Source of the DNA: Actinomycetes bacterium
Lineage (GTDB): Bacteria; Actinomycetota; Aquicultoria; UBA3085; Oleimmundimicrobiaceae
NCBI GenBank assembly: GCA_030614255.1
Contig: JAUWKI010000001.1
Location: forward strand, 1,603 to 65,602
DNA: 64,000 nt
Direction: 5' to 3'
Shown here: positions 1 to 64,000 of the stretch, in pieces
Position numbering within the stretch: the stretch's first letter is position 1
Layout of the letters: each line of letters opens with the position of its first letter
Notes under the pieces: model-generated
Seen by the model: only the letters and a program-made list of their open reading frames with translations
Told to the model about the DNA's origin: nothing
Databases searched by the model: none
Program-made: the position numbers and the translations under genes

Positions 1-634
1 ATTTTATGTAATTACTTTGGAAGTGCCCGATTTAAAAAGGAGTCATCTTGAGGTCGCGAAAGCGGCGATTGAAGGTGGGGCCACAGTCATTCAATTTAGA
101 GAAAAAAATAAAACCTCTTGTGAGTTGATTGAGATGGCCCGCGAAGTTCATAAAATTACGCAAACAGCAAATATACCTTTAATAATAAACGACAGACTTG
201 ATGTTGCTCAAGCAATTGGGGCTGAAGGGGTTCATCTTGGGCAGAAAGATATGCCTGTGAAAGTTGCGCGCAGGATACTTGGACCAGATTGTATAATTGG
301 GATGTCCTGCGGAAATATTGAAGAGGCTCTTGAAGCCGTGTGTGATGGGGTAACCTATATTGGAGTCGGTCCGGTTTTTCCAACCTCGACAAAGGAGGAT
401 GCACGTGAGCCCATCGGAATTGAAGGTCTTATTAAAGTTAGAAAAAGGGTTAGCATTCCTGTTGTGGCTATCGGGGGTATTTCAATTGAAAACATTGAAT
501 CGGTAATTGAGGCGGGAGCTGATGGGGTTGCGGTGATTTCTGCCGTAGCATTTTCTTCCGACATGAAAGCAGCCAGTTGCAGTTTATCTAAGAAAATAAA
601 AAGGGTCAAGGAGGCCAAATATGGGCTTAAATGA
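1..634 (+). CDS. thiE: thiamine-phosphate synthase ThiE, 5' partial (the ORF from 17 has no upstream stop in the window)
   Basis: Motifs ATVIQFREK and GVGPVFPTSTK (ThiE phosphate-binding loop); the reading frame stays open to the window edge; the 205 aa seen is slightly short for ThiE. Confidence 0.8.
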   Translation, partial: FYVITLEVPDLKRSHLEVAKAAIEGGATVIQFREKNKTSCELIEMAREVHKITQTANIPLIINDRLDVAQAIGAEGVHLGQKDMPVKVARRILGPDCIIGMSCGNIEEALEAVCDGVTYIGVGPVFPTSTKEDAREPIGIEGLIKVRKRVSIPVVAIGGISIENIESVIEAGADGVAVISAVAFSSDMKAASCSLSKKIKRVKEAKYGLK

Positions 635-1394
635 GGTTACGATTACAAAAGCAATTGTTGAAGAATTTCTGAATGTTTTTATGAAATATTCTGAGGTGGA
701 TATTGCTCTAGTTGGAGGGGGTCCGGCAAATCTAGTCGCGGCTACTTATTTAGCAAGAGAAGGGGTCAAGACCGTTTTGTTTGAGAAGAAGTTATCTGTG
801 GGTGGAGGAATGTGGGGAGGCGGTATGATGTTTCCTCGCATAGTGGTGCAGCTGGAGGCTTGCAGGATTCTTGATGATTTTGGAATACATTACACTGAAT
901 ATGAATCTGGTTACTATGTTGCCAACTCAGTTGAGTCAGTCGGTAAACTTATAAGTCGGGCTTGCGATTCCGGGGTTCAGATTTTTAATTTAATGACCGT
1001 TGAAGATGTGATGATAAGGGAAGATGATGCTATTGCTGGATTGGTAATAAACTGGACGGCTGTTGATATGGCCGGCCTTCATGTAGACCCCTTATCAATT
1101 TCCGCCGGTATTGTGATAGATGGAACCGGACACGATGCTGAAGTTTGTCGCATTGTCGAAAAGAAAATACCCGAGGCGAAGTTCAGCGTCAAAGGCGAAA
1201 AACCGATGTGGGCTGATGTTGGCGAAAAAGTTCTTTTAGACACGACAAAAGAGGTTTATCCTGGGCTCATTGTGGCGGGAATGGCAGCCAATGCTGTAGC
1301 GGGCGGACACAGAATGGGGCCCATTTTTGGCGGGATGATGTTGTCGGGAGAAAAAGCGGCTCAAATTGCCCTATCAAAACTGGGAGAGGATTAA
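621..1394 (+). CDS. thi4: Thi4/THI1-family thiazole synthase (putative sulfide-dependent type)
   Basis: N-terminal dinucleotide-binding VGGGPANL; C-terminal GMAANAVAGGHRMGPIFGGMMLSG typical of Thi4; GTGHDAE where the suicidal eukaryotic enzymes have the Cys-containing motif. Confidence 0.75.
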   Translation: MGLNEVTITKAIVEEFLNVFMKYSEVDIALVGGGPANLVAATYLAREGVKTVLFEKKLSVGGGMWGGGMMFPRIVVQLEACRILDDFGIHYTEYESGYYVANSVESVGKLISRACDSGVQIFNLMTVEDVMIREDDAIAGLVINWTAVDMAGLHVDPLSISAGIVIDGTGHDAEVCRIVEKKIPEAKFSVKGEKPMWADVGEKVLLDTTKEVYPGLIVAGMAANAVAGGHRMGPIFGGMMLSGEKAAQIALSKLGED

Positions 1395-2685
1395 AGTGAC
1401 TCTAATTAAAAGAATTCGAGCGGGTGAAATACCAGAAGATGTAAGAATCGTTGCAAAGAGTGAGTCGGTTAATCTCGATATTTTAACGGGAAAAATTGCT
1501 AGTGGAAAAGTAGTTATACCCAAAAACATTAATCATTCTGTCAATAGATTGGTTGGCATTGGGGAAGGTCTTACTACAAAAGTTAATGCCAATATCGGTA
1601 CATCGGAGGATTACCCTTTCCTTGAAGAAGAGTTAAAGAAATTGGAAGCCGCGGTTCAAGCGAAAACTGACACGATTATGGACCTCAGCACAGGCGGCGA
1701 CTTGGATTCAATTCGTAGGACAATGCTTAAAAAGTCGTCTGTTCCGGTTGGAACGGTTCCAATTTATCAGGCGGCTATTGATGCCAAGTCCAGATATGGA
1801 AGTATTATTGAAATGACCAAAGACCATATTTTTGAGGTTATCAGAAATCAAGCAAAAGATGGTGTTGATTTTATGACCGTCCACTGTGGCGTAACGCGAA
1901 AAGCCCTGGATGTTTTATGCAAAGAGGGGAGAGTAATGGACGTGGTGAGCCGCGGTGGGGCATTTACGATGGGATGGATTTTACATAACGATAAAGAGAA
2001 TCCTCTCTATGAAGAATTTGATGAATTGTTAAACATTGCAAAAGAATATGATGTTGTCTTAAGTCTCGGTGACGGAATGCGGCCTGGTTGTATAGCTGAT
2101 GCTACGGATGGTGCTCAGATTCAAGAGCTTTTAACCCTAGGCGAATTGGTAGACAGAGCTCTTGAAGCAGAGGTACAAGTGATGGTAGAGGGTCCGGGAC
2201 ATGTGCCTTTTGACCAAATAGAAGCCAATATTAAATTGGAAAAAGAGATATGTAAAGGCGCTCCATTTTATGTTCTGGGGCCCATTGTAACTGATGTTGC
2301 TCCAGGGTATGATCACATTACTTCAGCGATTGGCGGAACATTAGCGGCCTCGGCGGGCGCGGACTTTTTATGTTATGTCACTTCGCGTGAGCATCTTGGC
2401 CTACCAACTGTGGAAGATGTGAGAGAAGGGGTAGTTGTTTCCAGAATAGCCGCCCATGCGGCGGATATTGCTAAAGGAATTCCAGGGGCTAGAGAATGGG
2501 ATTTGGAGATGGCAAAAGCGAGACGGCTCTTGGATTGGGAAAATGAAATAAAATTAGCAATTGACCCCGAAAAAGCAAAAAGTGCATATGAGGAGAGAAA
2601 GAAGAAAGGCGAAGATGTCTGCACGATGTGCGGAAATTTTTGTGCTTTAAAGTTGGTAGATGAATATCTGGGAAAACAAGGGTAA
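1366..2685 (+). CDS. thiC: phosphomethylpyrimidine synthase ThiC (true start probably GTG at 1396, just after the thi4 stop)
   Basis: 439-aa ORF with C-terminal CTMCGNFCALK Cx2Cx4C cluster motif and overall ThiC-like sequence; RBS gggagagga ahead of 1396. Confidence 0.9.
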   Translation: MPYQNWERIKVTLIKRIRAGEIPEDVRIVAKSESVNLDILTGKIASGKVVIPKNINHSVNRLVGIGEGLTTKVNANIGTSEDYPFLEEELKKLEAAVQAKTDTIMDLSTGGDLDSIRRTMLKKSSVPVGTVPIYQAAIDAKSRYGSIIEMTKDHIFEVIRNQAKDGVDFMTVHCGVTRKALDVLCKEGRVMDVVSRGGAFTMGWILHNDKENPLYEEFDELLNIAKEYDVVLSLGDGMRPGCIADATDGAQIQELLTLGELVDRALEAEVQVMVEGPGHVPFDQIEANIKLEKEICKGAPFYVLGPIVTDVAPGYDHITSAIGGTLAASAGADFLCYVTSREHLGLPTVEDVREGVVVSRIAAHAADIAKGIPGAREWDLEMAKARRLLDWENEIKLAIDPEKAKSAYEERKKKGEDVCTMCGNFCALKLVDEYLGKQG

Positions 2686-2782
2686 AAAATTCAGCCCCCA
2701 GCATTCAGGAAAGGTGCAGGAACTTAAAAGCATGAAGCAAGAGAAGTCAACGATGGTTTTAGTAAGTTAGGTGTAAAAGCAT

Positions 2783-3784
2783 ATGTACATTGAAGACATT
2801 GGTGAATCGGGATTAATTGAAAGAATTTCTAATTTAGTCGGAGTTAAAAATAGAGATATAGTCGTTTCCATCGGGGACGATGCGGCCGTTGTTCGAACCT
2901 CTTCAGATTATTACACGCTTTTTACCACCGATTTTTTGATAGAAGGAGTTCATTTTGATCTTTCGACTATTTCAGCTTACCAATTGGGACGTAAATCCAT
3001 GCTTGTTAACATCAGTGATATCGCGGCGATGTCAGGCATGCCCACCTATGCCTTAGTTTCTTTGGGTATCAAGCCTAAGACCAAGGTTGAATTCATAGAA
3101 GAATTGTACAAGGGGATGCTAGATATATCTAAGGAATATGACTTTGCGATAGTTGGTGGTGATACGGTTACTTCCCCACATTCTTTATCGGTTAATATCT
3201 GCATGATTGGAAAGGTAGAGCCGAATTTTTTAAGAAAGAGGAGCGATGCAAAGATTGGAGACAAGATTTTAGTAACCGGTGAATTGGGTGCCTCAGCCGC
3301 CGGTCTTTTTTTATTGAATTCTAAGATAAAAATGGATGATATCCTGGTAAAATCTCATTTTGAGCCGGTTCCCAGATTGAAAGAAGCGAGAGTCTCAGCC
3401 GAGTGCGGAGCACATGCTATCGAGGACATAAGCGATGGTCTTGCTAGCGAAATATTTCATATTTGTGATGCTAGCGGAGTGGGGGCCTTTATATATCACG
3501 ATAGTCTGCCCATTGCCAAGAGAGTCAGAGATGTTGCGGAAGTTGCCGGAAAATCGGCTGAAGATTTCGCTCTTTATGGTGGGGAAGATTATGAAATTGT
3601 CTTAACGGTTGCTCCGGAGAGAGTGGAGGAGCTTATCAATCGAGTTCAATCTGAAACCGGGACCATCGTAAGTTTAGTTGGGGAAATTGTTGATGAAGAA
3701 AAAGGGATTTTTATCTTGACAAAGGATGGTATAAAAAAATCCATAACCAAGGGATATGATCACTTTGAAAAAGGAGTACTTTAA
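2783..3784 (+). CDS. thiL: thiamine-monophosphate kinase ThiL (AIR-synthase-related fold)
   Basis: 333 aa; AIRS N/C-like domains (GDDAAVV, ISDIAAMSG) within a thiamine cluster. Confidence 0.75.
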   Translation: MYIEDIGESGLIERISNLVGVKNRDIVVSIGDDAAVVRTSSDYYTLFTTDFLIEGVHFDLSTISAYQLGRKSMLVNISDIAAMSGMPTYALVSLGIKPKTKVEFIEELYKGMLDISKEYDFAIVGGDTVTSPHSLSVNICMIGKVEPNFLRKRSDAKIGDKILVTGELGASAAGLFLLNSKIKMDDILVKSHFEPVPRLKEARVSAECGAHAIEDISDGLASEIFHICDASGVGAFIYHDSLPIAKRVRDVAEVAGKSAEDFALYGGEDYEIVLTVAPERVEELINRVQSETGTIVSLVGEIVDEEKGIFILTKDGIKKSITKGYDHFEKGVL

Positions 3785-4570
3785 TTGAAAGTAAAGAAAG
3801 TATTGGTTGTTGGAGGCTCAGACCCAACCGGAGGCGCTGGGATTCAAGTGGATAGACTTACCGCTGTTGATTTGGGAGTTTATCCCTATAGCGTTTTAAC
3901 GACAATTATTGCTCAAAACAGTTACAGGGTATTGGAGGAAGAGAAGCTGTCTCCTGAAATAATTAATAGACAATTGGAGGCCATTTTTCTTGATTCGCAC
4001 GTTGATGCCGTAAAGACCGGGGTCCTTGCTTCCAGGGAGGCAATTGAGGTGATTTCGGATTTTTTTGAAGAATCCAAGGTGAAGAATCTTGTAGTTGACC
4101 CAGTATTTCAATCTTCTAGCGGCACATCTTTTCTTGGAGCTTCGGCAATTTCTTTAATGAAAAATCGTTTATTTGCAATTGCTCAAGTTGTTACACCAAA
4201 CATATTTGAAGCTGAAATACTCGCAGGTTTTCCTATAAAAAACTTTGATGATATGAGGGAAGCGGCTAAGAAAATAAAGATGTTTGGATCCGAATGGGTA
4301 TTAATCAAAGGAGGACATCTCCAGGGCGATGAGTGTGTCGATTTTTTGTTTGACGGAAATGCTGAATGGGAATATCCTGGCAAACGAGTAAATAAGAACG
4401 TTAGGGGAACTGGCTGTATTTTTTCTTGCGCGATTGCTTCCCAGCTTGCTTTAGGTGAAAATGTGCCGGAGGCAGTAGGGATAGCCAAAAAATATGTTGG
4501 GGATAGAATTTTAAATGCAATTTCTCTTGGGAAGGGTAGCCATCAATCCATTCCATCTTTTTTTTCATGA
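3785..4570 (+). CDS. thiD: hydroxymethylpyrimidine/phosphomethylpyrimidine kinase ThiD
   Basis: VVGGSDPTGGAGIQVD ribokinase/PfkB-like HMP kinase motif; TTG start abutting the thiL stop. Confidence 0.8.
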   Translation: MKVKKVLVVGGSDPTGGAGIQVDRLTAVDLGVYPYSVLTTIIAQNSYRVLEEEKLSPEIINRQLEAIFLDSHVDAVKTGVLASREAIEVISDFFEESKVKNLVVDPVFQSSSGTSFLGASAISLMKNRLFAIAQVVTPNIFEAEILAGFPIKNFDDMREAAKKIKMFGSEWVLIKGGHLQGDECVDFLFDGNAEWEYPGKRVNKNVRGTGCIFSCAIASQLALGENVPEAVGIAKKYVGDRILNAISLGKGSHQSIPSFFS

Positions 4571-4592
4571 GCTTGAGGCCGGGAAAGAATCG

Positions 4593-4781
4593 TTAAGCTT
4601 TTGTTATCTTGTTAGATTTAATACATCTTGTGCAGACATTTGCTTTTCTAACGTTACCGCTCTCGGTTATCCTTATAGTTTGTATATTAGCTTTCCACAT
4701 TTTTAACGTCTTCTTATGTGAATGGCTCACATTCTTTCCGAACAGTGGTCCTTTCCCACAGACTTCACACTTCTTTGACAT
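4593..4781 (-). CDS. rpmB: 50S ribosomal protein L28
   Basis: 62-aa MSKKCEVCGKGPLFG...CTRC zinc-ribbon L28; divergent from asp23/yloV as in Firmicutes. Confidence 0.9.
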   Translation of the reverse strand: MSKKCEVCGKGPLFGKNVSHSHKKTLKMWKANIQTIRITESGNVRKANVCTRCIKSNKITKA

Positions 4782-4879
4782 TTAAACACTCCTATTTCTA
4801 ATTATCTTTTCGCTCGAAAAATATTAGCATCATGGAGGGTCTTTTGCAAGAAGGTTTTATTCTTTGTATTTTTTTATTA

Positions 4880-4888
4880 TGTTATAAT
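4880..4888 (+). promoter_or_regulatory. putative extended -10 promoter element (TGtTATAAT) for the asp23-yloV operon
   Basis: tgttataat sits 44 nt upstream of the asp23 ATG in the divergent intergenic region; no good -35. Confidence 0.3.
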
Positions 4889-4931
4889 CGGCACAAGTTA
4901 TGGGTGTTTTTGTTTAAAGCTAGGAGGCACA

Positions 4932-5285
4932 ATGGGTGAAAATGAGGAGTATATTGGTCAAATAAATGTTGCCAATGATGTCATAGCTGATTTGGCGGGT
5001 TATGCTGCGCTTGAAAGTTATGGTGTTGTCGGCATGACAAGTTCCAGCCATAAGGTCGAAGTTGCCCAGCTGTTGACTCGCGATAAGCTGAAAAAGGGAA
5101 TTAGAGTTAAAATATCGGATGGCAAGGTCGAGATAGAATTGTACGTAATAATCGAGCATGGGACGAATTTAAGTGAAGTTGCTCGAAACCTCGTTGAACG
5201 TGTTAAGTATGAGGTTGAGAAATATACTGGATTTGAAGTAGCCAATGTAGAAATACACATCCAAGGTGTAAAAACGAGAAAGTGA
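4932..5285 (+). CDS. Asp23/alkaline-shock family protein (YloU-like)
   Basis: 117 aa with ANDVIADLAGYAALESYGVVGM Asp23 signature; directly precedes the DAK2 gene, the conserved yloU-yloV pair. Confidence 0.8.
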   Translation: MGENEEYIGQINVANDVIADLAGYAALESYGVVGMTSSSHKVEVAQLLTRDKLKKGIRVKISDGKVEIELYVIIEHGTNLSEVARNLVERVKYEVEKYTGFEVANVEIHIQGVKTRK

Positions 5286-5304
5286 TTTTATCAAAGGCCA
5301 TGTC

Positions 5305-6891
5305 ATGACAGAGTTAACCGCAAGCGATTTGCCAAATCTAATAAAAGCTTCTTTAAGCGCTCTTCGGAAACATGAAGAAGAGATAAATAAGCTTAATGTG
5401 TATCCGGTTCCAGACGGAGATACTGGAACAAATATGGTCTTTACCATGCAAGCTGTTTGCGATGAGTTATCGAAGTCTGAATGTGACACAACGGAAAATA
5501 TCTGCAAAATACTTACGCATGGTTCACTTATGGGTGGTCGAGGGAATTCAGGTGTAATTCTTTCCCAGATAATCAAAGGTTTTTGTGAAATTTTGTCTAC
5601 TAAGGAATTTATTGATTCAGTTTCTCTCGCGGAAGCCTTTGAGAATAGTGTGCAGGTTGCCTATAGGGCCATACGAAAACCTGTTGAAGGAACGATGCTC
5701 ACTGTTATCAAGGACGCAGCTGCAGCGGCAAAGAAATTTGATAAAGAAATTGAGCTGGATATATTTTTAGAGTATGTGTTGAGTGAGGCAAAGAAGTCTG
5801 TTATGAGAACACCAGAGCTTTTACCCGTCCTTAAGGAATCCGGAGTCGTTGACGCTGGTGGCTGGGGCCTGGTTCTTATGGGAAGCGGTGTTTTGTCTTC
5901 AATGAGAGGTGAGACAGAACATGAAGAGTTGACAGAATATAATATGCCTACTCTACAACATGTTGAGGATATTTCTCTTGAGTATCAATATTGTACTGAG
6001 TTTCTTTTAAAAAGCACGGGTATAGATATTTCAAAGTTTGAAGAACAGCTTGCACCCTTGGGAGACTCACTCTTGGTTGTCGGTTCGGAAACACTAACTC
6101 GTGTACATATACATACGAATGACCTCGGTACAGTTTTAGATTTGGCAACAAACAAGGGCTCTGTCACGGGAATAAAAATAAATAACATGCAAGAGGAGAG
6201 CGAAGAAAGAGCCGAAAAGATTGCTGAGGATACGAGCGGAATTGGACTCGTTGCTGTAGCTAATGGTGAAGGCGTTAAAAAAATACTATTAAGTTTGGGC
6301 GTCCAAAGAATTGTAAATGGTGGACAAACCATGAATCCAAGCACCGCCGATATTTTGAAAGCGGTTAAGGATGTTAACGCGGCAAAGGTCATCATTCTTC
6401 CGAACAATAAAAACGTAATCTTGGCTGCCCAGAGGGTTTCAGAATTAACAAAAAAAGAGATCGGTGTCGTTCCGACAAAGTCTATTCCCCAAGCTTTTTC
6501 GGCTCTTTTAGCTTTCGACAAGGATAACCCCCTTGCTTTAAATGTTGAAAACATGTCAAGCTTATTATTTCAAGTGAAAACCGGTGAAATAACAAAAGCA
6601 GTCAGGGATTCAAAAACCCCGATTGGCGAAGTTAAAAAAGGTGATTTCATCGGTCTCACCAATCACAAAGTAAGTGTTTCAGGAAAATCTTTTATAAAAA
6701 CGGCTACAAAGTTAATTGATAATATGCTCGATGATGAAAGCGAAGTTGTTACATTTTTGTTTGGTGAGGGGATACAGGAAAAAGATTTAGAGAAATTGTC
6801 AAAAATTATTTCAAAAGAACATTCTGACATAGAGATCGAAATTCATGAAGGAGGACAAGCTCTTTATCCATTAATAATTGGGGTTGAATAA
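5305..6891 (+). CDS. yloV: DAK2-domain fusion protein YloV
   Basis: 528 aa; DGDTGTNM DAK2 motif near the N-terminus; partnered with asp23. Confidence 0.8.
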   Translation: MTELTASDLPNLIKASLSALRKHEEEINKLNVYPVPDGDTGTNMVFTMQAVCDELSKSECDTTENICKILTHGSLMGGRGNSGVILSQIIKGFCEILSTKEFIDSVSLAEAFENSVQVAYRAIRKPVEGTMLTVIKDAAAAAKKFDKEIELDIFLEYVLSEAKKSVMRTPELLPVLKESGVVDAGGWGLVLMGSGVLSSMRGETEHEELTEYNMPTLQHVEDISLEYQYCTEFLLKSTGIDISKFEEQLAPLGDSLLVVGSETLTRVHIHTNDLGTVLDLATNKGSVTGIKINNMQEESEERAEKIAEDTSGIGLVAVANGEGVKKILLSLGVQRIVNGGQTMNPSTADILKAVKDVNAAKVIILPNNKNVILAAQRVSELTKKEIGVVPTKSIPQAFSALLAFDKDNPLALNVENMSSLLFQVKTGEITKAVRDSKTPIGEVKKGDFIGLTNHKVSVSGKSFIKTATKLIDNMLDDESEVVTFLFGEGIQEKDLEKLSKIISKEHSDIEIEIHEGGQALYPLIIGVE

Positions 6892-6970
6892 AAAATGTTA
6901 AATAGCATTAAAGGCAAATAGTCGTAAAAAAAGTAAAAACATGTAAGTTGTTAGCTTATTGAGTAGTTAG

Positions 6971-7849
6971 TTGAGCAGCCAAAGACAAATGGAGGTAATA
7001 AAGATGGGAAAAGTCGCAATTGTCACTGACAGTACCGCCGATTTTGAACTTTCCTACTATAAGAAAAATGATGTTTGCATGGTGCCTTTGATGGTTCGTT
7101 TCAAAGAAGAGTCGTTTAAGGATTGGGTTGACATCAAACCAAAAGAATTTTATAAAAAACTAAGGGCCTCAGATGTTCTTCCAAAGACATCTCAGCCAAC
7201 TGTTGCCCAATTTGAGGAAGTTTATAAAAAGCTATCAAAAGATTGCTCGCACATCGTTTCAATTCATATCTCCTCGAAGTTGAGCGGCACGATTCAGTCG
7301 GCCCAAATTGCAAGTGAACATATTGATATCCCCGTTGAGATAATTGATGGAAAATCGGGGTCTGTATTGACCGGTATCTTAGTTGATTTAGCTGTTAGGG
7401 CGCGCGATGATGGAAAAACCGCCGAGGAAATAGTCCAAATTGTCAATAAAGCACGGGATAAAGCAAAATTTTTATTTGTTGTCGATACTTTAAAGTATCT
7501 TCATTTAGGCGGGCGCGTTGGAAAAGCACAAGCGTTAGTTGGCGGCTTACTAAAGGTTAAGCCGATTCTTACGCTGGAAGATGGCTTGGTGGCCCCTTAC
7601 AAGAAAGTAAAAGGAACCAGAAAGGCCATACAGGAAGTTGTTTCTACCGCAAAAGAAAGCATAGACCAAGATAAACCTTATTGTTTAGTTGTTGCGCATG
7701 CTGATGCTCCTGACAATCTAACGTATTTAAAGGAACTCCTCTTGAAAGAAGGGTTTAAATCAAGCCAAACAATCGAGGGCGAGGTTGGTGCTGTTATCGG
7801 AACACATGTCGGCCCCGGGGCTGTCGCATTAGTTTATTATCAGGAATAA
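6971..7849 (+). CDS. DegV-family fatty-acid-binding protein
   Basis: 292 aa; AIVTDSTADF N-terminus typical of DegV/EDD domain proteins. Confidence 0.8.
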   Translation: MSSQRQMEVIKMGKVAIVTDSTADFELSYYKKNDVCMVPLMVRFKEESFKDWVDIKPKEFYKKLRASDVLPKTSQPTVAQFEEVYKKLSKDCSHIVSIHISSKLSGTIQSAQIASEHIDIPVEIIDGKSGSVLTGILVDLAVRARDDGKTAEEIVQIVNKARDKAKFLFVVDTLKYLHLGGRVGKAQALVGGLLKVKPILTLEDGLVAPYKKVKGTRKAIQEVVSTAKESIDQDKPYCLVVAHADAPDNLTYLKELLLKEGFKSSQTIEGEVGAVIGTHVGPGAVALVYYQE

Positions 7850-7853
7850 TTTT

Positions 7854-10145
7854 ATGGCTGAAAAGTTTTTAAATAGGTTAGTAGAGCTTGAGGAAAAATT
7901 TGGTATAAACAACACCTCGGTAATTGGGGGATTCACCCAATACCTTCAAAGCATAGATTGCGCATTGCCTGGCTTTAAATCTTGTTCGACGCTCAATCAA
8001 GCGAATACTTTAAAGGATATGGTTCTATCCTTCGAGAATTCTTCAAAATTTGACTCAATTGAGAAAATTGCCTTACTCGACGAGCCAATAGAATCTGCGA
8101 AACATGTAGGAACCACGATTGGCAGACGCTTTAGGCGACTGGGTATCGAAACCTTAAGAGATCTTCTATGTCATTTTCCACATAGATACCTTGATTTCGC
8201 CGAGATTAGAAAAATATCGGAGGTTAAGGTCGGGGAGGAAGTTACCGTAGTTGGTACCGTTAAAGATATTAAAAAACGCATGGGTCGAAGTGGAATTCGA
8301 GTCCTGAGTATCGGAATTTTTGATGGTACGGGTTATGTCTACGGAACATGGTTTAATCAGAGTTACATCGCTAAGAGATTAAAAGAAGGAACAAGGGTTG
8401 CTTATAGCGGTAAGATTATTTACAGATTTGGGTTAATGCAAATCCAAAACCCACTCTTTGATGTGGTTGAAGATGACAATTTTAAATCAGTTAATACCGG
8501 CCGCATTATCCCGATATACCCAGCCACACAAGATCTTTCGCCTGCGTTAATAAGAAGGGTGATTAGGAATGTGCTTGCTGAATTTATTGACATACTCGAT
8601 TACATGCCTGTTGAAACCAGGAGAAAACTAGGTCTTCCGAATCTTTTATTTAGCTTGCAAGAAATACACTTTCCCTTGTCTAAATCCAACTTGAAAAAAG
8701 CAAAAAACAGACTTCTTTTTGACGAACTTTTCTTGATGCAACTCGGGCTTGCTCTAAAAAAGAAGAGATTTGAAGAGAGTATGGTTGGAATCAAGCATGT
8801 TGTTAAAGAAAACAAGCTGGACCAGTTTTTCAAGTTGTTACCTTTTAAATTAACGACTGATCAAAACAACGTCATTAAAGAGATATATGAGGATATGGCA
8901 AATTCGCGTCCGATGAGTCGTCTGCTGCAAGGTGAGGTTGGTTCAGGCAAAACGGTAGTTGCTTTAGCCGCTTTACTCACGACGGTTTCTTGTGGTTATC
9001 AAGGGGCGATTATGGCGCCAACAGAAGTGCTTGCCAATCAACATTTTCTCAAAATGAAAGAGATATTAGATAAGCTTGGGGTTAAATCCGTGAGTTTAAC
9101 CGGGAGTATTCCCGCTAAAAAGAGAGAGGAATTACAAGAGGGAATATGCAATGGGGACACAGATATTATTATCGGCACACATGCCTTGATTCAAGAGGGA
9201 GTTGAATTTAACAACCTGGGGTTGGTTGTTGTAGACGAGCAGCATCGCTTCGGGGTTGAGCAGAGGATGAAATTAAAAGAAAAAGGAGTTTATCCCGACG
9301 TTTTAATAATGACTGCAACACCAATTCCAAGAACTCTATCGCTTACCTTATATGGTGATCTCGATATATCAATTATAAAAGAGCGACCCGGTGGAAGAGA
9401 TCTCTCTGAATATGTTGAAACTTATGTGTGCAACAATCGGCATCGAAAAAGAGCATACGAAAAGATACGGAGTGAGGTCAAGAAGGGTAGGCAGGCGTAT
9501 ATAATTTGTCCTCTAATTGAAGAGTCGGATAAACTTGAGGCCAAAGCGGTTAAGGATGAGGTTATTTACCTGAGAAAAGAGGTATTTCCCGACCTTAGGG
9601 TCGGGGTGATTCACGGGAAGCTTAAATCTAAAGACAAAGATCAAATTATGAGAGAGTTTCGTGAGAATAAGGTTGATATACTTATCTCAACCACGGTAGT
9701 TGAGGTTGGTATTGATATACCTAATGCTTCAGTTATGTTGATTGAAAACGCGGATAGATTTGGTCTCTCACAGCTTCACCAATTAAGAGGTAGAATAGGT
9801 CGGGGAGAACACAAGTCTTACTGTATATTATTTGCTGATCTTGCTACGGAAGAGTCCAAAGCTAGAATGAAGGCAATAAAAGAGATAAAGGATGGTTTTA
9901 AACTGGCAGAAGCGGATTTGGAAATCAGGGGGGAAGGTCAGCTTTTTGGCACACGTCAGTCCGGTCTTCCCGACCTCAAACTTGCCAAATTGACGAGAGA
10001 TATTGATGTTCTTCTTATGGCTCGAAAGGAAGCTTTTGCTATTATAGAAGCTGATCCAGAGCTCAGTTTGTCTATTGATAAACCGTTGATGAGGGTGGTA
10101 AAGCAACGATTTTCGAAAAATCTAGATTGGTTGTTTCAAAACTGA
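7854..10145 (+). CDS. recG: ATP-dependent DNA helicase RecG
   Basis: 763 aa; Walker A GEVGSGKT; VVDEQHRFG (DEQH box); helicase C motifs; N-terminal wedge domain. Confidence 0.9.
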   Translation: MAEKFLNRLVELEEKFGINNTSVIGGFTQYLQSIDCALPGFKSCSTLNQANTLKDMVLSFENSSKFDSIEKIALLDEPIESAKHVGTTIGRRFRRLGIETLRDLLCHFPHRYLDFAEIRKISEVKVGEEVTVVGTVKDIKKRMGRSGIRVLSIGIFDGTGYVYGTWFNQSYIAKRLKEGTRVAYSGKIIYRFGLMQIQNPLFDVVEDDNFKSVNTGRIIPIYPATQDLSPALIRRVIRNVLAEFIDILDYMPVETRRKLGLPNLLFSLQEIHFPLSKSNLKKAKNRLLFDELFLMQLGLALKKKRFEESMVGIKHVVKENKLDQFFKLLPFKLTTDQNNVIKEIYEDMANSRPMSRLLQGEVGSGKTVVALAALLTTVSCGYQGAIMAPTEVLANQHFLKMKEILDKLGVKSVSLTGSIPAKKREELQEGICNGDTDIIIGTHALIQEGVEFNNLGLVVVDEQHRFGVEQRMKLKEKGVYPDVLIMTATPIPRTLSLTLYGDLDISIIKERPGGRDLSEYVETYVCNNRHRKRAYEKIRSEVKKGRQAYIICPLIEESDKLEAKAVKDEVIYLRKEVFPDLRVGVIHGKLKSKDKDQIMREFRENKVDILISTTVVEVGIDIPNASVMLIENADRFGLSQLHQLRGRIGRGEHKSYCILFADLATEESKARMKAIKEIKDGFKLAEADLEIRGEGQLFGTRQSGLPDLKLAKLTRDIDVLLMARKEAFAIIEADPELSLSIDKPLMRVVKQRFSKNLDWLFQN

Positions 10146-10184
10146 ATCTCATCACATTAAATTTTTGGTGGCTGAATTTTAAAA

Positions 10185-10778
10185 ATGCGTGTAATCACAG
10201 GTACTGCTAAAGGTCAAAAATTAATATCGCCGATAGGACTAAGTACAAGGCCTACATCTGATAGGGTGAAAGAGGCACTTTTTAACATAATTTCAAACAG
10301 GGTTTTGGAAGCGAGAGTCCTTGATTTATATGCTGGTTCGGGAGCATTGGGAATTGAAGCTTTGAGCAGAGGGGCAAAAAGAACTGTGTTTGTAGACAGT
10401 AGTGCCAAAGCAGTCGATACAATTCGTAAAAATCTTAGTAAGACCTCTCTATCCAAAAGAGCGACGACATTGAAGATGACCACGCAAATTTTTTTGAAAG
10501 ACTTTGTTAATCAGAGTGAGCAATTTGACCTAATTTTTTTAGATCCTCCTTATAAAATTGATTCCATTATGCTAAACTCCATATTTAAAGAGCTTGTTTC
10601 GAACAACGTTATAAGTGATGATGGATTAATTATTTTGGAGCACTCCTCAAAAAGAGCTCCTGTTAGTTTGAAAGAAAAGTTAAATTTTAAATTTACTCGT
10701 AAGTACGGAGATATATCCTTAAGTTTTTATGGATTAACTCGAAAGGAGCAAAATGAAGATTGCTGTTTGCCCAGGTAG
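10185..10778 (+). CDS. rsmD: 16S rRNA m2G966 methyltransferase RsmD
   Basis: LDLYAGSGALGIEALSRGA SAM-binding loop and DPPY catalytic motif. Confidence 0.8.
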   Translation: MRVITGTAKGQKLISPIGLSTRPTSDRVKEALFNIISNRVLEARVLDLYAGSGALGIEALSRGAKRTVFVDSSAKAVDTIRKNLSKTSLSKRATTLKMTTQIFLKDFVNQSEQFDLIFLDPPYKIDSIMLNSIFKELVSNNVISDDGLIILEHSSKRAPVSLKEKLNFKFTRKYGDISLSFYGLTRKEQNEDCCLPR

Positions 10779-11241
10779 TTTTGATCCAGTAACGAGCGGG
10801 CATCTTGATGTCATTGAAAGAGGAGCTCGCCTTTTCGGAAAAGTTGTGGTTGGTGTTTTTGAGAAAACCGGGAAAACTCCTCTCTTTTCTTTAAATAAGA
10901 GAGTTAATTTTATCGAATCAGCCATAAAAGAAAATTTATGTTTAAATAATGTTGAAGTTGAATCGTTCAATACGCTTTTGATTGATTTTGCACACAAGCA
11001 TGGGGCTTGTGCAATAATAAAAGGGCTAAGAGCGGTTTCTGATTTCGAGCATGAATTCCAAATGGCTCAATTTAATCGTAAATTAGACCCAAGTATTGAG
11101 ACGATATTTATGATGGCGAGTTCGCAGTATGCTTATCTAAGTTCAAGCGCAGTTAAAGAAATTGCAAAGTTTGGTGGACGTATAGAAGGACTTGTTACAC
11201 CAGAAGTCGAAAAAGGATTGAGAAAAGTTTTTGAGCTCTAA
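10753..11241 (+). CDS. coaD: phosphopantetheine adenylyltransferase CoaD
   Basis: AVCPGSFDPVTSGHLDV (T/HxGH nucleotidyltransferase motif); 162 aa. Confidence 0.9.
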   Translation: MKIAVCPGSFDPVTSGHLDVIERGARLFGKVVVGVFEKTGKTPLFSLNKRVNFIESAIKENLCLNNVEVESFNTLLIDFAHKHGACAIIKGLRAVSDFEHEFQMAQFNRKLDPSIETIFMMASSQYAYLSSSAVKEIAKFGGRIEGLVTPEVEKGLRKVFEL

Positions 11242-11257
11242 AAAGGGAGGATTTTGA

Positions 11258-11716
11258 ATGGATATAATGAATTTGATTGACAAAATAGAAGACGTTATTG
11301 CTACTGCACGGAGAGTCCCTTTGAGTAATTCAGTAATGATAAACGAACAGAAAATATTTGAAACTATAGATGAGATGCGTGCTTCTATTCCAGACGAGCT
11401 GAAACAAGCAAGGTGGATTGTCAAAGAGAGACAAGAGATGTTGGCTGAGGCCGAAAAGGAAGCGAGCGCTACAATTGAAGAAGCTCGTAAAAATGCCGAA
11501 CAAATCGCTTCAGAACAAGAAATAGTAAAAATGGCTGAGTCGCAGGCCGACAAAATTCTTTTTGACGCGAAAGAGAAGGAAAGAGAGATTCGCTTAGGGG
11601 CGGAGGACTATGCCGATGAGATGCTTGCTAACCTTGAAGTTAACTTAGGCAAACTTCTTGCTGCAGTTCAGAGGGGAAGAGATAGATTACAGGGTAAAAT
11701 TCAGCCTAAATCCTAA
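11258..11716 (+). CDS. hypothetical coiled-coil protein (charged, Glu/Ala/Lys-rich; ATPase b/G-subunit-like composition)
   Basis: 152-aa ORF with RBS aaagggagg upstream; highly charged heptad-like sequence; no recognisable catalytic motif. Confidence 0.5.
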   Translation: MDIMNLIDKIEDVIATARRVPLSNSVMINEQKIFETIDEMRASIPDELKQARWIVKERQEMLAEAEKEASATIEEARKNAEQIASEQEIVKMAESQADKILFDAKEKEREIRLGAEDYADEMLANLEVNLGKLLAAVQRGRDRLQGKIQPKS

Positions 11717-11742
11717 ATTTTGTGGCTATGATTTGGAATTGA

Positions 11743-11776
11743 AAAGTTCTTGTAAATTTACAAGAACTTTTTTTAT
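11743..11776 (+). terminator. rho-independent terminator (perfect 28-nt palindrome + T-run)
   Basis: aaagttcttgtaaa/tttacaagaacttt perfect inverted repeat followed by ttttt, immediately downstream of the 11258..11716 ORF. Confidence 0.6.
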
Positions 11777-12350
11777 GGATGAGTATGATTATGTTAAAAT
11801 AACTAAGTTAAATTTGAGAATGGATATGAGCCCTTTAATTATTGATGTATCTGATATTTTAAAAGTTACGAGCACCAAAAAAGAGTTTAAATTTGATTGT
11901 GAATTTAAACCATTTTGTACTAAGAATAAATTGGATTTTATTAGTCCGGTAAGTTTTGATTTTTTTATTGAAAATGTTGGCTTAGAACTGTTAGTTAAGG
12001 GAAATATCAAAGGACGGTTGAGACTTGTGTGCAACCGCTGTTTGTCAGGATTCGAAGCTGAGGTAAAGACAGAAATCGATGAGGTTTTTCTGCCCGTGGA
12101 GGGCGAGCTTGACGCCGAGGAAACTTTTAAAATTATAGATAATAAAATTGATTTACGAGTCGCTGTTGAACAAGCTTTTTTACTTGAGTTGCCAATGAAG
12201 TTAATTTGCAAAAAGGGTTGCAAAGGGCTTTGCTCTAAATGTGGGCAAAATTTGAATTTAGCTCAATGTAATTGTCTGGATGAAAAGATTGATGTAAGGT
12301 TATTAAAACTAAAGAAGCTTAAAGAAGAATTCGAAAAAAAGAGGAGTTAA
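11775..12350 (+). CDS. yceD: YceD/DUF177 family protein (23S rRNA accumulation protein); start ambiguous (ATG 11775 or ATG 11820)
   Basis: C-terminal paired CxxC motifs (CNRCLSGF ... CSKCGQNL ... CNC); conserved position upstream of rpmF-plsX. Confidence 0.7.
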   Translation: MDEYDYVKITKLNLRMDMSPLIIDVSDILKVTSTKKEFKFDCEFKPFCTKNKLDFISPVSFDFFIENVGLELLVKGNIKGRLRLVCNRCLSGFEAEVKTEIDEVFLPVEGELDAEETFKIIDNKIDLRVAVEQAFLLELPMKLICKKGCKGLCSKCGQNLNLAQCNCLDEKIDVRLLKLKKLKEEFEKKRS

Positions 12351-12366
12351 GGAGGAGGTTTTTTAA

Positions 12367-12546
12367 TTGGCTGTTCCAAAGAGAAGAAAGTCTAGGGCAA
12401 AGCGTGATTCTAGACGAGCTAATCATAAAAAAGTTAAATTGGTTATGACAACTGAGTGTCCTCAATGTCATCAGCCCAAGTTACCGCATTATGTTTGTCC
12501 AGAGTGTGGTTATTATGATGGCAAACAAGTTTTGGAGGTTAAGTAG
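12367..12546 (+). CDS. rpmF: 50S ribosomal protein L32
   Basis: TTG-initiated 59-aa ORF (below the ORF-track cutoff): AVPKRRKSRAKRD...CPQCHQPKLPHYVCPECGYY zinc ribbon; RBS aaggaggagg upstream. Confidence 0.85.
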   Translation: MAVPKRRKSRAKRDSRRANHKKVKLVMTTECPQCHQPKLPHYVCPECGYYDGKQVLEVK

Positions 12547-12550
12547 ATAG

Positions 12551-13540
12551 GTGGCTTGCTCTCCAATTACTATTGCAGTTGATGCTATGGGAGGAGATTT
12601 TGCCCCCATAGAAATAGTGAAGGGTTCCCATCTTGCAGCTCAAGAGATGGGAATCAATATATTATTAGTTGGTTTAGAGGGTCAAATAAAAAGTGAATTA
12701 AGTAAATTAAGCCCCTGCAAAAATATACATATTGTGCATGCTCCAGACGTAATAGAGATGGGAGAACATGCTGCCCGAGCCGTAAAATCCAAACCCAATT
12801 CGTCAATTTCGATCGCTGCCCAACTTGTAAAACAAAATGAAGCTAATGCCATGGTGTCAGTTGGCAACACAGGTGCAGCAATGAGCGCCGCCTTTTTAAA
12901 AATTGGAAGGATTGAGGGTATTGCTAGACCTGCAATCGCCGTTGTTATTCCAACCTCAAACAGACCGGTTGTTCTTTTAGACGTAGGGGCAAACACTGAA
13001 TGCAAACCAGAGAACATATTTCAGTTTGCGGTGATGGGGAAGATTTATGCGTCAAAAGTTGTCGGAGTTGATGAGCCCACAATTGGCTTATTGAATGTTG
13101 GAAGGGAATGCGAAAAAGGAAACGAATTTCTTCGAAAATCCTATGATCTTTTGCGATCCGCTGAAGGATTTATAGGGAACGTTGAAGGAAATGATATTCC
13201 TGAAGGAAGAGCCGATGTAATTGTATGCGATGGATTTGCTGGAAATGTGGCGCTGAAATTGATGGAGGGTTTTGCCTCTGTGCTTTTTTCTGAAATAAAA
13301 ATGGCGGCTAAATCATCTTTTTTTGGTAGAATTGGTGGGTTATTACTTGTACCCTCTCTCCAGACATTAAAAAGCAAATTGGACCACGAGAAGTATGGTG
13401 GGGCCTGCCTCTTAGGTATCGATGGGGTCTGTATTGTCGGGCATGGAAAATCTAATGCAAAAGCGGTTAAAAACGCAATTATAGCTGCCGAACAAGCTGT
13501 TTTGGAAGATATTGTTTCTGAAATAAAAAAGGGTATTTAG
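12551..13540 (+). CDS. plsX: phosphate acyltransferase PlsX
   Basis: 329 aa; ITIAVDAMGGDFAP N-terminus typical of PlsX; followed by fabH. Confidence 0.9.
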   Translation: MACSPITIAVDAMGGDFAPIEIVKGSHLAAQEMGINILLVGLEGQIKSELSKLSPCKNIHIVHAPDVIEMGEHAARAVKSKPNSSISIAAQLVKQNEANAMVSVGNTGAAMSAAFLKIGRIEGIARPAIAVVIPTSNRPVVLLDVGANTECKPENIFQFAVMGKIYASKVVGVDEPTIGLLNVGRECEKGNEFLRKSYDLLRSAEGFIGNVEGNDIPEGRADVIVCDGFAGNVALKLMEGFASVLFSEIKMAAKSSFFGRIGGLLLVPSLQTLKSKLDHEKYGGACLLGIDGVCIVGHGKSNAKAVKNAIIAAEQAVLEDIVSEIKKGI

Positions 13541-13563
13541 GAGGAAATATTTTAGAAGGAAAA

Positions 13564-14562
13564 GTGTCTGTCGGAATAGTTGGAGTAGGTTCTTATTTAC
13601 CTCATAAAATACTTACCAATTTCGATTTAGAAAAGATGGTAGATACGAGTAACGAATGGATTCGAACTCGCACCGGTATTTCAGAACGAAGAATCGTAGA
13701 TGACGATGTCAATATTTCTGATATAGCTGTTGAAGCGGCTAAAAAAGCTCTCTTAAATGCTGGTCTTGAGATCAAGGATATTGATTTGATAATTTTGGCA
13801 ACTTGCTCGCCTGAGATGGTGATGCCTTCAACATCGTGTCTCGTTCAAAAAAAGTTGGGGGCAAAAACTATCCCAGCTTTCGATATGCTTGCTGGCTGCA
13901 CAGGCTTGATATATGCAATTACCACCGGGGCTCAATTTATAGAAACAGGTATGTATAAAAAAGTTCTGGTTATTGGAGCTGACGCTCTTTCGAGGCATCT
14001 AGACTGGACCGATCGTGCAACATGTGTATTATTTGGTGATGGCGCTGGAGCGGTAGTGCTGGGCGAAGTTGAGGATGGATATGGTATTCTGTCAAATTAT
14101 TTGGCGGCAACCGGAGCAGGGGCTGAGCTCTTGAGAATTCCGGCGGGTGGATCAGGAATGCCTGCGACAGAAGAGTCATTTGAAAAAAAGCTCCATTGTA
14201 TTCAAATGAGTGGCGGGGAAGTTTTTAAATTTGCTAGTAGAGCTTTACCTCAGGCCACAAAGGCCGTACTAAAAAGGGCGAATTTAACGTTAGCGGATGT
14301 AAAATATATAATTCCTCATCAAGCAAACATTAGGATTTTAGAAACAGCTGCTAAGAAGCTTGGGGTTGATTTCAATAAGCTCATCAAAAATATTGACAAG
14401 TACGGAAACACGTCAACAGCTTCTATAGCAATTGCTCTGGATGAGCTTCAGAGGGCAAACAAGATACATGAGGGAGACATCTTGCTTCTGGTTGGCTTTG
14501 GCGCAGGATTAACCTGGGGAGCCAATGTGATTAAATGGGGCGGAAACAAAAAAAACAGATGA
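13564..14562 (+). CDS. fabH: 3-oxoacyl-ACP synthase III FabH
   Basis: Active-site Cys in LAGCTGLIYA; His/Asn in IPHQANIRIL; 332 aa. Confidence 0.9.
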   Translation: MSVGIVGVGSYLPHKILTNFDLEKMVDTSNEWIRTRTGISERRIVDDDVNISDIAVEAAKKALLNAGLEIKDIDLIILATCSPEMVMPSTSCLVQKKLGAKTIPAFDMLAGCTGLIYAITTGAQFIETGMYKKVLVIGADALSRHLDWTDRATCVLFGDGAGAVVLGEVEDGYGILSNYLAATGAGAELLRIPAGGSGMPATEESFEKKLHCIQMSGGEVFKFASRALPQATKAVLKRANLTLADVKYIIPHQANIRILETAAKKLGVDFNKLIKNIDKYGNTSTASIAIALDELQRANKIHEGDILLLVGFGAGLTWGANVIKWGGNKKNR

Positions 14563-14572
14563 TGGCAAAGGG

Positions 14573-15739
14573 GTGGCCAGTGTGGACTATTTTCTAACAG
14601 AAGAACAACAAATGATAAAGGATCTAGCAAAAAAAATAGCTAATGAAAAAGTAATTCCCGTAAGGGCTAGACTGGACGAAGAAGAAGAATTTCCTTGGGC
14701 TATTATGAAAGATTTGGCTCAGGCGGATTTACTTGGTCTTTATATACCGGAGGAATATGGAGGTGTCGATTTCGGCTGTTTTGAAACGATACTCGTGGTT
14801 GAAGAGCTGAGTAGAGCGTGTTGTGGCGTGTCGGTAAGTTATGCCGCAAGTGCCCTCGGGGCATATCCTATCCTTTTATTCGGTTCAGAAGAGCAGAAGA
14901 AAAAGTATCTACCTGACATAGCTTCCGGTAAGAAGCTCGGGGCCTTTGGTCTAACGGAAGCCAATGCGGGGAGTGATGCTTCTGCAATTCAGACAAGAGC
15001 CGAAAAAGATGGAGATTTTTACATCCTCAACGGAACCAAACAATGGATAACAAATGGCGGCGAAGCAGAAATCTACACAATAATTGCCATGACAAATAAG
15101 GACAAAGGAAGTCGGGGAGCCACTGCTTTTATTGTTGAAAAAGGAACGCCGGGTTTCTCGTTCGGGAAAAAAGAGAAAAAGCTTGGTATACGATGCTCCA
15201 CAACAAGAGAGCTGATTTTCGAAAATTGTCGAATACCCAAGGAAAACATTTTAGGAAAAGAAGGGATGGGCTTTATAGTTGCCATGAGAACTTTGGATAT
15301 GACTCGTCCGGGAATTGGGGCTCAAGGTGTTGGGGTTGCTCAAGGAGCTTTCGATGCAGCTCTGGATTATTCGTGTCAGAGGATACAGTTTGACCAACCG
15401 ATATCTTCGTTTCAAATAATACAGCACATGCTTGCAGATATGGCCATTCAGATTGAAGCCGCTCGTGCACTAGTTTACGCGACTGCAAAGATGATTGATG
15501 GTGGAGCTAAGAATTTTTCGAAAGAATCCGCAATGGCTAAAACCTTTGCCTCTGATATGGCGATGGAAGTTACTATCAACGCTGTTCAGGTGATGGGTGG
15601 TTGTGGCTATATGCGTGAGTATCCAGTCGAGAAAATGATGAGGGATGCAAAGATTATTCAAATTTACGAGGGGACGAATCAGGTTCAGAGAAATGTGATT
15701 GCTCTTCAGTTAATCAAGGAGAATATGGGCAAAAAATAG
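14573..15739 (+). CDS. butyryl-CoA-dehydrogenase-like acyl-CoA dehydrogenase (start may be GTG 14582)
   Basis: ACAD fold with catalytic Glu in YEGTNQVQ; FLTEEQQ N-terminus; followed by etfB/etfA. Confidence 0.85.
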   Translation: MASVDYFLTEEQQMIKDLAKKIANEKVIPVRARLDEEEEFPWAIMKDLAQADLLGLYIPEEYGGVDFGCFETILVVEELSRACCGVSVSYAASALGAYPILLFGSEEQKKKYLPDIASGKKLGAFGLTEANAGSDASAIQTRAEKDGDFYILNGTKQWITNGGEAEIYTIIAMTNKDKGSRGATAFIVEKGTPGFSFGKKEKKLGIRCSTTRELIFENCRIPKENILGKEGMGFIVAMRTLDMTRPGIGAQGVGVAQGAFDAALDYSCQRIQFDQPISSFQIIQHMLADMAIQIEAARALVYATAKMIDGGAKNFSKESAMAKTFASDMAMEVTINAVQVMGGCGYMREYPVEKMMRDAKIIQIYEGTNQVQRNVIALQLIKENMGKK

Positions 15740-15756
15740 ATATTTGGAGGACGATT

Positions 15757-16542
15757 TTGAATATTATTGTTTGCATAAAACAAGTTCCTGATACAACCAA
15801 GGTAAAAATAGACCCGGAAACCAACACGTTAGTAAGAGAAGGGGTAGAGAGCATAATCAACCCGTTCGATATATATGCGTTGGAGGAAGCGATTAGATTA
15901 AAGGAGAAAATTGGTGGAAACGTTACTGTGCTGACCATGGGTCCCCCTCAAGCTGCGGAAGTATTAAGAGAGGCGATTGCGATGGGCGCAGACGATGTTT
16001 ATTTACTATCGGATAAAGCTTTTGCTGGTGCTGATACCCTTGCAACTTCTTATACCCTATCGAAAGGTATCGAAAAAGTAGGGCAGTTCGATCTCATAAT
16101 TTGTGGGAAACAGACGATGGATGGAGACACGGCACAAGTGGGACCCGAAATTGCTCAGAAATTAGGAATACCGGTTGTTACGTACGTGAGCAAAATTGAA
16201 GACATAGAAAATGGTCAAATCAAACTTAAGCGAATGGTAGAAGATGGTTATGAGGTAATCGAAACGGAAACACCTTTGTTAATGACGGTCATAAAGGAGA
16301 TAAATGAACCCAGGGTGCCATCTCTTCGGGGGATAATGAAGGCAAAAAAAATAGAGATACCGATCTGGGATGCAAGCGATATTGGAGCAGAAGGTGAGAA
16401 AATTGGTCTTTCCGGCTCTCCAACCCAAGTTGTTCGAATTTTTGCTCCGGAGGTTTCCAAAGAGGGCGAGATTTTAGAGGGAGAACCAACGGAAATTGCC
16501 GAAAAGCTTATTTTGAAGCTAAAAAAAGGAAAGGTTATCTAA
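15757..16542 (+). CDS. etfB: electron transfer flavoprotein beta subunit EtfB
   Basis: NIIVCIKQVPDT N-terminus and the 261-aa EtfB pattern. Confidence 0.85.
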   Translation: MNIIVCIKQVPDTTKVKIDPETNTLVREGVESIINPFDIYALEEAIRLKEKIGGNVTVLTMGPPQAAEVLREAIAMGADDVYLLSDKAFAGADTLATSYTLSKGIEKVGQFDLIICGKQTMDGDTAQVGPEIAQKLGIPVVTYVSKIEDIENGQIKLKRMVEDGYEVIETETPLLMTVIKEINEPRVPSLRGIMKAKKIEIPIWDASDIGAEGEKIGLSGSPTQVVRIFAPEVSKEGEILEGEPTEIAEKLILKLKKGKVI

Positions 16543-16582
16543 GTAGTTTTTGAGCTAGAATCTTACTTACCAGGAGGAGTTT

Positions 16583-17773
16583 TTGAGCATTAAAATTGAT
16601 TTAAGTAAATGCACGGGTTGTAAGCTCTGCGTAAAAGCTTGCATATATAGTGCGATTGATGTTGTTGAAAAGAAAGCATATATAAACAACAACTGCACTT
16701 TATGTGGCGCGTGTGTCTCAGCTTGTAAATATGAAGCCATTTCTATCTCAAAGAAAAAGAAAACTGCTTTCGACGAGGGTGATTATGAGGGCGTCTGGGT
16801 TTTTGCTGAGCAAAAGCAAGGCAAATTAGCAGGGGTAGCTTCTGAACTTCTCGGTGAAGGGAGAAGATTGGCCGATGAATTAGGAGTTAAACTCTCTGCC
16901 ATCTTGCTTGGAGAAAAAATTAACGGCTTAGGCAAAGAGCTTATATTCTATGGAGCAGATAAGGTTTACATTGTTGATAGTCCAATCCTGAAAGATCGTC
17001 TCGATGAGACCCATGCAGATGTTCTTGTCCAACTAATTCGCGAGCATAAACCAGAAATTTTTTTGGCTGGGGCGACTTCTTTTGGACGTTCATTGATTCC
17101 CAGGGTCGCGGCAACTTTGGAGACGGGACTTACTGCTGATTGCACAGGTCTTGCTATCGACAAGGAAAACAAATTTTTATTACAAACTCGCCCGGCATTT
17201 GGTGGAAATATCATGGCTACCATAATCTGTCCAAACAAGAGGCCGCAAATGGCCACAGTCAGACCCAAAGTGATGAAACGTGCCCAAAGAGACGATACGA
17301 GAAGTGGTGAAATAATCGAGGAGACGATATTGAATCCCATTTCTTCAAGAGTAAAATTGTTGGGCTTTATTGAAGAGCTGAGCGATAAAGTAAATTTGGA
17401 AGAAGCGGAAATTATTGTCGCGGGCGGAAGAGGATTAGGCAAAGCTGACAATTTTAAACTTATTCACGAGATGGCCTCAATTTTAGGAGCAGCCGTAGGT
17501 GCTTCAAGGGCGGCGGTTGATGCCGAATGGATATCCTATGCTCACCAGGTTGGACAAACCGGCAAGACCGTCTGTCCAAAACTATATATTGCTTGTGGGA
17601 TTTCCGGAGCCGTTCAACACCTTGCCGGGATGCAAACTTCTGATTATATTGTCGCCATAAATAAGGATCCGGACGCTCCGATTTTTGATGTTGCCAACTA
17701 TGGTATAGTTGGGGACTTGTTTGAAATAATTCCGGTCATCACAACCAAATTGAAAGAGATTAATGGAGGTTGA
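16583..17773 (+). CDS. etfA: electron transfer flavoprotein alpha subunit EtfA with N-terminal 2x[4Fe-4S] ferredoxin domain
   Basis: CTGCKLCVKAC and CTLCGACVSAC cluster motifs in the first 60 aa, then a canonical EtfA FAD domain. Confidence 0.85.
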   Translation: MSIKIDLSKCTGCKLCVKACIYSAIDVVEKKAYINNNCTLCGACVSACKYEAISISKKKKTAFDEGDYEGVWVFAEQKQGKLAGVASELLGEGRRLADELGVKLSAILLGEKINGLGKELIFYGADKVYIVDSPILKDRLDETHADVLVQLIREHKPEIFLAGATSFGRSLIPRVAATLETGLTADCTGLAIDKENKFLLQTRPAFGGNIMATIICPNKRPQMATVRPKVMKRAQRDDTRSGEIIEETILNPISSRVKLLGFIEELSDKVNLEEAEIIVAGGRGLGKADNFKLIHEMASILGAAVGASRAAVDAEWISYAHQVGQTGKTVCPKLYIACGISGAVQHLAGMQTSDYIVAINKDPDAPIFDVANYGIVGDLFEIIPVITTKLKEINGG

Positions 17774-17776
17774 TGA

Positions 17777-18721
17777 TTGAGTAAAAAAATTGCTTTTATC
17801 TTTCCAGGGCAAGGTTCTCAATATATAGGGATGGGAAAGGATTTAAAAGAGTCCATCAGTGAATTGGCCGATATCTTTAAGCAAGCCGACGAAGTCTTGA
17901 AAAAGAAGATATCAAATATTTGTTTTGAGGGCCCTGAGAGTGAGCTCGGCAAAACCATCAATACCCAACCTGCGATTTTTACAGTTAATCATGTTTGTTA
18001 TGTCGCATTAAAACTAAATGGAATAGAGCCGGATATAGTAGCCGGACACAGTTTGGGAGAGTATAATGCGCTTGTCGCGGCCGGTGTCTTTGATTTTGAA
18101 ACCGGGTTGTGTCTGGTTGCGAAAAGAGCTCAATTTATGGAGAAAGCGGCCTCGAGAAAGCTAGGCAAAATGGCTGCGATTATTGGATTAGATTCGAAAA
18201 TTGTTGAAAAAATAGTTGAGTCATTAAAAAAAAGAGGAGTAATTAATATAGCGAACTATAATTGTCCGGGACAACTTGTAATATCGGGAGAAAGTTCGCT
18301 TATCGAAGAGGCTGGTTGTCTCTTAAGACAGAGTGGAGCAAAAAGGGTAATTGAACTCCCGGTAAGCGGTGGATTCCACTCTAAATTAATGGATGAAGCA
18401 GAGCGTGAATTCTCTAAAGTCTTAAATGAGACGCCTTTTTCTAAGCCTGAATGTGGCATAATTTCAAATTACACGGCGAGATGTTCAATTAATCCAATGG
18501 ATTTAAAGATGGCTTTAAGACATCAAATTACCGGGTCAGTCCGTTGGGAGCAATCAATTAAAAAAATTCAATCGCTTGAAATTAATAAATTTATAGAAGT
18601 GGGTCCAAAAAAAATTTTAACGGGTCTAGTTGGCAGAATTACTCAAGCAATTTTATTTGATGTAAGCGATGTCGATACTTTAGAAAAAACCATTTTTGAA
18701 ATAGAAGGAGGTTTTGAATGA
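17777..18721 (+). CDS. fabD: malonyl-CoA:ACP transacylase FabD
   Basis: GHSLGEY active-site serine motif; AFIFPGQGSQ N-terminus. Confidence 0.9.
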   Translation: MSKKIAFIFPGQGSQYIGMGKDLKESISELADIFKQADEVLKKKISNICFEGPESELGKTINTQPAIFTVNHVCYVALKLNGIEPDIVAGHSLGEYNALVAAGVFDFETGLCLVAKRAQFMEKAASRKLGKMAAIIGLDSKIVEKIVESLKKRGVINIANYNCPGQLVISGESSLIEEAGCLLRQSGAKRVIELPVSGGFHSKLMDEAEREFSKVLNETPFSKPECGIISNYTARCSINPMDLKMALRHQITGSVRWEQSIKKIQSLEINKFIEVGPKKILTGLVGRITQAILFDVSDVDTLEKTIFEIEGGFE

Positions 18722-19461
18722 TATTTAAGGACAAAGTTGTTCTTGTTACGGGCAGCACAAGGGGAATTGGGAAAGAGATATGTTTGAAGTTTGCTGAGTT
18801 GGGAGCTGATATTGTTATAAACGATATCGGAAACGAGGATCAAGCAGAATTGCTAATTACCGAGATAAATGAATTTGGCGGAAAGGCAATTTTTGTCAAG
18901 GCCAATGTCGCGGTTTTTGACGAAGCATCTTCTCTAATCGAGCAGGCTATTGAAGAGATGGGCAAGATAGATATTTTGGTTAACAATGCGGGGATAACTC
19001 GCGATAATCTTTTAATTAGAATGAAAGAAGATGAATGGGATGCTGTGCTAAATGTTAACTTAAAAGGAACATTTAACTGCATGAAAGCAGTTTCGCGTCA
19101 CATGATGAAAAGGCGAGAGGGTGTAATGATTAATCTGGCGTCTGTTGTAGGGGTTATAGGCAACGCAGGACAATCAAATTACTCTGCTTCAAAAGCCGGG
19201 GTAATTGGCCTAACAAAAACTGTGGCAAAAGAGCTTGCGTCTCGCGGAATTAGAGTCAATGCTGTTGCGCCGGGATTTATTCAAACCGAAATGACTAAAA
19301 AGTTACCGGACGAGATAAGGGCTAAGGTGATAGACAACATTCCGCTTGCTGAATTCGGCACGTCGAGGGATGTGGCTAACCTGGTAGCATTTCTTGCATC
19401 AGAAGATGCTAAATATATTACTGGGCAGGTTGTAAATATAGACGGTGGAATGGTAATGTAA
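18718..19461 (+). CDS. fabG: 3-oxoacyl-ACP reductase FabG
   Basis: TGSTRGIG Rossmann motif; NNAGI; catalytic YSASKAG. Confidence 0.9.
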   Translation: MIFKDKVVLVTGSTRGIGKEICLKFAELGADIVINDIGNEDQAELLITEINEFGGKAIFVKANVAVFDEASSLIEQAIEEMGKIDILVNNAGITRDNLLIRMKEDEWDAVLNVNLKGTFNCMKAVSRHMMKRREGVMINLASVVGVIGNAGQSNYSASKAGVIGLTKTVAKELASRGIRVNAVAPGFIQTEMTKKLPDEIRAKVIDNIPLAEFGTSRDVANLVAFLASEDAKYITGQVVNIDGGMVM

Positions 19462-19494
19462 CTTATATTATCAAACTAAAGGGAGGAGATTTAC

Positions 19495-19731
19495 ATGTCG
19501 CAGGAAGTTTTTGACAAAGTTAAGGGAATTATTGTTGAGCAGTTGGGAGTCGATGAATCTGCTGTTAAAAATGAAACATCATTTACTGATGATCTGGGAG
19601 CGGATTCGCTGGACATTATTGAGCTGGTAATGGCTTTGGAAGAAGAGTTTGGTTTAGAAATATCCGACGAAGATGCAGAAAAAATAGCAACCGTTGACAA
19701 AGCAGTTGAATACATAGAAAACAACTCATAA
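19495..19731 (+). CDS. acpP: acyl carrier protein
   Basis: 78 aa; DLGADSLD phosphopantetheine-attachment serine motif. Confidence 0.9.
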
Positions 19732-20732
19732 TGGAGCTTAAAATGGAATTACCAGAATTAAAAATAGGTAAATTTAGGGCTAAAATTCCCATTGTACAGG
19801 GTGGAATGGGTGTGAGGATTTCTCTTGCACCTTTGGCGGCAGCCGTGGCCAACGAAGGGGGAATTGGATTAATTGCGGCTTCAGGAATTCACCCCCCGGA
19901 ACTTGCTGAACAAATTAAAGAAGCGAAAAAGTTGTCCAATGGGATAATAGGAATAAATATAATGGTCGCGATTCGTGAATTTAAAGACTTGATTACAGTA
20001 GCCATGCGCGAGAAAATTGATTTAATTGTCGCTGGCGCAGGTTTTTCTCGAGATATTTTTGCTATGGGGAAAGAAAATGATGTTCCAATTGTTCCCATTG
20101 TTTCGTCAGAAAGAGTAGCCCGTCTTGCGGAAAGATTTGGAGTATCGGCTGTTATAGTCGAGGGGAAAGAGGCAGGTGGTCATCTAGGCACAGATAAACC
20201 CCTTTTATCGATATTACCCGGGATAATTAAGAGTGTGAGGATACCGGTAATAGCAGCCGGAGGAATTCTTAAGGGTTCGGATATTGCTAAGGTCCTTTCT
20301 ATGGGAGCTGGAGGTGTTCAGATGGGCACCCGTTTTGCAGCCAGTGAGGAGAGCAGTGCGGCGCCCGCTTGGAAGGAAGCATATGTGAGCTCGAAAGCCG
20401 AAGATGTTGTTCTCATCAAAAGCCCTGTTGGGATGCCTGGAAGAGCGTTAAAAACAAAATTTGTTAAAGATCTTTTTGCAAATAAAATACCGGCCTTTAG
20501 TGATATAAAAAAGTGTGTAACCTGTTTGAAATATTGTAAAAGAAATTACTGCATCATAGAGGCGCTCGAAAATGCTCAGATGGGTAATATGGAAAAAGGT
20601 CTCGTTTTTTGCGGTGAACGCGTAGGGGAAATAAAGGATATTCTACCGGTTAAAAAAATTATTGCCAATCTTGTTGAAGAGTTTAAAGAAAGTGTGGCCG
20701 GAGGGAGAAAAGGGTGCAAAGAAGAGTCGTAA
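19731..20732 (+). CDS. fabK: enoyl-ACP reductase II FabK (FMN, nitronate-monooxygenase fold)
   Basis: [12 protein letters not shown]/FabK signature; sits between acpP and fabF; start overlaps the acpP stop (TAATG). Confidence 0.8.
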
Positions 20733-21952
20733 TAACTGGTCTTGGACCTGTTACGCCAATTGGAACAGGAAAAACGACTTTTTGGAAATTACTGACCGAA
20801 GGGAAGTCAGGAATAGGAAAGATAACTTCTTTTGATTCGGACGGATATAACTCTCGTATAGCAGGTGAAATTAAAGACTTTGACCCAGTTGACTATCTTG
20901 ATGCAAAAGAAGTACGTAGAATGGATAGATTTTGTCAATTAGCGCTGGCTGCCACCGAATTAGCTCTCGAAGACGCGGATTTAAAAATAACGGATTCGAT
21001 TGCTAATGAAATCGGGGTTATTGTGGGTTCAGGCATAGGTGGTCTGAAAACACTGGAAGAACAACATAAAATTTTATTACAAAAAGGCCCTAAAAAGATC
21101 AGTCCATTTCTTGTGCCAATGATGATACCCGATATTGCCGCCGGAAACATCTCAATCGCCTTTGGGGCGAAGGGTCCAAATTTTTGCACAGTGACTGCTT
21201 GTGCGTCTGCTACCCATGCGATTGGAGAGGCTTTTGAGGCTGTAAAACGAGGTTCTGCCGATATTTGCATAACGGGTGGAACCGAGGCACCCGTAACACC
21301 ACTAGGTGTCGCGGGATTTTGTGCAGCCCGCGCACTTTCAACAAGAAATAACGAACCAACCAGGGCAAGCAGGCCTTTCGATGCGAAACGAGATGGGTTT
21401 GTTATTGCCGAGGGTGCAGGAATAATAATTTTAGAGACACTTGAAAACGCTATAAACAGAGGAGCTCATATCTATGCCGAGGTGGTCGGTTATGGTGCGA
21501 CCGGAGACGCATACCATATTACGGCACCGGCTCCAGGTGGTGAAGGAGCTGCTCGTACCATGCAAAAAGCTATCGATGAGTCCGGTTTAGATTATGAACA
21601 GGTAGATTATATAAATGCGCATGGTACATCGACTCTTTATAATGATGAATTTGAAACATTGGCCATCAAGAATGTTTTTGGGAAGCATGCTTATAATTTA
21701 GTGGTCAGTTCAACTAAGTCTATGACCGGTCATGCTCTAGGAGCAGCCGGGGGTATAGAAATGATTGTTTGTGCTCTCTCAGTTGAAAAAAACATTATTC
21801 CCCCAACGATAAACTACGAATACCCTGATCCAAAATGTGATTTAAATTACGCACCTAATCAAGCCATTAAAAAGACGGTTTTGGTTGCTATGTCAAACTC
21901 TTTGGGTTTTGGTGGTCATAACGCTAGTATCATAATAAAAGCGGTTACGTAA
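20714..21952 (+). CDS. fabF: 3-oxoacyl-ACP synthase II FabF
   Basis: [10 protein letters not shown]-terminus; active-site Cys in [11 protein letters not shown]; INAHGTST and GHALGAAG motifs. Confidence 0.9.
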
Positions 21953-21960
21953 AGGTCGCT

Positions 21961-22182
21961 TTGAGAAATCCTGAAAATAACTTAGTTAAAGTTTATACGG
22001 CCCATGGGAGAATAGAAGCTTCAATCGTGAAATCAAAACTTGAGTCCGAAGATATCTCAGTAATCCTAAAAAGTGGTGCTGAGATTTTTGGTATAACCGT
22101 TGATGGATTGGGAGCCATTGAGGTTTTAGTTTTAAAGCACGAGATTGAAAGGGCCAAAAAAATACTCTTTGACCAGCGGTGA
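21961..22182 (+). CDS. small DUF2007-like protein (putative signal-transducing protein)
   Basis: 73-aa ORF ending right at the rnc start; sequence resembles the DUF2007 family; no catalytic motif. Confidence 0.45.
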   Translation: MRNPENNLVKVYTAHGRIEASIVKSKLESEDISVILKSGAEIFGITVDGLGAIEVLVLKHEIERAKKILFDQR

Positions 22183-22186
22183 TGAT

Positions 22187-22891
22187 ATGTTAAATAAAGA
22201 CAATGTGAATAGAGCCGAAGAGTGTTTAAACATTGTCTTCGTTGATAAAGAACTGATAAAAGTAGCCTTAACCCACAGATCTTTCGCTGCAGAAGCGAGT
22301 GACAAAGTTGATGTGAACGAAAGATTGGAATTTTTAGGCGATGCTGTTCTAGAATTTGTCGTTACCGACTTTCTATTTAATCACTATCCTGAACTCGAAG
22401 AAGGTGATTTGGCCATGCTTAGAGCCAACATTGTAAATTCAGATGTATTGGCTAAATTGGCGGGCAATATAGGCTTCGGAGAATGTATTCTTATGGGGAG
22501 AGGGGCTGAGATTGCAGGTGGTAGAAGGCAGACATCAATTTTGGGTGACTGCTTGGAAGCAATTTTAGGCGCTGTTTATCTGGACCAAGGTATCAAAAGA
22601 ACCAAAGAATTTATTCTAGGGATTTTTCAAGAGGAAATTGCGAAACAAGCCTCAAAAGAGAAATACTTGGATTTAAAAACTAATCTGCAAGAATATACAA
22701 TGAAGAAGTTAAAAGTACTACCTTTGTATAGAATAACCCGAGAAGAGGGTCCTGTGCACAAAAGGGCCTTCTTTGCTGAAGTTAGCGTCGGGGGGAATGT
22801 TTGGGGCAAAGGTAAAGGTAAGAGTAAAAAAAGGGCTGAACAGGAAGCGGCAAAGAAGGCCCTTTTAAAGCTTCAAAAGTTACATGGCTAA
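22187..22891 (+). CDS. rnc: ribonuclease III (true start likely ATG 22187 within the ORF beginning at 22145)
   Basis: RNase III signature ERLEFLGDAVLEFVVTDFLF; C-terminal dsRBD. Confidence 0.9.
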   Translation: MLNKDNVNRAEECLNIVFVDKELIKVALTHRSFAAEASDKVDVNERLEFLGDAVLEFVVTDFLFNHYPELEEGDLAMLRANIVNSDVLAKLAGNIGFGECILMGRGAEIAGGRRQTSILGDCLEAILGAVYLDQGIKRTKEFILGIFQEEIAKQASKEKYLDLKTNLQEYTMKKLKVLPLYRITREEGPVHKRAFFAEVSVGGNVWGKGKGKSKKRAEQEAAKKALLKLQKLHG

Positions 22892-23125
22892 TACATGAGG
22901 AGCGGAAGCTACCAGTAGAGTATAGTTAACACTAAAGGGTATCACCGAGATGGTGGTGCTATTTTTATAATAGGTATCAAAAATTTATTCGACTCCTTGA
23001 ATTGCCAAGTCTGAGTGACTTTAAAAGGTTGGGACAGGGACTTTGACGGTCAAATTTCGTCATCATTCAATTTCTGTAAGTTCTAACTATGTTAAAATAG
23101 TTTAAGATTTAAAGGAGGAATACAT

Positions 23126-26100
23126 TTGTATCTTAAATCGCTTTCTATTAGGGGTTTTAAATCCTTTGCTGATAAAACGACATTAAAATATGAGCCCGGA
23201 ATTACTGTTATTGTTGGACCAAACGGTAGTGGAAAAAGCAATATAACCGATGCCATTTTATGGGTTCTTGGTGAACAAAGCCCACGGTCTCTACGTGGCT
23301 CTGCAATGGAGGATGTGATCTTTACTGGTAGCTCAACACGGTCGCCACTCGGTATTGCCGAAGTTTCATTATCTCTCGATAACACAGATGGATGTCTACC
23401 AATTGAGTTTTCTGAAGTAATAATAACACGTCGGATGTCAAGGTCAGGCGAGAGTGATTATTTTATTAATGGTTCTTCTTGTAGACTTCTCGATGTTCAA
23501 GATCTATTGTCTGATTCAGGACTTGGAAGACAGACGCACAGCATTGTAAGTCAAGGAAGAATTGAAGAAATATTAAGTAGTAAGCCCGAGGAGAAAAGGG
23601 TTCTAATCGAAGAAGTTGCGGGTGTTTTAAAACACAGGAAACGAAAAGAGAGAGCTCTGCGGAAGCTTCAAGCGATGGATCAAAATCTTTTGAGGATTCA
23701 GGATGTACTCCGAGAGGTAGAGCGGCAGCTTCGGCCTCTTAAAAAGCAAGCTTCTCAAGCTGAAAAATCTTTAAAACTATCACATCAGTTAAAAAACTTA
23801 GAAATAGCTCTGGCCGTGGCCGAACTTAAAAAACTTCAAAGTGGTTGGGACGATGTGATGAAAGAGAATAAGCATTTGAACAATGAACTTGTCGCGTTAC
23901 GTAAGAGATTAACCAACAAGAAAGAAGAGATGGATGAAACCCAATTAAGCCTTGAAGAAAAAGGGGATTATGTGGGCGATATTGGAGAGTATCGGCGCAG
24001 GATGAAGGGGATTATTGAGAGATTTAATACAGGACTCCTGCTCCTAGAAGAGAAAGGGAAGCATCTTGTAGAAAAGCTGAGCGATATTCGAAGGCAAATT
24101 TACCAAGATGAAAAGCGTAAAAGCAGTAAATCTAAGGAATTAGATAAAATTAATTCCAAAATAAGTAAAGTTAAAAGTGATGTTGATGATATTTTAATCA
24201 AGGTAGGCCAAGCAAGGAAAAATAATGAAAAATTAGAAAGAAACATGCAACAGATAGATAAAAAATTAAGTGAGCTTAGGGGGGCTGTTGCTAAGAAGAA
24301 TGACCAGCTGAAAATCGATGAGAAAGAAGCCAACCTTTTGCTAAGTTCATTTAATGTAACCGAGATAGAAAGTAAATTTGCGGTAGAAAAAATTACAGTT
24401 TTAAAAAATGAAAAAAAGATTTTGTTGGTAAATCTAAATAAAAAAGAGAAGGAAAAATCTTCTATTGAATCAAAGCTAATGAAGTTAAATGATTATCTTT
24501 GCAACAACGAAAACGAGATTTTGAAACGTTCGAACGATTTAGATAATCTCGAATCCCAACTTAGGAAAATTGAGGGAAGTCTTTACGGAACAAAGACAAA
24601 AATTTCTGCTTTAGAAGAGATTGAAAAAAATCCGACCGGTTACCCGGAAAGTGTGGTCTGGCTAATTTTTGAAAAAGGTATGTCGGGCTTACATGGAATA
24701 GTTGGTGATTTACTCGATATTGATGAGGGCTACGAGAACGCAATCGAAGCAGTATTAAGCGAAAATATGTATAGCATCATCGCAAGCGATGTCAGCGTGG
24801 CTAAAAACGTTATTTGCGCTTTAAACCAATCTAATCAGGAGGCTACTTCAATAATACCCTTAAAAGGGTTTACGAGAGCGCCCATGACTTCTACCAAGAG
24901 ACTTGGAGTAATCTCGGCGATGGATGTTGTAAAGTGCGATAAAAAAGTAGAACCTGCAATTCAAGCTATTTTAGGAAACCTATTTATTGTCGATGATTTA
25001 GACACTGCTTTAGATTTGGCCAACAAAAACTCCAAGAACTCAGTATTTGTTACATTATCGGGTGAAGTTATTTTCCCAAATGGAATAATACGAGGCGGAA
25101 ATCTTTCTTCCGCAAACCCGCTTTCACGCAAGAGGATTCTAGCAAAACTGAAAAAAGATGAAAAAATTTTATTAAATAATTTGGCGAAAACAAAAAAAGA
25201 AATAGAGCAGTTAAAGTCGAATCTTAAAATATTTGTTGACAAAAAGAGTGGATTTGAGCAAGAAGTACAAGCCATAAAGAGTGAAAGGCAAAACATTGTT
25301 GGCGATTTATCGTATTTAAAAGATTTAACTGTGAAAAAAGAGAGGGAAGAAAAGAAATTTTTAAGCCAAAACGAGAAAGCCCAAAAAAAGCTTTGCTCTG
25401 ATAAGAAAAAAATCGAGACTCTAGAAAGAAAAAGCGAATTTTTGAAGAAAGAAATCGCTACAATCGAAAACTCCATTAAAATAGCGGAGAACGACAAACA
25501 AAAGCATTTTATTGATGAAAATAAGTTTGCTAGAGAAGACGCAAAACTTGAAGTTGGGAAAGAATCGTTACTAGAAAAGTTGCTATTTATTGAAAATCAA
25601 CGCGACATTACCATAAGGGATGTCAACGAATTTAACCACACCTTAAAATCCGAACATCAAACGGTTAAGGCAATGGAAAAACTAAGAGAAAGAATTCAGC
25701 CCCTTCACAAACTTTTCACTGTCTTGTTTGCGGAGGCAAAAAAATGGGATAAAAAATTGGAGTCTCTGGCGACCGATGAAAAAATTGACACCAGAAAATT
25801 GCGTGAAAAATATAGATTAACACAAGCCGAGATGGTTCCTTTAAATAAAGAAATTGATGATACACAAGATAGGATTAAAGAAATTGAGGTTGAATGTGCT
25901 CAACTCAAACTAAAGGTCACCGGGTTAACCGATAAGATTGTAAGTGAATACGATGTTCCACTTGAAAAAGCCCTAAAGATTTATCCAAAAGATGTAGACA
26001 AGGATAAACACAAAGAAGAAGCAGAGAAAATTAGAGCAAAATTGGCGGACCTGGGAACGATAAACCCAATTGCTGTTAAAGAGTGTGGAACATTGAAGGA

Positions 26101-26671
26101 GAGGTACGAATTCTTAAAAGATCAAATTTTAGACTTAAAAAAGAGCAGGAAGGCGCTAGGGAGAGTCATTAAGATAATTGAGCAAAAAATGAAAGGCAGG
26201 TTCCTGGAAGCTTTTAATGAGGTAAATGTCAATTTCCAAAACATTTTTTCGTATCTTTTCTCTGGAGGGAAAGCCAGACTCTTGTTAACTGACGAAGAGA
26301 ACCTTCTTACGACGGGCGTTGAAATCGAAGCACATCCTCTTGGTAAACGTCTTCAAAGAATAACGCTTTTGTCTGGAGGAGAAAAGTCGCTTGTTGCGTT
26401 AACACTTTTATTTGCAATGTATCATACAAAACCAAGTCCATTTTACGTACTTGATGAGGTAGAGCCCGCATTGGATGATACTAACTTACAACGCTTCATC
26501 GTTCTTTTAGAAAAAGAAAAGAGAGAAGCACAGTTTTTGATAATTACTCATCAGAGAAGAACCATGGAGATAGCAGATTGTCTTTATGGCGTTGCCATGC
26601 AGGCGGATGGTATCTCAAAACTTGTTTCTCAAAAAATGAGTGGCTCTGAAAGAAAAAACAAAGTTCATTAA
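23126..26671 (+). CDS. smc: chromosome partition protein SMC
   Basis: 1181 aa; Walker A GPNGSGKSN; long coiled coils; signature LSGGEKSLVAL; Walker B FYVLDEVEPALDD. Confidence 0.9.
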   Translation: MYLKSLSIRGFKSFADKTTLKYEPGITVIVGPNGSGKSNITDAILWVLGEQSPRSLRGSAMEDVIFTGSSTRSPLGIAEVSLSLDNTDGCLPIEFSEVIITRRMSRSGESDYFINGSSCRLLDVQDLLSDSGLGRQTHSIVSQGRIEEILSSKPEEKRVLIEEVAGVLKHRKRKERALRKLQAMDQNLLRIQDVLREVERQLRPLKKQASQAEKSLKLSHQLKNLEIALAVAELKKLQSGWDDVMKENKHLNNELVALRKRLTNKKEEMDETQLSLEEKGDYVGDIGEYRRRMKGIIERFNTGLLLLEEKGKHLVEKLSDIRRQIYQDEKRKSSKSKELDKINSKISKVKSDVDDILIKVGQARKNNEKLERNMQQIDKKLSELRGAVAKKNDQLKIDEKEANLLLSSFNVTEIESKFAVEKITVLKNEKKILLVNLNKKEKEKSSIESKLMKLNDYLCNNENEILKRSNDLDNLESQLRKIEGSLYGTKTKISALEEIEKNPTGYPESVVWLIFEKGMSGLHGIVGDLLDIDEGYENAIEAVLSENMYSIIASDVSVAKNVICALNQSNQEATSIIPLKGFTRAPMTSTKRLGVISAMDVVKCDKKVEPAIQAILGNLFIVDDLDTALDLANKNSKNSVFVTLSGEVIFPNGIIRGGNLSSANPLSRKRILAKLKKDEKILLNNLAKTKKEIEQLKSNLKIFVDKKSGFEQEVQAIKSERQNIVGDLSYLKDLTVKKEREEKKFLSQNEKAQKKLCSDKKKIETLERKSEFLKKEIATIENSIKIAENDKQKHFIDENKFAREDAKLEVGKESLLEKLLFIENQRDITIRDVNEFNHTLKSEHQTVKAMEKLRERIQPLHKLFTVLFAEAKKWDKKLESLATDEKIDTRKLREKYRLTQAEMVPLNKEIDDTQDRIKEIEVECAQLKLKVTGLTDKIVSEYDVPLEKALKIYPKDVDKDKHKEEAEKIRAKLADLGTINPIAVKECGTLKERYEFLKDQILDLKKSRKALGRVIKIIEQKMKGRFLEAFNEVNVNFQNIFSYLFSGGKARLLLTDEENLLTTGVEIEAHPLGKRLQRITLLSGGEKSLVALTLLFAMYHTKPSPFYVLDEVEPALDDTNLQRFIVLLEKEKREAQFLIITHQRRTMEIADCLYGVAMQADGISKLVSQKMSGSERKNKVH

Positions 26672-26683
26672 AGGGCAAAATAA

Positions 26684-27583
26684 ATGATTAACAGATTAAA
26701 AGATGGTTTAAAAAAAAGCAGGGAAGGTTTCTTGGGGCAATTTACCGGTTTATTCAGGGGTAGCTTGCTTGATGAGGATTTTTGGGAAAGCATGGAAGAG
26801 ATATTAATCCAGGCCGACGTGGGAATTTGTGCAACTACAAAAATCTCAAATGAGCTTCGGGGGTTAGCGAAGAAACTCAACATAAAAGACCCCGAAGAAC
26901 TAAAAGAGTTGTTTAAAAAAGAAATAGTAAAACTTTTAACCATAAATAATGACAATCTTGTAGATGGCGGCTATTTAAATCTTTTGCTTTTTGTTGGAGT
27001 AAATGGTGTTGGAAAAACTACTACCATTGCCAAGATGGCACATAAATTTATTAATTCCGGAGAGAAAGTGATTTTTGCTGCGGCTGACACATTTAGGGCG
27101 GCTGCAATTGAACAGTTGCAAGAATGGGGAAGTCGATTAGGCGTGGATGTTATTAAGCATCAGAGGGGTGGGGATCCAGCGGCCGTTGTATTCGATGCAA
27201 TAAATGCGGCAAATACAAGGAAAGCAGATATAATTTTGGTTGATACGGCCGGAAGATTACATACGAATGTTAATTTGATGGAAGAACTGAAAAAGATAAA
27301 AAGAGTTGCAAAGAACGAGTTATCTAAGGGTTTGGTTAAAACGGTTCTGGTTATGGATGCCACAACGGGACAGAATGGTATTTTACAGGCTAAGCTTTTT
27401 AACGAGGCTCTTAATCTTGATGCGATAATCTTAACGAAGTTGGATGGTACTGCTAAGGGTGGTATAGTGATAGCCATAGAGGAAGAACTTAAAATACCAA
27501 TTTGGTTTGTTGGGGTGGGAGAGAAGCCAGACGATTTACAAAATTTTGACCCTCAAGTATTTGTTGAAGCCCTTTTTGAGTGA
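26684..27583 (+). CDS. ftsY: signal recognition particle receptor FtsY
   Basis: NG domain with GVNGVGKTTT; DTAGR; TKLDGTAKGG. Confidence 0.9.
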   Translation: MINRLKDGLKKSREGFLGQFTGLFRGSLLDEDFWESMEEILIQADVGICATTKISNELRGLAKKLNIKDPEELKELFKKEIVKLLTINNDNLVDGGYLNLLLFVGVNGVGKTTTIAKMAHKFINSGEKVIFAAADTFRAAAIEQLQEWGSRLGVDVIKHQRGGDPAAVVFDAINAANTRKADIILVDTAGRLHTNVNLMEELKKIKRVAKNELSKGLVKTVLVMDATTGQNGILQAKLFNEALNLDAIILTKLDGTAKGGIVIAIEEELKIPIWFVGVGEKPDDLQNFDPQVFVEALFE

Positions 27584-27667
27584 TTAATTTTGTTTGACAG
27601 ACACCTTATCCTTTTGTAATATTTCAAATTTGGTGGCCAAGTATTTTTTTGATATTTAGGAGAACAG

Positions 27668-29011
27668 ATGTTTGAAAGTCTATCTACAAAATTGCAGAAC
27701 ATATTTTCTAAATTAAAAACATATGGACGACTCAACGAGAAACAGGTTGAGGAAGTTTTAAGAGAGATCAAGCTTGCTCTTTTAGAAGCGGACGTAAATT
27801 TCAAAGTCGTTAAAAGTTTTATTGCTAAAGTTAAAGAGCGCGCCGTTGGCGTTGAAGTCATGAAGAGCTTAACGCCTGCTCAGCAAATCATCAAGATCGT
27901 TAATGAGGAACTAATAGATTTAATGGGTGGAGCGCCTGGCAAGATTACATTTGCCCCGAAGTCACCCACCATATATATGTTAGTTGGACTTCAGGGTTCT
28001 GGAAAAACTACATCTGCTGCAAAGTTAGCTAATTATTTAAAAACCATGGGTAAAAAACCATTTCTTATAGCGGCTGATATTTATCGACCGGCGGCCATCG
28101 ATCAACTGGAGTCTTTAGGTAAAGAATTAAGTGTTTCTGTATATTCTGATAGAAAAAGCAACAAGTGTGAAGAGATTGTCCGTTCTGGTATAAAACAAGG
28201 AATTGCCAAAGGCAGTGACACCATAATAATTGATACAGCGGGAAGACTTCACATTGACGATGAAATGATGGACGAATTGGAAAACGTAAAAAGGGCAGTA
28301 CGACCGCATCAGATATTACTTGTTGTCGATGCCATGACAGGTCAGGATGCTGTAAATATCGCGGTCTCTTTTCGAGATAAACTCGATTTTGATGGGCTAA
28401 TTTTAACGAAATTAGACGGTGACGCTAGAGGTGGTGCGGCACTTTCCATAAGAGCAGTGACCGGTAAATCAATAAAACTTGTAAGCTTGAGCGAAAAAAT
28501 CGATAGTCTTCAAATTTTTTATCCTGAGCGAATGGCGAGCAGAATTTTAGGAATGGGTGACGTTCTTACATTAATTGAAAAAGCAGAAGCGACTATCAAT
28601 AAAGAAGAAGCCGCGTCTCTAATGGAAAGAATCCAAAAACAAGAGTTTACCTTAAATGATTTCTTAGCTCAGATGCAGCAGATAAAGAGCATGGGCTCTT
28701 TTGACCAAGTTTTAGGCATGTTGCCTAAGCTCCCAGGATCAAGCAAAAATGCATTTAGTGGGGTTGATGAAGAACGAATCAAAAGAGTGGAAGCGATAAT
28801 CAAATCAATGACTCAAGAGGAGCGAAAAGACCCAAAGACAATGAACGGGAACAGGCGTTTGCGAGTCGCTAAAGGGAGCGGAACGACCACCAGTGAAGTA
28901 AACCGGCTTTTAAAACAATTCTCTGAGACAAAAAAAATGATGAAGCAATTTAGTAATCTTGGTTCACGTGCTAAAATTAGTAGAAAAATCTCGCCGTTTT
29001 TCAATTTTTAA
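27668..29011 (+). CDS. ffh: signal recognition particle protein Ffh
   Basis: [10 protein letters not shown]; DTAGR; [10 protein letters not shown]; Met-rich M domain. Confidence 0.9.
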
Positions 29012-29025
29012 AAGGAGGTGAAGAG

Positions 29026-29295
29026 TTGTCAGTTAAACTGAGATTAAGTAGGGTGGGTGGCAAAAAAAAGCCATTCTATAGAGTTGTAGCGACTGATTCT
29101 AGGATGCCAAGAGATGGAAGATTTATTGAAATCGTTGGTCGATATAATCCGAGAAATGAGCCGTCTTTTATAGATATGGATAAAGAAAAAGTGCTAAAGT
29201 GGCTTGCTCAAGGCGCACAACCTACGAATACGGTTGAAAAACTTTTGAATATTACGGGAATTCGTAAGGAATTTGAAGCCAATAAGTCAAAGTAG
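29026..29295 (+). CDS. rpsP: 30S ribosomal protein S16
   Basis: [21 protein letters not shown]-terminus. Confidence 0.9.
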
Positions 29296-29306
29296 GAGGC
29301 AGTGCA

Positions 29307-29537
29307 ATGAAAGAATTATTGGAAACTCTTGCTCGAGCTCTTGTTGACAAACCTGAGGAAGTAAAAGTAAGTCTGATAGAAGGTGAGAAGTCTGTAATAT
29401 TACAGCTACAGGTTGCTTCCGATGATATTGGTAAAGTTATCGGGAAAGAAGGGCGAATTGCCGGAGCGTTAAGAACCATCATTAAAGCATCTGCAACAAA
29501 AGAGGGCAAGAGAGCGATGGTTGAGATACTGGATTAA
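29307..29537 (+). CDS. KH-domain RNA-binding protein (YlqC-like)
   Basis: 76 aa with VIGKEGRIAGALRTI KH motif; conserved position between rpsP and rimM. Confidence 0.7.
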   Translation: MKELLETLARALVDKPEEVKVSLIEGEKSVILQLQVASDDIGKVIGKEGRIAGALRTIIKASATKEGKRAMVEILD

Positions 29538-29557
29538 TAAAACAAACTTTTAGTTAG

Positions 29558-30082
29558 GTGAAACTATTGGCGTCAACCCTTTTAACCGTTGGCAAAGTTA
29601 TTGGTGTGCACGGAACAAAAGGCGAAGTGAAAATTCTAAGCCTTACGGATTTTCCAACCCGTTTCAAAATGGGCTTATCCCTATATGTTCACTCATCATT
29701 ACTCGAAACCGATGAGTTAAAAATCGAATGGGTTAAGAATACATCTAAAAACATTATTATTAAATTCGGGGGCATAGAGAGTCGTAAAGATGCAGAGAAG
29801 CTTAAAGGGTCGTTGCTCCAAATTTCAAACAAGAAAGCACACTCGCTTCCAAAGGACGCATATTGGCAACATGAGATAATTGGGTTAAAGGTCATAACTT
29901 CAAGTAAAGAGCTTGTGGGTTACGTTACGGAAATAATGAGAACCGGGAGTAACGATGTTTATGTTGTTAATTGGGAGGGAAAGAAAGAGAGTTTAATCCC
30001 AGCTATAAAAGATGTTGTCAAAAAGATTGATTTAAAAAACAAATTGATGGTGATAGAGCCAATAAAGGGTCTATTGGAGTGA
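29558..30082 (+). CDS. rimM: 16S rRNA processing protein RimM
   Basis: 174 aa; LTVGKVIGVHGTKGEVKI N-terminal barrel, PRC C-terminus; rpsP-rimM-trmD-rplS order. Confidence 0.85.
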   Translation: MKLLASTLLTVGKVIGVHGTKGEVKILSLTDFPTRFKMGLSLYVHSSLLETDELKIEWVKNTSKNIIIKFGGIESRKDAEKLKGSLLQISNKKAHSLPKDAYWQHEIIGLKVITSSKELVGYVTEIMRTGSNDVYVVNWEGKKESLIPAIKDVVKKIDLKNKLMVIEPIKGLLE

Positions 30083-30088
30083 CTGAAA

Positions 30089-30838
30089 TTGCAAATTGAT
30101 ATAGTCACCATTTTTCCAGAAATGTTTGACGGCGCATTGAGCGCTGGAGTTATTCCTATTGCTTTAAAAAAAAAGATTGTGAAAGTTAATCTTCACAATC
30201 TTCGTGATTTTACACATGATAAACACAAACAGGTTGATGATGCGCCATATGGCGGTGGGCCCGGAATGGTCATGAAGCCCGAGCCATTTTTTGAAGCCGT
30301 TCCCGCAGTTGCTGGATGTAGCTTAAATGAATTAAAGAAATTTTGCCGAGTTATTTTATTTACACCACAAGGCGAGGCCTTAAAGCAAAAAAAAATTCTG
30401 GAATTTTCAAAAGAAAAAAGGTTAATCTTGCTTTGTCCGCGTTATGAAGGAATAGATGAACGCATAAGAGAACATCTAATAACCGATGAGGTTTCGATAG
30501 GTGATTTTGTGGTTTCTGGTGGCGAGTTTCCCGCAATGGTTTTTATGGATTCTGTTATTCGTTTGTTGCCAGGAGTATTGGGTAGTGAGGCATCGCTTGA
30601 CGAAGAGTCTTTTTCTAATGGACTCTTGGAATATCCTCAATATACACGTCCCAACAACTTTATGGGATTAAGAGTCCCAGAGATTTTATTGAGTGGCAAT
30701 CATGCAGAAATTGCCAGGTGGCGGCGACAAAAATCTCTTGAAAGAACTGCAAAAAGACGTCCGGACCTTTTGGAAAAAATAGTCTCAACCAAAGAAGAAA
30801 AAAAACTGTTAAATAAAACAGAAAAAGAAAGTTCTTAA
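30089..30838 (+). CDS. trmD: tRNA (guanine37-N1)-methyltransferase TrmD
   Basis: [14 protein letters not shown]-terminus; SPOUT fold motifs. Confidence 0.9.
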
Positions 30839-30902
30839 ATTTATTGGCACTAAAAATGAAGGTTGTGTTATAATTCTTTTTTGTGATTTAGAGGAGGTAG
30901 AA

Positions 30903-31250
30903 ATGCGGAATACAATTGAAACTTTAGAGAAAGAGCAAATGAGAACCGACCTGCCGAGTATTCGTGTTGGTGATACCATTGAGGTTTATGTAAAAATTGT
31001 TGAAGGCGGAAAAGAGAGAACTCAGGTTTTCAAAGGGATAGTGATTCGCAAACAGAATGGTGGACCGAGAGAAACTTTCACAGTGAGAAAAATTTCTTTT
31101 GGTATAGGCGTAGAAAAAACTTTTCCTATTCACTCTCCGAAAATTGTAAAAATCAAATCTTTGAGCAAGGGGCACGTTCGTCGTTCAAAATTATATTATC
31201 TGCGAGACAGAGTAGGCAAACGCGCTCGATTAAAAGAAAAAAGATTTTAA
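30903..31250 (+). CDS. rplS: 50S ribosomal protein L19
   Basis: 115 aa; [20 protein letters not shown]...RRSKLYYLR. Confidence 0.9.
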
Positions 31251-31356
31251 TTTTGGGGGCATCAAGTAAACGTTGGATAAAAACTCGGGATTTTATGAAT
31301 TAGGCGGGGCCATATCTTCATTCTTATTTGAGATATTTTTTCTTGTCATTGATATT

Positions 31357-31390
31357 AAAAAACCCAATCCTTTTGGATTGGGTTTTTTAA
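31357..31390 (+). terminator. rho-independent terminator downstream of rplS
   Basis: aacccaatcc tttt ggattgggtt hairpin followed by tttt. Confidence 0.65.
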
Positions 31391-31666
31391 TTAGTGTTCT
31401 AAACTACTGATTTATTCGGCAAGCAGGCGTCTAAAAATAATCCTTTTACCGGTCTGACAATTTGATTAAAACAAGGCCGCAGTGGGCAAGATACTACTTG
31501 CATCGAGGAGAGGAAAGTTGCTGGCTCTGTGGCCGGTGATAGTTTGTTGAGTTTTTTATAGAAGGACGTTTCTTATGTATATCGAATTATTTCAATCGTG
31601 AGTATATAAGAGTGGCCATTGAGGAGAAGAAGGTTTTAATTTACGAAAGTTTGGATAAGAATAAAT

Positions 31667-32299
31667 ATGCCTGAAAAAACAGATGATCTTTTCAAATTTG
31701 AAAAACGGTTACAAAAAGAGGGTTTTTCGTTAATAGCCGGTGCTGATGAGGTAGGCAGAGGATGTATGGCTGGGCCACTAGTAGCTGCGGCTGTCATACT
31801 GCCAAAAGATATTTGTATCCCGAACTTAAAAGAGAGCAAACAGGTTTCTCCCAAGGAAAGGATTGTATTTTTTAAAAAGATTAAAGAAGTCGCGGTGGCT
31901 GTAAGTATCATCATCATAAAACCAAAAGAGATAGATAAATTAGGCGTTCATAAAGCAAACCTAAAAGCTCTTGGGCAAGCTATTTTGAGTTTAAACCCGC
32001 AGCCTGATTATAGTTTAATCGACAGTTTTTTGCCTCTCGGTTTAAATGGTTCTTTTCTTGCACTTAAGAAAGGGGACCAAAGAAGTTTTTCAATCGCTGC
32101 GGCCTCCATTATTGCGAAGGTCACGAGAGATAAGCTTATGTGCGAGTATCACGAAAAGTATCCGAACTATGGATTCAGAAAACATAAGGGTTATTGCACT
32201 AAAGAACACTTAACAGCCCTAATGAATTACGGGCCATGTGACCTACATCGAAAATCTTTTGCTCCTGTTCGGAGAGCCATTCTTCAACACAGAGCATAA
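31667..32299 (+). CDS. rnhB: ribonuclease HII
   Basis: GADEVGRGCMAGPLV catalytic DE motif; 210 aa. Confidence 0.9.
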   Translation: MPEKTDDLFKFEKRLQKEGFSLIAGADEVGRGCMAGPLVAAAVILPKDICIPNLKESKQVSPKERIVFFKKIKEVAVAVSIIIIKPKEIDKLGVHKANLKALGQAILSLNPQPDYSLIDSFLPLGLNGSFLALKKGDQRSFSIAAASIIAKVTRDKLMCEYHEKYPNYGFRKHKGYCTKEHLTALMNYGPCDLHRKSFAPVRRAILQHRA

Positions 32300-32470
32300 C
32301 GACTTCGGCCGGGGAAGCCAGGCACTGGTCTGATGAAATGCTCTTTGCTCACCGTGTCTGCCGACGGGCCGTGGCCTACCGGCAGGCAGGGGACACTGTT
32401 CCGTTCATCTGGATGTGGCATGAGGGTATTACAGGATTGCTCGTGGAATTTCATAAATAAATTTCAAGGG
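32300..32470 (+). ncRNA. candidate structured GC-rich RNA or repeat element (unclassified) between rnhB and yraN
   Basis: ~170-nt spacer much more GC-rich than its surroundings; 9-bp hairpin tgtctgccg...cggcaggca with ggcc palindromes in the loop; non-coding (only an implausible Cys/Gly-rich 43-aa ORF). Confidence 0.25.
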
Positions 32471-32480
32471 GAGGATTTTA

Positions 32481-32825
32481 TTGGATTCTCTTGGCAATAA
32501 AGGAGAAAAGTTAGCCTGCAGGTATCTTAGACGCAAAGGATATAATATTTTACAACGCAATTACCGTTACAAGATTGGTGAGATAGATATAATTGCTCAG
32601 AAGGGTGAGTTTTTAATCTTTATTGAAGTCAAAACACGTTTGAATAGAGAATTTGGTGAGCCTTTTGAGGCGGTGACTCACTACAAACAAGAACGTTTGC
32701 GGCGCCTGGCTGAAAGCTATATAGTCGATAATCAGGAGCATGAATTAGATTATCGTTTTGATGTAATTTCTATCCTTTACGAAAAGAAGAAACCTATAAT
32801 TAAGCATATTGAAAATGCGTTTTAG
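32481..32825 (+). CDS. yraN: YraN/UPF0102 family endonuclease-like protein
   Basis: 114 aa; GEKLACRYLRRKGYNIL...GEIDIIAQKGEFLIFIEVKTR typical UPF0102. Confidence 0.75.
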   Translation: MDSLGNKGEKLACRYLRRKGYNILQRNYRYKIGEIDIIAQKGEFLIFIEVKTRLNREFGEPFEAVTHYKQERLRRLAESYIVDNQEHELDYRFDVISILYEKKKPIIKHIENAF

Positions 32826-32836
32826 AGAAAGGGGTA

Positions 32837-34381
32837 GTGTTGTTAGCAAAAATTGAGAGTTGTTCAGTTTTAGGAATGGAGGCCGCAGCAGTCAATGTTG
32901 AAGTAGACATTTCAAATGGATTGCCCGCGTTCAGTATCGTTGGATTACCCGATACGGCTATACAAGAGTCACGCGAGAGAGTAAGGTCCGGAATTTCAAA
33001 TTCCGAATTCGAGTTTCCACTGAAAAGAATAACTGTAAATTTGGCTCCAGCTGATATCAGAAAAGAAGGACCATCTTTTGATCTTCCCATCGCATTGGGA
33101 ATTTTATCTGCGACGAAGCAACTTTTATCCGAGAAGTTATCGGATTATTTATTTGTGGGAGAGCTTTCGTTGAGCGGTAAGATAAGGCCCGTAAGCGGTG
33201 TTTTATCGATGGCTCTATGTGCAAAAAAACAAAACAAGAAAGGGTTTATCGTGCCAGAAGGCAATGCGAGCGAAGCTGCCTTGGTCAAAGAATTAGAGAT
33301 AATTCCCGTTTCGTCATTGCGTGAAGTTATTGATTTTTTTTCCGGTAAAAAAGAGATTACTCCTGTAAGCGGGGACATAGAAAAGTTTTTTGAAAATAAT
33401 TTGTATCACGAACTCAACTTTTCTGATATCAAAGGACAAGAACATGCAAAACGGGCTCTAGAAATAGCGGCTGCCGGAGGACATAATGTTTTAATGATCG
33501 GGCCACCAGGTTCAGGTAAAACCATGTTAGCTAAGAGAATGCCTACCATAATGCCAAACATGACTTTTGAAGAAGCCATTGATGTAACTAAAATTTATAG
33601 TATTGCAGGAGCATTGCAATCAAAACAATCCTTAATAGCTACACGTCCCTTTAGAGCACCTCATCATACGATTTCTACAGCGGGTCTGGTTGGGGGAGGA
33701 CAGTATCCTCGTCCAGGAGAGATAAGTTTGAGTCACAATGGAGTTCTGTTTTTGGATGAATTTCCGGAATTTAGCAAAAGTGCTCTCGAAGTTCTTCGTC
33801 AACCCTTGGAGGATGGTGTTGTAACTATTTCACGCGCATTATCCACTTTTACTTTTCCGGCCACTTTTATGTTGGTGACGGCAATGAATCCCTGTCGATG
33901 CGGATATCTAGGGGATAAAGTAAGGGAGTGTACGTGTTTACCTTCTCATATCAGACAGTATAGAGGAAGAATATCGGGGCCACTCATAAATAGGATCGAT
34001 ATTCAAATTGAAGTTCCTCGTCTTACGAAAAACGAGCTCGTTGGTGTCTCAATCGGTGAGTCGTCGGAAAAAATCGGAAAACGAGTTCAAGAAGCACGTG
34101 AACGTCAGCAAAAGAATGCTAAAGGTACAAACATTACTTGCAACGCACAAATGAGCCCTCGCATTATAAAAAAGCGGTGTAAGCTTTCCGACTCAGCACA
34201 GAATCTTTTGGAAAATGCAATCGATAAGTTAAGTTTAAGTGGCAGAGCTTATGATAAAGTTTTAAAAGTGAGCAAGACGATATCAGACCTAGCGGGAAAA
34301 GAATTAATTGAAACCGAACATTTGGCAGAAGCCTTGCAGTATAGATGTCTCGACAACACAACCAACTACTATTGTAGCTAA
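32837..34381 (+). CDS. comM: Mg-chelatase-like AAA+ protein ComM/YifB
   Basis: N-terminal Lon-like domain, GPPGSGKTM Walker A, ChlI-type ATPase; 514 aa. Confidence 0.85.
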   Translation: MLLAKIESCSVLGMEAAAVNVEVDISNGLPAFSIVGLPDTAIQESRERVRSGISNSEFEFPLKRITVNLAPADIRKEGPSFDLPIALGILSATKQLLSEKLSDYLFVGELSLSGKIRPVSGVLSMALCAKKQNKKGFIVPEGNASEAALVKELEIIPVSSLREVIDFFSGKKEITPVSGDIEKFFENNLYHELNFSDIKGQEHAKRALEIAAAGGHNVLMIGPPGSGKTMLAKRMPTIMPNMTFEEAIDVTKIYSIAGALQSKQSLIATRPFRAPHHTISTAGLVGGGQYPRPGEISLSHNGVLFLDEFPEFSKSALEVLRQPLEDGVVTISRALSTFTFPATFMLVTAMNPCRCGYLGDKVRECTCLPSHIRQYRGRISGPLINRIDIQIEVPRLTKNELVGVSIGESSEKIGKRVQEARERQQKNAKGTNITCNAQMSPRIIKKRCKLSDSAQNLLENAIDKLSLSGRAYDKVLKVSKTISDLAGKELIETEHLAEALQYRCLDNTTNYYCS

Positions 34382-34398
34382 TACGAAGGAATAAGAAG

Positions 34399-35475
34399 AT
34401 GGAAAAGAAATATTGGCTGGGATTAAAACTTATCTCTGTGCTAGATTCAAAGATTCTCAAGATTATAGATTATTTCGGAACGGCGGAAGAAGCCTGGGAA
34501 GCTAAGAAAAATGATTTTCTTAAAATAGATGGAGTGAGTCCTAAGCTAATAGGGGAAATAATAAAAAAAAGAGAAGACATCGACCTGGATTTTTGGTGGC
34601 AAAAGTACAAAAGTCTAGAGATCGATGTTGTAACATTTCTTGACAATGACTATCCATCGTTGCTTAAAGAAATTCCCAACCCGCCTCCAGTTCTTTTTTT
34701 TAAAGGTGATTTATTAAAAAGTTATTCTGAAGCCATAGCCATCGTTGGTTCAAGACGCGCTACTGCTTATGGAAGAGCTTTTGCCGAAGAACTGGCATTA
34801 AATCTTTCCAGAGCGGGTGTAACTGTGATAAGCGGAGTTGCAAGAGGTATCGATAGTGCGGCACACAAGGGGGCCTTAGCGGAGAAGGGGAACACAATTG
34901 GTGTATTGGGCTGTGGCCTTGATGTCGTCTATCCACCCGAAAATAAACTACTTTATAGAGCAATTTCCGAGCAGGGAAGCTTGGTTTCAGAATACTTGAT
35001 TAAAACAGAACCTTTTAAGTGGAATTTTCCAGCACGAAATCGAATTATCAGTGGATTGGCAAAAGGCGTAGTTATAGTGGAAGCTTCTGAAAAAAGTGGA
35101 GCTTTAATCACCGCCGATTTTGCATTGGAACAAGGGAGAGAGGTTTTTGCGGTTCCGGGAAATCCGAAAAATAGTTTGAGCAAAGGTCCACACAAACTTC
35201 TAAAGAGCGGGGCATGTCTAATTGAAAATACGGACGATATCTTCGAGGCATTGGGCTTAAATTACACTTCAAATTCTCAAAAAAAGTGTCTGACCAATCT
35301 TACCGAAAAGGAGCTGAAGGTTTTAAATTTTATCAGTTGGGATCTTAAGTATATCGACGAGATAATAAGGGAACTGAGTTTGAGTTCCTCCGAGACGGCA
35401 AGCCTGCTTACCACGCTAGAGATAAAAGGTTTTATTAAACAGGATACCGGGAAGAAATATCTTAGGATTTCGTAA
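34399..35475 (+). CDS. dprA: DNA processing protein DprA (Smf)
   Basis: Rossmann-like SMF core (AIVGSRRATAYG, GVARGIDSAAH); C-terminal winged-helix tail. Confidence 0.85.
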   Translation: MEKKYWLGLKLISVLDSKILKIIDYFGTAEEAWEAKKNDFLKIDGVSPKLIGEIIKKREDIDLDFWWQKYKSLEIDVVTFLDNDYPSLLKEIPNPPPVLFFKGDLLKSYSEAIAIVGSRRATAYGRAFAEELALNLSRAGVTVISGVARGIDSAAHKGALAEKGNTIGVLGCGLDVVYPPENKLLYRAISEQGSLVSEYLIKTEPFKWNFPARNRIISGLAKGVVIVEASEKSGALITADFALEQGREVFAVPGNPKNSLSKGPHKLLKSGACLIENTDDIFEALGLNYTSNSQKKCLTNLTEKELKVLNFISWDLKYIDEIIRELSLSSSETASLLTTLEIKGFIKQDTGKKYLRIS

Positions 35476-35522
35476 GACCAGTTATCTGGTACCTGGCATT
35501 GATTTTGAAGAATTGGAGATTT

Positions 35523-36407
35523 ATGAACAGATTGGTCAATACTTTTTTACAGCATCTTTCTGCAGAAAGAAACATGTCGAGACACACCATAAGGGCCTAT
35601 AAGGGAGACCTCGGCCAATTTGTAATTTATCTGCAAAACAGCGGACTCTTGATTGAGCAAGTTAATTATCTTTGCTTGAGGCGATATTTGGCTTATCTTC
35701 AAACCCTTGGCTATACACGAACGAGCATTGCTCGCAAACTCACGGTCGTTCGCTCTTTTTTTGGATTTCTTCAACGAGAAAGTTTGGTATCTTCAAACCC
35801 AGCACCCTTAATTTCTTATCCAAAACTTGATAAAAGACTTCCAAAATCATTACGCATGGATGTGTTAGAGACCTTTCTAAACGCACCTAATATTAATAAA
35901 ACATTCGGACAAAGAGATAAAGCCATATTGGAAGTTCTCTATGGAACAGGGATAAGAGTGAGTGAGCTAGTCGGGTTAGACGTTGATGATATCGACTTTG
36001 AACAGCAGGAAATTAGGGTGTTCGGCAAGGGAGGAAAAGAAAGAATAGTTCCTATTAATCAGGAGGCATTAAAGTTTATCGGACGTTATCTGGCGAAAGG
36101 AAGAAAAGAGCTTTCTGGGGGCAAAGAAGGGGCGGCCTTATTTTTAAATCGGTCAGGAGAAAGGTTAGCGGACGGGGCGGTAAGACGAATTGTAGAAAAA
36201 TATGTAAAACAAGCTGGGATTGAAATAAGCATAACGCCTCATGTCTTAAGACATACGTTTGCAACACATCTTTTAGAATCTGGTGCCGATTTGCGTTCTA
36301 TTCAAGAACTTTTAGGTCACGTTGATTTATCCTCTACACAAATTTATACTCAATTAAGTAAGACCAAACTAAAAGAGATTTATTTACAAACTCATCCAAG
36401 GGCTTGA
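35523..36407 (+). CDS. xerC: tyrosine site-specific recombinase XerC/XerD family
   Basis: R...HVLRHTFATHLL...LGHVDLSSTQIYTQ catalytic R-H-R-Y constellation; N-terminal core-binding domain. Confidence 0.8.
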   Translation: MNRLVNTFLQHLSAERNMSRHTIRAYKGDLGQFVIYLQNSGLLIEQVNYLCLRRYLAYLQTLGYTRTSIARKLTVVRSFFGFLQRESLVSSNPAPLISYPKLDKRLPKSLRMDVLETFLNAPNINKTFGQRDKAILEVLYGTGIRVSELVGLDVDDIDFEQQEIRVFGKGGKERIVPINQEALKFIGRYLAKGRKELSGGKEGAALFLNRSGERLADGAVRRIVEKYVKQAGIEISITPHVLRHTFATHLLESGADLRSIQELLGHVDLSSTQIYTQLSKTKLKEIYLQTHPRA

Positions 36408-36427
36408 GATCCAACCGGAGGGGTATA

Positions 36428-37219
36428 GTGGAGAAACAAGAAAGTTTTACCGTAGAGAAACTCTGGCTCAAATATCAAAAAGAGAGATCTCGAGACATTA
36501 GAGATAAATTAGTCTTAAATTATGCGCCACTAGTTAAGTACGTTGCCGGGCGAGTTTCCATGAGTCTGCCTCGTAATATCGAGAAAGCCGATCTCATAAG
36601 TTATGGAATGTTTGGACTTATTGATGCCATTGAAAAATTTGACCTTACAAAGAAGATAAAGTTTGAAACATATGCGATTTCTCGGATCAGGGGAGCTATA
36701 ATTGACGAATTGCGCTCAATAGACTGGGTACCCCGCTCGGTACGACGCAAAGAAAAGCAGCTTGAAAGGACATATGTAAAGCTCGAAAATAAATTTAAGC
36801 GCTCTCCAACGGATGAAGAGATTGCGGAAGATATGGAGATTTCAATCGAAGAGCTACAGGGTCTTTACGGTCAGCTGAGTTATACCACGCAAGTTACTCT
36901 TAACGAGTTTTGGAATACCAGTGGAACGAAGAATGACCAGACATGTTTGATTGATACTTTGAAAGATACCAAGAGCGATGAGCCGTCGAAAGCATTTGAG
37001 CTTGAAGAACTCAAACAGTTTTTAGGAGGAACTATAGAGAGTCTACCCAAAAGAGAGAAGATGGTCATAGCGCTCTATTACTACGAGGGACTGACTTTAA
37101 AAGAGATAGGTGAGGTTTTAGGCGTTACAGAGTCTAGGGTTTCCCAACTGCACACAAAGGCTCTGCTACGCTTAAAGGTTCATCTAAGAGAGATGCTATC
37201 CGTTCTGGCCCAAGGTTAA
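36428..37219 (+). CDS. fliA: FliA/WhiG-family (sigma-28-like) RNA polymerase sigma factor
   Basis: Region 2 YAISRIRGAIIDELR; region 4 LYYYEGLTLKEIGEVLGVTESRVSQLHTKAL; GTG start after RBS ccggagggg. Confidence 0.75.
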   Translation: MEKQESFTVEKLWLKYQKERSRDIRDKLVLNYAPLVKYVAGRVSMSLPRNIEKADLISYGMFGLIDAIEKFDLTKKIKFETYAISRIRGAIIDELRSIDWVPRSVRRKEKQLERTYVKLENKFKRSPTDEEIAEDMEISIEELQGLYGQLSYTTQVTLNEFWNTSGTKNDQTCLIDTLKDTKSDEPSKAFELEELKQFLGGTIESLPKREKMVIALYYYEGLTLKEIGEVLGVTESRVSQLHTKALLRLKVHLREMLSVLAQG

Positions 37220-37327
37220 AAAATCAAATTTCACTTCTATACGATTTTATAACTTTTGTGTTTACATATAATCTATGCTTAGCTTGACGTGATATTGAAA
37301 GTTTGGTACGGTTTTTGAGTTTAGAGA

Positions 37328-37432
37328 AACTCTTATTCAGAGAGGTGGAGGGACTGGCCCTGTGAAACCTCGGCAACCTACCCAGATGGGGTGTGGTGCT
37401 AATTCCTGCAGAGGAACCTGGAAGATAAGAGG
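37328..37432 (+). promoter_or_regulatory. SAM-I riboswitch (S-box) leader of metK
   Basis: ctcttattcagagaggtggagggactggccctgtgaaacctcggcaacc ... ggtgctaattcctgcagagg ... gataagag matches the SAM-I consensus, including the P1 helix ctcttat/ataagag. Confidence 0.85.
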
Positions 37433-37470
37433 GCGCTGAAGATTTACGAGATTTATATGAATCGACAAGC

Positions 37471-37507
37471 AAACCCTCTTTTTCAAAAGAAAAAGAGGGT
37501 TTTTAAG
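37471..37507 (+). terminator. riboswitch expression-platform terminator
   Basis: aaaccctcttttt caaaag aaaaagagggttt hairpin followed by tttaag, between the S-box aptamer and the metK RBS. Confidence 0.7.
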
Positions 37508-37542
37508 TAAAAAAATGAGTGGCAATCTAAGGAGGGTTTTAA

Positions 37543-38745
37543 TTGGGAAAAAGACATTATTTATTTACATCGGAATCGGTAACGGAAGGGCATCCCGATA
37601 AATTAGCAGATCAAATATCGGATGCTATCCTCGACGCTATTATTGCCACAGACCCGATGGCCAGGGTGGCTTGTGAGACGTTTTTGACCACTGGTTTAGT
37701 TGTTGTTGGAGGAGAAATCACGACAAGAACTTATGTAGAAATTCCAGAAATAGCTAGACGCACGATAAAAGATATAGGTTATACGAGAGCAAAGTATGGA
37801 TTTGATGGTGATACTTGTGGGGTATTAGTGGCAATTGACCCGCAATCTCCGGACATTGCTCAGGGAGTTAATTCTGCCTACGAAAAGAGGGTTGGTGAAA
37901 TCAACGAGAATGAACTCAATAAAATTGGAGCTGGAGATCAAGGCATGATGGTTGGTTACGCATGTACAGAGACACCAGAACTTATGCCCATGCCGATTAT
38001 GCTTGCCCACAAATTGGCGCAGAGGTTAGCTGAGGTCAGAAAGACCAAAATACTTCCCTACTTAAGGCCAGACGGAAAGACTCAGGTAACTATGGAATAT
38101 GAGAATGGAAAACCTGTAGCGATAAATACAATAGTTATTGCTGCACAACATACCCCTGATGTCAAAGTGGACACTGTTTTGAAGCCAGACTTGATTGACC
38201 ATGTTTTGAAACCGATTTTGCCGAAAGAGTATATTGATTATGATAATGTTAAAATTCTAGTTAATCCCACCGGAAAGTTTGTTTTAGGTGGGCCGTCTGC
38301 AGATACTGGATTGACGGGAAGAAAAATTATAGTGGATACATACGGTGGAGCAGCTAGGACAGGAGGAGGATGTTTTTCAGGTAAAGATCCGACCAAGGTA
38401 GATAGATCGGGTCATTATATCGCTCGCTATATCGCAAAAAATGTAGTAGCAGCGGGATTAGCTGACAAGTGTGAAGTACAATTAGCGTATGCTATCGGGG
38501 TTGCTCATCCGGTGTCGGTTATGGCCGAGTGTTTTGGGACGGCAAAAATTGATCCCAATAAGATAGAAAAGATGATAATTGAATATTTTGACTGTCGGCC
38601 AGCCGCAATAATTAAGAAACTTAACCTAAGAAGACCGATTTACAAGAAAACAGCTTGCTATGGTCACTTTGGTCGTAATGATAAAGAATTCACATGGGAA
38701 AAAACGGATATGGCAGATGTTTTAAGAAGGGAAGCCAATCTTTAA
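37543..38745 (+). CDS. metK: S-adenosylmethionine synthetase
   Basis: [10 protein letters not shown]; [12 protein letters not shown]; 400 aa; TTG start after RBS aaggaggg. Confidence 0.95.
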
Positions 38746-38843
38746 TATGAGACGGTCCAATGTAGAGCATCTGGGGATTACGTTGGGTCTTAAAACTCTT
38801 AGTTTTAAATCTATTTCGGTCTGTTAATATAAGTTCTAGAAAC

Positions 38844-39776
38844 ATGATGAAATTTAACTCTTTTAAACCGTGTTACATAAATTTATACAAGAGCGGAAAC
38901 CTCAGGAGTCGAATAAAAAATGCATTCAGCCTATTAGAATCTTGCCGAATTTGTCCGCGGAATTGTGGTGTTGACCGGTTGACCGGCGAAAAAGGTTTCT
39001 GTGGGGCAAGGGAATTTCTTGAGGTTTCAGCCTTTCACCCACATTTTGGTGAAGAAGGACCCTTGGTGGGAGCTCGTGGTTCAGGAACGATATTCTTAAC
39101 TCATTGCAATTTGAAGTGTGTATTTTGTCAAAATTATCCCATAAGCCATCTTGGCGAAGGGAAAAAAGTTTCCGGAAGAGATCTTGCTAACATAATGTTG
39201 AATCTGCAAAGCTTAGGCTGTCATAATATAAATTTTGTAACGCCAACTCATTATGTCCCACAGATTATTGCTTCTCTGCCACATGCCATTAAAAATGGTT
39301 TGAATATTCCTCTTGTATACAATTGTGGAGGATATGAGTCGATTGAAATCCTGAAAATACTCGAAGATATATTCGATATATACATGCCGGATTTTAAATT
39401 CGCAAATCCCGATATTGCAAAGAAGTTTTCAAAAGCTTACGATTATCCAAAAGTAGCAAAAGCGGCGATTCTTGAAATGTATCGACAGGTAGGAGACTTA
39501 GTTGTTGACGAAAGAGGAACCGCCAGGAGAGGGCTTATCGTTCGTCATCTTGTTTTACCAAATAAAATGGCTGGCACCGAAGAAGTGGTAAAATTTATAT
39601 CTGAAAAAGTTTCGACCAATACCTACGTAAACATAATGAGCCAATATTATCCTTGTCAGGAGGATTTTGAATATCCAGCCCTGAATAGGAGGGTAACACC
39701 AGATGAGTACCAACGGGCTTTGAAGAATGCTCTTGATATGGGTTTAAAGAGAATTGACGGTTTGCCCGCTAAGTAA
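38844..39776 (+). CDS. PflX-like radical SAM protein (pyruvate-formate-lyase-activating-enzyme homolog, function unknown)
   Basis: CNLKCVFCQN CxxxCxxC radical SAM motif plus N-terminal CRICPRNCGV...GFCG extra Cys cluster; 310 aa. Confidence 0.7.
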   Translation: MMKFNSFKPCYINLYKSGNLRSRIKNAFSLLESCRICPRNCGVDRLTGEKGFCGAREFLEVSAFHPHFGEEGPLVGARGSGTIFLTHCNLKCVFCQNYPISHLGEGKKVSGRDLANIMLNLQSLGCHNINFVTPTHYVPQIIASLPHAIKNGLNIPLVYNCGGYESIEILKILEDIFDIYMPDFKFANPDIAKKFSKAYDYPKVAKAAILEMYRQVGDLVVDERGTARRGLIVRHLVLPNKMAGTEEVVKFISEKVSTNTYVNIMSQYYPCQEDFEYPALNRRVTPDEYQRALKNALDMGLKRIDGLPAK

Positions 39777-39854
39777 TGGGAATATATGCTTTATTAGGTT
39801 TGTGTTTGATAGTAAACTTGATATAAGAGCTTGGAAAAGTGAAAGGAGTGGCGA

Positions 39855-40200
39855 AGTGGTTGAGGAGAAGAAATCAGAGAAAATTATGAAAAACTTGAAA
39901 AAAGGAGAAAGCACAATTCCTGCTAGCAGGCGGCAAAATTTTTTCGAGCGCGAGAAACAGGAGCTCACTCAGTTAAAAAAGATGGCAAATGTTTCCAAAA
40001 AGATTGCAGGGGAAAGTTTTAGAATTGAAAGAACAGCCGAAAAAATGTATGCGCGTTTGAAAAAATATTACAAAAATCGGGGGAAAGTACTTATAAAGTT
40101 AAACCACAAAGAGCTCAAAATTCTCTTAAGAAATTTAAACGACTCAAACCTCGAGGAATGTAGAAGTCTAGCATCAATAATTGAGATTGAGGCCAAGTAA
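39855..40200 (+). CDS. hypothetical Lys/Glu-rich small protein
   Basis: ORF 39754..40200 overlaps the pflX end; plausible GTG start at 39855 after RBS aaaggag; no recognisable domain. Confidence 0.4.
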
Positions 40201-40277
40201 GTCTGATAAAATATTGACGTCTTTTTTTCATCGAAGTATTATTTTCTCAGAGTTGAAACTTTTTAAGGAGGTTTTAA

Positions 40278-40682
40278 ATGAATATCGCAGAAGAGCTTTT
40301 GGGTTCAAAAGCTCGAGCTAAATTGCTTGAGGTTATATTTTTAAATCCAGAAACTCAATATTATGGCAGACTATTACAGAAAATCACGGGTTTAGACCAT
40401 AAAGCGATATGGAGAGAGTTAAATTTACTTGAGAAAATTGGTGTCTTAAAATCAGAGAACGATGGTAGGTTGAAGAGATATAGAATCGTTCCCTTCTACG
40501 GTTCAGAGGATCTTGCAAATTTTATTCTAAAGACAAGTGGTAAATCAAGCGTAACGAAGAAACGTTTATGGGGCAAAAAGAGAACAAATAAAGAAAAGGG
40601 CAAAGTTCAAAGATATGAAAAGTTGTTTGAAGAAGCAAAGCAATTGATATTGGAATTAGATAAGGGCGAATCGAAAGATTAG
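40278..40682 (+). CDS. putative winged-helix DNA-binding protein
   Basis: 134 aa; the N-terminal ~80 aa looks like a winged HTH (ARAKLLEVIF...YGRLLQKITGLDHKAIWRELNLLEKIGVL); Lys-rich tail; RBS aaggagg. Confidence 0.5.
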   Translation: MNIAEELLGSKARAKLLEVIFLNPETQYYGRLLQKITGLDHKAIWRELNLLEKIGVLKSENDGRLKRYRIVPFYGSEDLANFILKTSGKSSVTKKRLWGKKRTNKEKGKVQRYEKLFEEAKQLILELDKGESKD

Positions 40683-40691
40683 GAGAGTTAT

Positions 40692-41483
40692 TTGAGTGTA
40701 AAAGTAGGCATTATAGGCGGAAGCGGCGTATACGAAATTAAAGAATTACATCAAAAGAGAGAAGAAAAAATTGAGACTCCTTACGGAGAAGTTTTTGTTT
40801 CTAATGCTAAATGGAACGGAAAGGATATAGTTTTTCTACCACGACATGGCAAGAATCACAAAGTTGCTCCCCATAAAATAAATTATAGAGGAAATATTTA
40901 TGCGCTTAAATACTGTGGCGTGGAAAGAATCTTATCAACCTCTGCCTCTGGAAGCTTAAATCAACGAATGAAACCGGGGGAACTTGTCTTTATCGATCAA
41001 TTTATTGATTTTACCAAGAATAGACCATCTACCTTTTTCGACAACGATGAGATTTTTCACGTCGATATGAGCGAACCTTACTGCTCTGAATTGCACAATC
41101 TTCTTGTTTCGACTGCTAACAAACTGGATTTAAAATTTCATGCAAAAGGAACATATTTATGCACGGAGGGACCGAGATTTGAAACTTCAGCCGAAATAAG
41201 AGCCTTCGGAATAATGGGAGCGGATATTGTTGGCATGACCAATGTTCCAGAAGTTGTCCTCGCAAGAGAGGCGGAAATTTGCTATGCAAGCGTTGTAGTT
41301 GTAACCAATATGGCTGCCGGAGTCAAACAAGATATGCTTACGTCAGGAGAGGTGTCTCAAAAAATGCAGGAGATGTCCCAAAAAGTTACCGAGCTTATTT
41401 TAGATGTTATAGAAGAAATTCCGGCGAGAAAAGATTGTGCCTGTCTCAATGCTTTGAAAGATTCTAAAATGGAACTCCTTTAA
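40692..41483 (+). CDS. mtnP: 5'-methylthioadenosine / purine nucleoside phosphorylase (PNP family 2)
   Basis: 263 aa; VGIIGGSG N-terminus and TEGPRFET...GADIVGMT PNP/MTAP motifs. Confidence 0.8.
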   Translation: MSVKVGIIGGSGVYEIKELHQKREEKIETPYGEVFVSNAKWNGKDIVFLPRHGKNHKVAPHKINYRGNIYALKYCGVERILSTSASGSLNQRMKPGELVFIDQFIDFTKNRPSTFFDNDEIFHVDMSEPYCSELHNLLVSTANKLDLKFHAKGTYLCTEGPRFETSAEIRAFGIMGADIVGMTNVPEVVLAREAEICYASVVVVTNMAAGVKQDMLTSGEVSQKMQEMSQKVTELILDVIEEIPARKDCACLNALKDSKMELL

Positions 41484-42789
41484 GTTTTCGTGAGAATATT
41501 CGGGCTTCGTTTAATATCTCTTCCTCATCACAGATTAACAAACAGCCGTTCTCAACAACTACGTTTCCATCGATAATGACCGTGTCGACATCCGAGCTCT
41601 TGGCTGAATAGACGAGCTGTGAGTGTGCATCGTATAAGGGGATTAAATGGGGCTTATCCATGTCGAGCAGCACAATATCAGCTTTTTTGTTTACCTCAAG
41701 CGAGCCTATCTCTTGGTCGAGCCCAAAAGCTTTGGCGCCTCCTCGTGTTGCCATCCATAGGGCTTCTTTCGCATCAATTACGGTCGGGTCTTTTTTTGCG
41801 ATTTTATGAAGCATTGCTGCTGTTTGTACTTCACCGAACATGTCTAAATCATTATTGCTCGCTGCTCCATCGGTTCCTAATCCAACATTTATTCCCGCTT
41901 TTAAAAGTTCGGGAACAGGGCAAATTCCTGTAGCAAGTTTCATATTGCTTTGAGGGTTGTGGATGACTCCTGTTTTGGTTTTTTTTAATATTTCAACATC
42001 TTCGTTTGAAATCCAATTAACATGAGCAGCGGTGGTTCTTTCTGAGAGAACCGTCAACTCGTTTAGGTAAGCTACAGAACTCATTCCTTTTTCTGAAATT
42101 ATTTTTTCGTTTTCCCATTTTTCTTCAGAAAGATGAATTTGTAGAGGGATATTATATTCCTTCGACATCTCGGCAGCTTGTTTTAGAAGCTTAGCAGAAC
42201 ATGTATAAGGGGAGTGTGGCATGACCGCTGGAATAAAGCGATCATGCCCTTTTAAGCTCTCAATTAATTTCCGTGCGTTTTTTAGCCCTTCTTCGGAAGA
42301 TCTGCTAACGGGCGTCGGAAAATCGAGGAGAGGTACGCCGAGGATGGCTTTTATTTTCATCTCTTCCAAAGACTCGACGGCGACACCGGGCAAAAAATAC
42401 ATATCGCAAAAGGTTGTAGTTCCGCTTTTTAACATTTCCAATGCTGCCAGTTTAACTGCTTTTCTAATGAATTCGGCATTCACGTATTGCGCCTCAGCGG
42501 GCCAGATGTGATTTTCTAACCATTCTTTTAACGGTAGGTCATCGGCAAGTCCTCTAAAATAAACCATTGCAGCATGTGTATGTGCATTAATTAGCCCCGG
42601 AATGGCCATCTTATTTTTGGCAGAGATTGTTCTCTTAGCCTTATAAGATTGGGCTAAATTTTCAATTTTATCTAGGGCAACGATTTTTCCATTGTTTATC
42701 GCAATACCCGCTTTTTCGATTACCGAATGATTGTCGTCGACAGTAACTGCTAAACACTCTGAAATTAGCAAGTCGATATGCTCTGGCAT
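41464..42789 (-). CDS. mtaD: MTA/SAH (5'-deoxyadenosine) deaminase, amidohydrolase superfamily
   Basis: 441 aa; metal-binding INAHTHAAMV; amidohydrolase fold (TM0936/MtaD/DadD-like). Confidence 0.8.
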   Translation of the reverse strand: MPEHIDLLISECLAVTVDDNHSVIEKAGIAINNGKIVALDKIENLAQSYKAKRTISAKNKMAIPGLINAHTHAAMVYFRGLADDLPLKEWLENHIWPAEAQYVNAEFIRKAVKLAALEMLKSGTTTFCDMYFLPGVAVESLEEMKIKAILGVPLLDFPTPVSRSSEEGLKNARKLIESLKGHDRFIPAVMPHSPYTCSAKLLKQAAEMSKEYNIPLQIHLSEEKWENEKIISEKGMSSVAYLNELTVLSERTTAAHVNWISNEDVEILKKTKTGVIHNPQSNMKLATGICPVPELLKAGINVGLGTDGAASNNDLDMFGEVQTAAMLHKIAKKDPTVIDAKEALWMATRGGAKAFGLDQEIGSLEVNKKADIVLLDMDKPHLIPLYDAHSQLVYSAKSSDVDTVIIDGNVVVENGCLLICDEEEILNEARIFSRKLKGVPF

Positions 42790-42832
42790 TTTAATCCTCC
42801 ATTAAAGTAGTTTAAAAATAGATAAAAAGTTC

Positions 42833-43753
42833 TTATAAAACCTCGAGACTTACATAACAAAGACCTCTGCTTGGGGGATAAATTTTTGAGAAAGCCGTCT
42901 TTGACAAGTCGATGACTCTACCCTGGACGTATGGGCCTCTATCGATAATTTTCACGGTTACTTGTTTGCCGTTTAAAAGATTTGTGACCCTTACTCTCGT
43001 GCCCTTAGGAAGAGTTTTATGAGCGGCTGTTAAACCCGGAATATCATACCAACTCGCCCAACCATTTTCAAAAATTTTTGTAGAATCTGTGGAGTTTTTT
43101 CGTGAAGGGGCGTTTATAGAAATTTCGTTATCACTCGTTAAATTTGAAAGAGCAAGTTCTTGTTTGGTCAGTCTCTTCTCTAACTCATCTTTTAAATCTT
43201 CAATTTGAGCTACTAGTTTTTCTTGTTGTTCATATTTTTCTTCTAGCTTGTCTAATTGCATTAGAATTTTCGACTTGGAGATCTGAAGCTCATTTATCAT
43301 CTTAGCATCTTTTTTTGAAATCTTCGTTAAAACGTTAAGCGTGAAAAAGAAGTTGTGAATGTCGTGACTATCAAGTAGAATTATCGCCGGTAAAAATATA
43401 TTTTGCTTGTAAAGCATCACGGCTCTTGCGTTTAATCTCTGCACCGATTTACTTAGATTGTTTTCGTCATTTTTAAGAAGGTTTTTGGTCTTAAGAATTT
43501 CACTCTCTGATTCTTGCAAATTCAAAGTTGCTTCATGATATTTTTTTATAGTTCTATTAAGCTCGCCCTCTATTTTTTCTACATCGGACTTTACTTTTAG
43601 AATTTCTGAACTTTGGGTTGCTGAAATTGATATTGGGGTCAAACTTAAGGTAAAGATTGAAATGGTTATAACAGAGAGCGTTTTAATAAAAAAACTCTTT
43701 GAGGAAACCAGCTTCAAATTAGTCTCACTCCTCAAACAATCAGGAAGATACAA
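42833..43753 (-). CDS. RlpA-like double-psi beta-barrel protein with N-terminal membrane anchor and coiled coil
   Basis: C-terminal GWASWYD...TRVRVTNLLNGKQVTVKIIDRGPY...IDLSKTAF DPBB motif; central heptad-rich region. Confidence 0.65.
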   Translation of the reverse strand: MYLPDCLRSETNLKLVSSKSFFIKTLSVITISIFTLSLTPISISATQSSEILKVKSDVEKIEGELNRTIKKYHEATLNLQESESEILKTKNLLKNDENNLSKSVQRLNARAVMLYKQNIFLPAIILLDSHDIHNFFFTLNVLTKISKKDAKMINELQISKSKILMQLDKLEEKYEQQEKLVAQIEDLKDELEKRLTKQELALSNLTSDNEISINAPSRKNSTDSTKIFENGWASWYDIPGLTAAHKTLPKGTRVRVTNLLNGKQVTVKIIDRGPYVQGRVIDLSKTAFSKIYPPSRGLCYVSLEVL

Positions 43754-43851
43754 ATTTGAGAAAAATTATAGCATAGATGATAAAATTTGGAAGGATTGTG
43801 AGTTAGCATATGACTAAAGAAATTTTGCTCAGGATTGTATAGAGGATTAAA

Positions 43852-46296
43852 TTGTCTAAGAAAATTGCTCAAGTAATCATCGACATGCCAGTTCATAATA
43901 TAGATTATCCTTTTGAGTATATGGTGCCTCCGAACATTGAGGAAAATATCGAGATTGGTTCCTCTGTGTTGGTTACTTTCGGATCGCGATTACAGTTGGG
44001 CTATGTCGTCGGTTTTCTTGAAGAATCGAGCGTGAAATCCTTAAACCCGATTCTCGACTTGATAGACGAGGAGCCTATCTTCGATAAAGACATGATGAAT
44101 TTGTGTCGCTGGGTTGCCAAGCATTACTTATCAACTCTGAGCGAATCCTTAAAACTTGCTTTTCCGCCAGGAAGAGCAAGGCGCCTAAGGCAAATGATAA
44201 TTTTACAGGACAAAGAAGAAGAGTCGCTTACACTGCGTCAGGGGGAGCTTGTAAATATCCTTAAAAAAATGGGAGGGGAATCCTCTCTTGATAATATCCA
44301 AAAACATTACTCGGCTGGGTTATCAAATCTTATTGGAACTCTTGAAAAAAAGGGTCTTTTAAAGAGAAAATATGTGATTTCTAAGCCGCGAATAAATAGA
44401 AAAACGAAAGAATGCGCTGCCTTGAACCCTTCAATAGACAACAGAGAGGATCTGATAACTTCCTTAGCCACCAAAGCTCCCAAGCAAAAAAGGATAGTTT
44501 TACTTCTTTCGGAAGAAAAAACAGTTTCTGTACGCCGACTACTTTCAAACACCGATAGTTCACGTCAATCGCTGAACGCTCTTGTGAAAAAAGGAATAGT
44601 GGTGCTTAACGAAGAGCCAATGCTTAGAGAGCCCGATCTCTTTTATCCTGAAAAAATTCCTCTTTCCATTAAATTGACCGATGAGCAGAGCAAGGTTCTT
44701 AAATCGATAAAAGATGCTATAGACAGCGAAACGCATCGTGTCCAGCTTTTACAGGGGGTAGCTGGCAGCGGGAAGACGGAAATTTACTTACAAGCCATAG
44801 CTAAGATTTTGAACAAAAATAAAACCGCTATAGTTCTTGTACCTGAAATTGCTTTGACACCGCAAACGGTGCACAGATTTCGCTCCCGCTTTGGTGAAAC
44901 CGTTGCGGTACTTCATAGTGGTCTTGGACTTGGCGAGCGGTTTGATCAATGGGAGCGAATCAAACGGGGTGAATGCAAGGTTGTGGTCGGTACGCGATCA
45001 GCTATTTTTGCTCCCCTAAAAAATCTAGGACTCATCGCAATAGATGAAGAGCATGAGGTTACATACAAGCAAAATTGTAATCCTCGTTACCATGCGAGAG
45101 ATGTTGCCAAAAAAAGAGCGGAATCAAACGATGCTCTGTTAATTCTTGGGAGTGCCACACCAAGCATTGAAAGCAGATACGAAGCAAAACGGGGTAACTA
45201 TGGTCTCCTTAAACTTACCAAAAGAGTTAAAGATAGAAAATTCCCTGAAGTTGAGTTAATCGACATGAGAGAAGAGGGCTCAAAAGGAAGTTCTGGAATA
45301 TTCAGCACGGCACTTCTCAACGAAATGGAAGAGTGTGTTTGTTCTAATAAAAAAATGCTGCTTTTTTTAAACAGGCGAGGTTATGCCGGTTTTATTCTAT
45401 GTAGAGATTGCGGTTTTGTCTTAAAATGCAAACGTTGTGATATCTCTTTGGTTTATCATCTTAATGACAAGACGATGCGTTGTCACCATTGTGGCTATAC
45501 TATCTGTTCTCCAAAATTGTGTCCAAATTGTAAAGGGTATCGGATAGGATACTTTGGAATTGGCACACAACGCGTTGAAAGTGAAATTAAAAAGATGTTT
45601 CCTGATATTTCGTTGATACGAATGGATGCGGACACGACAATGAAAAGGGATTCTCATCGAAGAAAGCTTATCGCTTTCAAAAACTTAGATGTTGGAATAC
45701 TTTTGGGGACTCAGATGATTGCGAAAGGGCTGGACTTTCCCGACGTGGCACTAGTTGGTGTTATAAATGCTGACACGGCCTTACATTTACCTGACTTCAG
45801 GGCGAGTGAGCGAACCTTTCAATTGTTAATGCAATTGAGTGGCAGGGCAGGTAGAGGAGGATTTCCTGGCAAGGCAATTATACAAAGTTACTGTCCAGAC
45901 TCATATGCAATTTCTGCGATAAAGAAGTACACATATGATGAATTTTTTGAAGAAGAAATAAAGATAAGAGAAGAGCTAGACTACCCTCCGTTCACCCAGC
46001 TAATTAATATTTTATTCTCGGGCAAAGATGAAAAAAAAGTAATAGGAGAGGCCTACTCGTTCAGTAATTTTTTCAATAAAGTCGATGGCAAAAGATGGTT
46101 AAAAAGTTTTCTTGGGCCGGCACCGGCACCGCTTTCAAGAATCAAAAATAAATACAGGTGGCATATGATTTTAAAAACCACAGATCTGATTGAGGCTACA
46201 AACTTCTTGAGGGAAAATTTAAAAGATTTGATTTCGAAGAAATATTCAAAAGATGTTACTATATCGATAGATGTAAATCCGGCTTGGACACTATAA
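43852..46296 (+). CDS. priA: primosomal protein N' PriA
   Basis: Walker A GVAGSGKTE; IAIDEEHE DEEH box; Cys-rich zinc region CRDCGFVLKCKRCD...CHHCGY...CPNC. Confidence 0.9.
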   Translation: MSKKIAQVIIDMPVHNIDYPFEYMVPPNIEENIEIGSSVLVTFGSRLQLGYVVGFLEESSVKSLNPILDLIDEEPIFDKDMMNLCRWVAKHYLSTLSESLKLAFPPGRARRLRQMIILQDKEEESLTLRQGELVNILKKMGGESSLDNIQKHYSAGLSNLIGTLEKKGLLKRKYVISKPRINRKTKECAALNPSIDNREDLITSLATKAPKQKRIVLLLSEEKTVSVRRLLSNTDSSRQSLNALVKKGIVVLNEEPMLREPDLFYPEKIPLSIKLTDEQSKVLKSIKDAIDSETHRVQLLQGVAGSGKTEIYLQAIAKILNKNKTAIVLVPEIALTPQTVHRFRSRFGETVAVLHSGLGLGERFDQWERIKRGECKVVVGTRSAIFAPLKNLGLIAIDEEHEVTYKQNCNPRYHARDVAKKRAESNDALLILGSATPSIESRYEAKRGNYGLLKLTKRVKDRKFPEVELIDMREEGSKGSSGIFSTALLNEMEECVCSNKKMLLFLNRRGYAGFILCRDCGFVLKCKRCDISLVYHLNDKTMRCHHCGYTICSPKLCPNCKGYRIGYFGIGTQRVESEIKKMFPDISLIRMDADTTMKRDSHRRKLIAFKNLDVGILLGTQMIAKGLDFPDVALVGVINADTALHLPDFRASERTFQLLMQLSGRAGRGGFPGKAIIQSYCPDSYAISAIKKYTYDEFFEEEIKIREELDYPPFTQLINILFSGKDEKKVIGEAYSFSNFFNKVDGKRWLKSFLGPAPAPLSRIKNKYRWHMILKTTDLIEATNFLRENLKDLISKKYSKDVTISIDVNPAWTL

Positions 46297-46395
46297 TTTA
46301 TGAAAAGTTAAAAGAAAAAAATATAAATTATCGTCAAAAAACTTAAGGATGCGAACTCGATTTCAGAGCACTTTTAATAATGGAGGATAATTGCG

Positions 46396-46884
46396 GTGAT
46401 CTTAACCATTAGGAAATTTGGCGATCCTGTTCTCAAGGAAAAATGTAATCGAATAAACAACTTGGATTGCAATTTTGCTGGTCTTGTAAAAAATTTAGCG
46501 GATACAATGTATAACGCACCCGGCATTGGACTTGCTGCTTCCCAGGTGGGGATATTAGAACGATTATTCATTTGCGATTTAGGTGACGGGCTACAAGTTT
46601 ATGTAAATGCAAAAATTGTTGCTACAGAAGGCGAGGACATGAACGAAGAGGGGTGTTTAAGCATTCCCAATATTAGGGTTCCCGTGAAGCGAGCTAAAAA
46701 GGTAAAAATCACAGCTTTAAACGCGAATGGTAAGAAAGTAACATTTGTTGCTGAAGATCTATTAGCGCATGTTATTCAACATGAGGTAGATCATTTAAAC
46801 GGGGTGCTCGTTTTGGATAAAACTGACACGGAGAATAGAAGAAGAGCCCTAGAGGAACTTAGAGAGCATGTCCAAATAGATTAG
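46396..46884 (+). CDS. def: peptide deformylase
   Basis: GIGLAASQVG, EGCLS and HEVDHLNG motifs. Confidence 0.9.
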   Translation: MILTIRKFGDPVLKEKCNRINNLDCNFAGLVKNLADTMYNAPGIGLAASQVGILERLFICDLGDGLQVYVNAKIVATEGEDMNEEGCLSIPNIRVPVKRAKKVKITALNANGKKVTFVAEDLLAHVIQHEVDHLNGVLVLDKTDTENRRRALEELREHVQID

Positions 46885-46896
46885 CTGGAGGAAAGA

Positions 46897-47829
46897 TTGA
46901 GAATTGTATTTATGGGAACCCCGCAGTTTGCACTACCATCGCTCAACGCTTTATTCTACTCTGAGCATGAAATTATTGCGGTTGTAACTCAACCCGATAG
47001 ACCAAAAGGAAGACATTTAAACACAACTTTCTCGCCTATAAAAGAGATGGCGCTCAGTTATAAAATTCCAGTTTATCAGCCAAGGACTCCAAATGATGAA
47101 GATTTCAAAAAAAAGGTAATTGAACTTGTTCCTGACGTAATTGTCGTGGTTGCTTTTGGGCAGCTAATCCCTTCTTGGATGCTTAATTTACCTAGATATG
47201 GTTGCGTAAATGTTCACGCATCTCTTTTGCCAAAGTATCGTGGTGCGGCTCCGATTCAAAGAGCTATTATGGATGGTTGCATTAAGACAGGAGTAACAAC
47301 AATGCTAATGGATATAGGTCTTGACACCGGCGATATATTGTTACAAACGAAAGTGTCTGTTTCCGACGAAGAAACGGTGGGTGAGCTTTACGATAAACTT
47401 GCCAACGTAAGTCCTGGTTTGCTTCTAAAGACACTTAAAGGTCTAGGGCTTGGCACAATTACTCCAACAAAACAAAACGACGCTGAGGCGAGCTTTGCCG
47501 CGAAAATTGAAAAGAAGGATATCAAGATAGATTGGAGTAACCCCGTCGAAAAAATTAGAAATATTATTCGTGCCTTAAGTCCTAAACCCGGAGCTTATTC
47601 TACCATTAATGGTAGACGTTTGAAGATATTTAAAGCTAAAGAAATTTCAAAAAATATCTTACTTCCTCCAGGAACGGTTGATAAAGTAAAAAAAAGTCTC
47701 GGTTTTACAGTGAGCTGTTTGGATGGCGCTCTCTTGATTCTTCAAGTTCAACCTGAAGGCAAAATGATTATGACGGCTGATGAGTTTTGTAGAGGATATA
47801 ACCTCAGAGAGGGGGACAAATTTGAATAA
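46897..47829 (+). CDS. fmt: methionyl-tRNA formyltransferase
   Basis: RIVFMGTPQFA N-terminus; NVHASLLPKYRGAAPI SLLP motif. Confidence 0.9.
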   Translation: MRIVFMGTPQFALPSLNALFYSEHEIIAVVTQPDRPKGRHLNTTFSPIKEMALSYKIPVYQPRTPNDEDFKKKVIELVPDVIVVVAFGQLIPSWMLNLPRYGCVNVHASLLPKYRGAAPIQRAIMDGCIKTGVTTMLMDIGLDTGDILLQTKVSVSDEETVGELYDKLANVSPGLLLKTLKGLGLGTITPTKQNDAEASFAAKIEKKDIKIDWSNPVEKIRNIIRALSPKPGAYSTINGRRLKIFKAKEISKNILLPPGTVDKVKKSLGFTVSCLDGALLILQVQPEGKMIMTADEFCRGYNLREGDKFE

Positions 47830-49169
47830 TGGCAACGTCTGCGAGGGAACTAGCTTTAAATGTTATCCATGATATTCATAACGGCAAAGATTTTGTAAAT
47901 GTTCTTTTGCCAAAGGCGTTAAAAAAGAGTGGGCTATCACGTCTTGATAGGGCTCTTGCAACCGAACTTGTATACGGCGTATTAAGAATGGAGGGAACTA
48001 TCGATTGGGTTTTATCTCAATTCTCCTCCAGAAAAATTGATAAAATTTCTCCTAAGGCCCTCGATATTTTGCGACTTGGAGTCTATCAACTTCTTTACCT
48101 CGACAAAATTCCTCCCAGGGCTGCTGTAGACGAGTCCGTACAGCTTGCTAAAGAAAATTTTCATCAAGGAATAGCGAATTTTGTAAATGGCATTCTCCGC
48201 GAAATCGATCGAAGCAGGGACAAAATAGTTTACCCCAAAAAAGAAGAAGATTTAATCGCTTATATTTCATTGAAACATTCTCATCCCGAATGGCTCGTTA
48301 AGAAATGGATTGACGAAATAGGGGCTAAAGAAACAGAAAAACTTTGCGCGGCCAACAATGTGCGCCCACAGTTAAAATTAAGAGCAAATCTTTTAAAGAT
48401 TACGCCCGAAGAATTGGCAGGTACGCTAAGGAGAAGAGGGGTTATAACTACACCGAGTAAATTATTACCCGAGGGCCTAGTGGTTACCGAAGGAGCAGGT
48501 TTAGCCGAATTAAAGGAATTCAAAGAAGGTTTTTTCTTCATTCAAGACGAGAGTTCCATGCTCGTCTCCCATATTTTAAATCCCCAGGAAGGTGAAACTG
48601 TTCTTGATGTATGTGCTGCTCCTGGTGGAAAAACAACTCACATGGCTGAAATTATGAAGAATAAAGGGTCGATTATCGCCGCTGATATTAATCCGTTGCG
48701 TTTAAATCTTCTTAAACAATCTTGTGAAAGAATGGGCAATAAAATTATCTCTATTATCCAAGTCGATGCGTTAAAACCGAACAAGGTATTACGCAAACCC
48801 GTGGATAAAGTTTTAATCGATGCTCCATGCTCTGGTTTGGGAGTGTTAGCACGACGACCGGATGCAAGACGGAAAAAGACTCTTCGCCAAATCGAAGAAC
48901 TTGCCAATTTACAGGGGGAGCTAATCGAGTCTGTCTCGTATCTTGTAAAACCCGGGGGAAGTCTCGTTTATTCAGTATGTACCATTTCAAAAAAAGAGAC
49001 ACTCGGTGTGATCGATGCATTTCTCAATAAACACCCCGAATTTAAACTTGACGACATAAACGGTTATCTTCCGTTGGAATTAAGGACGAATAATAAATGG
49101 ATACAGCTCTGGCCTCACAAACATAGAACAGACGGGATGTTTATTGCAAGATTAATTCGATTAAAATAG
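47829..49169 (+). CDS. rsmB: 16S rRNA m5C967 methyltransferase RsmB (Sun)
   Basis: NusB-like N-terminus; DVCAAPGGKT SAM loop; DAPCSG; catalytic Cys in YSVCTI. Confidence 0.85.
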   Translation: MATSARELALNVIHDIHNGKDFVNVLLPKALKKSGLSRLDRALATELVYGVLRMEGTIDWVLSQFSSRKIDKISPKALDILRLGVYQLLYLDKIPPRAAVDESVQLAKENFHQGIANFVNGILREIDRSRDKIVYPKKEEDLIAYISLKHSHPEWLVKKWIDEIGAKETEKLCAANNVRPQLKLRANLLKITPEELAGTLRRRGVITTPSKLLPEGLVVTEGAGLAELKEFKEGFFFIQDESSMLVSHILNPQEGETVLDVCAAPGGKTTHMAEIMKNKGSIIAADINPLRLNLLKQSCERMGNKIISIIQVDALKPNKVLRKPVDKVLIDAPCSGLGVLARRPDARRKKTLRQIEELANLQGELIESVSYLVKPGGSLVYSVCTISKKETLGVIDAFLNKHPEFKLDDINGYLPLELRTNNKWIQLWPHKHRTDGMFIARLIRLK

Positions 49170-49242
49170 TCAAGGTTACTTCTAACCAACATTGAAGATA
49201 GCCCTTTGCGATGTTACAATTTAAACACTTTTTTAGAAAGGG

Positions 49243-49914
49243 ATGATAATGAGAAAAATTAAGATTGCTCCGTCGATATTATCTGCTAATTTTGCAAAAT
49301 TAGGAGATGAAGTAAGACTCGCCGAAGAGGGTGGAGCCGACTATATCCACGTTGATGTGATGGACGGTCACTTTGTCCCTAATATTACAATTGGACCACA
49401 AGTTGTAAAGTTTTTAAGGGAGGAGACTTCGGTTCCGCTGGATGTTCACCTGATGATAGAAAATCCAGAATTTTTCATAGATGATTTTATCTCTGCGGGA
49501 AGCAGTCTGCTATCAGTACACATGGAGACATGTACTCATCTTCATCGAGTGGTTCAGAAGATAAAATCGTTCCCTGAGGTAAAGGTGGGTGTTGCTTTAA
49601 ATCCGGCTACTGCACTTACAAACTTAGTTAACGTCTTAGACGAGATTGATTTTGTTCTAATTATGTCAGTAAATCCGGGTTTTGGCGGCCAAAAATTCAT
49701 TCCTCAAACGATTGATAAAATTAATTTTTTAAAAAATATTATAAACGAGAGAAATTTATCGGTGGAGATTGAAGTTGATGGTGGAGTTAACGTTGGCAAC
49801 GCAAAAGAGTTGTTTAAGGCGGGTGCGGATATACTTGTAGCCGGCTCATCAATTTTTTCTAAGGACGATATAAAAAAAGCTATCGTAGATTTGCGTAATG
49901 CAACATTTGTCTAG
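49243..49914 (+). CDS. rpe: ribulose-phosphate 3-epimerase
   Basis: IAPSILSANF N-terminus; DVMDGHFVPN; TIM-barrel Rpe pattern. Confidence 0.9.
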   Translation: MIMRKIKIAPSILSANFAKLGDEVRLAEEGGADYIHVDVMDGHFVPNITIGPQVVKFLREETSVPLDVHLMIENPEFFIDDFISAGSSLLSVHMETCTHLHRVVQKIKSFPEVKVGVALNPATALTNLVNVLDEIDFVLIMSVNPGFGGQKFIPQTIDKINFLKNIINERNLSVEIEVDGGVNVGNAKELFKAGADILVAGSSIFSKDDIKKAIVDLRNATFV

Positions 49915-49964
49915 TTGCATTATATATCTTTATCTGGTAATATTCGATTAATTAAATAGATTTA

Positions 49965-49970
49965 TATAAT
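49965..49970 (+). promoter_or_regulatory. putative -10 box (TATAAT) of the rib operon promoter
   Basis: Perfect tataat immediately upstream of the FMN riboswitch 5' end; weak -35. Confidence 0.3.
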
Positions 49971-50108
49971 CTTCGAGAAAAGGTGACCCTGAATATTTAT
50001 TTTGGGAATTCCTGACCGGCGGTAAAGCCCGCTAACTTTGCAGAGTTTCTGTGGAGCCGATTCGGTGAAATTCCGAAGCCGACAGTAAAGTCTGGATGGG
50101 AGAAGAGT
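49971..50108 (+). promoter_or_regulatory. FMN riboswitch (RFN element)
   Basis: cttcgagaaaaggtgaccctgaa ... ttcctgaccggcggtaaagcccgc ... gaagccgacagtaaagtctggatgggagaag matches the RFN consensus, including the conserved 3' segment; upstream of ribD. Confidence 0.85.
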
Positions 50109-50114
50109 AATTAA

Positions 50115-50147
50115 ACCAAGGACTCTTTTCCCTTGGTTTTTTATTTT
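50115..50147 (+). terminator. FMN-riboswitch terminator/attenuator hairpin
   Basis: aaccaagg actcttttc ccttggtt followed by ttttatttt. Confidence 0.65.
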
Positions 50148-50157
50148 GGGTGAAGCG

Positions 50158-51252
50158 ATGAAGCACTTAAAAAATAAGTATATGCAAAGAGCAATAGAGC
50201 TGGCTGAAAGAGGAAGAGGTCGAACGAGCCCGAATCCCTTAGTCGGAGCAGTTATAGTTAAAAACGATGCGATTGTTGGGGAAGGGTATCATGCTGGGGC
50301 CGGTGAGTCACACGCTGAAATAAATGCGATTAATCATGCGACTGAAATTTTAGATGATGCTACCTTATATGTAACGCTTGAACCGTGTTGCAGTTATGGA
50401 AGGACACCGCCTTGTACCCGGGCAATTATATCTTCCAAGATAAAGAAAGTTATCGTCGGATTAATCGATCCAAATTTAAAAGTTTGTGGCAAAGGGATAG
50501 ATGAACTTAAAAAAGCCCAAATCGAAGTCGAAGTTGGTGTAGATGAAAAGGAGATAACGAAACAAAACGAAGTATATATTAAGTACATTTCTACCAAAAT
50601 GCCTTTTGTGCTCACAAAGTCAGCAATTAGCTTTGATGGAAAAATAACATCTAAAGATGGTCGGCCGATGTGGATTACGGGTAAAGAGTCAAGAGAGCAT
50701 GTTCATCTGTTGAGAGATAGAAACGATGCAATTATGGTAGGAATAGGTACCGTTATAGCAGATGATCCTATGCTTACAGTACGTTTAGGCCAAAAAGAGA
50801 CCAAGAATCCGTTAAGGGTTATCGTTGATAGTAACGCGAAGCTCTCGTTGGATTCAAAGATTGTAAAAACAGCAGGTGAAGTGCCTACTCTGTTGGCGGT
50901 AACCGAGAATGCACCAGGAAAGAAAACAAAGGCCTTAATCAACAAGAAGGTTGAAGTTTTAGTATTGCCCAACGAGAGTAATGGGGTTAATTTAAAATCT
51001 CTCTTTACAGAGCTTGGTGAACGTGAAATTACAAGTGTAATCCTAGAAGGTGGTGCGCGTTTAATATCTTCTGCCTTAAGAGAAAATTTGGTAGACAAGA
51101 TGATTTTTTTTATAGCTCCAAAAGTAATTGGTGGGGATAGTTCACTCAACTTTATTGATGATAAAGAGATTTCTTTCGATTTTAATTTCGAGAAATGTAG
51201 ATTAATTGGTGGAGATTTACTAGTAGAGATCTATCCTAAACGAACAAATTGA
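50158..51252 (+). CDS. ribD: bifunctional riboflavin biosynthesis deaminase/reductase RibD
   Basis: HAEINAI and LEPCCSYGRTPPC zinc-deaminase motifs; C-terminal reductase domain; ATG 50158 (ORF-track TTG 50146 lies in the terminator T-run). Confidence 0.9.
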   Translation: MKHLKNKYMQRAIELAERGRGRTSPNPLVGAVIVKNDAIVGEGYHAGAGESHAEINAINHATEILDDATLYVTLEPCCSYGRTPPCTRAIISSKIKKVIVGLIDPNLKVCGKGIDELKKAQIEVEVGVDEKEITKQNEVYIKYISTKMPFVLTKSAISFDGKITSKDGRPMWITGKESREHVHLLRDRNDAIMVGIGTVIADDPMLTVRLGQKETKNPLRVIVDSNAKLSLDSKIVKTAGEVPTLLAVTENAPGKKTKALINKKVEVLVLPNESNGVNLKSLFTELGEREITSVILEGGARLISSALRENLVDKMIFFIAPKVIGGDSSLNFIDDKEISFDFNFEKCRLIGGDLLVEIYPKRTN

Positions 51253-51270
51253 CAGGTTATTGGTGATGAG

Positions 51271-51918
51271 ATGTTTACGGGTATCATAGAAGAACTGGGA
51301 AAAGTGCAGTCTGTTCAGAAAGGCAAAAACACTTGTTCAGTTACAATTTATGCACCTAATATATGTAAAGATATTCAAATAGGTGATTCTATCGCAGTTA
51401 ATGGAACTTGCTTAACTGTGATAGAACAACATAGCAATAATTTTAAGGCTGATATTATGCCAGAAACATTAAGGAAAACGAATCTGGGTGTCCTGAAAAA
51501 AGGAGAGATGGTCAATCTTGAAAAGGCATTAAAACTTTCTGATCAGCTAGGAGGTCATATGGTGTCCGGCCATATAGATGAGGTTGGAAAGATAGTTTCA
51601 AAGAAAAGGGAGAAAAATGCAGTTATTTTAGAGATTGAAACAAAATCACATGTTATAGAAGGTCTTATACTTAAAGGTTCAGTTGCAGTTGATGGGGTTA
51701 GTCTCACGGTAATGACAGTTTCGGAGAACTCTTTTGCTGTATCTATTATTCCACATACTGCAAAAACAACGACTTTGGGTCTCAAGAAACAGGGCAAGAT
51801 GGTAAATATCGAAACCGACTTAGTGGCAAAACACATTAAGAAGTTTTTAAGTGTCCCAAAAAAGAGTCTAACAACAGAAAAACTAGAAAGATTTGGATAT
51901 TTTGAGAAGGGAGGTTGA
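51271..51918 (+). CDS. ribE: riboflavin synthase alpha subunit
   Basis: [12 protein letters not shown]; two lumazine-binding repeats ([13 protein letters not shown] / [12 protein letters not shown]). Confidence 0.9.
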
Positions 51919-51919
51919 A

Positions 51920-53125
51920 ATGCCGTTTAGTTCAATAGAAGAGGCTTTGGGGGACATAAAAAAAGGGGAAATAGTAATTGTTTGCGATGACGAGAACAGA
52001 GAAAACGAGGGAGACTTCGTTGTTGCCGCAGAGAAAGTGACTCCTGAAACGATAAATTTTATGGCAAAAAATGGACGCGGACTCATCTGTATGCCTTGTT
52101 CTGGCAAAAGACTTGATGAACTTAAAATTCCAGTAATGATAAAGAATAATACCAGCACAAACACGACTGCTTTCACAGTTTCAATTGGCGCTAAGAATAA
52201 AATCACAACGGGAATATCTGCTCACGATAGAGCAGCCACGATTCTTGCAGTCGTTGATCGCAATACGAGTTCTTCTGATATTTCAATGCCGGGACATGTC
52301 TTTCCTCTAAGAGCAAGAGAGGGAGGGGTTCTTGAAAGAGCGGGTCACACCGAAGCAGCAGTCGACCTAGCTAGGTTAGCCGAGCTTTATCCTGCTGGAG
52401 TTATCTGTGAAATCATGAATGATGATGGAACAATGGCAAGACTTCCCCAGTTAAAAAGAGTAGCTGAGAAGTTCGACTTAAAGATGATAACAGTAATTGA
52501 TTTAATAAAATACCGACGTCTAACCGAGAAATTGGTCAAACGGGTTGTAGAGATAAACCTACCGACGAGATTTGGAAAATTTAAGGTGATAGCCCATGAA
52601 AGCTTAATAGATAATGAATGTCATATCACTTTCATGAAAGGCGAGGTTAGCGGAGAAAAAAATGTGCTTGTGAGGGTCCATTCTGAATGTCTGACCGGTG
52701 ACATCTTTCATTCACTAAGGTGCGATTGCGGTAGCCAACTAGAAGTTGCTCTTAAAAAGATTGAGGATGAAGGAGAGGGTGTGCTTCTTTATATAATTGG
52801 CCAGGAAGGCAGGGGAGTCGGGTTAATAAATAAACTAAGGGCTTATGAATTACAAGAACAAGGCAAAGATACCGTAGAGGCCAATGAACATCTTGGTTTC
52901 TCCCCAGACTTAAGGGATTATGGCATTGGAGCCCAGGTCTTGGCTGACTTGGGATTATCGACCATACGTTTAATGACAAATAATCCGACCAAAATTATAG
53001 GGCTAGAGGGTTATGGCTTGAAAATCACAGAAAGGGTTCCCCTGGAAACAGTTCCCACTAAAGAAAATATAAAATATTTAAAAACAAAAAAAGGGAAAAT
53101 GAACCATTTACTAGACAATGTTTAA
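51920..53125 (+). CDS. ribBA: bifunctional 3,4-dihydroxy-2-butanone-4-phosphate synthase / GTP cyclohydrolase II
   Basis: DHBP synthase RENEGD motif; GCH-II zinc motif [15 protein letters not shown]; likely start ATG 51920 after RBS gaagggagg. Confidence 0.9.
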
Positions 53126-53145
53126 AAAAGATAAGGAGGATTATT

Positions 53146-53610
53146 ATGAAAAATTATGAGGGAAAATTGATTGCCAAAGGCCTAAAGTTTGGAATTGTTG
53201 TAAGTCGATTCAATGAATTTCTAAGCACAAAACTCTTGGAAGGGGCCCTGGACGCATTTAAAAGACACGATGCCAGTCTTGATGACATCGAAGTTGCCTG
53301 GACCCCTGGTTCTTATGAAATTCCACTAGTAGCCAAAAAGATGGTCGATTCAGGCAATCACGATGCAGTAATTTGTCTCGGAGTGATCGTTAGAGGTGAA
53401 ACTCCGCACTTTGAATATATTGCCAGCGAAACCGCAAAGGGTATCGCCAAGATTGGATTAGATTCGGGAACTCCTGTAATATTCGGAATTATCACGTCCG
53501 ACGATCTTGAGCAAGCAATTGAGCGTGCAGGCATGAAGTCGGGCAACAAGGGCTGGCAAGCAGCTCTATCGGCAATTGAAATGGTGAATTTAATTAAAGA
53601 GCTAGGTTGA
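53146..53610 (+). CDS. ribH: 6,7-dimethyl-8-ribityllumazine synthase
   Basis: 154 aa; [10 protein letters not shown]...[11 protein letters not shown] lumazine synthase pattern. Confidence 0.9.
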
Positions 53611-53635
53611 TGCATATTGTGGGACGGTGTTAAAG

Positions 53636-53992
53636 ATGTATGTAAAAAAACCATGGGGCGAGTTTAAACAACTTGCTCTCAACCAAACGTGTTCGGTTAA
53701 GCTACTTACGATAAATCCCGGACAGGAAACAAGCCTACACTTCCATAATTTAAGAGACGATATGTGGGTAATTTTAGACAAAGGCATCAAAGTTCAAATC
53801 GGTGATAAAATTTACGACACTAAGCCCGGAGACGAATTTGTTATTCCCGCCGAAGAGAACCACCGAATTATTTCTTCAAAAAACAAAGTACGCGTTCTCG
53901 AAATCGCTTTTGGTTACACAAACGAAGAAGATACCCATCGACTAGCTGATGATTACGGGAGAAGACTGGAACAGTCTAAGAAGAATCGCTAA
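53636..53992 (+). CDS. cupin-domain protein (mannose-6-phosphate-isomerase-like small cupin)
   Basis: KKPWGEF...SLHFH...PGDEFVIPAEENHRI cupin motifs; 118 aa. Confidence 0.55.
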   Translation: MYVKKPWGEFKQLALNQTCSVKLLTINPGQETSLHFHNLRDDMWVILDKGIKVQIGDKIYDTKPGDEFVIPAEENHRIISSKNKVRVLEIAFGYTNEEDTHRLADDYGRRLEQSKKNR

Positions 53993-54057
53993 TAGAAATA
54001 AGGGCTAAGTAAACGATTTTAACGGACACATATTTTGAAAATAATGAATTAGTTTGT

Positions 54058-54086
54058 GGCCAGAAGTAACTTTTGGCCATTTTTAT
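54058..54086 (+). terminator. rho-independent terminator after the rib/cupin operon
   Basis: ggccagaag taa cttttggcc (9 bp with one G.U pair) followed by atttttat. Confidence 0.5.
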
Positions 54087-54102
54087 CGTTTTAATAAAAG
54101 GA

Positions 54103-54669
54103 ATGGTAGATGTGGAGCAGGAAAGTGACTTAAAATATATTGTTGAGAAATCGAAAAAGAACCCAGAAGCATTTATCGAGATATACGATTTGTTCTTTGA
54201 TAAAATTTACGGTTATGTCTATTACAAAGTGGGCAACACGGAAGACGCAGAGGATATAACAGAACAAGTTTTTTTGAAAGCATTGGAAGCAATCGGGAAA
54301 TTTAAATGGAAAGGGGCTTACTTTTCATCATGGCTTTTCAGAATAGCCCGCAATCAAATAATCGATCATTTCAGAAGGCAAGCAAAATCAGCCGATAGTT
54401 TAACCGATGACCAGATAAACAAGATCCCAGATAAAAAGGAAAATTTGGAAGAAATAATCGAAGCAAGATTGTCGCTGGAAAATGTAGAAAAAGCAATCTT
54501 GAGATTAACCGAGGAACAGCAAAATGTAATCATTTTAAAATTCTTAAGCGGTTTTTCTAACGCGGAAATCGCAAAGTTTTTCAACAAATCAGAAGGTGCC
54601 GTAAAAGCCCTCCAGCATAGAGCATTAAGCTCCTTAAGAAAAATTAAGGGAGAGTTATTAAATGAATAG
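54103..54669 (+). CDS. ECF (sigma-70 group 4) RNA polymerase sigma factor
   Basis: Region 2 (FIEIYDLFFDKIYGYVYYKV, TEQVFLKALEAIGKF) and region 4 HTH (LSGFSNAEIAKFFNKSEGAVKALQHRA); ATG 54103 after RBS aaaagga. Confidence 0.8.
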   Translation: MVDVEQESDLKYIVEKSKKNPEAFIEIYDLFFDKIYGYVYYKVGNTEDAEDITEQVFLKALEAIGKFKWKGAYFSSWLFRIARNQIIDHFRRQAKSADSLTDDQINKIPDKKENLEEIIEARLSLENVEKAILRLTEEQQNVIILKFLSGFSNAEIAKFFNKSEGAVKALQHRALSSLRKIKGELLNE

Positions 54670-55603
54670 GAGCTTTAACGAAATCTTGGATAATTGTATA
54701 AATTTGATTAAACATGGTGAAGAAAATGTTGATGGGTGTTTGGCCAGGTATCCTGAATACAGTGAAGAATTAAAATCGCTTCTCAATATTTTTATTGCGA
54801 CGGGAAGGGTGCCGAAGCCAAAACCATCGGCTCAGTTCAAGCATGAAACTAGAGAACGATTGTTAAAACGAGCAAAATCGATAAGAACATCTTCTTTGTC
54901 TTTGAATCAAATTAAGCGCAAAAAGTTCCTATCGTTAAAGCCAGCATTTGTTCAAATAGCCGCAATGGTCCTTATTGTTGTGCTTTTGAGCGGGGGAGCG
55001 GCTATGGCTTCAACAAATAGTTTGCCAGGAGATCTTCTTTATCCTCTTAAGATTACTACTGAGAAGGTTCAACTTTCCTTAGCTTTTACTGAGATGACAA
55101 AGGCCCGGTTGCACTTAAAGTTTGCAGAAAGGCGTTTAGAAGAGGTAAAAATTCTTACTTATGACAGAAAAGAGGTTGAACTTGCTAACATTATAAATTC
55201 TATGACGGAACATTTAAACAAAGCTATGAGCCTAGTAAACAAGATGCCAAAGGAAAGAAGAGAAGAGATGTTGCTGGAAATATCACAGTTTGTCCAACGT
55301 GAGCAGAAATCGTTGCAAGAAGCTGTAGAAAAGGCGTCAAGTGAGGATAAAAAGACCATAAAAGATACTATCGAAGCAACCAGAGAAGATGGTTCGGAAG
55401 ATGGACTGAAATATGAAAATTCAGAAACAGAAACCAAGGGAAAAGAAGAGAAGACAAAAGAGGAATTTCATGATGCCCAGGGTGGAATAGAGAATAATTC
55501 GGATGATAGTTTGAGTGATATCAACGATGCTTCCTCTGGTTCGGAGTCTCGGAACAATGAATCTGAAAGAACTGATTTTATGAAAGAATCTTTAAAGAGA
55601 TAA
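54662..55603 (+). CDS. putative single-pass transmembrane anti-sigma factor with acidic Ser/Glu/Asp-rich C-terminal tail
   Basis: Start overlaps the sigma gene stop (translational coupling); N-terminal cytoplasmic ~80 aa, one TM helix (FVQIAAMVLIVVLLSGGAAMA), extracytoplasmic coiled-coil/acidic domain. Confidence 0.55.
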   Translation: MNRSFNEILDNCINLIKHGEENVDGCLARYPEYSEELKSLLNIFIATGRVPKPKPSAQFKHETRERLLKRAKSIRTSSLSLNQIKRKKFLSLKPAFVQIAAMVLIVVLLSGGAAMASTNSLPGDLLYPLKITTEKVQLSLAFTEMTKARLHLKFAERRLEEVKILTYDRKEVELANIINSMTEHLNKAMSLVNKMPKERREEMLLEISQFVQREQKSLQEAVEKASSEDKKTIKDTIEATREDGSEDGLKYENSETETKGKEEKTKEEFHDAQGGIENNSDDSLSDINDASSGSESRNNESERTDFMKESLKR

Positions 55604-55742
55604 ATTTTATTCAAAGTAAAGTTTAATCGGATTAAAGTCGATAATTATATATGAGAACCCCCTGAGGTTGCTGGGTGAGACTCATAAAAGTTTAAATTGT
55701 AGCAGACCTTGAGACAACTCCAAAGGGTTCTCTTTTTTATAG

Positions 55743-55985
55743 TTACTTTTTATTGGTTGGCTTATCACTTGAAGAGTTGCCTGAAGAATTTGATGTAAGC
55801 GATTTTTTACTGCAAGAGTCAGTTTTATAGAAGCCGGATCCTTTGAAAATTATTCCTACTGGGTGAAAAATTTTCTTTGTTTTTCCTCCACAAAACTCAC
55901 ATTTAATTTCAGGTGTTTCGGTTATCTTGTGAATTATCTCTAAATCGACCCCACATTTTTCACATTTATAATTATAAATAGGCAT
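55743..55985 (-). CDS. FmdB-family zinc-ribbon protein
   Basis: MPIYNYKCEKCG...IKCEFCGGK paired CxxC zinc ribbon; true start ATG at 55985 (RBS aaaggag) inside the longer ORF-track ORF. Confidence 0.7.
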   Translation of the reverse strand: MPIYNYKCEKCGVDLEIIHKITETPEIKCEFCGGKTKKIFHPVGIIFKGSGFYKTDSCSKKSLTSNSSGNSSSDKPTNKK

Positions 55986-56451
55986 ATACCGCGACTCCTT
56001 TAATAAATATATAAGCCCCAAGTAACCAACAATCCAGTCTTTAAAATTCATCTCTTCCGGCACAGGGGCCTCTTTGCCAAAAAAGCAATTTGGTTACCAT
56101 GTGCTTTCTGAGACGAATAAAACCAAACTGTAAACTTCTTGGAGCTTACGTTAAATAATATCAATCAATCTAAAAAAGTCAATAACACTTTGAGTCATGT
56201 TGTTAAAATAAGGTTATATAAGGTTATAATTCAGTATTTTTGATTGTCTTAAATAAACTCCAAGATTATTTGGTACCAATGTGTCATAAGATGCTTTAAT
56301 TAACATTAATTCTAGCGATTTTTTCGTTTGCAGATGGTTTATATGATAAAATTAATCTGTAAAGTTTGTGATAAATTTAACTAGTTGTGAAGGAAAATCC
56401 TAAATTTTATAGAAATGTTCAATAGTCTGATTATGGAATAGGAGAATGTAA

Positions 56452-58473
56452 GTGAAACCCAAGAATGAATTAATAGAACAAAGAGAATTTCATGCAATTC
56501 TCTCCAGTATCGCTGATGGAGTAATATTAACAGACCGCAAAGGCAGAATTATACATATAAGCTCGCCAGCCGAGTCCATGTTGAACATTGAAGCCGATGA
56601 GATTGTGGGAAAAAGTATATCCATCTCTACTTTAATAGGAAAAGAACGTCAAACCAAGAAAGGTTTAGTTTTTTGTTGGGAAGAAAAGGATTGCAAAGAG
56701 AAAAGTTGCCCTGTCTATAAGAGAGATAACTCCCGGTGTTGGACTGTCACCGACACCTGTCCTAATAGTGTTAAACAAGGAGTTTTTAGAAAAAAGATAA
56801 GACATTGTCAAACCTGCGAGGTATTTGAGCGGAATTCAAAAATACTCGAAGAACCCGCGGTAATGCTAGTTAAGGAAGTATCAATAAGTGAGCCCCAGAA
56901 TAAGGTTTTGCAAATAAAGACCAATCCAATTGTTGACGAGGAAGGAAATTTTCTCGGTTTAGTGAGAACTCTTCATGACATTACGCTTGAGCGGGAAATG
57001 AGTGCCATGAAGGATGAGTTTGTTTCGACCGTATCACATGATTTTCGCATTCCTTTAACCTCAATAAAGGGCTACGTTGACCTCATCTTGGATGGTGAAG
57101 CTGGAGAATTTAACGAAATGCAAAAAGAGTTTTTAACAATCGTCAAACAGAACAGTGATCGACTCATCAGTTTAATTAACGATTTTTTAGATATCTCGAG
57201 AATTGAGTCTGGGAAGATGAATTTTAACATTAAACCCGAGAATTTAAAGTCACTAGTTCAAGAGGTTGTTAACACTTTTCAGAAATTTATCGATGAAAAG
57301 AAAATGGAAATCGACTTAAAATTATCAGACAAGCTGCCAAAAGTATTAGTCGATCATGACAGAATAATCCAAGTTCTCAATAACCTGGTAAGTAACGCGG
57401 TCAAATATACTCCTCCTATGGGAAAAGTTAAAGTAGCTGTCATTAAGAAAAAGAACTATATTGTCGTTTCCGTATCCGATACCGGCGTTGGAATTTCTAC
57501 CAAAGATCAAGAAAAACTGTTTACAAAATTTTATAGGGTAGATAGCTCCCTTATAAAAGAAACGGGTGGAAGTGGGTTAGGTCTATCCATATGTAAAACG
57601 ATAATTGAACGACATGGGGGGAAAATCTGGGTCAAAAGCGAAGAGAATAAGGGTAGCACGTTTAGTTTTTCCTTACCGGCATTAAAAACAGAAGTTAAAC
57701 CTCAACTAATAAAACAGGGAATGAGGATACTCGTAGTCGATGATGAACCTGATATATCGAAGCTAATTCAACTTTACCTTGAGAAAGAAGGATATTATGT
57801 ACTCAAAGCTTTCGATGGATTAAAGGCTCTTGAAATGGCCAAAAAAGAGCATCCCGACCTTATCACTCTAGATATAATGATGGGCAAAGTTGACGGATTC
57901 GAGGTTTTAAAAAAGCTTAAAGAAGATACTCACACGGCCTCTATTCCTGTAATTGTTTTGTCCGTTATTTTAGACGAAAAGAGAGGATACCGATTAGGAG
58001 CAGCCGACTATCTTCCAAAATCGGTTGACAAGAAAAAGCTTATTGAAAGTATCAACAAAATAATTGGAGAAAAGGGTCAGCCGGAAAAAGAGAAGAGAGT
58101 CTTAGTTGTTGATGATGATAGAGACATTGTAAGTTTCATTGAGTTTAACCTCAGAAAAGCAAATTTTGATGTGCTTAAAGCCTATAATGGTATCGAAGCA
58201 CTTAAAATTTTAAAAAAACAAAAACCCGATATTATCCTTCTCGATCTTAGAATGCCAGAAATGGACGGATATGAGGTGCTTGGTGCGATAAAGAAGGATA
58301 AGGGGCTATCTGGAATTCCCGTTATTATCATGACCGCTTACGATCTTGACCGCGAAAAGGCCGAAGTTTTGGATTTAGCTGTAGACAAAGTTTCAAAACC
58401 TTTTTCGATGAGAATGCTTACATCGAGAATAAAAGAGACTTTAGGAAACGACAAGGGTGAAGAAGATGGATAA
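56452..58473 (+). CDS. hybrid sensor histidine kinase: PAS - Cys-rich module - HisKA - HATPase_c - REC - REC
   Basis: H-box STVSHDFRIPLTSIKGY; N/G boxes (LVSNAVKYT, DTGVGIS, GGSGLGLSICK); two receiver domains (VVDDEPD...LDIMM; VVDDDRD...LDLRMPEMDG); GTG start after RBS ggaatagga. Confidence 0.85.
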   Translation: MKPKNELIEQREFHAILSSIADGVILTDRKGRIIHISSPAESMLNIEADEIVGKSISISTLIGKERQTKKGLVFCWEEKDCKEKSCPVYKRDNSRCWTVTDTCPNSVKQGVFRKKIRHCQTCEVFERNSKILEEPAVMLVKEVSISEPQNKVLQIKTNPIVDEEGNFLGLVRTLHDITLEREMSAMKDEFVSTVSHDFRIPLTSIKGYVDLILDGEAGEFNEMQKEFLTIVKQNSDRLISLINDFLDISRIESGKMNFNIKPENLKSLVQEVVNTFQKFIDEKKMEIDLKLSDKLPKVLVDHDRIIQVLNNLVSNAVKYTPPMGKVKVAVIKKKNYIVVSVSDTGVGISTKDQEKLFTKFYRVDSSLIKETGGSGLGLSICKTIIERHGGKIWVKSEENKGSTFSFSLPALKTEVKPQLIKQGMRILVVDDEPDISKLIQLYLEKEGYYVLKAFDGLKALEMAKKEHPDLITLDIMMGKVDGFEVLKKLKEDTHTASIPVIVLSVILDEKRGYRLGAADYLPKSVDKKKLIESINKIIGEKGQPEKEKRVLVVDDDRDIVSFIEFNLRKANFDVLKAYNGIEALKILKKQKPDIILLDLRMPEMDGYEVLGAIKKDKGLSGIPVIIMTAYDLDREKAEVLDLAVDKVSKPFSMRMLTSRIKETLGNDKGEEDG

Positions 58474-58906
58474 GACGAAAATACTAATTGTGGATGATGA
58501 TTTAAATATTTCCCGATTACTTAAGTTTAAGCTCAACAAAGAGGGCTATGATACATTAGAGGCCCACGATGGAGAAGAAGCGCTGATAAAAGCAAATTCC
58601 TTCAGACCAAACTTAATATTACTTGATATTATGATGCCCAAGATGAGTGGTTGGGAGGTTAATAAAGAGCTAAGGAAACATCCGGAACTGAGAAGAGTTC
58701 CCGTAATAATGGTAACCGCGGTGGACCGATTAGATGAGCAGCTTAAAAGTCTTAGTGAGAAAAATATTAAGGACTATATAACTAAACCTTTCAATTTTTC
58801 GGAACTAGTAAATACGGTAAAACGAGTTTTGGGTCAACAAATTAAGAACAATTCAGAGAGTAGCTTTAGTTTAGGCAAAAATAAGCAAGGAGAGCTGAAT
58901 GAGTAA
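58466..58906 (+). CDS. single-domain (CheY-like) response regulator receiver
   Basis: ILIVDDD...ILLDIMMPKMSG...TKPF receiver motifs; no output domain; start overlaps the stop of the upstream kinase. Confidence 0.8.
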   Translation: MDKTKILIVDDDLNISRLLKFKLNKEGYDTLEAHDGEEALIKANSFRPNLILLDIMMPKMSGWEVNKELRKHPELRRVPVIMVTAVDRLDEQLKSLSEKNIKDYITKPFNFSELVNTVKRVLGQQIKNNSESSFSLGKNKQGELNE

Positions 58907-60938
58907 AATTTCCCAGGACACAGCTGAAGCAATTCTCTCTAACGCAGCAGATGGATTAGTTGCTTTTGACAGAGACAATAAAATTATTTTTATAAATCCT
59001 GTGGCAGAACAATTCCTGGGGGTTAAACGAGAAAAAATTATAGGTAAACTCGTCAGCATGTGTAATTTGCTGGGGGCCAAAGAGAAAAGTCAGAGCGAAG
59101 AGTTGTTGAAATGCTGGCAATATTTTGGGTGCAATCACAAAATATGCCCGATGCACAACAAAGAAGAGCCGTGTTGCTGGCTTTGCTCAGATACTTTTTG
59201 TAATGGCACCTTTAAAGGGAGTTTTAAAAAAAAGATTGATGACTGTAAAGAGTGCGAGTTATTTAAGTTAAATGAAAAAATATTGGAAGAAACAGGAATG
59301 CCCTCCGTTAAGCAAGTAATTGCCAGAAAATCTGGTCATAGAATCTTACAAATTAAAACGAACCCGGTATTTAGTAAAAAAGATGAGTTTTTAGGGTATG
59401 TTAAATCTCTGCATGATATAACCGCTGAAAAGAAGATCGACCAGTTGAAGACAGAGTTTGTCTCAACAGTTTCACATGAACTTCGAACCCCGCTTACATC
59501 TATTAAAGGTTATGTTGATCTTCTTTTAGAGCAAGAGGCCGGTAGTATTAATCAAACGCAAAGAGAATTTCTGCGCATCGTAAAACAGAATAACGACCGT
59601 CTCGTTACTTTAATTAATGATTTGTTGGATATTTCAAAAATTGAGTCAGGTCGAGTACATTTTAAGATCAAAACACAGAATCTCACCGAAATTTTGACTG
59701 AAGTTACTGATACTTTCAAGATGCTTGCAAATCAGAAAAAACAGATTTTCAAACTTGACATTTCAAATAACTTACCTGAAATTGCAGCGGACAGGGATCG
59801 TTTATCACAAGTTGTGGCCAATCTTGTAAGTAATGCGATAAAGTATACGCCAACCGGTGGCACCATAAAGGTTAGAGCGATGCAAAAAGATTCTCGAGTT
59901 GAAGTCCGTGTTACTGATAATGGCATGGGGATATCCCAAGAAGATCAAGACAGCCTCTTTACGAAGTTTTTTCGAGTCGATAGTTCTCTTACTCGTGAGG
60001 TTGGAGGAACCGGTTTGGGTTTATCCATTTGTAAGACCATAATTGAGTTACATGGTGGAAAAATTTGGGTAGATAGTGATTTTGGCAAGGGGAGCACATT
60101 CATTTTTTCAATTCCCATTTACAAAGTTATTGAAGAGGAAAAAATGAAAAGAATTCCTCGCGATCTTCTTAAAAAAGGTTTTAAGAAAGGTAAGAAAATT
60201 CTGGTAGTGGATGATGAACCAGAAATTGCAATGCTGCTTCAGATTTATCTTGAAAAAGAAGGGTATAATGTAGTGAAAGCATTTAGCGGGGAAGAAGCGT
60301 TAGAGGTTGTGAGAGACGAAAAGCCGGATCTAATTACTTTAGATATAATGATGGACAAGATGAATGGTTTCGAAGTCCTTCAGGAATTAAAGGACAGGTC
60401 GGATATGACCAATATTCCTGTTGTTGTTCTTTCAATTGTTTCAGATGAATACAGGGGGATAAAACTTGGAGCAGTAGACTATCTCACTAAACCAATCAAT
60501 GTAGAAAAGCTCTCTAAGACGGTAGGGGATATACTTCGGTATGCCGGAACATCAAAAAAGATTTTGATTGTAGATGACGATAAGGATCTCGTGCGATTGA
60601 TTCAAGAGATACTCACTGACAAAAATTACAATACGATTGTTGCGTATAATGGGTTGGAGGGAGTAATTGCCGCAAAAAAAGAGAATCCCGACCTCATCCT
60701 CTTAGATATAAAAATGCCTGAATTGAATGGTTATGAGGTCATACGGAAGTTAAAAGGGGCAGAAGAAACCTGTAAAATACCAATCGTCGTTATGACAGCT
60801 TATGAATTTGATAAAACACAGACTGAGACACTAAGCTTAGTTGAGGAGCAAATTTTGAAACCCTTTTCGATCGATATTATAGCCACAAAAGTCAGGGAGG
60901 TTTTTGAAGGAGGTCCGACAGAAAATGTCAAAGATTAA
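58899..60938 (+). CDS. hybrid sensor histidine kinase paralog: PAS - Cys-rich module - HisKA - HATPase_c - REC - REC
   Basis: Same architecture as 56452..58473 (STVSHELRTPLTSIKGY, DNGMGIS, GGTGLGLSICK, two receivers); start overlaps the upstream RR stop. Confidence 0.85.
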   Translation: MSKISQDTAEAILSNAADGLVAFDRDNKIIFINPVAEQFLGVKREKIIGKLVSMCNLLGAKEKSQSEELLKCWQYFGCNHKICPMHNKEEPCCWLCSDTFCNGTFKGSFKKKIDDCKECELFKLNEKILEETGMPSVKQVIARKSGHRILQIKTNPVFSKKDEFLGYVKSLHDITAEKKIDQLKTEFVSTVSHELRTPLTSIKGYVDLLLEQEAGSINQTQREFLRIVKQNNDRLVTLINDLLDISKIESGRVHFKIKTQNLTEILTEVTDTFKMLANQKKQIFKLDISNNLPEIAADRDRLSQVVANLVSNAIKYTPTGGTIKVRAMQKDSRVEVRVTDNGMGISQEDQDSLFTKFFRVDSSLTREVGGTGLGLSICKTIIELHGGKIWVDSDFGKGSTFIFSIPIYKVIEEEKMKRIPRDLLKKGFKKGKKILVVDDEPEIAMLLQIYLEKEGYNVVKAFSGEEALEVVRDEKPDLITLDIMMDKMNGFEVLQELKDRSDMTNIPVVVLSIVSDEYRGIKLGAVDYLTKPINVEKLSKTVGDILRYAGTSKKILIVDDDKDLVRLIQEILTDKNYNTIVAYNGLEGVIAAKKENPDLILLDIKMPELNGYEVIRKLKGAEETCKIPIVVMTAYEFDKTQTETLSLVEEQILKPFSIDIIATKVREVFEGGPTENVKD

Positions 60939-61317
60939 AATTTTGGTTGCCGATGATGAGCCCGATATTTCCAAATTGATACAGTTTACCTTAGAGAGAA
61001 GAGGACATGAGATTATTTTGGCCGAAAATGGGCAAGATGCGTTGGATCTAGCAAAAAAAGAGTGCCCTGATTTGATTTTGCTTGACGTAATAATGCCGAT
61101 TATTAACGGATACGAAGTGTGTAAACTGTTAAGAGAAGACCCTAAAACAAAAAACATTCCAATAATTATGTTGTCGGGAAAAACGCAGAAAACAGAGATA
61201 GAGCACGGTATAGAGCTTGGAGCACATAGCTATATTTGTAAGCCGTTTAGCCCAAAGGAGTTCGCGGATACGGTTGAAAATATTTTAAACAAAGAAAAAA
61301 GACCTTTGGCCGAATGA
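60925..61317 (+). CDS. single-domain (CheY-like) response regulator receiver
   Basis: KILVADDEPD...ILLDVIMPIINGYE...CKPF receiver motifs; overlaps the HK2 stop; no output domain. Confidence 0.8.
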   Translation: MSKIKILVADDEPDISKLIQFTLERRGHEIILAENGQDALDLAKKECPDLILLDVIMPIINGYEVCKLLREDPKTKNIPIIMLSGKTQKTEIEHGIELGAHSYICKPFSPKEFADTVENILNKEKRPLAE

Positions 61318-61344
61318 GCCAATTCACGATAAGCATTTAAAAAA

Positions 61345-61377
61345 AACAGCTCCCTATAAAAGAGCTGTTTTTTTTAA
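61345..61377 (+). terminator. rho-independent terminator ending the HK-RR-HK-RR operon
   Basis: aacagctc cctataaaa gagctgtt hairpin followed by tttttttt. Confidence 0.6.
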
Positions 61378-61427
61378 AAAGTAGGGTTTTTTTAGTATTA
61401 ATTGAATATAAATAACTTAATGTTATT

Positions 61428-61961
61428 TTGATAAGAAAGAACGACTGGGAAAGCAAAGAAAGTAATCGATCGACGAAAGAAATAATTAACATTCAGAGGA
61501 AACCGGAAATGATTAAAGACTGGATAGAAGTGTTGAGAAAAAATTTCACACGGATATTTCCATGGATTTTATTGGTAGTTGCTATAATTGTCACCTCATC
61601 TATAGTAATTAATTCATCCAGAGAGGATTCGAAAAACGCTCGAGAAATCGAGACTAAGATAGATGAAAAAGTGGTAGCTGAAGAAAATGTCGAGACAAGC
61701 GTTGATTCAACCAAAGAAACATCGCTTTCTGAAAACAAGACTGAAGACCAAAAGTATGTAGGTAAAATAAGAGTTCTTATAAATGGTTTAAATTTACGAG
61801 ATGCACCATCTGGGAACTCAAGTGTCATAAAACAACTCAAGCGAGATGACATCTTGTTTATAATTTCCGAAGAGAATGGATGGTATAAAGTAACCGACGA
61901 AAAAGAGACAGAGGGCTATGTGACATCCGGCTCTCAATATGTCGAACTAATTCAGGAATAA
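61428..61961 (+). CDS. membrane-anchored SH3b-domain protein
   Basis: One TM helix (IFPWILLVVAIIVTSSIVI); C-terminal bacterial SH3-like motif (LNLRDAPSGNSSVI...GWYKV...GYV). Confidence 0.55.
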   Translation: MIRKNDWESKESNRSTKEIINIQRKPEMIKDWIEVLRKNFTRIFPWILLVVAIIVTSSIVINSSREDSKNAREIETKIDEKVVAEENVETSVDSTKETSLSENKTEDQKYVGKIRVLINGLNLRDAPSGNSSVIKQLKRDDILFIISEENGWYKVTDEKETEGYVTSGSQYVELIQE

Positions 61962-61965
61962 GCAT

Positions 61966-62292
61966 ATGAAGTCATTTGGCAAGGCGAGTGAGTTTTATAG
62001 GGTTAAACTGGTAGCGCTTACCGAAAATCAACCTGAGGAATTTGACTGGAAAGACGATATTCTTTATAGAAATCAGCCAGATAGGTTTGACGTAGTTAAC
62101 AAGACAGAACATATGATTATTATAGTGGATATCGATACGGGCGAGAACTTTTATGTAAGGCCTTATAGCTCCAGGCCGAAAGCTCAAAAAAAATTCGACA
62201 TCATAGAAAAAAACTTAAAAGAATTAACTAAAATTCAATTTGATAAGAGATATCGTGCTCATAAAGAAGAACCGTTTGATCCTCATTCATAG
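61966..62292 (+). CDS. hypothetical protein
   Basis: 108-aa ORF 5 nt after the SH3b gene stop; no recognisable motif. Confidence 0.45.
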   Translation: MKSFGKASEFYRVKLVALTENQPEEFDWKDDILYRNQPDRFDVVNKTEHMIIIVDIDTGENFYVRPYSSRPKAQKKFDIIEKNLKELTKIQFDKRYRAHKEEPFDPHS

Positions 62293-62703
62293 TGTGGAAA
62301 TTAAGAATATAAAAAATAAATAATGGGATAATAGTTTAGTTTACATAAGATATATTATCAAGCCCAAAATATTTAGATTGTATTTATATATTTCTCTCCC
62401 ATTAATCGCCCTCCTTTTACTTGATGACCCTTATTTCCCTTGTCTTATATTGGAAAGATTAGAAAACAGATATTTTTTTGTCATCAGGGTAATTATGGCC
62501 TTCAAAAATTTCTTGATAAGCATTAATCCTGGTCTGAAATCTCTAAAAATTAGCTTAAAAAGAAAAAACTCTTGCAGAAAACTCATTTTAACCTCATCTA
62601 GGTGGTCAAATGTTCTGAGAGCCCATATAAGCAACTTTTTTTAACAGCAAGTGGTTTTATATACCAAACATAGCTGATTTATTAAATAAGTTTGATTGAA
62701 ACA

Positions 62704-63756
62704 CTAAATAAGTGATTGCAGAGCTTCCAGTTGCTCTTTGGTCCCGATAACTATTAACACATCATCCTCAAGTATTTTCATTGAGGCCGAGGGATTTGTA
62801 TTATATGTTCCACTTCGCTTTATTGCTAAAATGAGGGCTCCGGTTTTACTTCTAATGTCTGCGTCTCCGAGAGTTGTATCTAATATTTTTGAATTTTGCT
62901 TTATCTTTAGTTCTTCTAACTGAAATTCCAGATCCTCACCATGGGTAACTATGTCCAAATAATCACAAGCTATCGGCTTAATCACTAGGGCTGCCATTCT
63001 TCTGCCACCAATTACGGCGGGAGATATTACCCTATCTGCTCCTGCTTTCTTTAATTTTTCCTTTGATTCCCCAGAATTTGCTCGAGCAACAATGAAAATC
63101 TCTGGATTGAGAGTTTTTGCAGATAATACAACGAAAATGTTGTCAGCATCTGTGTTAACCGCTGAAATTAAACCTTTAGCTTTAGTGATGCCAGCCAACT
63201 CCAATATCCTGTCATTTGTGGCATCACCTTCTACAAAAAACAGACTTTCCTCATCAAACCTGGCAATGATTTCAGGATCGTTTTCCACAATAACGAAAGG
63301 AGCTTTTGTTTTCTTGAATTCTTTGGCAACTTGACGGCCAACTCTTCCATAACCGCAGATGATATAATGTTTTTTTAAACCATCAATTTTCTTCCTCATT
63401 CTTCTCTCCCCCACTATCCCTTTAAGATGACCTTCAACTAAAAATTCAATAATGATACCCAACGCATATATTCCTGTTCCAACCCCACCGATTATCAAAC
63501 ACATGGTAAAAATTTTCCCAGTTGGAGAAAGCGCTCCGACTTCGCCAAATCCAACCGTCGAAATCGTAATAACTGTCATATAGAGGGATTCCAATACCGA
63601 CCATTCCTCTATTAACCTATAACCGATAACACCGGATATTAAGACTATAGAAAAAATAACTAAGGCTGACCTTAGTCTGGAGAGTATATTTAAATTATCG
63701 CTATACTTAAATTCCCGTACTCCCAAACCCGCTGCTTCCCCTCGATGTGTTATCAA
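62704..63756 (-). CDS. MthK/TrkA-like potassium channel (2TM pore + RCK_N + RCK_C); true start probably downstream of the ORF-track TTG
   Basis: Selectivity filter TISTVGFGEV between two TM helices; Rossmann GYGRVGRQVAKEF (RCK_N) and C-terminal RCK_C; the first ~17 codons overlap dut in another frame. Confidence 0.8.
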   Translation of the reverse strand: MITHRGEAAGLGVREFKYSDNLNILSRLRSALVIFSIVLISGVIGYRLIEEWSVLESLYMTVITISTVGFGEVGALSPTGKIFTMCLIIGGVGTGIYALGIIIEFLVEGHLKGIVGERRMRKKIDGLKKHYIICGYGRVGRQVAKEFKKTKAPFVIVENDPEIIARFDEESLFFVEGDATNDRILELAGITKAKGLISAVNTDADNIFVVLSAKTLNPEIFIVARANSGESKEKLKKAGADRVISPAVIGGRRMAALVIKPIACDYLDIVTHGEDLEFQLEELKIKQNSKILDTTLGDADIRSKTGALILAIKRSGTYNTNPSASMKILEDDVLIVIGTKEQLEALQSLI

Positions 63757-64000
63757 GCTCAGAAACTACCTTAAAAGAGGGAGTTTCTACCTTTTGTATC
63801 ACCAATTGACAAATCTTCTCTCCTCTTTTAATAGTAAATGTCTCTTTTTTATCAGTGTTGATGATGATTACACAAATTTCGCCTCTGTATTTTGAATCAA
63901 TTAAACCGGGAGTATTTACTATGCTAATTCCATGTTTGATTGCTAAACCGGAGCGTGGTTGAACGAATCCAGCATACCCCGTAGGTATTGAAAGAGCGAT
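63707..64000 (-). CDS. dut: dUTP diphosphatase, 5' partial (continues beyond the window end)
   Basis: Minus-strand frame translates ...PRSGLAIKHGISIVNTPGLIDSKYRGEI...RGSSGFGSTGI*, with stop tta (plus strand) at 63707..63709; not in the ORF track because no start lies in the window. Confidence 0.85.
   Translation of the reverse strand: MALSIPTGYAGFVQPRSGLAIKHGISIVNTPGLIDSKYRGEICVIIINTDKKETFTIKRGEKICQLVIQKVETPSFKVVSELDNTSRGSSGFGSTGI

Follow-up and report, generated by a model that had tools for sequence, protein, structure and literature searches.

A Bcd/CarCDE-type ACAD-EtfB-EtfA trio occupies the FabK slot of FASII operons and is a candidate ferredoxin-reducing enoyl-ACP reductase

Four types of enoyl-ACP reductase are known, FabI, FabL, FabV and FabK, and these enzymes are used both as antibiotic targets and as markers for reconstructing fatty-acid synthesis from genomes. 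Flavoproteins of the ACAD family usually act on CoA thioesters. The Bcd-EtfAB complexes of this family are described from Clostridioides difficile (5OL2) and Acidaminococcus fermentans (4L1F/4KPU), and their genes are part of butyrate operons that also contain crt, hbd and thl. The caffeyl-CoA reductase-Etf complex CarCDE of Acetobacterium woodii (6FAH) is encoded in an operon for caffeate respiration, its substrate being an aromatic CoA ester. The related acryloyl-CoA reductase-Etf of C. propionicum has been reported as non-bifurcating.

In the window, by which we mean the whole 64 kb stretch of DNA from an anaerobic actinobacterium analysed here, an ACAD-etfB-etfA trio lies between fabH and fabD, in a cluster with the order rpmF-plsX-fabH-ACAD-etfB-etfA-fabD-fabG-acpP-NMO#2-fabF-DUF2007-rnc (Table 1). 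The open reading frames and their coordinates were confirmed, and all three genes were intact and full length against their Pfam and NCBIfam profiles, so the trio called in the initial annotation is real. From rpmF to rnc, the intergenic distances range from -38 to +40 nt, with fabD starting 3 nt past the etfA stop codon, and GGAGG-type ribosome-binding sites precede etfB, etfA, fabD, fabG and acpP. PF01783 (rpmF) was called at the same position in two relatives (L001 and L002). A terminator scan of the region returned 11 terminator-like hits against 10.2 expected, which is the chance level; none of them fell in the intergenic gaps of the operon, and the single convincing hairpin is located 3' of rnc (22938-22960). 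The tight or overlapping junctions and the absence of an internal terminator are consistent with co-transcription of the trio and the fab genes, as had been proposed in the initial annotation. That annotation had also described the trio as inserted into the operon, which was misleading, considering that its GC and GC3 are those of the neighbouring genes and that the gene order is conserved in relatives with 53-80% protein identity. The trio is compositionally native to the operon, and the arrangement is no local insertion.

Table 1. Genes of the fab cluster in the window, with the evidence for each assignment
Feature	Coordinates	Strand	Evidence and remarks
rpmF (ribosomal protein L32)	12368..12547	+	sequence reading; 3 nt upstream of plsX, directly 5' of fab cluster
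plsX, phosphate acyltransferase	12551..13540	+	TIGR00182 358 bits, cutoff 243
fabH, beta-ketoacyl-ACP synthase III	13564..14562	+	NF006829 430 bits, cutoff 249
Bcd-like ACAD-family flavoprotein, proposed catalytic enoyl-thioester reductase subunit	14573..15739	+	three ACAD domains
EtfB, electron-transfer flavoprotein small subunit, putatively of bifurcating type	15757..16542	+	closest solved relatives
EtfA, large subunit, N-terminal ferredoxin domain	16583..17773	+	Fer4, ETF, ETF_alpha domains
fabD, malonyl-CoA:ACP transacylase	17777..18721	+	TIGR00128 326 bits, cutoff 261
fabG, 3-oxoacyl-ACP reductase	18718..19461	+	TIGR01830 343 bits, cutoff 298; 4-nt overlap with fabD
acpP, acyl carrier protein	19495..19731	+	NF002148 120 bits, cutoff 71
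NMO-family flavoprotein NMO#2, FabX-like FabK paralogue	19731..20732	+	TIGR03151 199 bits, cutoff 453
fabF, beta-ketoacyl-ACP synthase II	20714..21952	+	Ketoacyl-synt N- and C-terminal domains
small DUF2007 gene	21961..22182	+	PF09413
rnc (RNase III), final gene of tight cluster	22145..22891	+	Pfam

The ACAD has full-length N-terminal, middle and C-terminal domains (PF02771, PF02770 and PF00441), and its translation probably begins at the GTG in position 14582. Its closest solved relative is the Bcd of C. difficile (5ol2_C, E 9e-127, 56% identity), with which the catalytic Glu of the IYEGT/YEGT motif aligns, and it scored 427 bits with Bcd versus 303 bits with CarC. The ACAD fell below the cutoff of every NCBIfam equivalog. 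The nearest curated models were AcrA/B/C, on which the ACAD (AcrC), EtfB and EtfA scored 454/640, 259/475 and 374/600 bits, respectively, all below threshold; the ACAD also missed the threshold of the MbtN model NF037942 (66 bits, cutoff 700) and matched 4irn with an E-value of 1e-60. No sign of ACP specificity was found in the ACAD sequence, net charge carrying no signal, and the alignment gave no interpretable reading of its acyl-pocket residues.

The five best solved matches of EtfB were all bifurcating Etfs (CarD 6fah_B at 1.8e-84, LctB, 4kpu_B, 7koe_A and 5ol2_B). Its E-values were 1e-70 to 1e-84 with bifurcating Etfs versus 1e-24 to 1e-30 with non-bifurcating ETFs, including about 1e-29 with the ETFs of human and Paracoccus. 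The VCIKQVPDT at the N-terminus of EtfB and its DGDTAQVGP segment recur in CarD and LctB; human ETFB has DDDCNQTGQ at the latter position. At the level of sequence, EtfB belongs to the bifurcating group, which has a second FAD and an NADH site instead of AMP. EtfA carries a ferredoxin domain at residues 3-60 (nt 16589-16762) with two CxxCxxCxxxC motifs for 2x[4Fe-4S], and it aligned over its full length with CarE (6fah_A, E 4.5e-126, residues 1-393). This N-terminal domain is present in 42 of the 43 EtfA genes linked to the same ACAD clade.

Comparative synteny of fab operons showed that the trio is kept in relatives and that FabK stands in its slot in Aquicultorales, the sister order in the class of the window organism. 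A FabK-type operon with the order plsX-fabH-FabK-fabD-fabG-acpP-NMO#2-fabF-(DUF2007)-rnc was found in this order (L007), in Heliomicrobium modesticaldum (L006), in a Selenomonadales MAG of the Negativicutes (L008) and on two further contigs (L164 and L165), and the gene between fabH and fabD scored 488-506 bits on TIGR03151 (cutoff 453). In the window, L001, L002/L003, L009, L036 and L163, the same slot holds ACAD-etfB-etfA. All 11 operons compared had either FabK or the trio; none had both and none had neither. Canonical FabK was absent from all 80 ACAD loci, FabK and ACAD hits never fell on the same contig, and Subteraquimicrobiales was not represented among the named FabK hits. The window operon and the Aquicultorales FabK operon are orthologous, because they have in common the small DUF2007 gene (PF09413), which in L007 lies at the same position. 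The trio fills the exact slot of FabK and is mutually exclusive with canonical fabK.

Of the 80 species-representative loci, 43 have a member of the ACAD clade next to FASII genes; when only loci flanked by 2.5 kb or more on each side are counted, the figure is 30 of 51. These fab-linked loci come from Actinomycetota, Nitrospirota, Thermodesulfobacteriota, 'Deltaproteobacteria', Margulisiibacteriota, Saganbacteria, Omnitrophota, Edwardsbacteria and others, and FASII linkage is scattered over the entire ACAD tree. Across phyla, conservation within the operon is highest for the ACAD, at 67-78% identity versus 38-60% for PlsX, FabH, FabD, FabG and FabF. The other loci (37/80) are not fab-linked. 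Clade members linked only to etfBA occur in Bacillota and Elusimicrobia and are 72-75% identical to the ACAD, and in a derived Nitrospiraceae clade the ACAD stands alone. Crotonase, hbd and thiolase never stood next to the ACAD clade in the loci examined, and the 64 kb window and the regions adjoining the trio in related loci contained no crotonase, 3-hydroxyacyl-CoA dehydrogenase, thiolase or keto-acid oxidoreductase gene. Likewise, neither the window nor the loci contained beta-oxidation or butyrate genes, a FabI-like gene besides fabG or any other ENR. With the FASII linkage and the same-slot exchange with fabK, the trio is encoded and co-inherited with the FASII core. The initial annotation had left room for a common, characterised arrangement with a catabolic role; this arrangement proved to be common, but its context is not catabolic, and literature searches turned up neither a characterisation nor an earlier report of the trio in a fab operon.

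On balance, we lean towards the view that the trio is a Bcd/CarCDE-type, probably ferredoxin-reducing enoyl-thioester reductase which acts as the FASII enoyl-ACP reductase and replaces FabK. In terms of chemistry, this is supported by its closest solved relatives, Bcd (5ol2) and CarCDE (6fah), which are physiological enoyl-CoA reductase complexes. We infer the reductive direction, ACP as the carrier, the acceptance of long chains and bifurcation to ferredoxin. The initial annotation had suggested a bifurcating enoyl reductase for lipid synthesis; the enoyl reductase is favoured by the FabK slot and the mutual exclusivity, and bifurcation by the trio is predicted from homology. An unlinked FabI, FabL or FabV may be encoded elsewhere in the genome, the FabI gene often lying away from fab clusters.

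If the trio works like the Bcd-EtfAB and CarCDE complexes of known structure, NADH would reduce the bifurcating FAD of EtfB. The high-potential electron would then pass from EtfB to the FAD of EtfA and on to the FAD of the ACAD, which after two rounds would convert trans-2-enoyl-ACP to acyl-ACP. The low-potential electron would go to the two [4Fe-4S] clusters in the N-terminal domain of EtfA and from there to ferredoxin or flavodoxin. The net reaction would be 2 NADH + Fd(ox) + enoyl-ACP -> 2 NAD+ + Fd(red) + acyl-ACP, and each elongation cycle would store, as reduced ferredoxin, a share of the energy dissipated by FabK or FabI.

The enoyl-ACP reductase of this operon could instead be NMO#2, with the trio doing something else in lipid metabolism, although we consider this unlikely. 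The initial annotation had read NMO#2 as fabK. As canonical FabK it was rejected, since it scored 199 bits on TIGR03151 and its orthologues (P0164, P0145 and P0213) 208-211 bits, and it is a FabX-like paralogue. Its C-terminal 117 aa matched the Fe-S subdomain of H. pylori FabX with an E-value of 1.9e-12 versus 6.5e-6 for FabK. Four cysteines, C262, C265, C269 and C274, are invariant in 55 NMO#2 homologues and absent from FabK; the catalytic-type His151 is invariant in the same 55 sequences, and the FMN barrel is conserved. In the AlphaFold model of NMO#2 (pLDDT 92), the top fold match was FabX (TM 0.85-0.87), with FabK close behind and ranked almost equally. The H. pylori enzyme (7E1Q) is, like NMO#2, an NMO-family flavoprotein of fatty-acid synthesis, and at its C-terminus it has an Fe-S subdomain ligated by cysteines, for which NMO#2 has a putative counterpart. 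On the other hand, overall identity is about 33%, the spacing of the cysteines is CxxCxxxCxxxxC in NMO#2 versus Cx3Cx3Cx11C in FabX with three of the four ligands aligned, and the electron acceptor of FabX is O2, which is impossible for a strict anaerobe.

NMO#2 belongs to the FabK/FabX family and could itself reduce enoyl-ACP, and in F. nucleatum an over-expressed FabX homologue partly offsets FabK inhibition (PMC11091888). In this case, the trio could serve NMO#2 as a redox partner, supplying electrons to its Fe-S cluster or taking them from it, and the Fe-S domain of EtfA could in principle exchange electrons with that cluster. Alternatively, the trio could be an acyl-ACP dehydrogenase or isomerase that makes the double bond of unsaturated fatty acids by FabX-like backtracking; dehydrogenation of acyl thioesters with electron transfer to Etf is the natural reaction of ACADs. 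However, NMO#2 is not the equivalent of FabK in the five FabK-type operons, because it coexists there with the true FabK, and the ACAD excludes FabK and not NMO#2. Additionally, most fab-linked ACAD operons (Nitrospirota, delta-type lineages and Omnitrophota) have no NMO gene, and therefore the trio is independent of NMO#2.

It is less probable still that the trio represents a conventional Bcd-EtfAB of catabolism or fermentation, for butyrate formation or syntrophic or respiratory fatty-acid oxidation, which is only incidentally encoded or co-regulated with lipid genes. The 56% identity of the ACAD with an authentic Bcd, an Etf with all the sequence hallmarks of butyrate-pathway Etfs, the many host lineages that are fermenters, syntrophs or sulfate reducers, and the 19 of 80 loci in which ACAD-etfBA has no nearby fab gene would all agree with such a role. 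However, FASII linkage in 43 species from many phyla cannot be chance, the window trio is embedded in a tight housekeeping operon whose junctions overlap or measure 3 nt, and even the unlinked copies have unrelated housekeeping genes as neighbours and in no case crt, hbd or thl. The least probable reading is primer supply for FabH, which the initial annotation had suggested for short or branched acyl-CoAs; the trio would make such starters by reducing crotonyl-CoA or branched or cyclic enoyl-CoAs. This reading would fit the position of the trio directly 3' of fabH, the short-chain Bcd as nearest relative of the ACAD and its weaker similarity to cyclohexane-1-carbonyl-CoA dehydrogenase (NCBIfam 370 bits, cutoff 650), but it found no support: no enoyl-CoA-making gene (thiolase, hbd, crotonase or a shikimate-derived route) occurs in the window or beside the trio in the loci examined, the ACAD is kept without an adjacent fabH in plsX-ACAD-fabD operons and at the far end of some operons after fabF-rnc, the exact replacement of fabK is not predicted, and conservation over more than eight phyla is hard to explain because priming with butyryl-CoA or with acetyl-CoA leads to the same products.

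In summary, our study suggests an unrecognised, energy-saving route for the last step of fatty-acid synthesis, with the trio as the enoyl-ACP reductase. A broader proposal, which we put forward only tentatively, is that ACAD-EtfAB with a ferredoxin domain represents a fifth bacterial class of enoyl-ACP reductase, which would run every FASII cycle by bifurcation, yield one Fd(red) per two-carbon unit, and take the place of FabK/FabI in strictly anaerobic phyla, with vertical inheritance and a wide distribution. The lineages named for this class are Aquicultoria, Thermodesulfovibrionia, Desulfobacterota-type lineages, Margulisiibacteriota, Omnitrophota and others. If it is true, reconstructions that score FASII as incomplete, or that assign these genes to butyrate metabolism or beta-oxidation, would be wrong for much of the uncultured anaerobic biosphere. 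Flavin-based electron bifurcation would then operate inside a core anabolic pathway, and the energy recovered as reduced ferredoxin would be relevant to life at the thermodynamic limit. The ACAD would also be one more member of its family with ACP-bound substrates, here in primary metabolism.

Compared with known systems, the trio shares with FabK the genomic slot, the mutual exclusivity and, as we propose, the reaction. FabK consists of one subunit, an NAD(P)H-dependent FMN TIM barrel, and has no Etf, Fe-S cluster or ferredoxin output, whereas the fold and cofactors of the trio are unrelated; as a FabK homologue the trio was rejected, ACAD and ETF folds standing against the TIGR03151 barrel, and the equivalence is functional and positional only. 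An ACAD fold that accepts phosphopantetheine-tethered ACP or PCP substrates, as our proposal requires, is found in MbtN/FadE14 and the prolyl-PCP dehydrogenases (4IRN), but these are distant relatives of the trio ACAD, oxidative, and belong to secondary metabolism rather than FASII. CarCDE has three subunits like the trio and provides the best solved matches of EtfA, including its ferredoxin domain (CarE), and of EtfB (CarD); it differs in that the trio ACAD is closer to Bcd than to CarC. The Bcd-EtfAB complexes have the same gene order, acad-etfB-etfA, give the best solved match of the ACAD with its catalytic Glu conserved, and share the bifurcating-type core domains of EtfB and EtfA, but their EtfA subunits are without the ferredoxin domain that the trio EtfA has. 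In pathway context, the trio differs from both complexes: in the 64 kb window and the examined loci it has no crt, hbd, thl or car genes beside it, and its neighbours are those of FASII.

We have placed the acyl-CoA dehydrogenase-family (ACAD) gene and the etfB and etfA genes of the window in one tight forward-strand cluster at 11.6-22.9 kb. Based on Pfam and NCBIfam profiles, the cluster begins with yceD and ends with rnc, in the order yceD-rpmF-plsX-fabH-ACAD-etfB-etfA-fabD-fabG-acpP-NMO#2-fabF-DUF2007-rnc, where NMO#2 is the NMO-family gene between acpP and fabF. Open reading frames and domain profiles confirmed the position of the trio between fabH and fabD, as the initial annotation had described it, at the coordinates in the table. 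From rpmF to rnc the spacing of neighbouring genes is -38 to +40 nt, and most genes of the cluster carry GGAGG-type ribosome-binding sites. A terminator scan returned 11 terminator-like patterns against 10.2 expected, which is the chance frequency, and no match in any junction of the cluster; accordingly, we rejected an internal terminator or promoter splitting the trio from the fab genes, a possibility that the initial annotation had raised. The sole convincing hairpin with a T-run lies at 22938-22960, 3' of rnc.

Positions of genes of the fab cluster in the window and of NMO#2 orthologues in related loci
Feature	Position	Strand
rpmF	12368-12547	+
ACAD gene	14573-15739	+
etfB	15757-16542	+
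etfA	16583-17773	+
NMO#2	19731-20732	+
Small DUF2007 gene	between fabF and rnc	+
NMO#2 orthologue, Heliomicrobium modesticaldum (L006)	9001-9945	
NMO#2 orthologue, Aquicultorales MAG (L007)	9001-9981	
NMO#2 orthologue, Selenomonadales MAG (L008)	9001-9945	

On the one hand, all five operons with an NMO#2 orthologue showed the order plsX-fabH-NMO#1-fabD-fabG-acpP-NMO#2-fabF-rnc (5/5), and NMO#1, the NMO-family gene between fabH and fabD, is a true FabK in the three of these operons that were tested (488-506 bits on TIGR03151). On the other hand, ACAD-etfB-etfA stands between fabH and fabD in the window, in Ca. Oleimmundimicrobium (L001), in the JGI contigs L002 and L003, in another actinobacterial MAG (L009), in a Margulisiibacteriota MAG (L036) and in the related locus L163. 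Among the 11 operons compared, none had both FabK (NMO#1) and the trio, and none had neither. From this comparison of FabK-type and ACAD-type operons, we therefore conclude that the trio occupies the slot of the enoyl-ACP reductase gene. The nearest named relative of the window is Ca. Oleimmundimicrobium sp. (ACAD identity 92%), which belongs to the same class, Ca. Aquicultoria, as the Aquicultorales MAG, and the operon of the latter has the DUF2007 gene in common with that of the window. A search with the Aquicultorales FabK gave no match named Subteraquimicrobiales or Oleimmundimicrobium, and its matches shared no contig with the ACAD matches. A metagenome scan anchored on NMO#2, with generic back-translated patterns, returned only distant NMO/FabK genes (27-44% identity), almost none of them in fab operons, and so added no FabK-versus-ACAD sample.

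The linkage extends across phyla. An ACAD scan over one genome per GTDB species gave 80 loci (67-78% identity), whose neighbours were labelled by tblastn with the window operon proteins. ACAD lies beside genes of type II fatty-acid synthesis (FASII) in 43 of these and is not fab-linked in 37; where at least 2.5 kb was available on both sides, the linked fraction was 30/51. The linked arrangements were fabH-ACAD-etfB-etfA-fabD (9 loci), fabF-(rnc)-ACAD(-etfBA) (9), fabH-ACAD-etfB-etfA-fabG (7), fabH-ACAD cut by a contig end (6), plsX-ACAD followed by fabD, fabG or etfB (5), ACAD-etfBA-fabD (4) and others (3). Among the hosts are Actinomycetota, Nitrospirota (Thermodesulfovibrionia), Thermodesulfobacteriota, Thermodesulfatator, Desulfofervidaceae, Syntrophorhabdaceae, 'Deltaproteobacteria', Margulisiibacteriota, Saganbacteria, Omnitrophota and Edwardsbacteria. 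On a neighbour-joining tree, the ACAD sequences follow host taxa and fab linkage is found throughout, except in a Bacillota clade, which has etfBA only, and a derived Nitrospiraceae clade, in which ACAD is alone. No canonical FabK, and no FabI-like gene besides fabG, was found in any ACAD locus, the search being confined to the loci and the FabI query approximate. Because the GC and GC3 of the trio match those of the adjacent genes and the ACAD tree follows phyla, we rejected a recent horizontal insertion; the trio that had been described as inserted in the fab operon is an old conserved association with it rather than a local event. In five loci (L010, L083, L084, L052, L080), hypotheticals, a SEC-C protein, RNase H, rpiB and glyA lie between ACAD and etfB or flank the module, and no further conserved partner, for example a membrane Fe-S oxidoreductase, was found. 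Also, in some Nitrospirota (L012 10001-14199, L017 131-11700, L030, L031) ACAD-etfB-etfA-fabD stands apart from other fab genes, and in L017 etfB-etfA-fabD is kept together about 8 kb from ACAD; therefore, fabD seems to travel with the Etf genes.

The three proteins resemble solved ACAD-Etf complexes. In the window ACAD, the three domains of the family are all present and the YEGT motif keeps its catalytic glutamate; its best solved relative is C. difficile butyryl-CoA dehydrogenase (Bcd; 5ol2_C, E 9e-127, 56% identity). It scores below every NCBIfam equivalog cutoff, the nearest being AcrC (454 of 640 bits). For EtfB, the matches to the five bifurcating Etf beta subunits with solved structures ranged from 1e-70 to 1e-84, compared with roughly 1e-29 for those of human and Paracoccus; its N-terminal VCIKQVPDT and its DGDTAQVGP stretch recur in CarD and LctB. 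EtfA aligned over its full length to CarE of the caffeyl-CoA reductase complex (6fah_A, E 4.5e-126), including the N-terminal domain with two CxxCxxCxxxC motifs. A ferredoxin domain was present in 42/43 linked EtfA genes. At L163 (4013-6013) the deposited etfA call is 334 aa and follows etfB after a 210-nt gap; gene calling probably overlooked the domain there, and it may therefore be under-represented in automated annotations. Judged by these sequence features, the trio is predicted to be a CarCDE/Bcd-type, bifurcation-competent enoyl-thioester reductase module. Net charge gave no usable hint of ACP docking (fab-linked ACAD copies mean -1.9, others about -4.4, C. difficile Bcd -3, window -5). 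Compared with Bcd, the window ACAD has a one-residue deletion in the helix bearing MCAD Gln95 and Glu99, which makes the acyl-pocket register ambiguous and this comparison uninformative about pocket depth.

NMO#2 had been called fabK in the initial annotation, but its score against TIGR03151, the FabK equivalog, was 199 bits, below the cutoff of 453. Its C-terminal 117 residues matched the [4Fe-4S] subdomain of H. pylori FabX at E 1.9e-12, versus 6.5e-6 for the best FabK. Cysteines of its CxxCxxxCxxxxC motif align with three of the four FabX cluster ligands, C304, C308 and C320 (PMC8626469). These four cysteines (CxxCLKxCxxx[YF]C) are invariant in 55 homologues and occur in no true FabK. In a fold search with the AlphaFold model (pLDDT 92), FabX ranked first (TM 0.85-0.87) and FabK just below it. 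Orthologues of about 60% identity occur in Heliomicrobium modesticaldum, the Selenomonadales MAG, the Aquicultorales MAG and two further contigs, and the family is distinct and widespread (Aquicultoria, Heliobacteria, Negativicutes, Anaerolineae, Margulisiibacteriota), carrying only the NCBI annotation 'nitronate monooxygenase'. NMO#2 is probably an Fe-S flavoprotein that acts either in the anaerobic synthesis of unsaturated fatty acids or as an alternative reductase. If NMO#2 were the reductase, the trio would have another lipid role, for example as a redox partner or in FabX-like desaturation. The anaerobe F. nucleatum has a FabX homologue alongside FabK, and its over-expression partly offsets FabK inhibition (PMC11091888), which agrees with such a role for NMO#2; however, NMO#2 coexists with FabK in many other operons and an NMO gene is missing altogether from most fab-linked ACAD operons, and we consider this explanation unlikely.

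Elsewhere in the 64 kb the genes are housekeeping ones: thiamine genes, fakA/degV, recG, coaD, smc, ftsY/ffh, rimM/trmD/rplS, dprA, metK, priA, def/fmt and the rib operon. Genes for crotonase, 3-hydroxyacyl-CoA dehydrogenase and thiolase are absent, and no FabI, FabL, FabV, FabZ or acc gene was found there, the E. coli FabI and FabZ queries being approximate sequences adequate for tblastn detection; as a positive control, the FabZ query detected a FabZ in locus L113. The neighbours of unlinked Bacillota loci are unrelated housekeeping genes, without butyrate or beta-oxidation genes. An ordinary catabolic Bcd-Etf merely co-located with fab genes is quite improbable, considering how extensive and consistent the linkage is and that pathway partners are absent. 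The supply of acyl-CoA primers to FabH, which the initial annotation had suggested, is very improbable, since substrate-forming genes are absent from the surroundings and ACAD persists in operons with no adjacent fabH.

Several further features of the window were observed. The fatty acid kinase gene fakA (5305-6891) lies some 5 kb upstream of the fab cluster and is followed by a gene for a DegV/FakB-type fatty-acid-binding protein (6971-7849), in an order identical in Ca. Oleimmundimicrobium, and the host can probably also activate exogenous fatty acids via PlsX. A 152-aa ORF between coaD and yceD (11258-11716), with no Pfam match, has an unannotated counterpart of equal length and position in L001, L002 and L163; this ORF may encode a lineage-specific regulator, in the position that fapR has in Firmicutes. 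A SAM-I riboswitch (37330-37431, 90 bits) precedes metK and an FMN riboswitch (49965-50111, 93 bits) precedes ribD-ribE-ribBA-ribH; both are ordinary. The region 56452-60938 encodes a single-domain response regulator (58457-58906) between two hybrid histidine kinases of 673 and 679 aa; the kinases are paralogues, both with a HisKA, a HATPase and two receiver domains, and the group is a possible phosphorelay. The window has no tRNA gene. Almost all genes in 1-62000 are on the forward strand, and all 2-kb bins as far as 62 kb have a positive GC skew (0.03 to 0.28), consistent with a leading-strand housekeeping region; the last bin (-0.13) holds a minus-strand TrkA-type channel gene.

In summary, we lean towards a non-orthologous displacement, in which a Bcd/CarCDE-type complex takes the place of FabK as enoyl reductase of FASII; the remaining probability belongs to roles outside those discussed here. 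Its basis is the architecture, the sequence hallmarks, the structure of the operon, the exchange with fabK in the same slot and the linkage across many phyla. We infer the reductive direction, an ACP rather than CoA carrier, the chain-length range and actual bifurcation. The mechanism of Bcd-EtfAB and CarCDE is established, and in the form borrowed for the trio NADH would reduce the FAD of EtfB; one electron would pass through the FAD of EtfA and that of ACAD to the enoyl thioester, and the other through the [4Fe-4S] domain of EtfA to ferredoxin. The net reaction would be 2 NADH + Fd(ox) + enoyl-ACP -> 2 NAD+ + Fd(red) + acyl-ACP. NADH-dependent reduction of enoyl thioesters is a strongly exergonic step; if the proposal is true, part of that energy would be regained as reduced ferredoxin, which would suit energy-limited anaerobic hosts. 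The alternative proposal of the initial annotation, an enoyl reductase tied to lipid synthesis and predicted from homology to be bifurcating, is favoured over its primer-supply proposal, and the significance of the observation is larger than had been supposed. A full-text search, with most subscription-journal papers outside its reach, found no published description of ACAD or Etf in FASII. The proposed role as a FASII enoyl reductase with ferredoxin coupling and the wide distribution appear to be unreported for a module that is itself of a known kind.

Follow-up and report, generated by a model that had tools for sequence, protein, structure and literature searches.

What does a signaling operon sense, and on what does it act, if it encodes two hybrid histidine kinases and six receiver domains and no protein with an output domain? 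This question is raised by four consecutive genes (HK1, RR1, HK2 and RR2) located in the window, which is the whole 64,000-nucleotide stretch of DNA analyzed herein. A sequence-only reading had portrayed the genes as a tandemly duplicated, translationally coupled unit of an uncharacterized sensing system, and had suggested that they might constitute a multistep phosphorelay or a chemotaxis-like circuit. We conclude that the operon is an unusual, uncharacterized variant of a two-component system and not a new kind of system.

Organization of the operon

All four genes lie on the forward strand at the positions first assigned to them, and each is preceded by a ribosome binding site (Table 1). 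The gene coordinates, the coupling and the presence of a single terminator are upheld by the open reading frames, the ribosome binding sites, an independent gene caller and the fold of the terminator hairpin. For two ENA metagenome contigs, which encode an HK1 protein identical to that of the window, the independent gene caller placed these four genes at the same starts. The genes were originally said to overlap by 8 to 35 nt. With the starts listed here, the overlaps are 8, 8 and 14 nt, and an overlap of 35 nt between HK2 and RR2 holds only if an upstream TTG at 60904 serves as the RR2 start. Because the corresponding genes of relatives are separated by gaps of 2 to 30 nt instead of overlapping, true translational coupling appears to be specific to the window genome.

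Table 1. Features of the HK-RR-HK-RR operon and its flanks (positions are those of the window)
Feature	Position	Strand	Description
Candidate extended -10 promoter element	56344..56352	+	TGaTAAAAT; ~100 nt upstream of HK1 start; consensus match only
HK1	56452..58473	+	673 aa; GTG start; AGGAG 6 nt upstream
HK1 PAS, N-terminal half	56485..56646	+	aa 12-65; A-beta, B-beta, C/D/E-alpha; Pfam PAS 6e-11; AF2 model
HK1 two-CW core	56674..56817	+	aa 75-122; C75-W-x4-C81-x4-C86-P-x8-C96-W...C103...C119-x2-C122
HK1 PAS, C-terminal half	56857..56985	+	aa 136-178; G/H/I-beta, DIT motif; runs into helix toward DHp
HK1 transmitter	57007..57681	+	HisKA aa 186-254 (Pfam 4.8e-19); HATPase_c aa 301-410 (2.5e-33)
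HK1 REC1 and REC2	57727..58437	+	REC1 aa ~426-534, D474; REC2 aa ~551-662, D598; Pfam Response_reg 1.9e-50, 2 stretches
RR1	58466..58906	+	146 aa; ATG start
HK2	58899..60938	+	679 aa; ATG start
HK2 two-CW core	59112-59255	+	aa 72-119
RR2	60925..61317	+	130 aa; ATG start
Intrinsic terminator	61336..61378	+	A-run, 7-bp G+C-containing core stem, T-run; flanking A-U pairs extend the folded stem to 17 bp

The terminator hairpin has a predicted folding energy of -18.6 kcal/mol (z = -5.4), and none of 200 shuffled sequences was as stable; a consensus scanner missed it solely for its 9-nt loop. The DNA just upstream of HK1 carries candidate promoter elements of the sigma-70 type and not of the ECF type. 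Although the candidate extended -10 element did not reach significance as a consensus match against shuffled sequences, alignment of upstream DNA reveals it also in a relative (L189), and the equivalent position in another (L190) reads TTGCAA-18-TATAAT. The HK-RR-HK-RR operon is predicted to be one transcription unit. It is adjoined by nrdD, nrdG and nrdR, genes of an anaerobic ribonucleotide reductase, and this gene content marks the host, an uncultured actinobacterium, as a predicted anaerobe.

Two hybrid kinases and two bare receivers

Pfam annotation of both kinases yields PAS, an unannotated stretch of ~70 aa, HisKA, HATPase_c and two Response_reg domains (HK2 HisKA, 5.4e-22; HK2 HATPase_c, 8.1e-34), in agreement with the order PAS / Cys-rich insert / HisKA / HATPase / REC / REC given earlier. 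Membrane sensing was considered and set aside, as neither kinase has a hydrophobic segment and the PAS domain begins at residue ~12. By domain content, HK1 and HK2 are predicted soluble cytoplasmic hybrid histidine kinases of the HisKA family. Their NCBIfam equivalog scores fall below the cut-offs for HK_WalK (304/317 versus 725), PnpS (290/303 versus 400) and PhoR (242/253 versus 334).

The catalytic residues were checked in both proteins. The phospho-acceptor histidines are H196 of HK1 (SH196DFRIP) and H193 of HK2 (SH193ELRTP), and the H, N, G1 and G2 boxes are intact (NLVSNA[VI]KYT, D[TN]G[VM]GI, GG[ST]GLGL). The two Response_reg stretches fused to each kinase have a complete Asp pocket, and residues equivalent to CheY D12, D13, D57, T/S87 and K109 are kept in all six receivers of the operon.

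RR1 and RR2 match Pfam Response_reg only (2.1e-26 and 2.9e-28, respectively), and RR1 additionally has a low-complexity tail of ~25 aa. All of their NCBIfam matches lie within the receiver part and below cut-off, with the best scores going to the receiver domains of PhoB, WalR and RpaB. Thus, the view that the unit comprises six receivers and no output domain is sustained: Pfam and NCBIfam searches found no output or effector domain in the four proteins. A tandem duplication, also proposed at the outset, is likewise supported. HK1 and HK2 are ~48-49% identical over their full length, with HisKA being the most conserved domain (66.7%), and RR1 and RR2 are 38% identical. The alpha-1 segment DDEPDISKLIQ of RR2 is identical to that of HK1 REC1.

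The two kinases differ at the position four residues beyond the phospho-acceptor (H+4), which is Ile200 in HK1 (HDFRI) and the canonical residue, Thr197, in HK2 (HELRT). Consequently, the bifunctional phosphatase motif H-[ED]-x-x-[TN] is absent from HK1 and present in HK2. Ile occupies H+4 in all seven HK1-type cluster representatives and nowhere else; HELRTP is found in 109. In four HisKA kinases, Thr or Asn at H+4 is needed for phosphatase activity and not for kinase activity (PMC3510030). Because Ile takes the place of this phosphatase-required residue in HK1-type kinases, HK1 is probably a kinase only and HK2 is probably bifunctional, where the predicted loss of phosphatase activity draws on substitutions by Ala and other residues in other kinases, not on Ile in HK1.

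A two-CW domain within the PAS fold

The Cys-rich insert and its kinase are less singular than was first assumed. The insert is already catalogued: by sequence, the inserts of HK1 and HK2 are shorter variants of the NCBIfam two-CW domain (NF045718), whose CW motif pairs appear as C75W...C96W in HK1 and C72W...C93W in HK2. The window copies score 30.9-32.2 bits (E about 1e-7), which is under the 35-bit cut-off, and they span the 80-position model with about 55 residues. Every one of the 39 modules in our alignment, both window copies included, matches NF045718 (best 4.2e-15). Six Cys and the Trp are invariant in sets of 21, 39 and 111 homologous modules, where the set of 111 consists of members of the kinase family and the set of 39 of modules from unrelated architectures. 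A seventh Cys is variable, and the number six exactly suits neither a pair of Cys4 sites nor one cluster.

The structural setting of the domain is suggested by an AF2 model of HK1 (pLDDT 87.4, pTM 0.81), wherein PAS elements flank residues 62-135. Beyond the insert, which has little regular secondary structure, the model resumes with strands at 139-145, 151-161 and 167-176 and a helix at 178-189. Foldseek searches retrieved PAS domains only, with the insert gapped (CitA PASc at TMt 0.81, WalK, FixL and DosP). A sequence profile of the sensor hits the WalK PAS domain (4mn5, E 3e-17) in two stretches. In the model, E-alpha and G-beta of a WalK-like PAS fold flank the ~70 aa insertion. The PAS domain is uninterrupted in eight full-length orthologues of otherwise identical architecture, and the two-CW segment is therefore a true domain insertion.

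Elsewhere, the two-CW module is fused to GGDEF, GGDEF-EAL, HD-GYP, MCP or HisKA/HATPase domains, sometimes in tandem and without PAS. An exhaustive HMMER search for the Cys-rich sensor gave thousands of hits, and the named two-CW proteins come from anaerobic lineages. A Pfam search of the 39 modules gave sporadic weak matches only (DUF2769 in two members, E 0.025), and we found no Pfam family, solved structure or publication devoted to the domain. The literature on DVU0258/DVU0259, Oleimmundimicrobium and Aquicultoria likewise offered nothing useful. The description of the system as uncharacterized is apt. Binding of c-type haem was considered and rejected since the kinases lack CxxCH. Given its place at the PAS cofactor position, its six invariant Cys and its fusion to varied outputs, the two-CW domain is probably a metal- or Fe-S-based sensor.

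Conservation of the operon

The HK-RR-HK-RR arrangement recurs in three further genomes (L084, L189 and L190), which together with the window represent the Ca. Oleimmundimicrobium lineage. More distant anaerobic Actinomycetota have HK-RR-RR(-RR) operons, such as L085 and L191, in which one kinase is accompanied by two or three bare receivers. In anaerobic Actinomycetota, single-kinase homologues make up a conserved signaling family with over 100 cluster representatives, which is hidden under the public annotation "response regulator". Orthologue identities are 71.5% for HK1 (L084), 69% for RR1 (L084) and 71-74% for HK2.

A bare receiver directly follows the two-CW kinase in five of seven independent loci. 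One two-CW kinase, in L185, is an orphan, and another, in L188, is followed by a REC-HD-GYP protein. In L088 and L187, a bare receiver is succeeded by a GAF-SpoIIE phosphatase, and L088 additionally has STAS and RsbW-like kinase genes. Neither an HPt nor an effector domain was found in the kinase-plus-bare-receiver operons of L084, L189, L190, L085 and L191. In a genome scan with full-length HK1, patterns such as MPEMDGYE drew in mostly generic hybrid kinases, and the only loci that matched at the N terminus (L001 and L010) have no Cys-rich insert.

A proposed mechanism and its alternatives

We favor, with a probability of roughly one half, a reading in which the operon is an output-less branched two-component network that arose from a duplicated module consisting of a two-CW hybrid kinase and a bare receiver. 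In this network, the two-CW domain would hold a metal center at the usual PAS cofactor site, most likely an Fe-S cluster or else a Zn/Cys site, and would report cytoplasmic redox state, O2 or metal status. The signal might pass through the PAS beta-sheet and the C-terminal helix to the DHp domain, after which RR1 and RR2, the neighboring bare receivers, could accept the phosphoryl group straight from the phospho-His. The two receivers fused to each kinase would then act as intramolecular competitors, sinks or regulators; the alpha-1 stretch that REC1 has in common with RR2 is a specificity segment. Because their DHp surfaces are nearly identical, HK1 and HK2 may converge on the same receivers, and a kinase-only HK1 paired with a bifunctional HK2 would permit push-pull control by two differently tuned sensors. 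Phosphorylated RR1 and RR2 would presumably act via protein-protein contact on targets encoded elsewhere.

The route taken by the phosphoryl group could differ from the one that we propose. Both portrayals offered by the sequence-only reading bear on this point. In a multistep phosphorelay resembling ArcB, BarA, LuxQ-LuxU or Spo0, the phosphoryl group would move from His to a fused receiver Asp, then to an HPt protein encoded elsewhere, and then to RR1/RR2. HPt relays are the usual route for hybrid kinases with C-terminal receivers, and the best partial NCBIfam matches of the kinases include BarA, TorS, ArcB, RcsC and LuxQ. However, these matches are far under the family cut-offs and none spans an HPt region. 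Pfam detects Hpt neither in the four proteins nor anywhere in seven related operons; across all loci examined it occurs once, in L088, in a CheA-like gene farther downstream. A 108-aa protein encoded downstream was rejected for this role, having no Pfam match and no HPt-like motif. Moreover, the bare receivers directly follow a kinase, as is typical of cognate partners, and we regard such a relay as unlikely. The chemotaxis-like circuit has in its favor the CheY-like size of RR1 and RR2 and a weak NCBIfam match to CheY_Halo (66 bits versus a cut-off of 200). This portrayal is effectively refuted at the level of the locus and is scarcely credible, as neither window positions 54-64 kb nor the L084, L189, L190, L085 and L191 loci encode CheA, CheW, MCP, CheB or CheR, while the kinases are of the HisKA rather than the CheA type and the receivers are closest to those of PhoB, WalR and RpaB. 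The order HisKA-HATPase-REC-REC is also the layout of RetS, and this speaks for regulation of the RetS/GacS type, in which HK1 and HK2 form heteromers or each phosphorylates the receivers of the other, leaving the bare receivers a secondary role. Multikinase networks have been described (PMC5992135), the DHp similarity could permit heterodimers, and the two kinases are co-translated. Yet both have full catalytic boxes, and because the single-kinase operons L085 and L191 retain bare receivers, the receivers and not a second kinase appear to be the conserved partners. We therefore consider this type of regulation quite improbable.

The input and the target can also be read differently. Perhaps the two-CW insert is merely a structural Zn-knuckle that serves stabilization or dimerization while the kinases respond to a different signal. 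The insert's six invariant Cys and scarcity of regular secondary structure are typical of structural zinc sites, the homologous PAS domain of WalK binds Zn, which counts toward this notion, and orthologues without the insert appear functional in the same operon type. Nevertheless, GGDEF, MCP and kinase proteins recur that have two-CW as their only recognizable N-terminal domain, which is how an input domain behaves, and in the model two-CW occupies the PAS cofactor position. Likewise, the anaerobic lineages of its named carriers and the anaerobic ribonucleotide reductase of the window weigh against a purely structural role, which we find rather doubtful. The neighboring ECF sigma/anti-sigma pair, FmdB, SH3b protein and K+ channel had been nominated as partners, and the receivers might control the ECF sigma factor via its DUF5667 anti-sigma or act on the SH3b or K+ channel proteins. 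Indeed, the order ECF sigma, DUF5667, Zn-ribbon, operon, SH3b is common to the window, L084 and L189, and the GAF-SpoIIE (L088, L187) and STAS plus RsbW-like (L088) genes make a sigma-factor partner-switching output plausible in some lineages. However, synteny links the window genome, L084 and L189 across more than 18 kb, so such adjacency carries little information. The nominated partners are adjacent only in these close relatives: L190 has neither the ECF pair nor FmdB nor SH3b beside its operon, and none of these adjoins the distant operons of L085 and L191. The neighbor genes also evolve faster than the operon (49-62% versus about 70% identity; 69-72% among operon orthologues), and no conserved ECF-type promoter lies upstream of it. 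A role for these neighbors is thus very unlikely.

A bolder version of the branched network, which we put forward only tentatively and with some doubt, holds that two-CW is a cofactor domain, binding an Fe-S cluster or binuclear Zn/Cys6 center, that has been grafted into the PAS cofactor site to create a new class of cytoplasmic redox/O2 sensor. In Ca. Oleimmundimicrobium-like Actinomycetota, one kinase-only and one bifunctional sensor would jointly set the phosphorylation of common bare receivers, whose targets would be unlinked, and the same input might control c-di-GMP turnover, chemotaxis and kinases in many bacteria, apparently mostly anaerobes. If the domain binds a redox-active metal, it would be a new and widespread input domain for histidine kinases, diguanylate cyclases, phosphodiesterases and chemoreceptors. 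In that event, the nesting of two-CW within PAS would plainly exemplify the replacement of the usual PAS ligand pocket by a cofactor domain. In addition, a kinase-only/bifunctional paralogue pair with six receivers and no effector could serve as a compact model for output-less phosphotransfer computation.

Comparison with known systems

The inserts share with NF045718 ("two-CW domain-containing protein") the two CW motifs and the pattern C-x4-C-x4-CP...CW...C-x2-C, and differ in being shorter, below cut-off and nested in a PAS fold. For the PAS frame (4mn5, 9a5d, 4i5s) and the transmitter, the best sequence and fold matches are WalK/VicK and PhoR/PnpS. Unlike these kinases, HK1 and HK2 lack transmembrane and HAMP segments, have two fused receivers and a two-CW domain within PAS, and are partnered with receivers that carry no DNA-binding domain.

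RetS-type hybrid kinases and RodK of M. xanthus also join HisKA-HATPase to multiple receivers without an HPt, and they signal by non-canonical routes, through kinase-kinase contacts or bare receivers. RetS, however, resides in the membrane, senses through a periplasmic domain and has no adjacent bare receivers, and the sequence relationship of this group to HK1 and HK2 goes no further than generic domains. In Caulobacter, DivJ and PleC are a mainly-kinase and mainly-phosphatase HisKA pair that operate on DivK, a single-domain receiver acting by protein contact. The resemblance lies in two kinases converging on a bare receiver and no homology is claimed; DivJ and PleC are non-hybrid kinases subject to spatial regulation, and their genes do not share an operon.

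In the "four-component" system RedCDEF of Myxococcus xanthus, a dual receiver and a single-domain receiver are joined by two kinase-type proteins, which divide between them the kinase and phosphatase roles on one bare receiver (PMC2755868). It is similar in layout in that four two-component proteins form one unit with no output domain. The systems differ in organism and sensor. Furthermore, the dual receiver of RedCDEF is a protein of its own and RedE cannot autophosphorylate, whereas HK1 and HK2 each carry a fused pair of receivers and retain intact boxes for ATP binding. As a precedent for the sensing mechanism that we propose, NreB comes closest; it did not appear among the PDB sequence matches of the sensor profile. 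This soluble HisKA-type kinase uses Cys in its PAS region to hold an O2- or sulfide-sensing Fe-S cluster (PMC13478379). The Cys of NreB reside in the PAS core itself, without an inserted domain or CW motifs, whereas the putative cofactor of HK1 and HK2 would be held by six Cys in an inserted domain.

Operon organization and domain architecture

The HK-RR-HK-RR operon is real and uncharacterised, is built from known parts, and is a member of a sizeable family. Its new aspects are a nested PAS/two-CW sensor, in which a Cys-rich insert splits the PAS domain of both paralogous hybrid kinases (HK1 and HK2), a duplication predicted to pair a kinase-only with a bifunctional enzyme, and the consistent absence of an output domain. 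Four plus-strand ORFs lie at the coordinates given by a sequence-only reading. Two ENA metagenome contigs encode an identical HK1 protein, and there an independent gene caller reports all four genes with unchanged starts. The genes do overlap as claimed, but the stop/start overlaps along HK1-RR1-HK2-RR2 are 8, 8, and 14 nt rather than 8 to 35 nt; the operon genes of relatives are 2 to 30 nt apart without overlap. The single terminator proposed after RR2 corresponds to a strong hairpin.

Features of the operon and its upstream region
Feature	Position in window	Strand	Description
Candidate sigma-70-type element TGaTAAAAT	56344-56352	+	Read upstream of HK1
HK1	56452-58473	+	ORF; Shine-Dalgarno-like AGGAG before start
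RR1	58466-58906	+	ORF; Shine-Dalgarno-like GGTGA before start
HK2	58899-60938	+	ORF; Shine-Dalgarno-like AAGGAG before start
RR2	60925-61317	+	ORF; Shine-Dalgarno-like GAAGGAGG before start
Terminator hairpin (A-run/stem/T-run)	61336-61378	+	-18.6 kcal/mol; z = -5.4; 0 shuffles as stable

The DNA immediately upstream of HK1 is poorly conserved. Upstream of the operon in L190, a related locus, lies a sigma-70-type TTGCAA-18-TATAAT. The HK1 upstream region also carries a tandem direct repeat, AAGGTTATA-t-AAGGTTATA (56210-56229, plus strand), which overlaps a promoter-like TTAAAA-16-TATAAT (56203-56230) and is not kept in the related loci L084 or L189.

HMM annotation of all four proteins agrees with the domain order and bare receivers proposed from the sequence. 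By Pfam, HK1 and HK2 share the N-terminal half of a PAS domain, an unannotated stretch of about 70 residues, HisKA, HATPase_c, and a pair of Response_reg domains, and Response_reg is the sole domain of RR1 and RR2. Both kinases have complete H, N, G1, and G2 boxes, and CheY residues D12, D13, D57, T/S87, and K109 are kept in all six receivers. No NCBIfam match reaches into an effector domain. The nearest NCBIfam models (WalK, PnpS, and PhoR for the transmitters; the PhoB, WalR, and RpaB receiver domains for the receivers) score far under their curated cut-offs. HK1 and HK2 are cytoplasmic, because neither contains a hydrophobic segment. They are 48% identical along their whole length, with identity highest in HisKA (66.7%) and lowest in the two-CW insert (38.6%); RR1 and RR2 are 38% identical.

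The two-CW insert as a putative sensor

The insert has no match in Pfam, and the only library model that it matches on its own is NCBIfam NF045718 ('two-CW domain'), with scores of 30.9-32.2 bits, below the 35-bit cut-off. An exhaustive HMMER search with a profile of both sensor regions over 1.84 billion representative proteins recovered some proteins with the whole split-PAS module in one stretch and others with the insert only. An alignment of 21 complete split-PAS modules drawn from these matches has C75, C81, C86, C96, W97, K115, C119, and C122 invariant. The same six Cys and Trp recur in an alignment of 39 sequences of the insert alone, all of which match NF045718 (best E 4e-15). The insert is therefore a divergent, shorter member of the two-CW family. 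Its motif is C-W-x4-C-x4-C-P-x-[YH]-x6-C-W-x5-T-x-C-x~15-C-x2-C, with the fifth Cys variable.

Residues 1-190 of HK1 gave a confident AlphaFold2 model when the 21-sequence alignment was supplied (pLDDT 87.4, pTM 0.81). It begins with an N-cap helix, A-beta, B-beta, and three short helices, passes through residues ~62-135 with short helices only, and resumes with the strands G-beta, H-beta, and I-beta before a C-terminal helix heading to the DHp. Foldseek matches in the PDB are exclusively PAS domains (WalK, VicK, BvgS, DosP, FixL, LOV, and, at TMt 0.81, CitA PASc), and in every alignment the insert falls in a gap. Likewise, the sensor profile matches the WalK cytoplasmic PAS (4mn5, E 3e-17) in two stretches on either side of the insert. 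The insert lies in the E-alpha/F-alpha region of the PAS fold, which is the site of the cofactor in FixL, LOV, and PAS sensors of that kind.

The two-CW module also occurs at the N terminus of GGDEF, GGDEF-EAL, HD-GYP, MCP, and HisKA/HATPase proteins, often in tandem and without PAS, and fusion to so many outputs is typical of an input domain. A metal centre is suggested by the six invariant Cys and the C-P motif, by the PAS cofactor position, and by the anaerobic class III ribonucleotide reductase genes that adjoin the operon in the window. The putative cofactor is most likely an Fe-S cluster, and a Zn/Cys site is the main alternative.

The kinase family and its gene neighborhoods

The closest named relatives of full-length HK2 are two Candidatus Oleimmundimicrobium sp. 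proteins (Actinomycetota, Ca. Aquicultoria) that are 74% and 49% identical, are annotated 'response regulator', and are encoded side by side on one contig. They are followed by many proteins of ~780 aa with 44-55% identity over 98% of the query, whose named members derive from Actinomycetota, Coriobacteriia, and Anaerosomatales MAGs. Among the best 120 matches, our own HMMs assign 111 to a two-CW/kinase core/REC/REC architecture, with the six Cys and Trp 100% conserved. Of the other nine, eight are full-length proteins of like architecture whose PAS is unbroken, and the ninth is a fragment. Two-CW is therefore a genuine domain-in-domain insertion inside one kinase family.

The four-gene unit recurs elsewhere: HK-RR-HK-RR is present in L084 (GCA_002366545.1), L189 (Ca. 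Oleimmundimicrobium GCA_030651595.1), and L190. The first two repeat the window order of rib operon, ECF sigma, DUF5667 anti-sigma, Zn-ribbon, HK-RR-HK-RR, SH3b, and nrd locus. In L190, the unit and a third RR lie next to the nrd locus, and the ECF pair, Zn-ribbon, and SH3b genes are all missing beside the operon. The L084 orthologues are 69-72% identical to the four window proteins, compared with 49% between the kinase paralogues and 33-43% between the receiver paralogues; the duplication is therefore older than these genomes, with both copies maintained. Neighbors are less conserved than the operon in L084 (ECF sigma 62%, SH3b 56%, anti-sigma 49%).

More distant loci vary the theme. L085 (69% G+C) encodes a two-CW HK-RR-RR, and in L191 (Anaerosomatales) an HK that lacks the insert precedes three bare RRs, set between multihaem cytochromes. 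No HPt or effector domain is present in the HK-RR operons of L084, L189, L190, L085, or L191. Other two-CW kinases are followed by a bare RR (L086) or by REC-HD-GYP (L188), or are orphans (L185). In L088 and L187, a two-CW kinase and bare RR precede a GAF-SpoIIE phosphatase, to which L088 adds STAS and an RsbW-like kinase. This SpoIIE branch is a partner-switching output module that is not present in the window. The L088 span (8565-14335) also includes a GAF-Hpt-HATPase-CheW protein; the L187 span is 1336-3139. Two neighborhoods offer possible hints of the signal: the cytochrome genes on both sides of the insert-less orthologue (L191, 7084-12653), and larB/larC-like genes (AIRC, Ni_insertion) that precede two-CW kinases of high G+C loci (L085, 285-2265; L087, 2424-4429).

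The ECF sigma/anti-sigma pair, FmdB, SH3b, and K+ channel had been put forward as candidate partners. Their adjacency to the operon is confined to genomes with synteny across the whole region, none of them is found in L085 or L191, and no ECF-type motif was found in the HK1-proximal upstream DNA, all of which speaks against that proposal. A chemotaxis-like circuit, also proposed, is excluded at the level of this locus.

Other features of the window

A conserved non-coding leader (55986-56182, minus strand) precedes the FmdB/Zn_ribbon_8 gene. This gene begins with its canonical M-P-I-Y at 55985 and not with the GTG at 56063. An invariant promoter, TTGACT-16-TATTAT (56182..56155), is followed by a leader of ~165 nt with nucleotide conservation above that of the flanking genes and with in-frame stop codons ahead of the gene. 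From only three sequences, RNAalifold predicts a long hairpin with interruptions (44 pairs, 4 compensatory, -40 kcal/mol), and no Rfam family matches. This leader may be an undescribed cis-regulatory RNA.

An FMN riboswitch (RF00050, 93 bits; 49965-50111, plus strand) lies directly upstream of the ribD-ribE-ribBA-ribH operon, and a SAM-I riboswitch (RF00162, 89.6 bits) is at 37330-37431 (plus strand). After the SH3b gene comes a 108-aa protein without a Pfam match (61966-62292, plus strand). Its orthologues occupy the corresponding place in L189 (61% identity) and L190 (35%), and L084 lacks one; a link to the operon is conceivable, as is mere retention of right-flank synteny. GC skew over 1-64000 is strongly positive (0.1-0.28) in plus-strand gene regions and falls to -0.13 over the final 2 kb, whose genes run on the minus strand, and thus tracks the coding strand.

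Paralogue divergence and a proposed mechanism

HK1 and all HK1-type representatives (7 clusters) carry H-[DE]-F-R-I-P, whereas HK2 and 109 other family members carry H-E-L-R-T-P. In four HisKA kinases studied by Willett and Kirby (PMC3510030), phosphatase but not kinase activity depends on Thr or Asn at H+4, and kinase activity depends on the acidic residue at H+1. By analogy, HK1, with Ile at H+4, is predicted to retain kinase activity and be deficient as a phosphatase, and HK2, with Thr, to be bifunctional. The nearly identical DHp helices suggest that the two kinases have common receiver partners. Furthermore, the alpha-1 segment DDEPDISKLIQ is identical in RR2 and the first fused receiver of HK1 (REC1), which suggests competition between the fused REC1 and RR2 for one and the same phospho-His.

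In the proposed mechanism, two differently tuned two-CW/PAS sensors would detect a redox or metal signal in the cytoplasm. HK1 would phosphorylate the shared bare receivers, HK2 would add phosphate to them or take it off, and the fused receivers would buffer or gate phosphate flux. Phosphorylated RR1 and RR2 would then act through protein contact on targets coded elsewhere.

The closest functional precedents are DivJ/PleC-DivK and the RetS-type dual-receiver kinases, together with RedCDEF (PMC2755868) and NreB (PMC13478379). The operon proteins are not proposed to belong to any of these families.

Follow-up and report, generated by a model that had tools for sequence, protein, structure and literature searches.

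A cysteine-rich two-CW module nested in the PAS domain of two soluble hybrid histidine kinases, and its possible role as a metal-cofactor sensory input

Two paralogous kinases and their cysteine-rich segments

The window, that is, the whole stretch of 64,000 nucleotides that was analysed, carries two paralogous genes for soluble hybrid histidine kinases, HK1 and HK2, and each of them is followed by a gene for a single-domain response regulator. HK1 (56452..58473, + strand) encodes a protein of 673 aa, for which an identical protein is present in the public collection, and the open reading frame and Pfam matches give the architecture PAS-HisKA-HATPase_c-REC-REC with a two-CW domain nested in the PAS domain. 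The HisKA (residues 186-254), HATPase_c (301-410), and two REC domains (426-534 and ~551-660) were assigned by Pfam and together occupy 57007..58431 of the + strand. The H-box VSTVSHDFR was found in HK1, and the H-box, HATPase, and REC domains of the kinase are all intact. The first response regulator (58457..58906, + strand), consisting of a REC domain only, overlaps the stop codon of HK1 and the start of HK2. HK2 (58899..60938, + strand; 679 aa) shows the same architecture by its open reading frame and Pfam matches, and the corresponding public protein is 48% identical to HK1. The end of HK2 is in turn overlapped by the second REC-only response regulator (60904..61317, + strand). A hydrophobicity scan of HK1 revealed no transmembrane segment, and HAMP, transmembrane, and extracellular parts were absent from both kinases according to Pfam and hydropathy.

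Upstream of HK1 lie riboflavin biosynthesis genes, an ECF sigma factor, a DUF5667 protein, and an FmdB-type zinc ribbon protein on the minus strand, and the second response regulator is followed by an SH3-domain protein, a small open reading frame, and a TrkA-type K+ channel, also on the minus strand. No gene for a DNA-binding response regulator was found within the HK1/HK2 cluster. The nearest named relatives of the kinases belong to Candidatus Oleimmundimicrobium (79% identity), Ca. Subteraquimicrobiales, Coriobacteriia, and other metagenome-assembled genomes (MAGs) of Actinomycetota. The gene order of this whole neighbourhood is kept in Ca. Oleimmundimicrobium, where dUTPase, NrdG, thioredoxin, and NrdD genes come next, and it is partly kept at an Actinobacteria locus with 50% identity. 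That genes of a class III ribonucleotide reductase (NrdD/NrdG) occur near the kinases of these relatives argues for an anaerobic lifestyle.

Both kinases contain a short segment that is unusually rich in cysteine. The segments 56674-56826 and 59112-59264, to which the initial annotation had drawn attention, translate exactly to the peptides quoted there and fall in the two paralogous open reading frames. In HK1 that segment comprises residues 75-125 only, and the domain as delineated here from a family profile, conservation, and structure prediction extends over residues 75-131 (56674..56844, + strand), with cysteines at positions 75, 81, 86, 96, 103, 119, and 122. Its counterpart in HK2, placed by translation and the same family profile, spans residues 72-128 (59112..59282, + strand) and has cysteines at positions 72, 78, 83, 92, 93, 96, 101, 116, and 119. 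Seven of the eight cysteines of HK1 are thus found within the 48 residues from 75 to 122, in the spacing C-x5-C-x4-C-x9-C-x6-C-x15-C-x2-C, and nine of the 12 cysteines of HK2 within residues 72-119. Cysteine makes up 1.46% of the residues in the long open reading frames of the window, at which frequency the probability of seven or more cysteines in 48 residues is 6e-6; the clustering is real.

A search with the full-length kinase returned thousands of kinases, and 115 of the best 120 carry the cysteine-rich segment, which is located ~115 residues upstream of the H-box. In this set, which extends down to ~42% identity, every one of the 115 kinases has C75, C81, C86, C96, W97, C119, and C122 (HK1 numbering), and P87, R95, T102, K115, and N128 are nearly invariant. 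The first tryptophan of the segment, W76, is present in 78 kinases only. The seventh cysteine follows a GT motif (C103/104) in 66 of the 115 and precedes it (position 100) in 26, both positions being filled in a single kinase, HK2, and both being empty in 22. According to these raw counts, which ignore phylogeny, the seventh cysteine shows a largely either/or distribution, as one expects of a ligand to which a shared centre would be accessible from both sides. Moreover, 38 of the 48 subfamily members without a cysteine after the GT motif have an acidic residue in the pattern T-x2-4-[DE]-G.

A discrete, conserved module with seven (HK1) and nine (HK2) cysteines, six of them invariant among the homologues, is therefore borne out in both kinases. 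The initial annotation had staked its proposal on the conservation of the cysteine positions in orthologues and on the segment not matching a characterised domain of non-sensory function; the positions hold across the 115 kinases, and no match to such a domain was found. The sequence skeleton that it gave stands as to the conserved Cys/CW pattern and has to be amended in its details, as six cysteines rather than seven or more are invariant and both the seventh cysteine after the GT motif and W76 are variable, with the frequencies given above.

Membership of the two-CW family

The segment had not been recognised as a named sensor domain, which a profile search corrected: it matches the NCBIfam model NF045718, the "two-CW domain", a curated HMM that is catalogued without an assigned function. 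The HK1 segment was matched with an E-value of 1.6e-7 (31.6 bits, profile positions 3-78 of 80) and the HK2 segment with an E-value of 6.9e-8 (32.8 bits, profile positions 2-78 of 80), and in the context of the 186-aa and 183-aa sensor regions the scores were 28.9 and 28.6 bits, respectively. Both copies fall below the curated cut-off of 35 bits, so that the NCBI pipeline would give them no two-CW label. The model matches 46 of 48 subfamily domains. Both CW motifs are present in each kinase (C75-W76 and C96-W97 in HK1, C72-W73 and C93-W94 in HK2), as are all the other cysteines of the two-CW skeleton.

The reverse comparison led to the same family. A profile of the window subfamily, scored against 1.84 billion representative proteins, retrieved 1,621 matches with E-values of 1e-3 or lower, of which 521 had E-values of 1e-10 or lower; this puts the two-CW family at a minimum of 1,621 clusters at 50% identity and shows that the module is not peculiar to these kinases. 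The consensus of the wider family reads CWE-x3-C-x4-CPAY-x5-RCW-x3-GT-x-C-x4-QG-x-F-x2-K-x3-C-x2-C-x-VF; each of its seven cysteines is conserved in at least 96% of members, and the fifth is the sole cysteine that is ever lost from complete copies. When 53 aligned domains (51 retrieved representatives of the wider family and the two window copies) were scored with NF045718, 37 matched at E<=1.5e-8, which corresponds approximately to the cut-off, with a best value of 2.2e-14. On the basis of the NF045718 matches and this reciprocal retrieval, the window segments can be classified by sequence as divergent, slightly shortened members of the two-CW family. They share with the model the skeleton CW-x4-C-x4-CP-x8-CW-x3-GT-x-C ... 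K-x3-C-x2-C with its two CW motifs, whereas they fall short of the 80 positions of the model by ~20, have D in place of G in the GT motif, and are nested in a PAS domain, in contrast to about half of the family copies, which are free N-terminal modules. What is new is the PAS-nested, divergent copy; the kind of domain is itself already catalogued and uncharacterised.

No Pfam model matches the cysteine-rich segments, Fer4 and zinc-finger models included, and the spacing of the cysteines differs from the canonical signatures of Fe-S proteins and zinc fingers. When the 186-aa sensor region was used as query in a word-indexed homology search, there were zero matches, and a broad domain alignment gave four short proteins only; in the library searched, no paper mentions the two-CW domain. 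DUF2769, a Pfam family of small, uncharacterised cysteine-rich proteins, weakly matched four of the 53 two-CW sequences (best E-value 0.03, not significant) and neither of the window copies, although a CP[AS]Y-type motif may be common to it and the two-CW domain. Several familiar cysteine motifs were considered and set aside: the motif reads CxxC[E/D] and not CxxCH, as attachment of haem c would require; the ferredoxin motif CxxCxxCxxxCP is absent; and the eukaryotic zf-CW domain gave no Pfam match.

The partners of the two-CW domain in 110 members are signalling domains only, namely PAS (40), HisKA/HATPase (33), GGDEF (17), GAF (16), HAMP (13), and HD-GYP (7), together with REC, STAS, sigma-54 activator, MCP, and CheW domains. 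Among 158 copies, 72 start in the first 30 residues of the protein, 77 are internal, and nine are C-terminal, and 10 proteins contain two or three copies. No hydrophobic segment was detected in 99 of 147 family proteins, and in 136 of the 147 either none or two precede the domain, which by this crude hydropathy test places it in the cytoplasm. Clustered cysteines in that compartment are more likely to be metal ligands than to form disulfides. The taxon names that accompany the family, taken from a handful of MAG records, are Nitrospirae, Deltaproteobacteria, Thermoleophilia, and Actinomycetota. A scan of genome contigs with a degenerate DNA pattern found one locus, which is no guide to taxonomic spread, as the same motif occurs at the protein level in 126 of the 147 representative proteins.

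Position within the PAS fold

The initial annotation had placed the cysteine-rich segment between the PAS domain and HisKA. Four lines of evidence, the alignment with a solved PAS structure, partial Pfam matches, the span of the NblS profile, and an AlphaFold2 model, show that it instead interrupts the PAS domain. The PAS domain of Staphylococcus aureus WalK (PDB code: 4mn5) aligns with HK1 in two pieces, residues 7-56 and 144-183, the latter pairing with residues 85-124 of 4mn5, and across the gap between the two pieces WalK has ~24 residues compared to ~87 in HK1. The Pfam PAS model matches residues 12-65 of HK1 with its positions 2-55 of 113, that is, with its first half only, and weak matches to the C-terminal parts of PAS_7 and PAS_10 are found at residues 141-182. 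The NblS profile covers residues 9-183 with just 121 profile positions.

The AlphaFold2 model of HK1 residues 1-186, calculated from an alignment of 43 sequences, has a pLDDT of 91 and a pTM of 0.83, and the pLDDT remains at ~87-94 over the two-CW stretch. It shows strands at residues 23-27 (Aβ) and 32-36 (Bβ), helices at 38-44, 48-51, and 58-61, and, beyond the two-CW module, strands at 139-145, 151-161, and 167-176 (Gβ, Hβ, and Iβ) that lead into a linker helix at 178-185. The five-stranded antiparallel PAS β-sheet is thereby predicted in the expected order of Aβ/Bβ, Cα/Dα/Eα, and Gβ/Hβ/Iβ. A contiguous PAS domain of ~100-120 residues is not found, as an insertion of ~65-70 residues splits the fold between residues 62 and 136. 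The N-terminal half (residues 8-62; 56473..56637, + strand), with Aβ, Bβ, and Cα/Dα/Eα, is defined by Pfam, 4mn5, and the model, and the C-terminal half (residues 136-182; 56857..56997, + strand), with Gβ, Hβ, and Iβ and, after them, the helix that connects to the DHp domain, by the model, 4mn5, and the weak Pfam matches. Alignment and model thus agree in nesting the two-CW module within the PAS domain, between the Eα helix and the Gβ strand. In PAS domains that bind haem or flavin, the LOV domains included, the corresponding segment contains the Fα helix and the contacts to the cofactor. PAS-half flanks were also found around at least eight other two-CW copies (possibly 17), including those of HD-GYP/GAF proteins, so that nesting in PAS recurs in the family, if only in a minority of copies.

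The module itself, at residues ~62-131 of the model, has only short helices (75-78, 112-119, and 123-131), with the CxxC pair at a helix start. Its fold is confidently predicted and poor in regular secondary structure, which would be typical of metal-stabilised mini-domains. Neither by sequence nor by fold did it match the solved zinc-finger, zinc-ribbon, treble-clef, knuckle, or ferredoxin-type Fe-S folds, and it can be regarded as a self-contained module of ~55 residues without a solved structural relative.

These features set HK1 and HK2 apart from the sensor kinases to which they could be compared. NreB is a staphylococcal cytoplasmic oxygen-sensing histidine kinase of the PAS-[4Fe-4S] type, in which four cluster-ligating cysteines (of the CxxC...CxxC type) lie in the PAS domain itself. 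Both NreB and the present proteins are soluble kinases in which a PAS-associated cysteine cluster is the presumed input, and NreB may be a plausible functional analogue, with loss or oxidation of a cofactor changing the activity. Nevertheless, cysteine is absent from both PAS halves of HK1, six to seven cysteines with another spacing reside in a separate inserted module, and no NreB-type family appeared among the NCBIfam matches to the sensor region. An NreB-type PAS cluster was accordingly rejected, and the initial annotation was right to keep the two arrangements apart. The transmitter core is WalK-like, but HK1 and HK2 reach only 304 and 317 bits with the WalK/VicK models (NF033092 and NF033093) compared to the equivalog cut-off of 725 bits, and they differ from WalK/VicK (PDB codes: 4mn5 and 4i5s) in lacking the transmembrane, extracellular, and HAMP parts and in having two additional C-terminal REC domains. 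In contrast to the haem PAS domains of FixL and DosP and the flavin PAS domains of LOV proteins and NifL, they have no motif for an organic cofactor, and a cysteine-rich mini-domain replaces the short helical segment.

Possible roles of the module

A sensory metal or redox role, as the initial annotation suggested, is plausible from sequence, and it is the most reasonable one because the relatives are confined to signalling proteins and occupy input positions in them. What we infer, as regards metal binding, the metal itself, what is sensed, and whether the kinase is turned up or down, is that the two-CW module probably serves as a metal-cofactor sensory input that controls the kinase. The six invariant cysteines, together with the seventh, "mobile" cysteine by the GT motif, would most likely ligate the cofactor. 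A change in its state, whether oxidation, loss, or the binding of a ligand, could then travel by way of the PAS β-sheet and the linker helix at its C-terminal end to the DHp/CA core, which would set autophosphorylation as well as phosphotransfer to the REC domains, both those fused to the kinases and those encoded separately. As for the nature of the putative cofactor, an Fe-S cluster is slightly favoured over Zn(Cys)n on account of the CP motif, the odd number of conserved cysteines, the acidic residue in T-x2-4-[DE]-G, and the anaerobic setting. Against this explanation as a whole stand the absence of a canonical signature, the 22 of 115 kinases without a seventh cysteine, and the NF045718 scores below the cut-off.

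The same module could instead be a structural zinc mini-domain, for example with a Zn(Cys)4 and a second site, that lends stability to the PAS domain or serves in dimerisation or in the binding of a partner and senses nothing itself, with the signal being read elsewhere, such as in the REC domains, two of which in each kinase could receive input. We consider this rather unlikely, although it is the alternative to be taken most seriously. The invariance of the cysteines, the small size, and the scarcity of secondary structure would all suit a zinc site, the CxxC pair sits at a helix start as in many zinc knuckles, and the closest PAS relative by sequence is the PAS-cyt domain of S. aureus WalK, which has been reported to bind zinc. 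However, the confinement of the module to signalling proteins, in which it is typically the most N-terminal input and sometimes present in two or three copies, is a sensor-like distribution, known zinc ribbons, treble clefs, and knuckles gave no match, and seven is an odd number of conserved cysteines for a plain Zn(Cys)4. The seventh cysteine also bears on a metal-free switch, in which reversible thiol/disulfide or persulfide chemistry would alter the conformation and hence the kinase output: its movement across the GT motif is more typical of a ligand to a common centre than of a specific disulfide partner. Such a switch would draw on the many closely spaced, conserved cysteines, including the CxxC pair, and on a cytoplasmic location in which the thiols are reduced at rest, but six to seven invariant cysteines far exceed the one or two pairs that it needs, and a domain with so little predicted secondary structure would be hard to stabilise without metal. 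Taken together, these points make a metal-free switch improbable. A neutral, lineage-specific insertion or compositional accident, for which it can be said that PAS loops tolerate insertions and nothing further, is excluded for practical purposes by the conservation data, since six cysteines and one tryptophan are held in every homologue down to the lowest identities sampled; the cysteine density and the occurrence of the module in varied architectures across 1,621 representative clusters likewise oppose it.

Within the favoured reading of a metal-cofactor sensory input, we tentatively entertain a more specific possibility, which we hold to be somewhat doubtful: the two-CW domain may represent an unrecognised class of Fe-S sensor (or an Fe-S cluster with a redox-active cysteine next to it) with a new fold, widespread in the signalling of anaerobes and, in the present kinases, grafted into the cofactor site of the PAS domain. 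If so, an inorganic cluster would take the role of haem or flavin, and HK1 and HK2 would be sensors of redox state, O2, or NO of a new mechanistic type. An Fe-S cofactor would add a new type of input to the PAS repertoire and would aid the annotation of signalling in anaerobic Actinomycetota, Nitrospirota, and Deltaproteobacteria, about which little is known; a merely structural zinc site would be a routine result. Histidine kinases, c-di-GMP enzymes, sigma-54 activators, and chemotaxis proteins all receive input from the family, which has neither a Pfam entry nor a solved structure. HK1 and HK2 are soluble and would give a compact construct; the module is rigidly built into a PAS-DHp transmitter that is well understood, which makes them convenient for working out the ligand and the signal of the family. 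Elsewhere in the family, one Actinomycetes MAG encodes an XRE-HTH domain fused to a two-CW domain, and this gene adjoins genes for a Rex-like protein and a multihaem cytochrome.

Layout of the kinase cluster and its surroundings

The genes for the two paralogous hybrid histidine kinases, HK1 (56452-58473) and HK2 (58899-60938), each of which carries a cysteine-rich two-CW domain, alternate with two REC genes in the order HK1-REC-HK2-REC (56452-61317). Neighbouring genes overlap at every junction (58457/58473, 58899/58906, and 60904/60938), which suggests translational coupling of the four genes, and the true start of the second REC may be an internal ATG ~21 nt downstream. None of the genes in this cluster encodes a DNA-binding output regulator. 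Immediately upstream of HK1, and divergent from it, lies a gene for a small FmdB-family zinc-ribbon protein (55743-56063, minus strand; Pfam Zn_ribbon_8, E 8e-13), which is found in the same place relative to the kinase in an Oleimmundimicrobium relative.

The wider order (50146-63756) comprises the rib operon, ECF sigma, DUF5667, the FmdB zinc ribbon on the minus strand, the kinase cluster, an SH3 protein, a small ORF, and a TrkA-type K+ channel. Comparison with the relatives' loci L002 and L004 showed that this order is kept in Ca. Oleimmundimicrobium, where it is followed by dUTPase, NrdG, thioredoxin, and NrdD, NrdG and NrdD being the anaerobic ribonucleotide reductase, and that parts of it are still present on a distant Actinobacteria contig.

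Cysteines of the HK2 module

The HK2 module (59112-59264) contains nine cysteines in total, including, within residues 92-101, a CCW doublet (C92-C93) and C96 and C101. The last two flank the GT-equivalent motif on both sides, an arrangement seen in HK2 alone among the 115 subfamily members.

Distribution and possible relatives of the two-CW domain

A scan of contigs from 185,579 species genomes with a back-translated two-CW DNA pattern returned only one locus, whereas 126 of the 147 representative proteins fit that motif when it is applied to their amino-acid sequences. Either long N-rich patterns are poorly handled by the scan or the two-CW family is rare outside metagenomes. Pfam DUF2769 weakly matches 4 of the 53 sequences in the two-CW alignment (best E 0.03), which hints at a remote kinship of two uncharacterised cysteine-rich families.

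On the MAG contig CAWJHN010000003.1 (locus L001), the two-CW domain is fused to an XRE-type helix-turn-helix (4945-5294, minus strand; CWLINKCPMKTRKECPAW ... CWFINGTICQGQPQKSWRKKMDICKSCEVL). The fusion ORF is broken by an apparent frameshift, which may be an assembly error. Next to it are ORFs resembling multihaem cytochromes and two further genes, one Rex-like (5733-6425) and one NuoE-like (6418-6891), and the fusion may represent a one-component form of the sensor in a redox setting.
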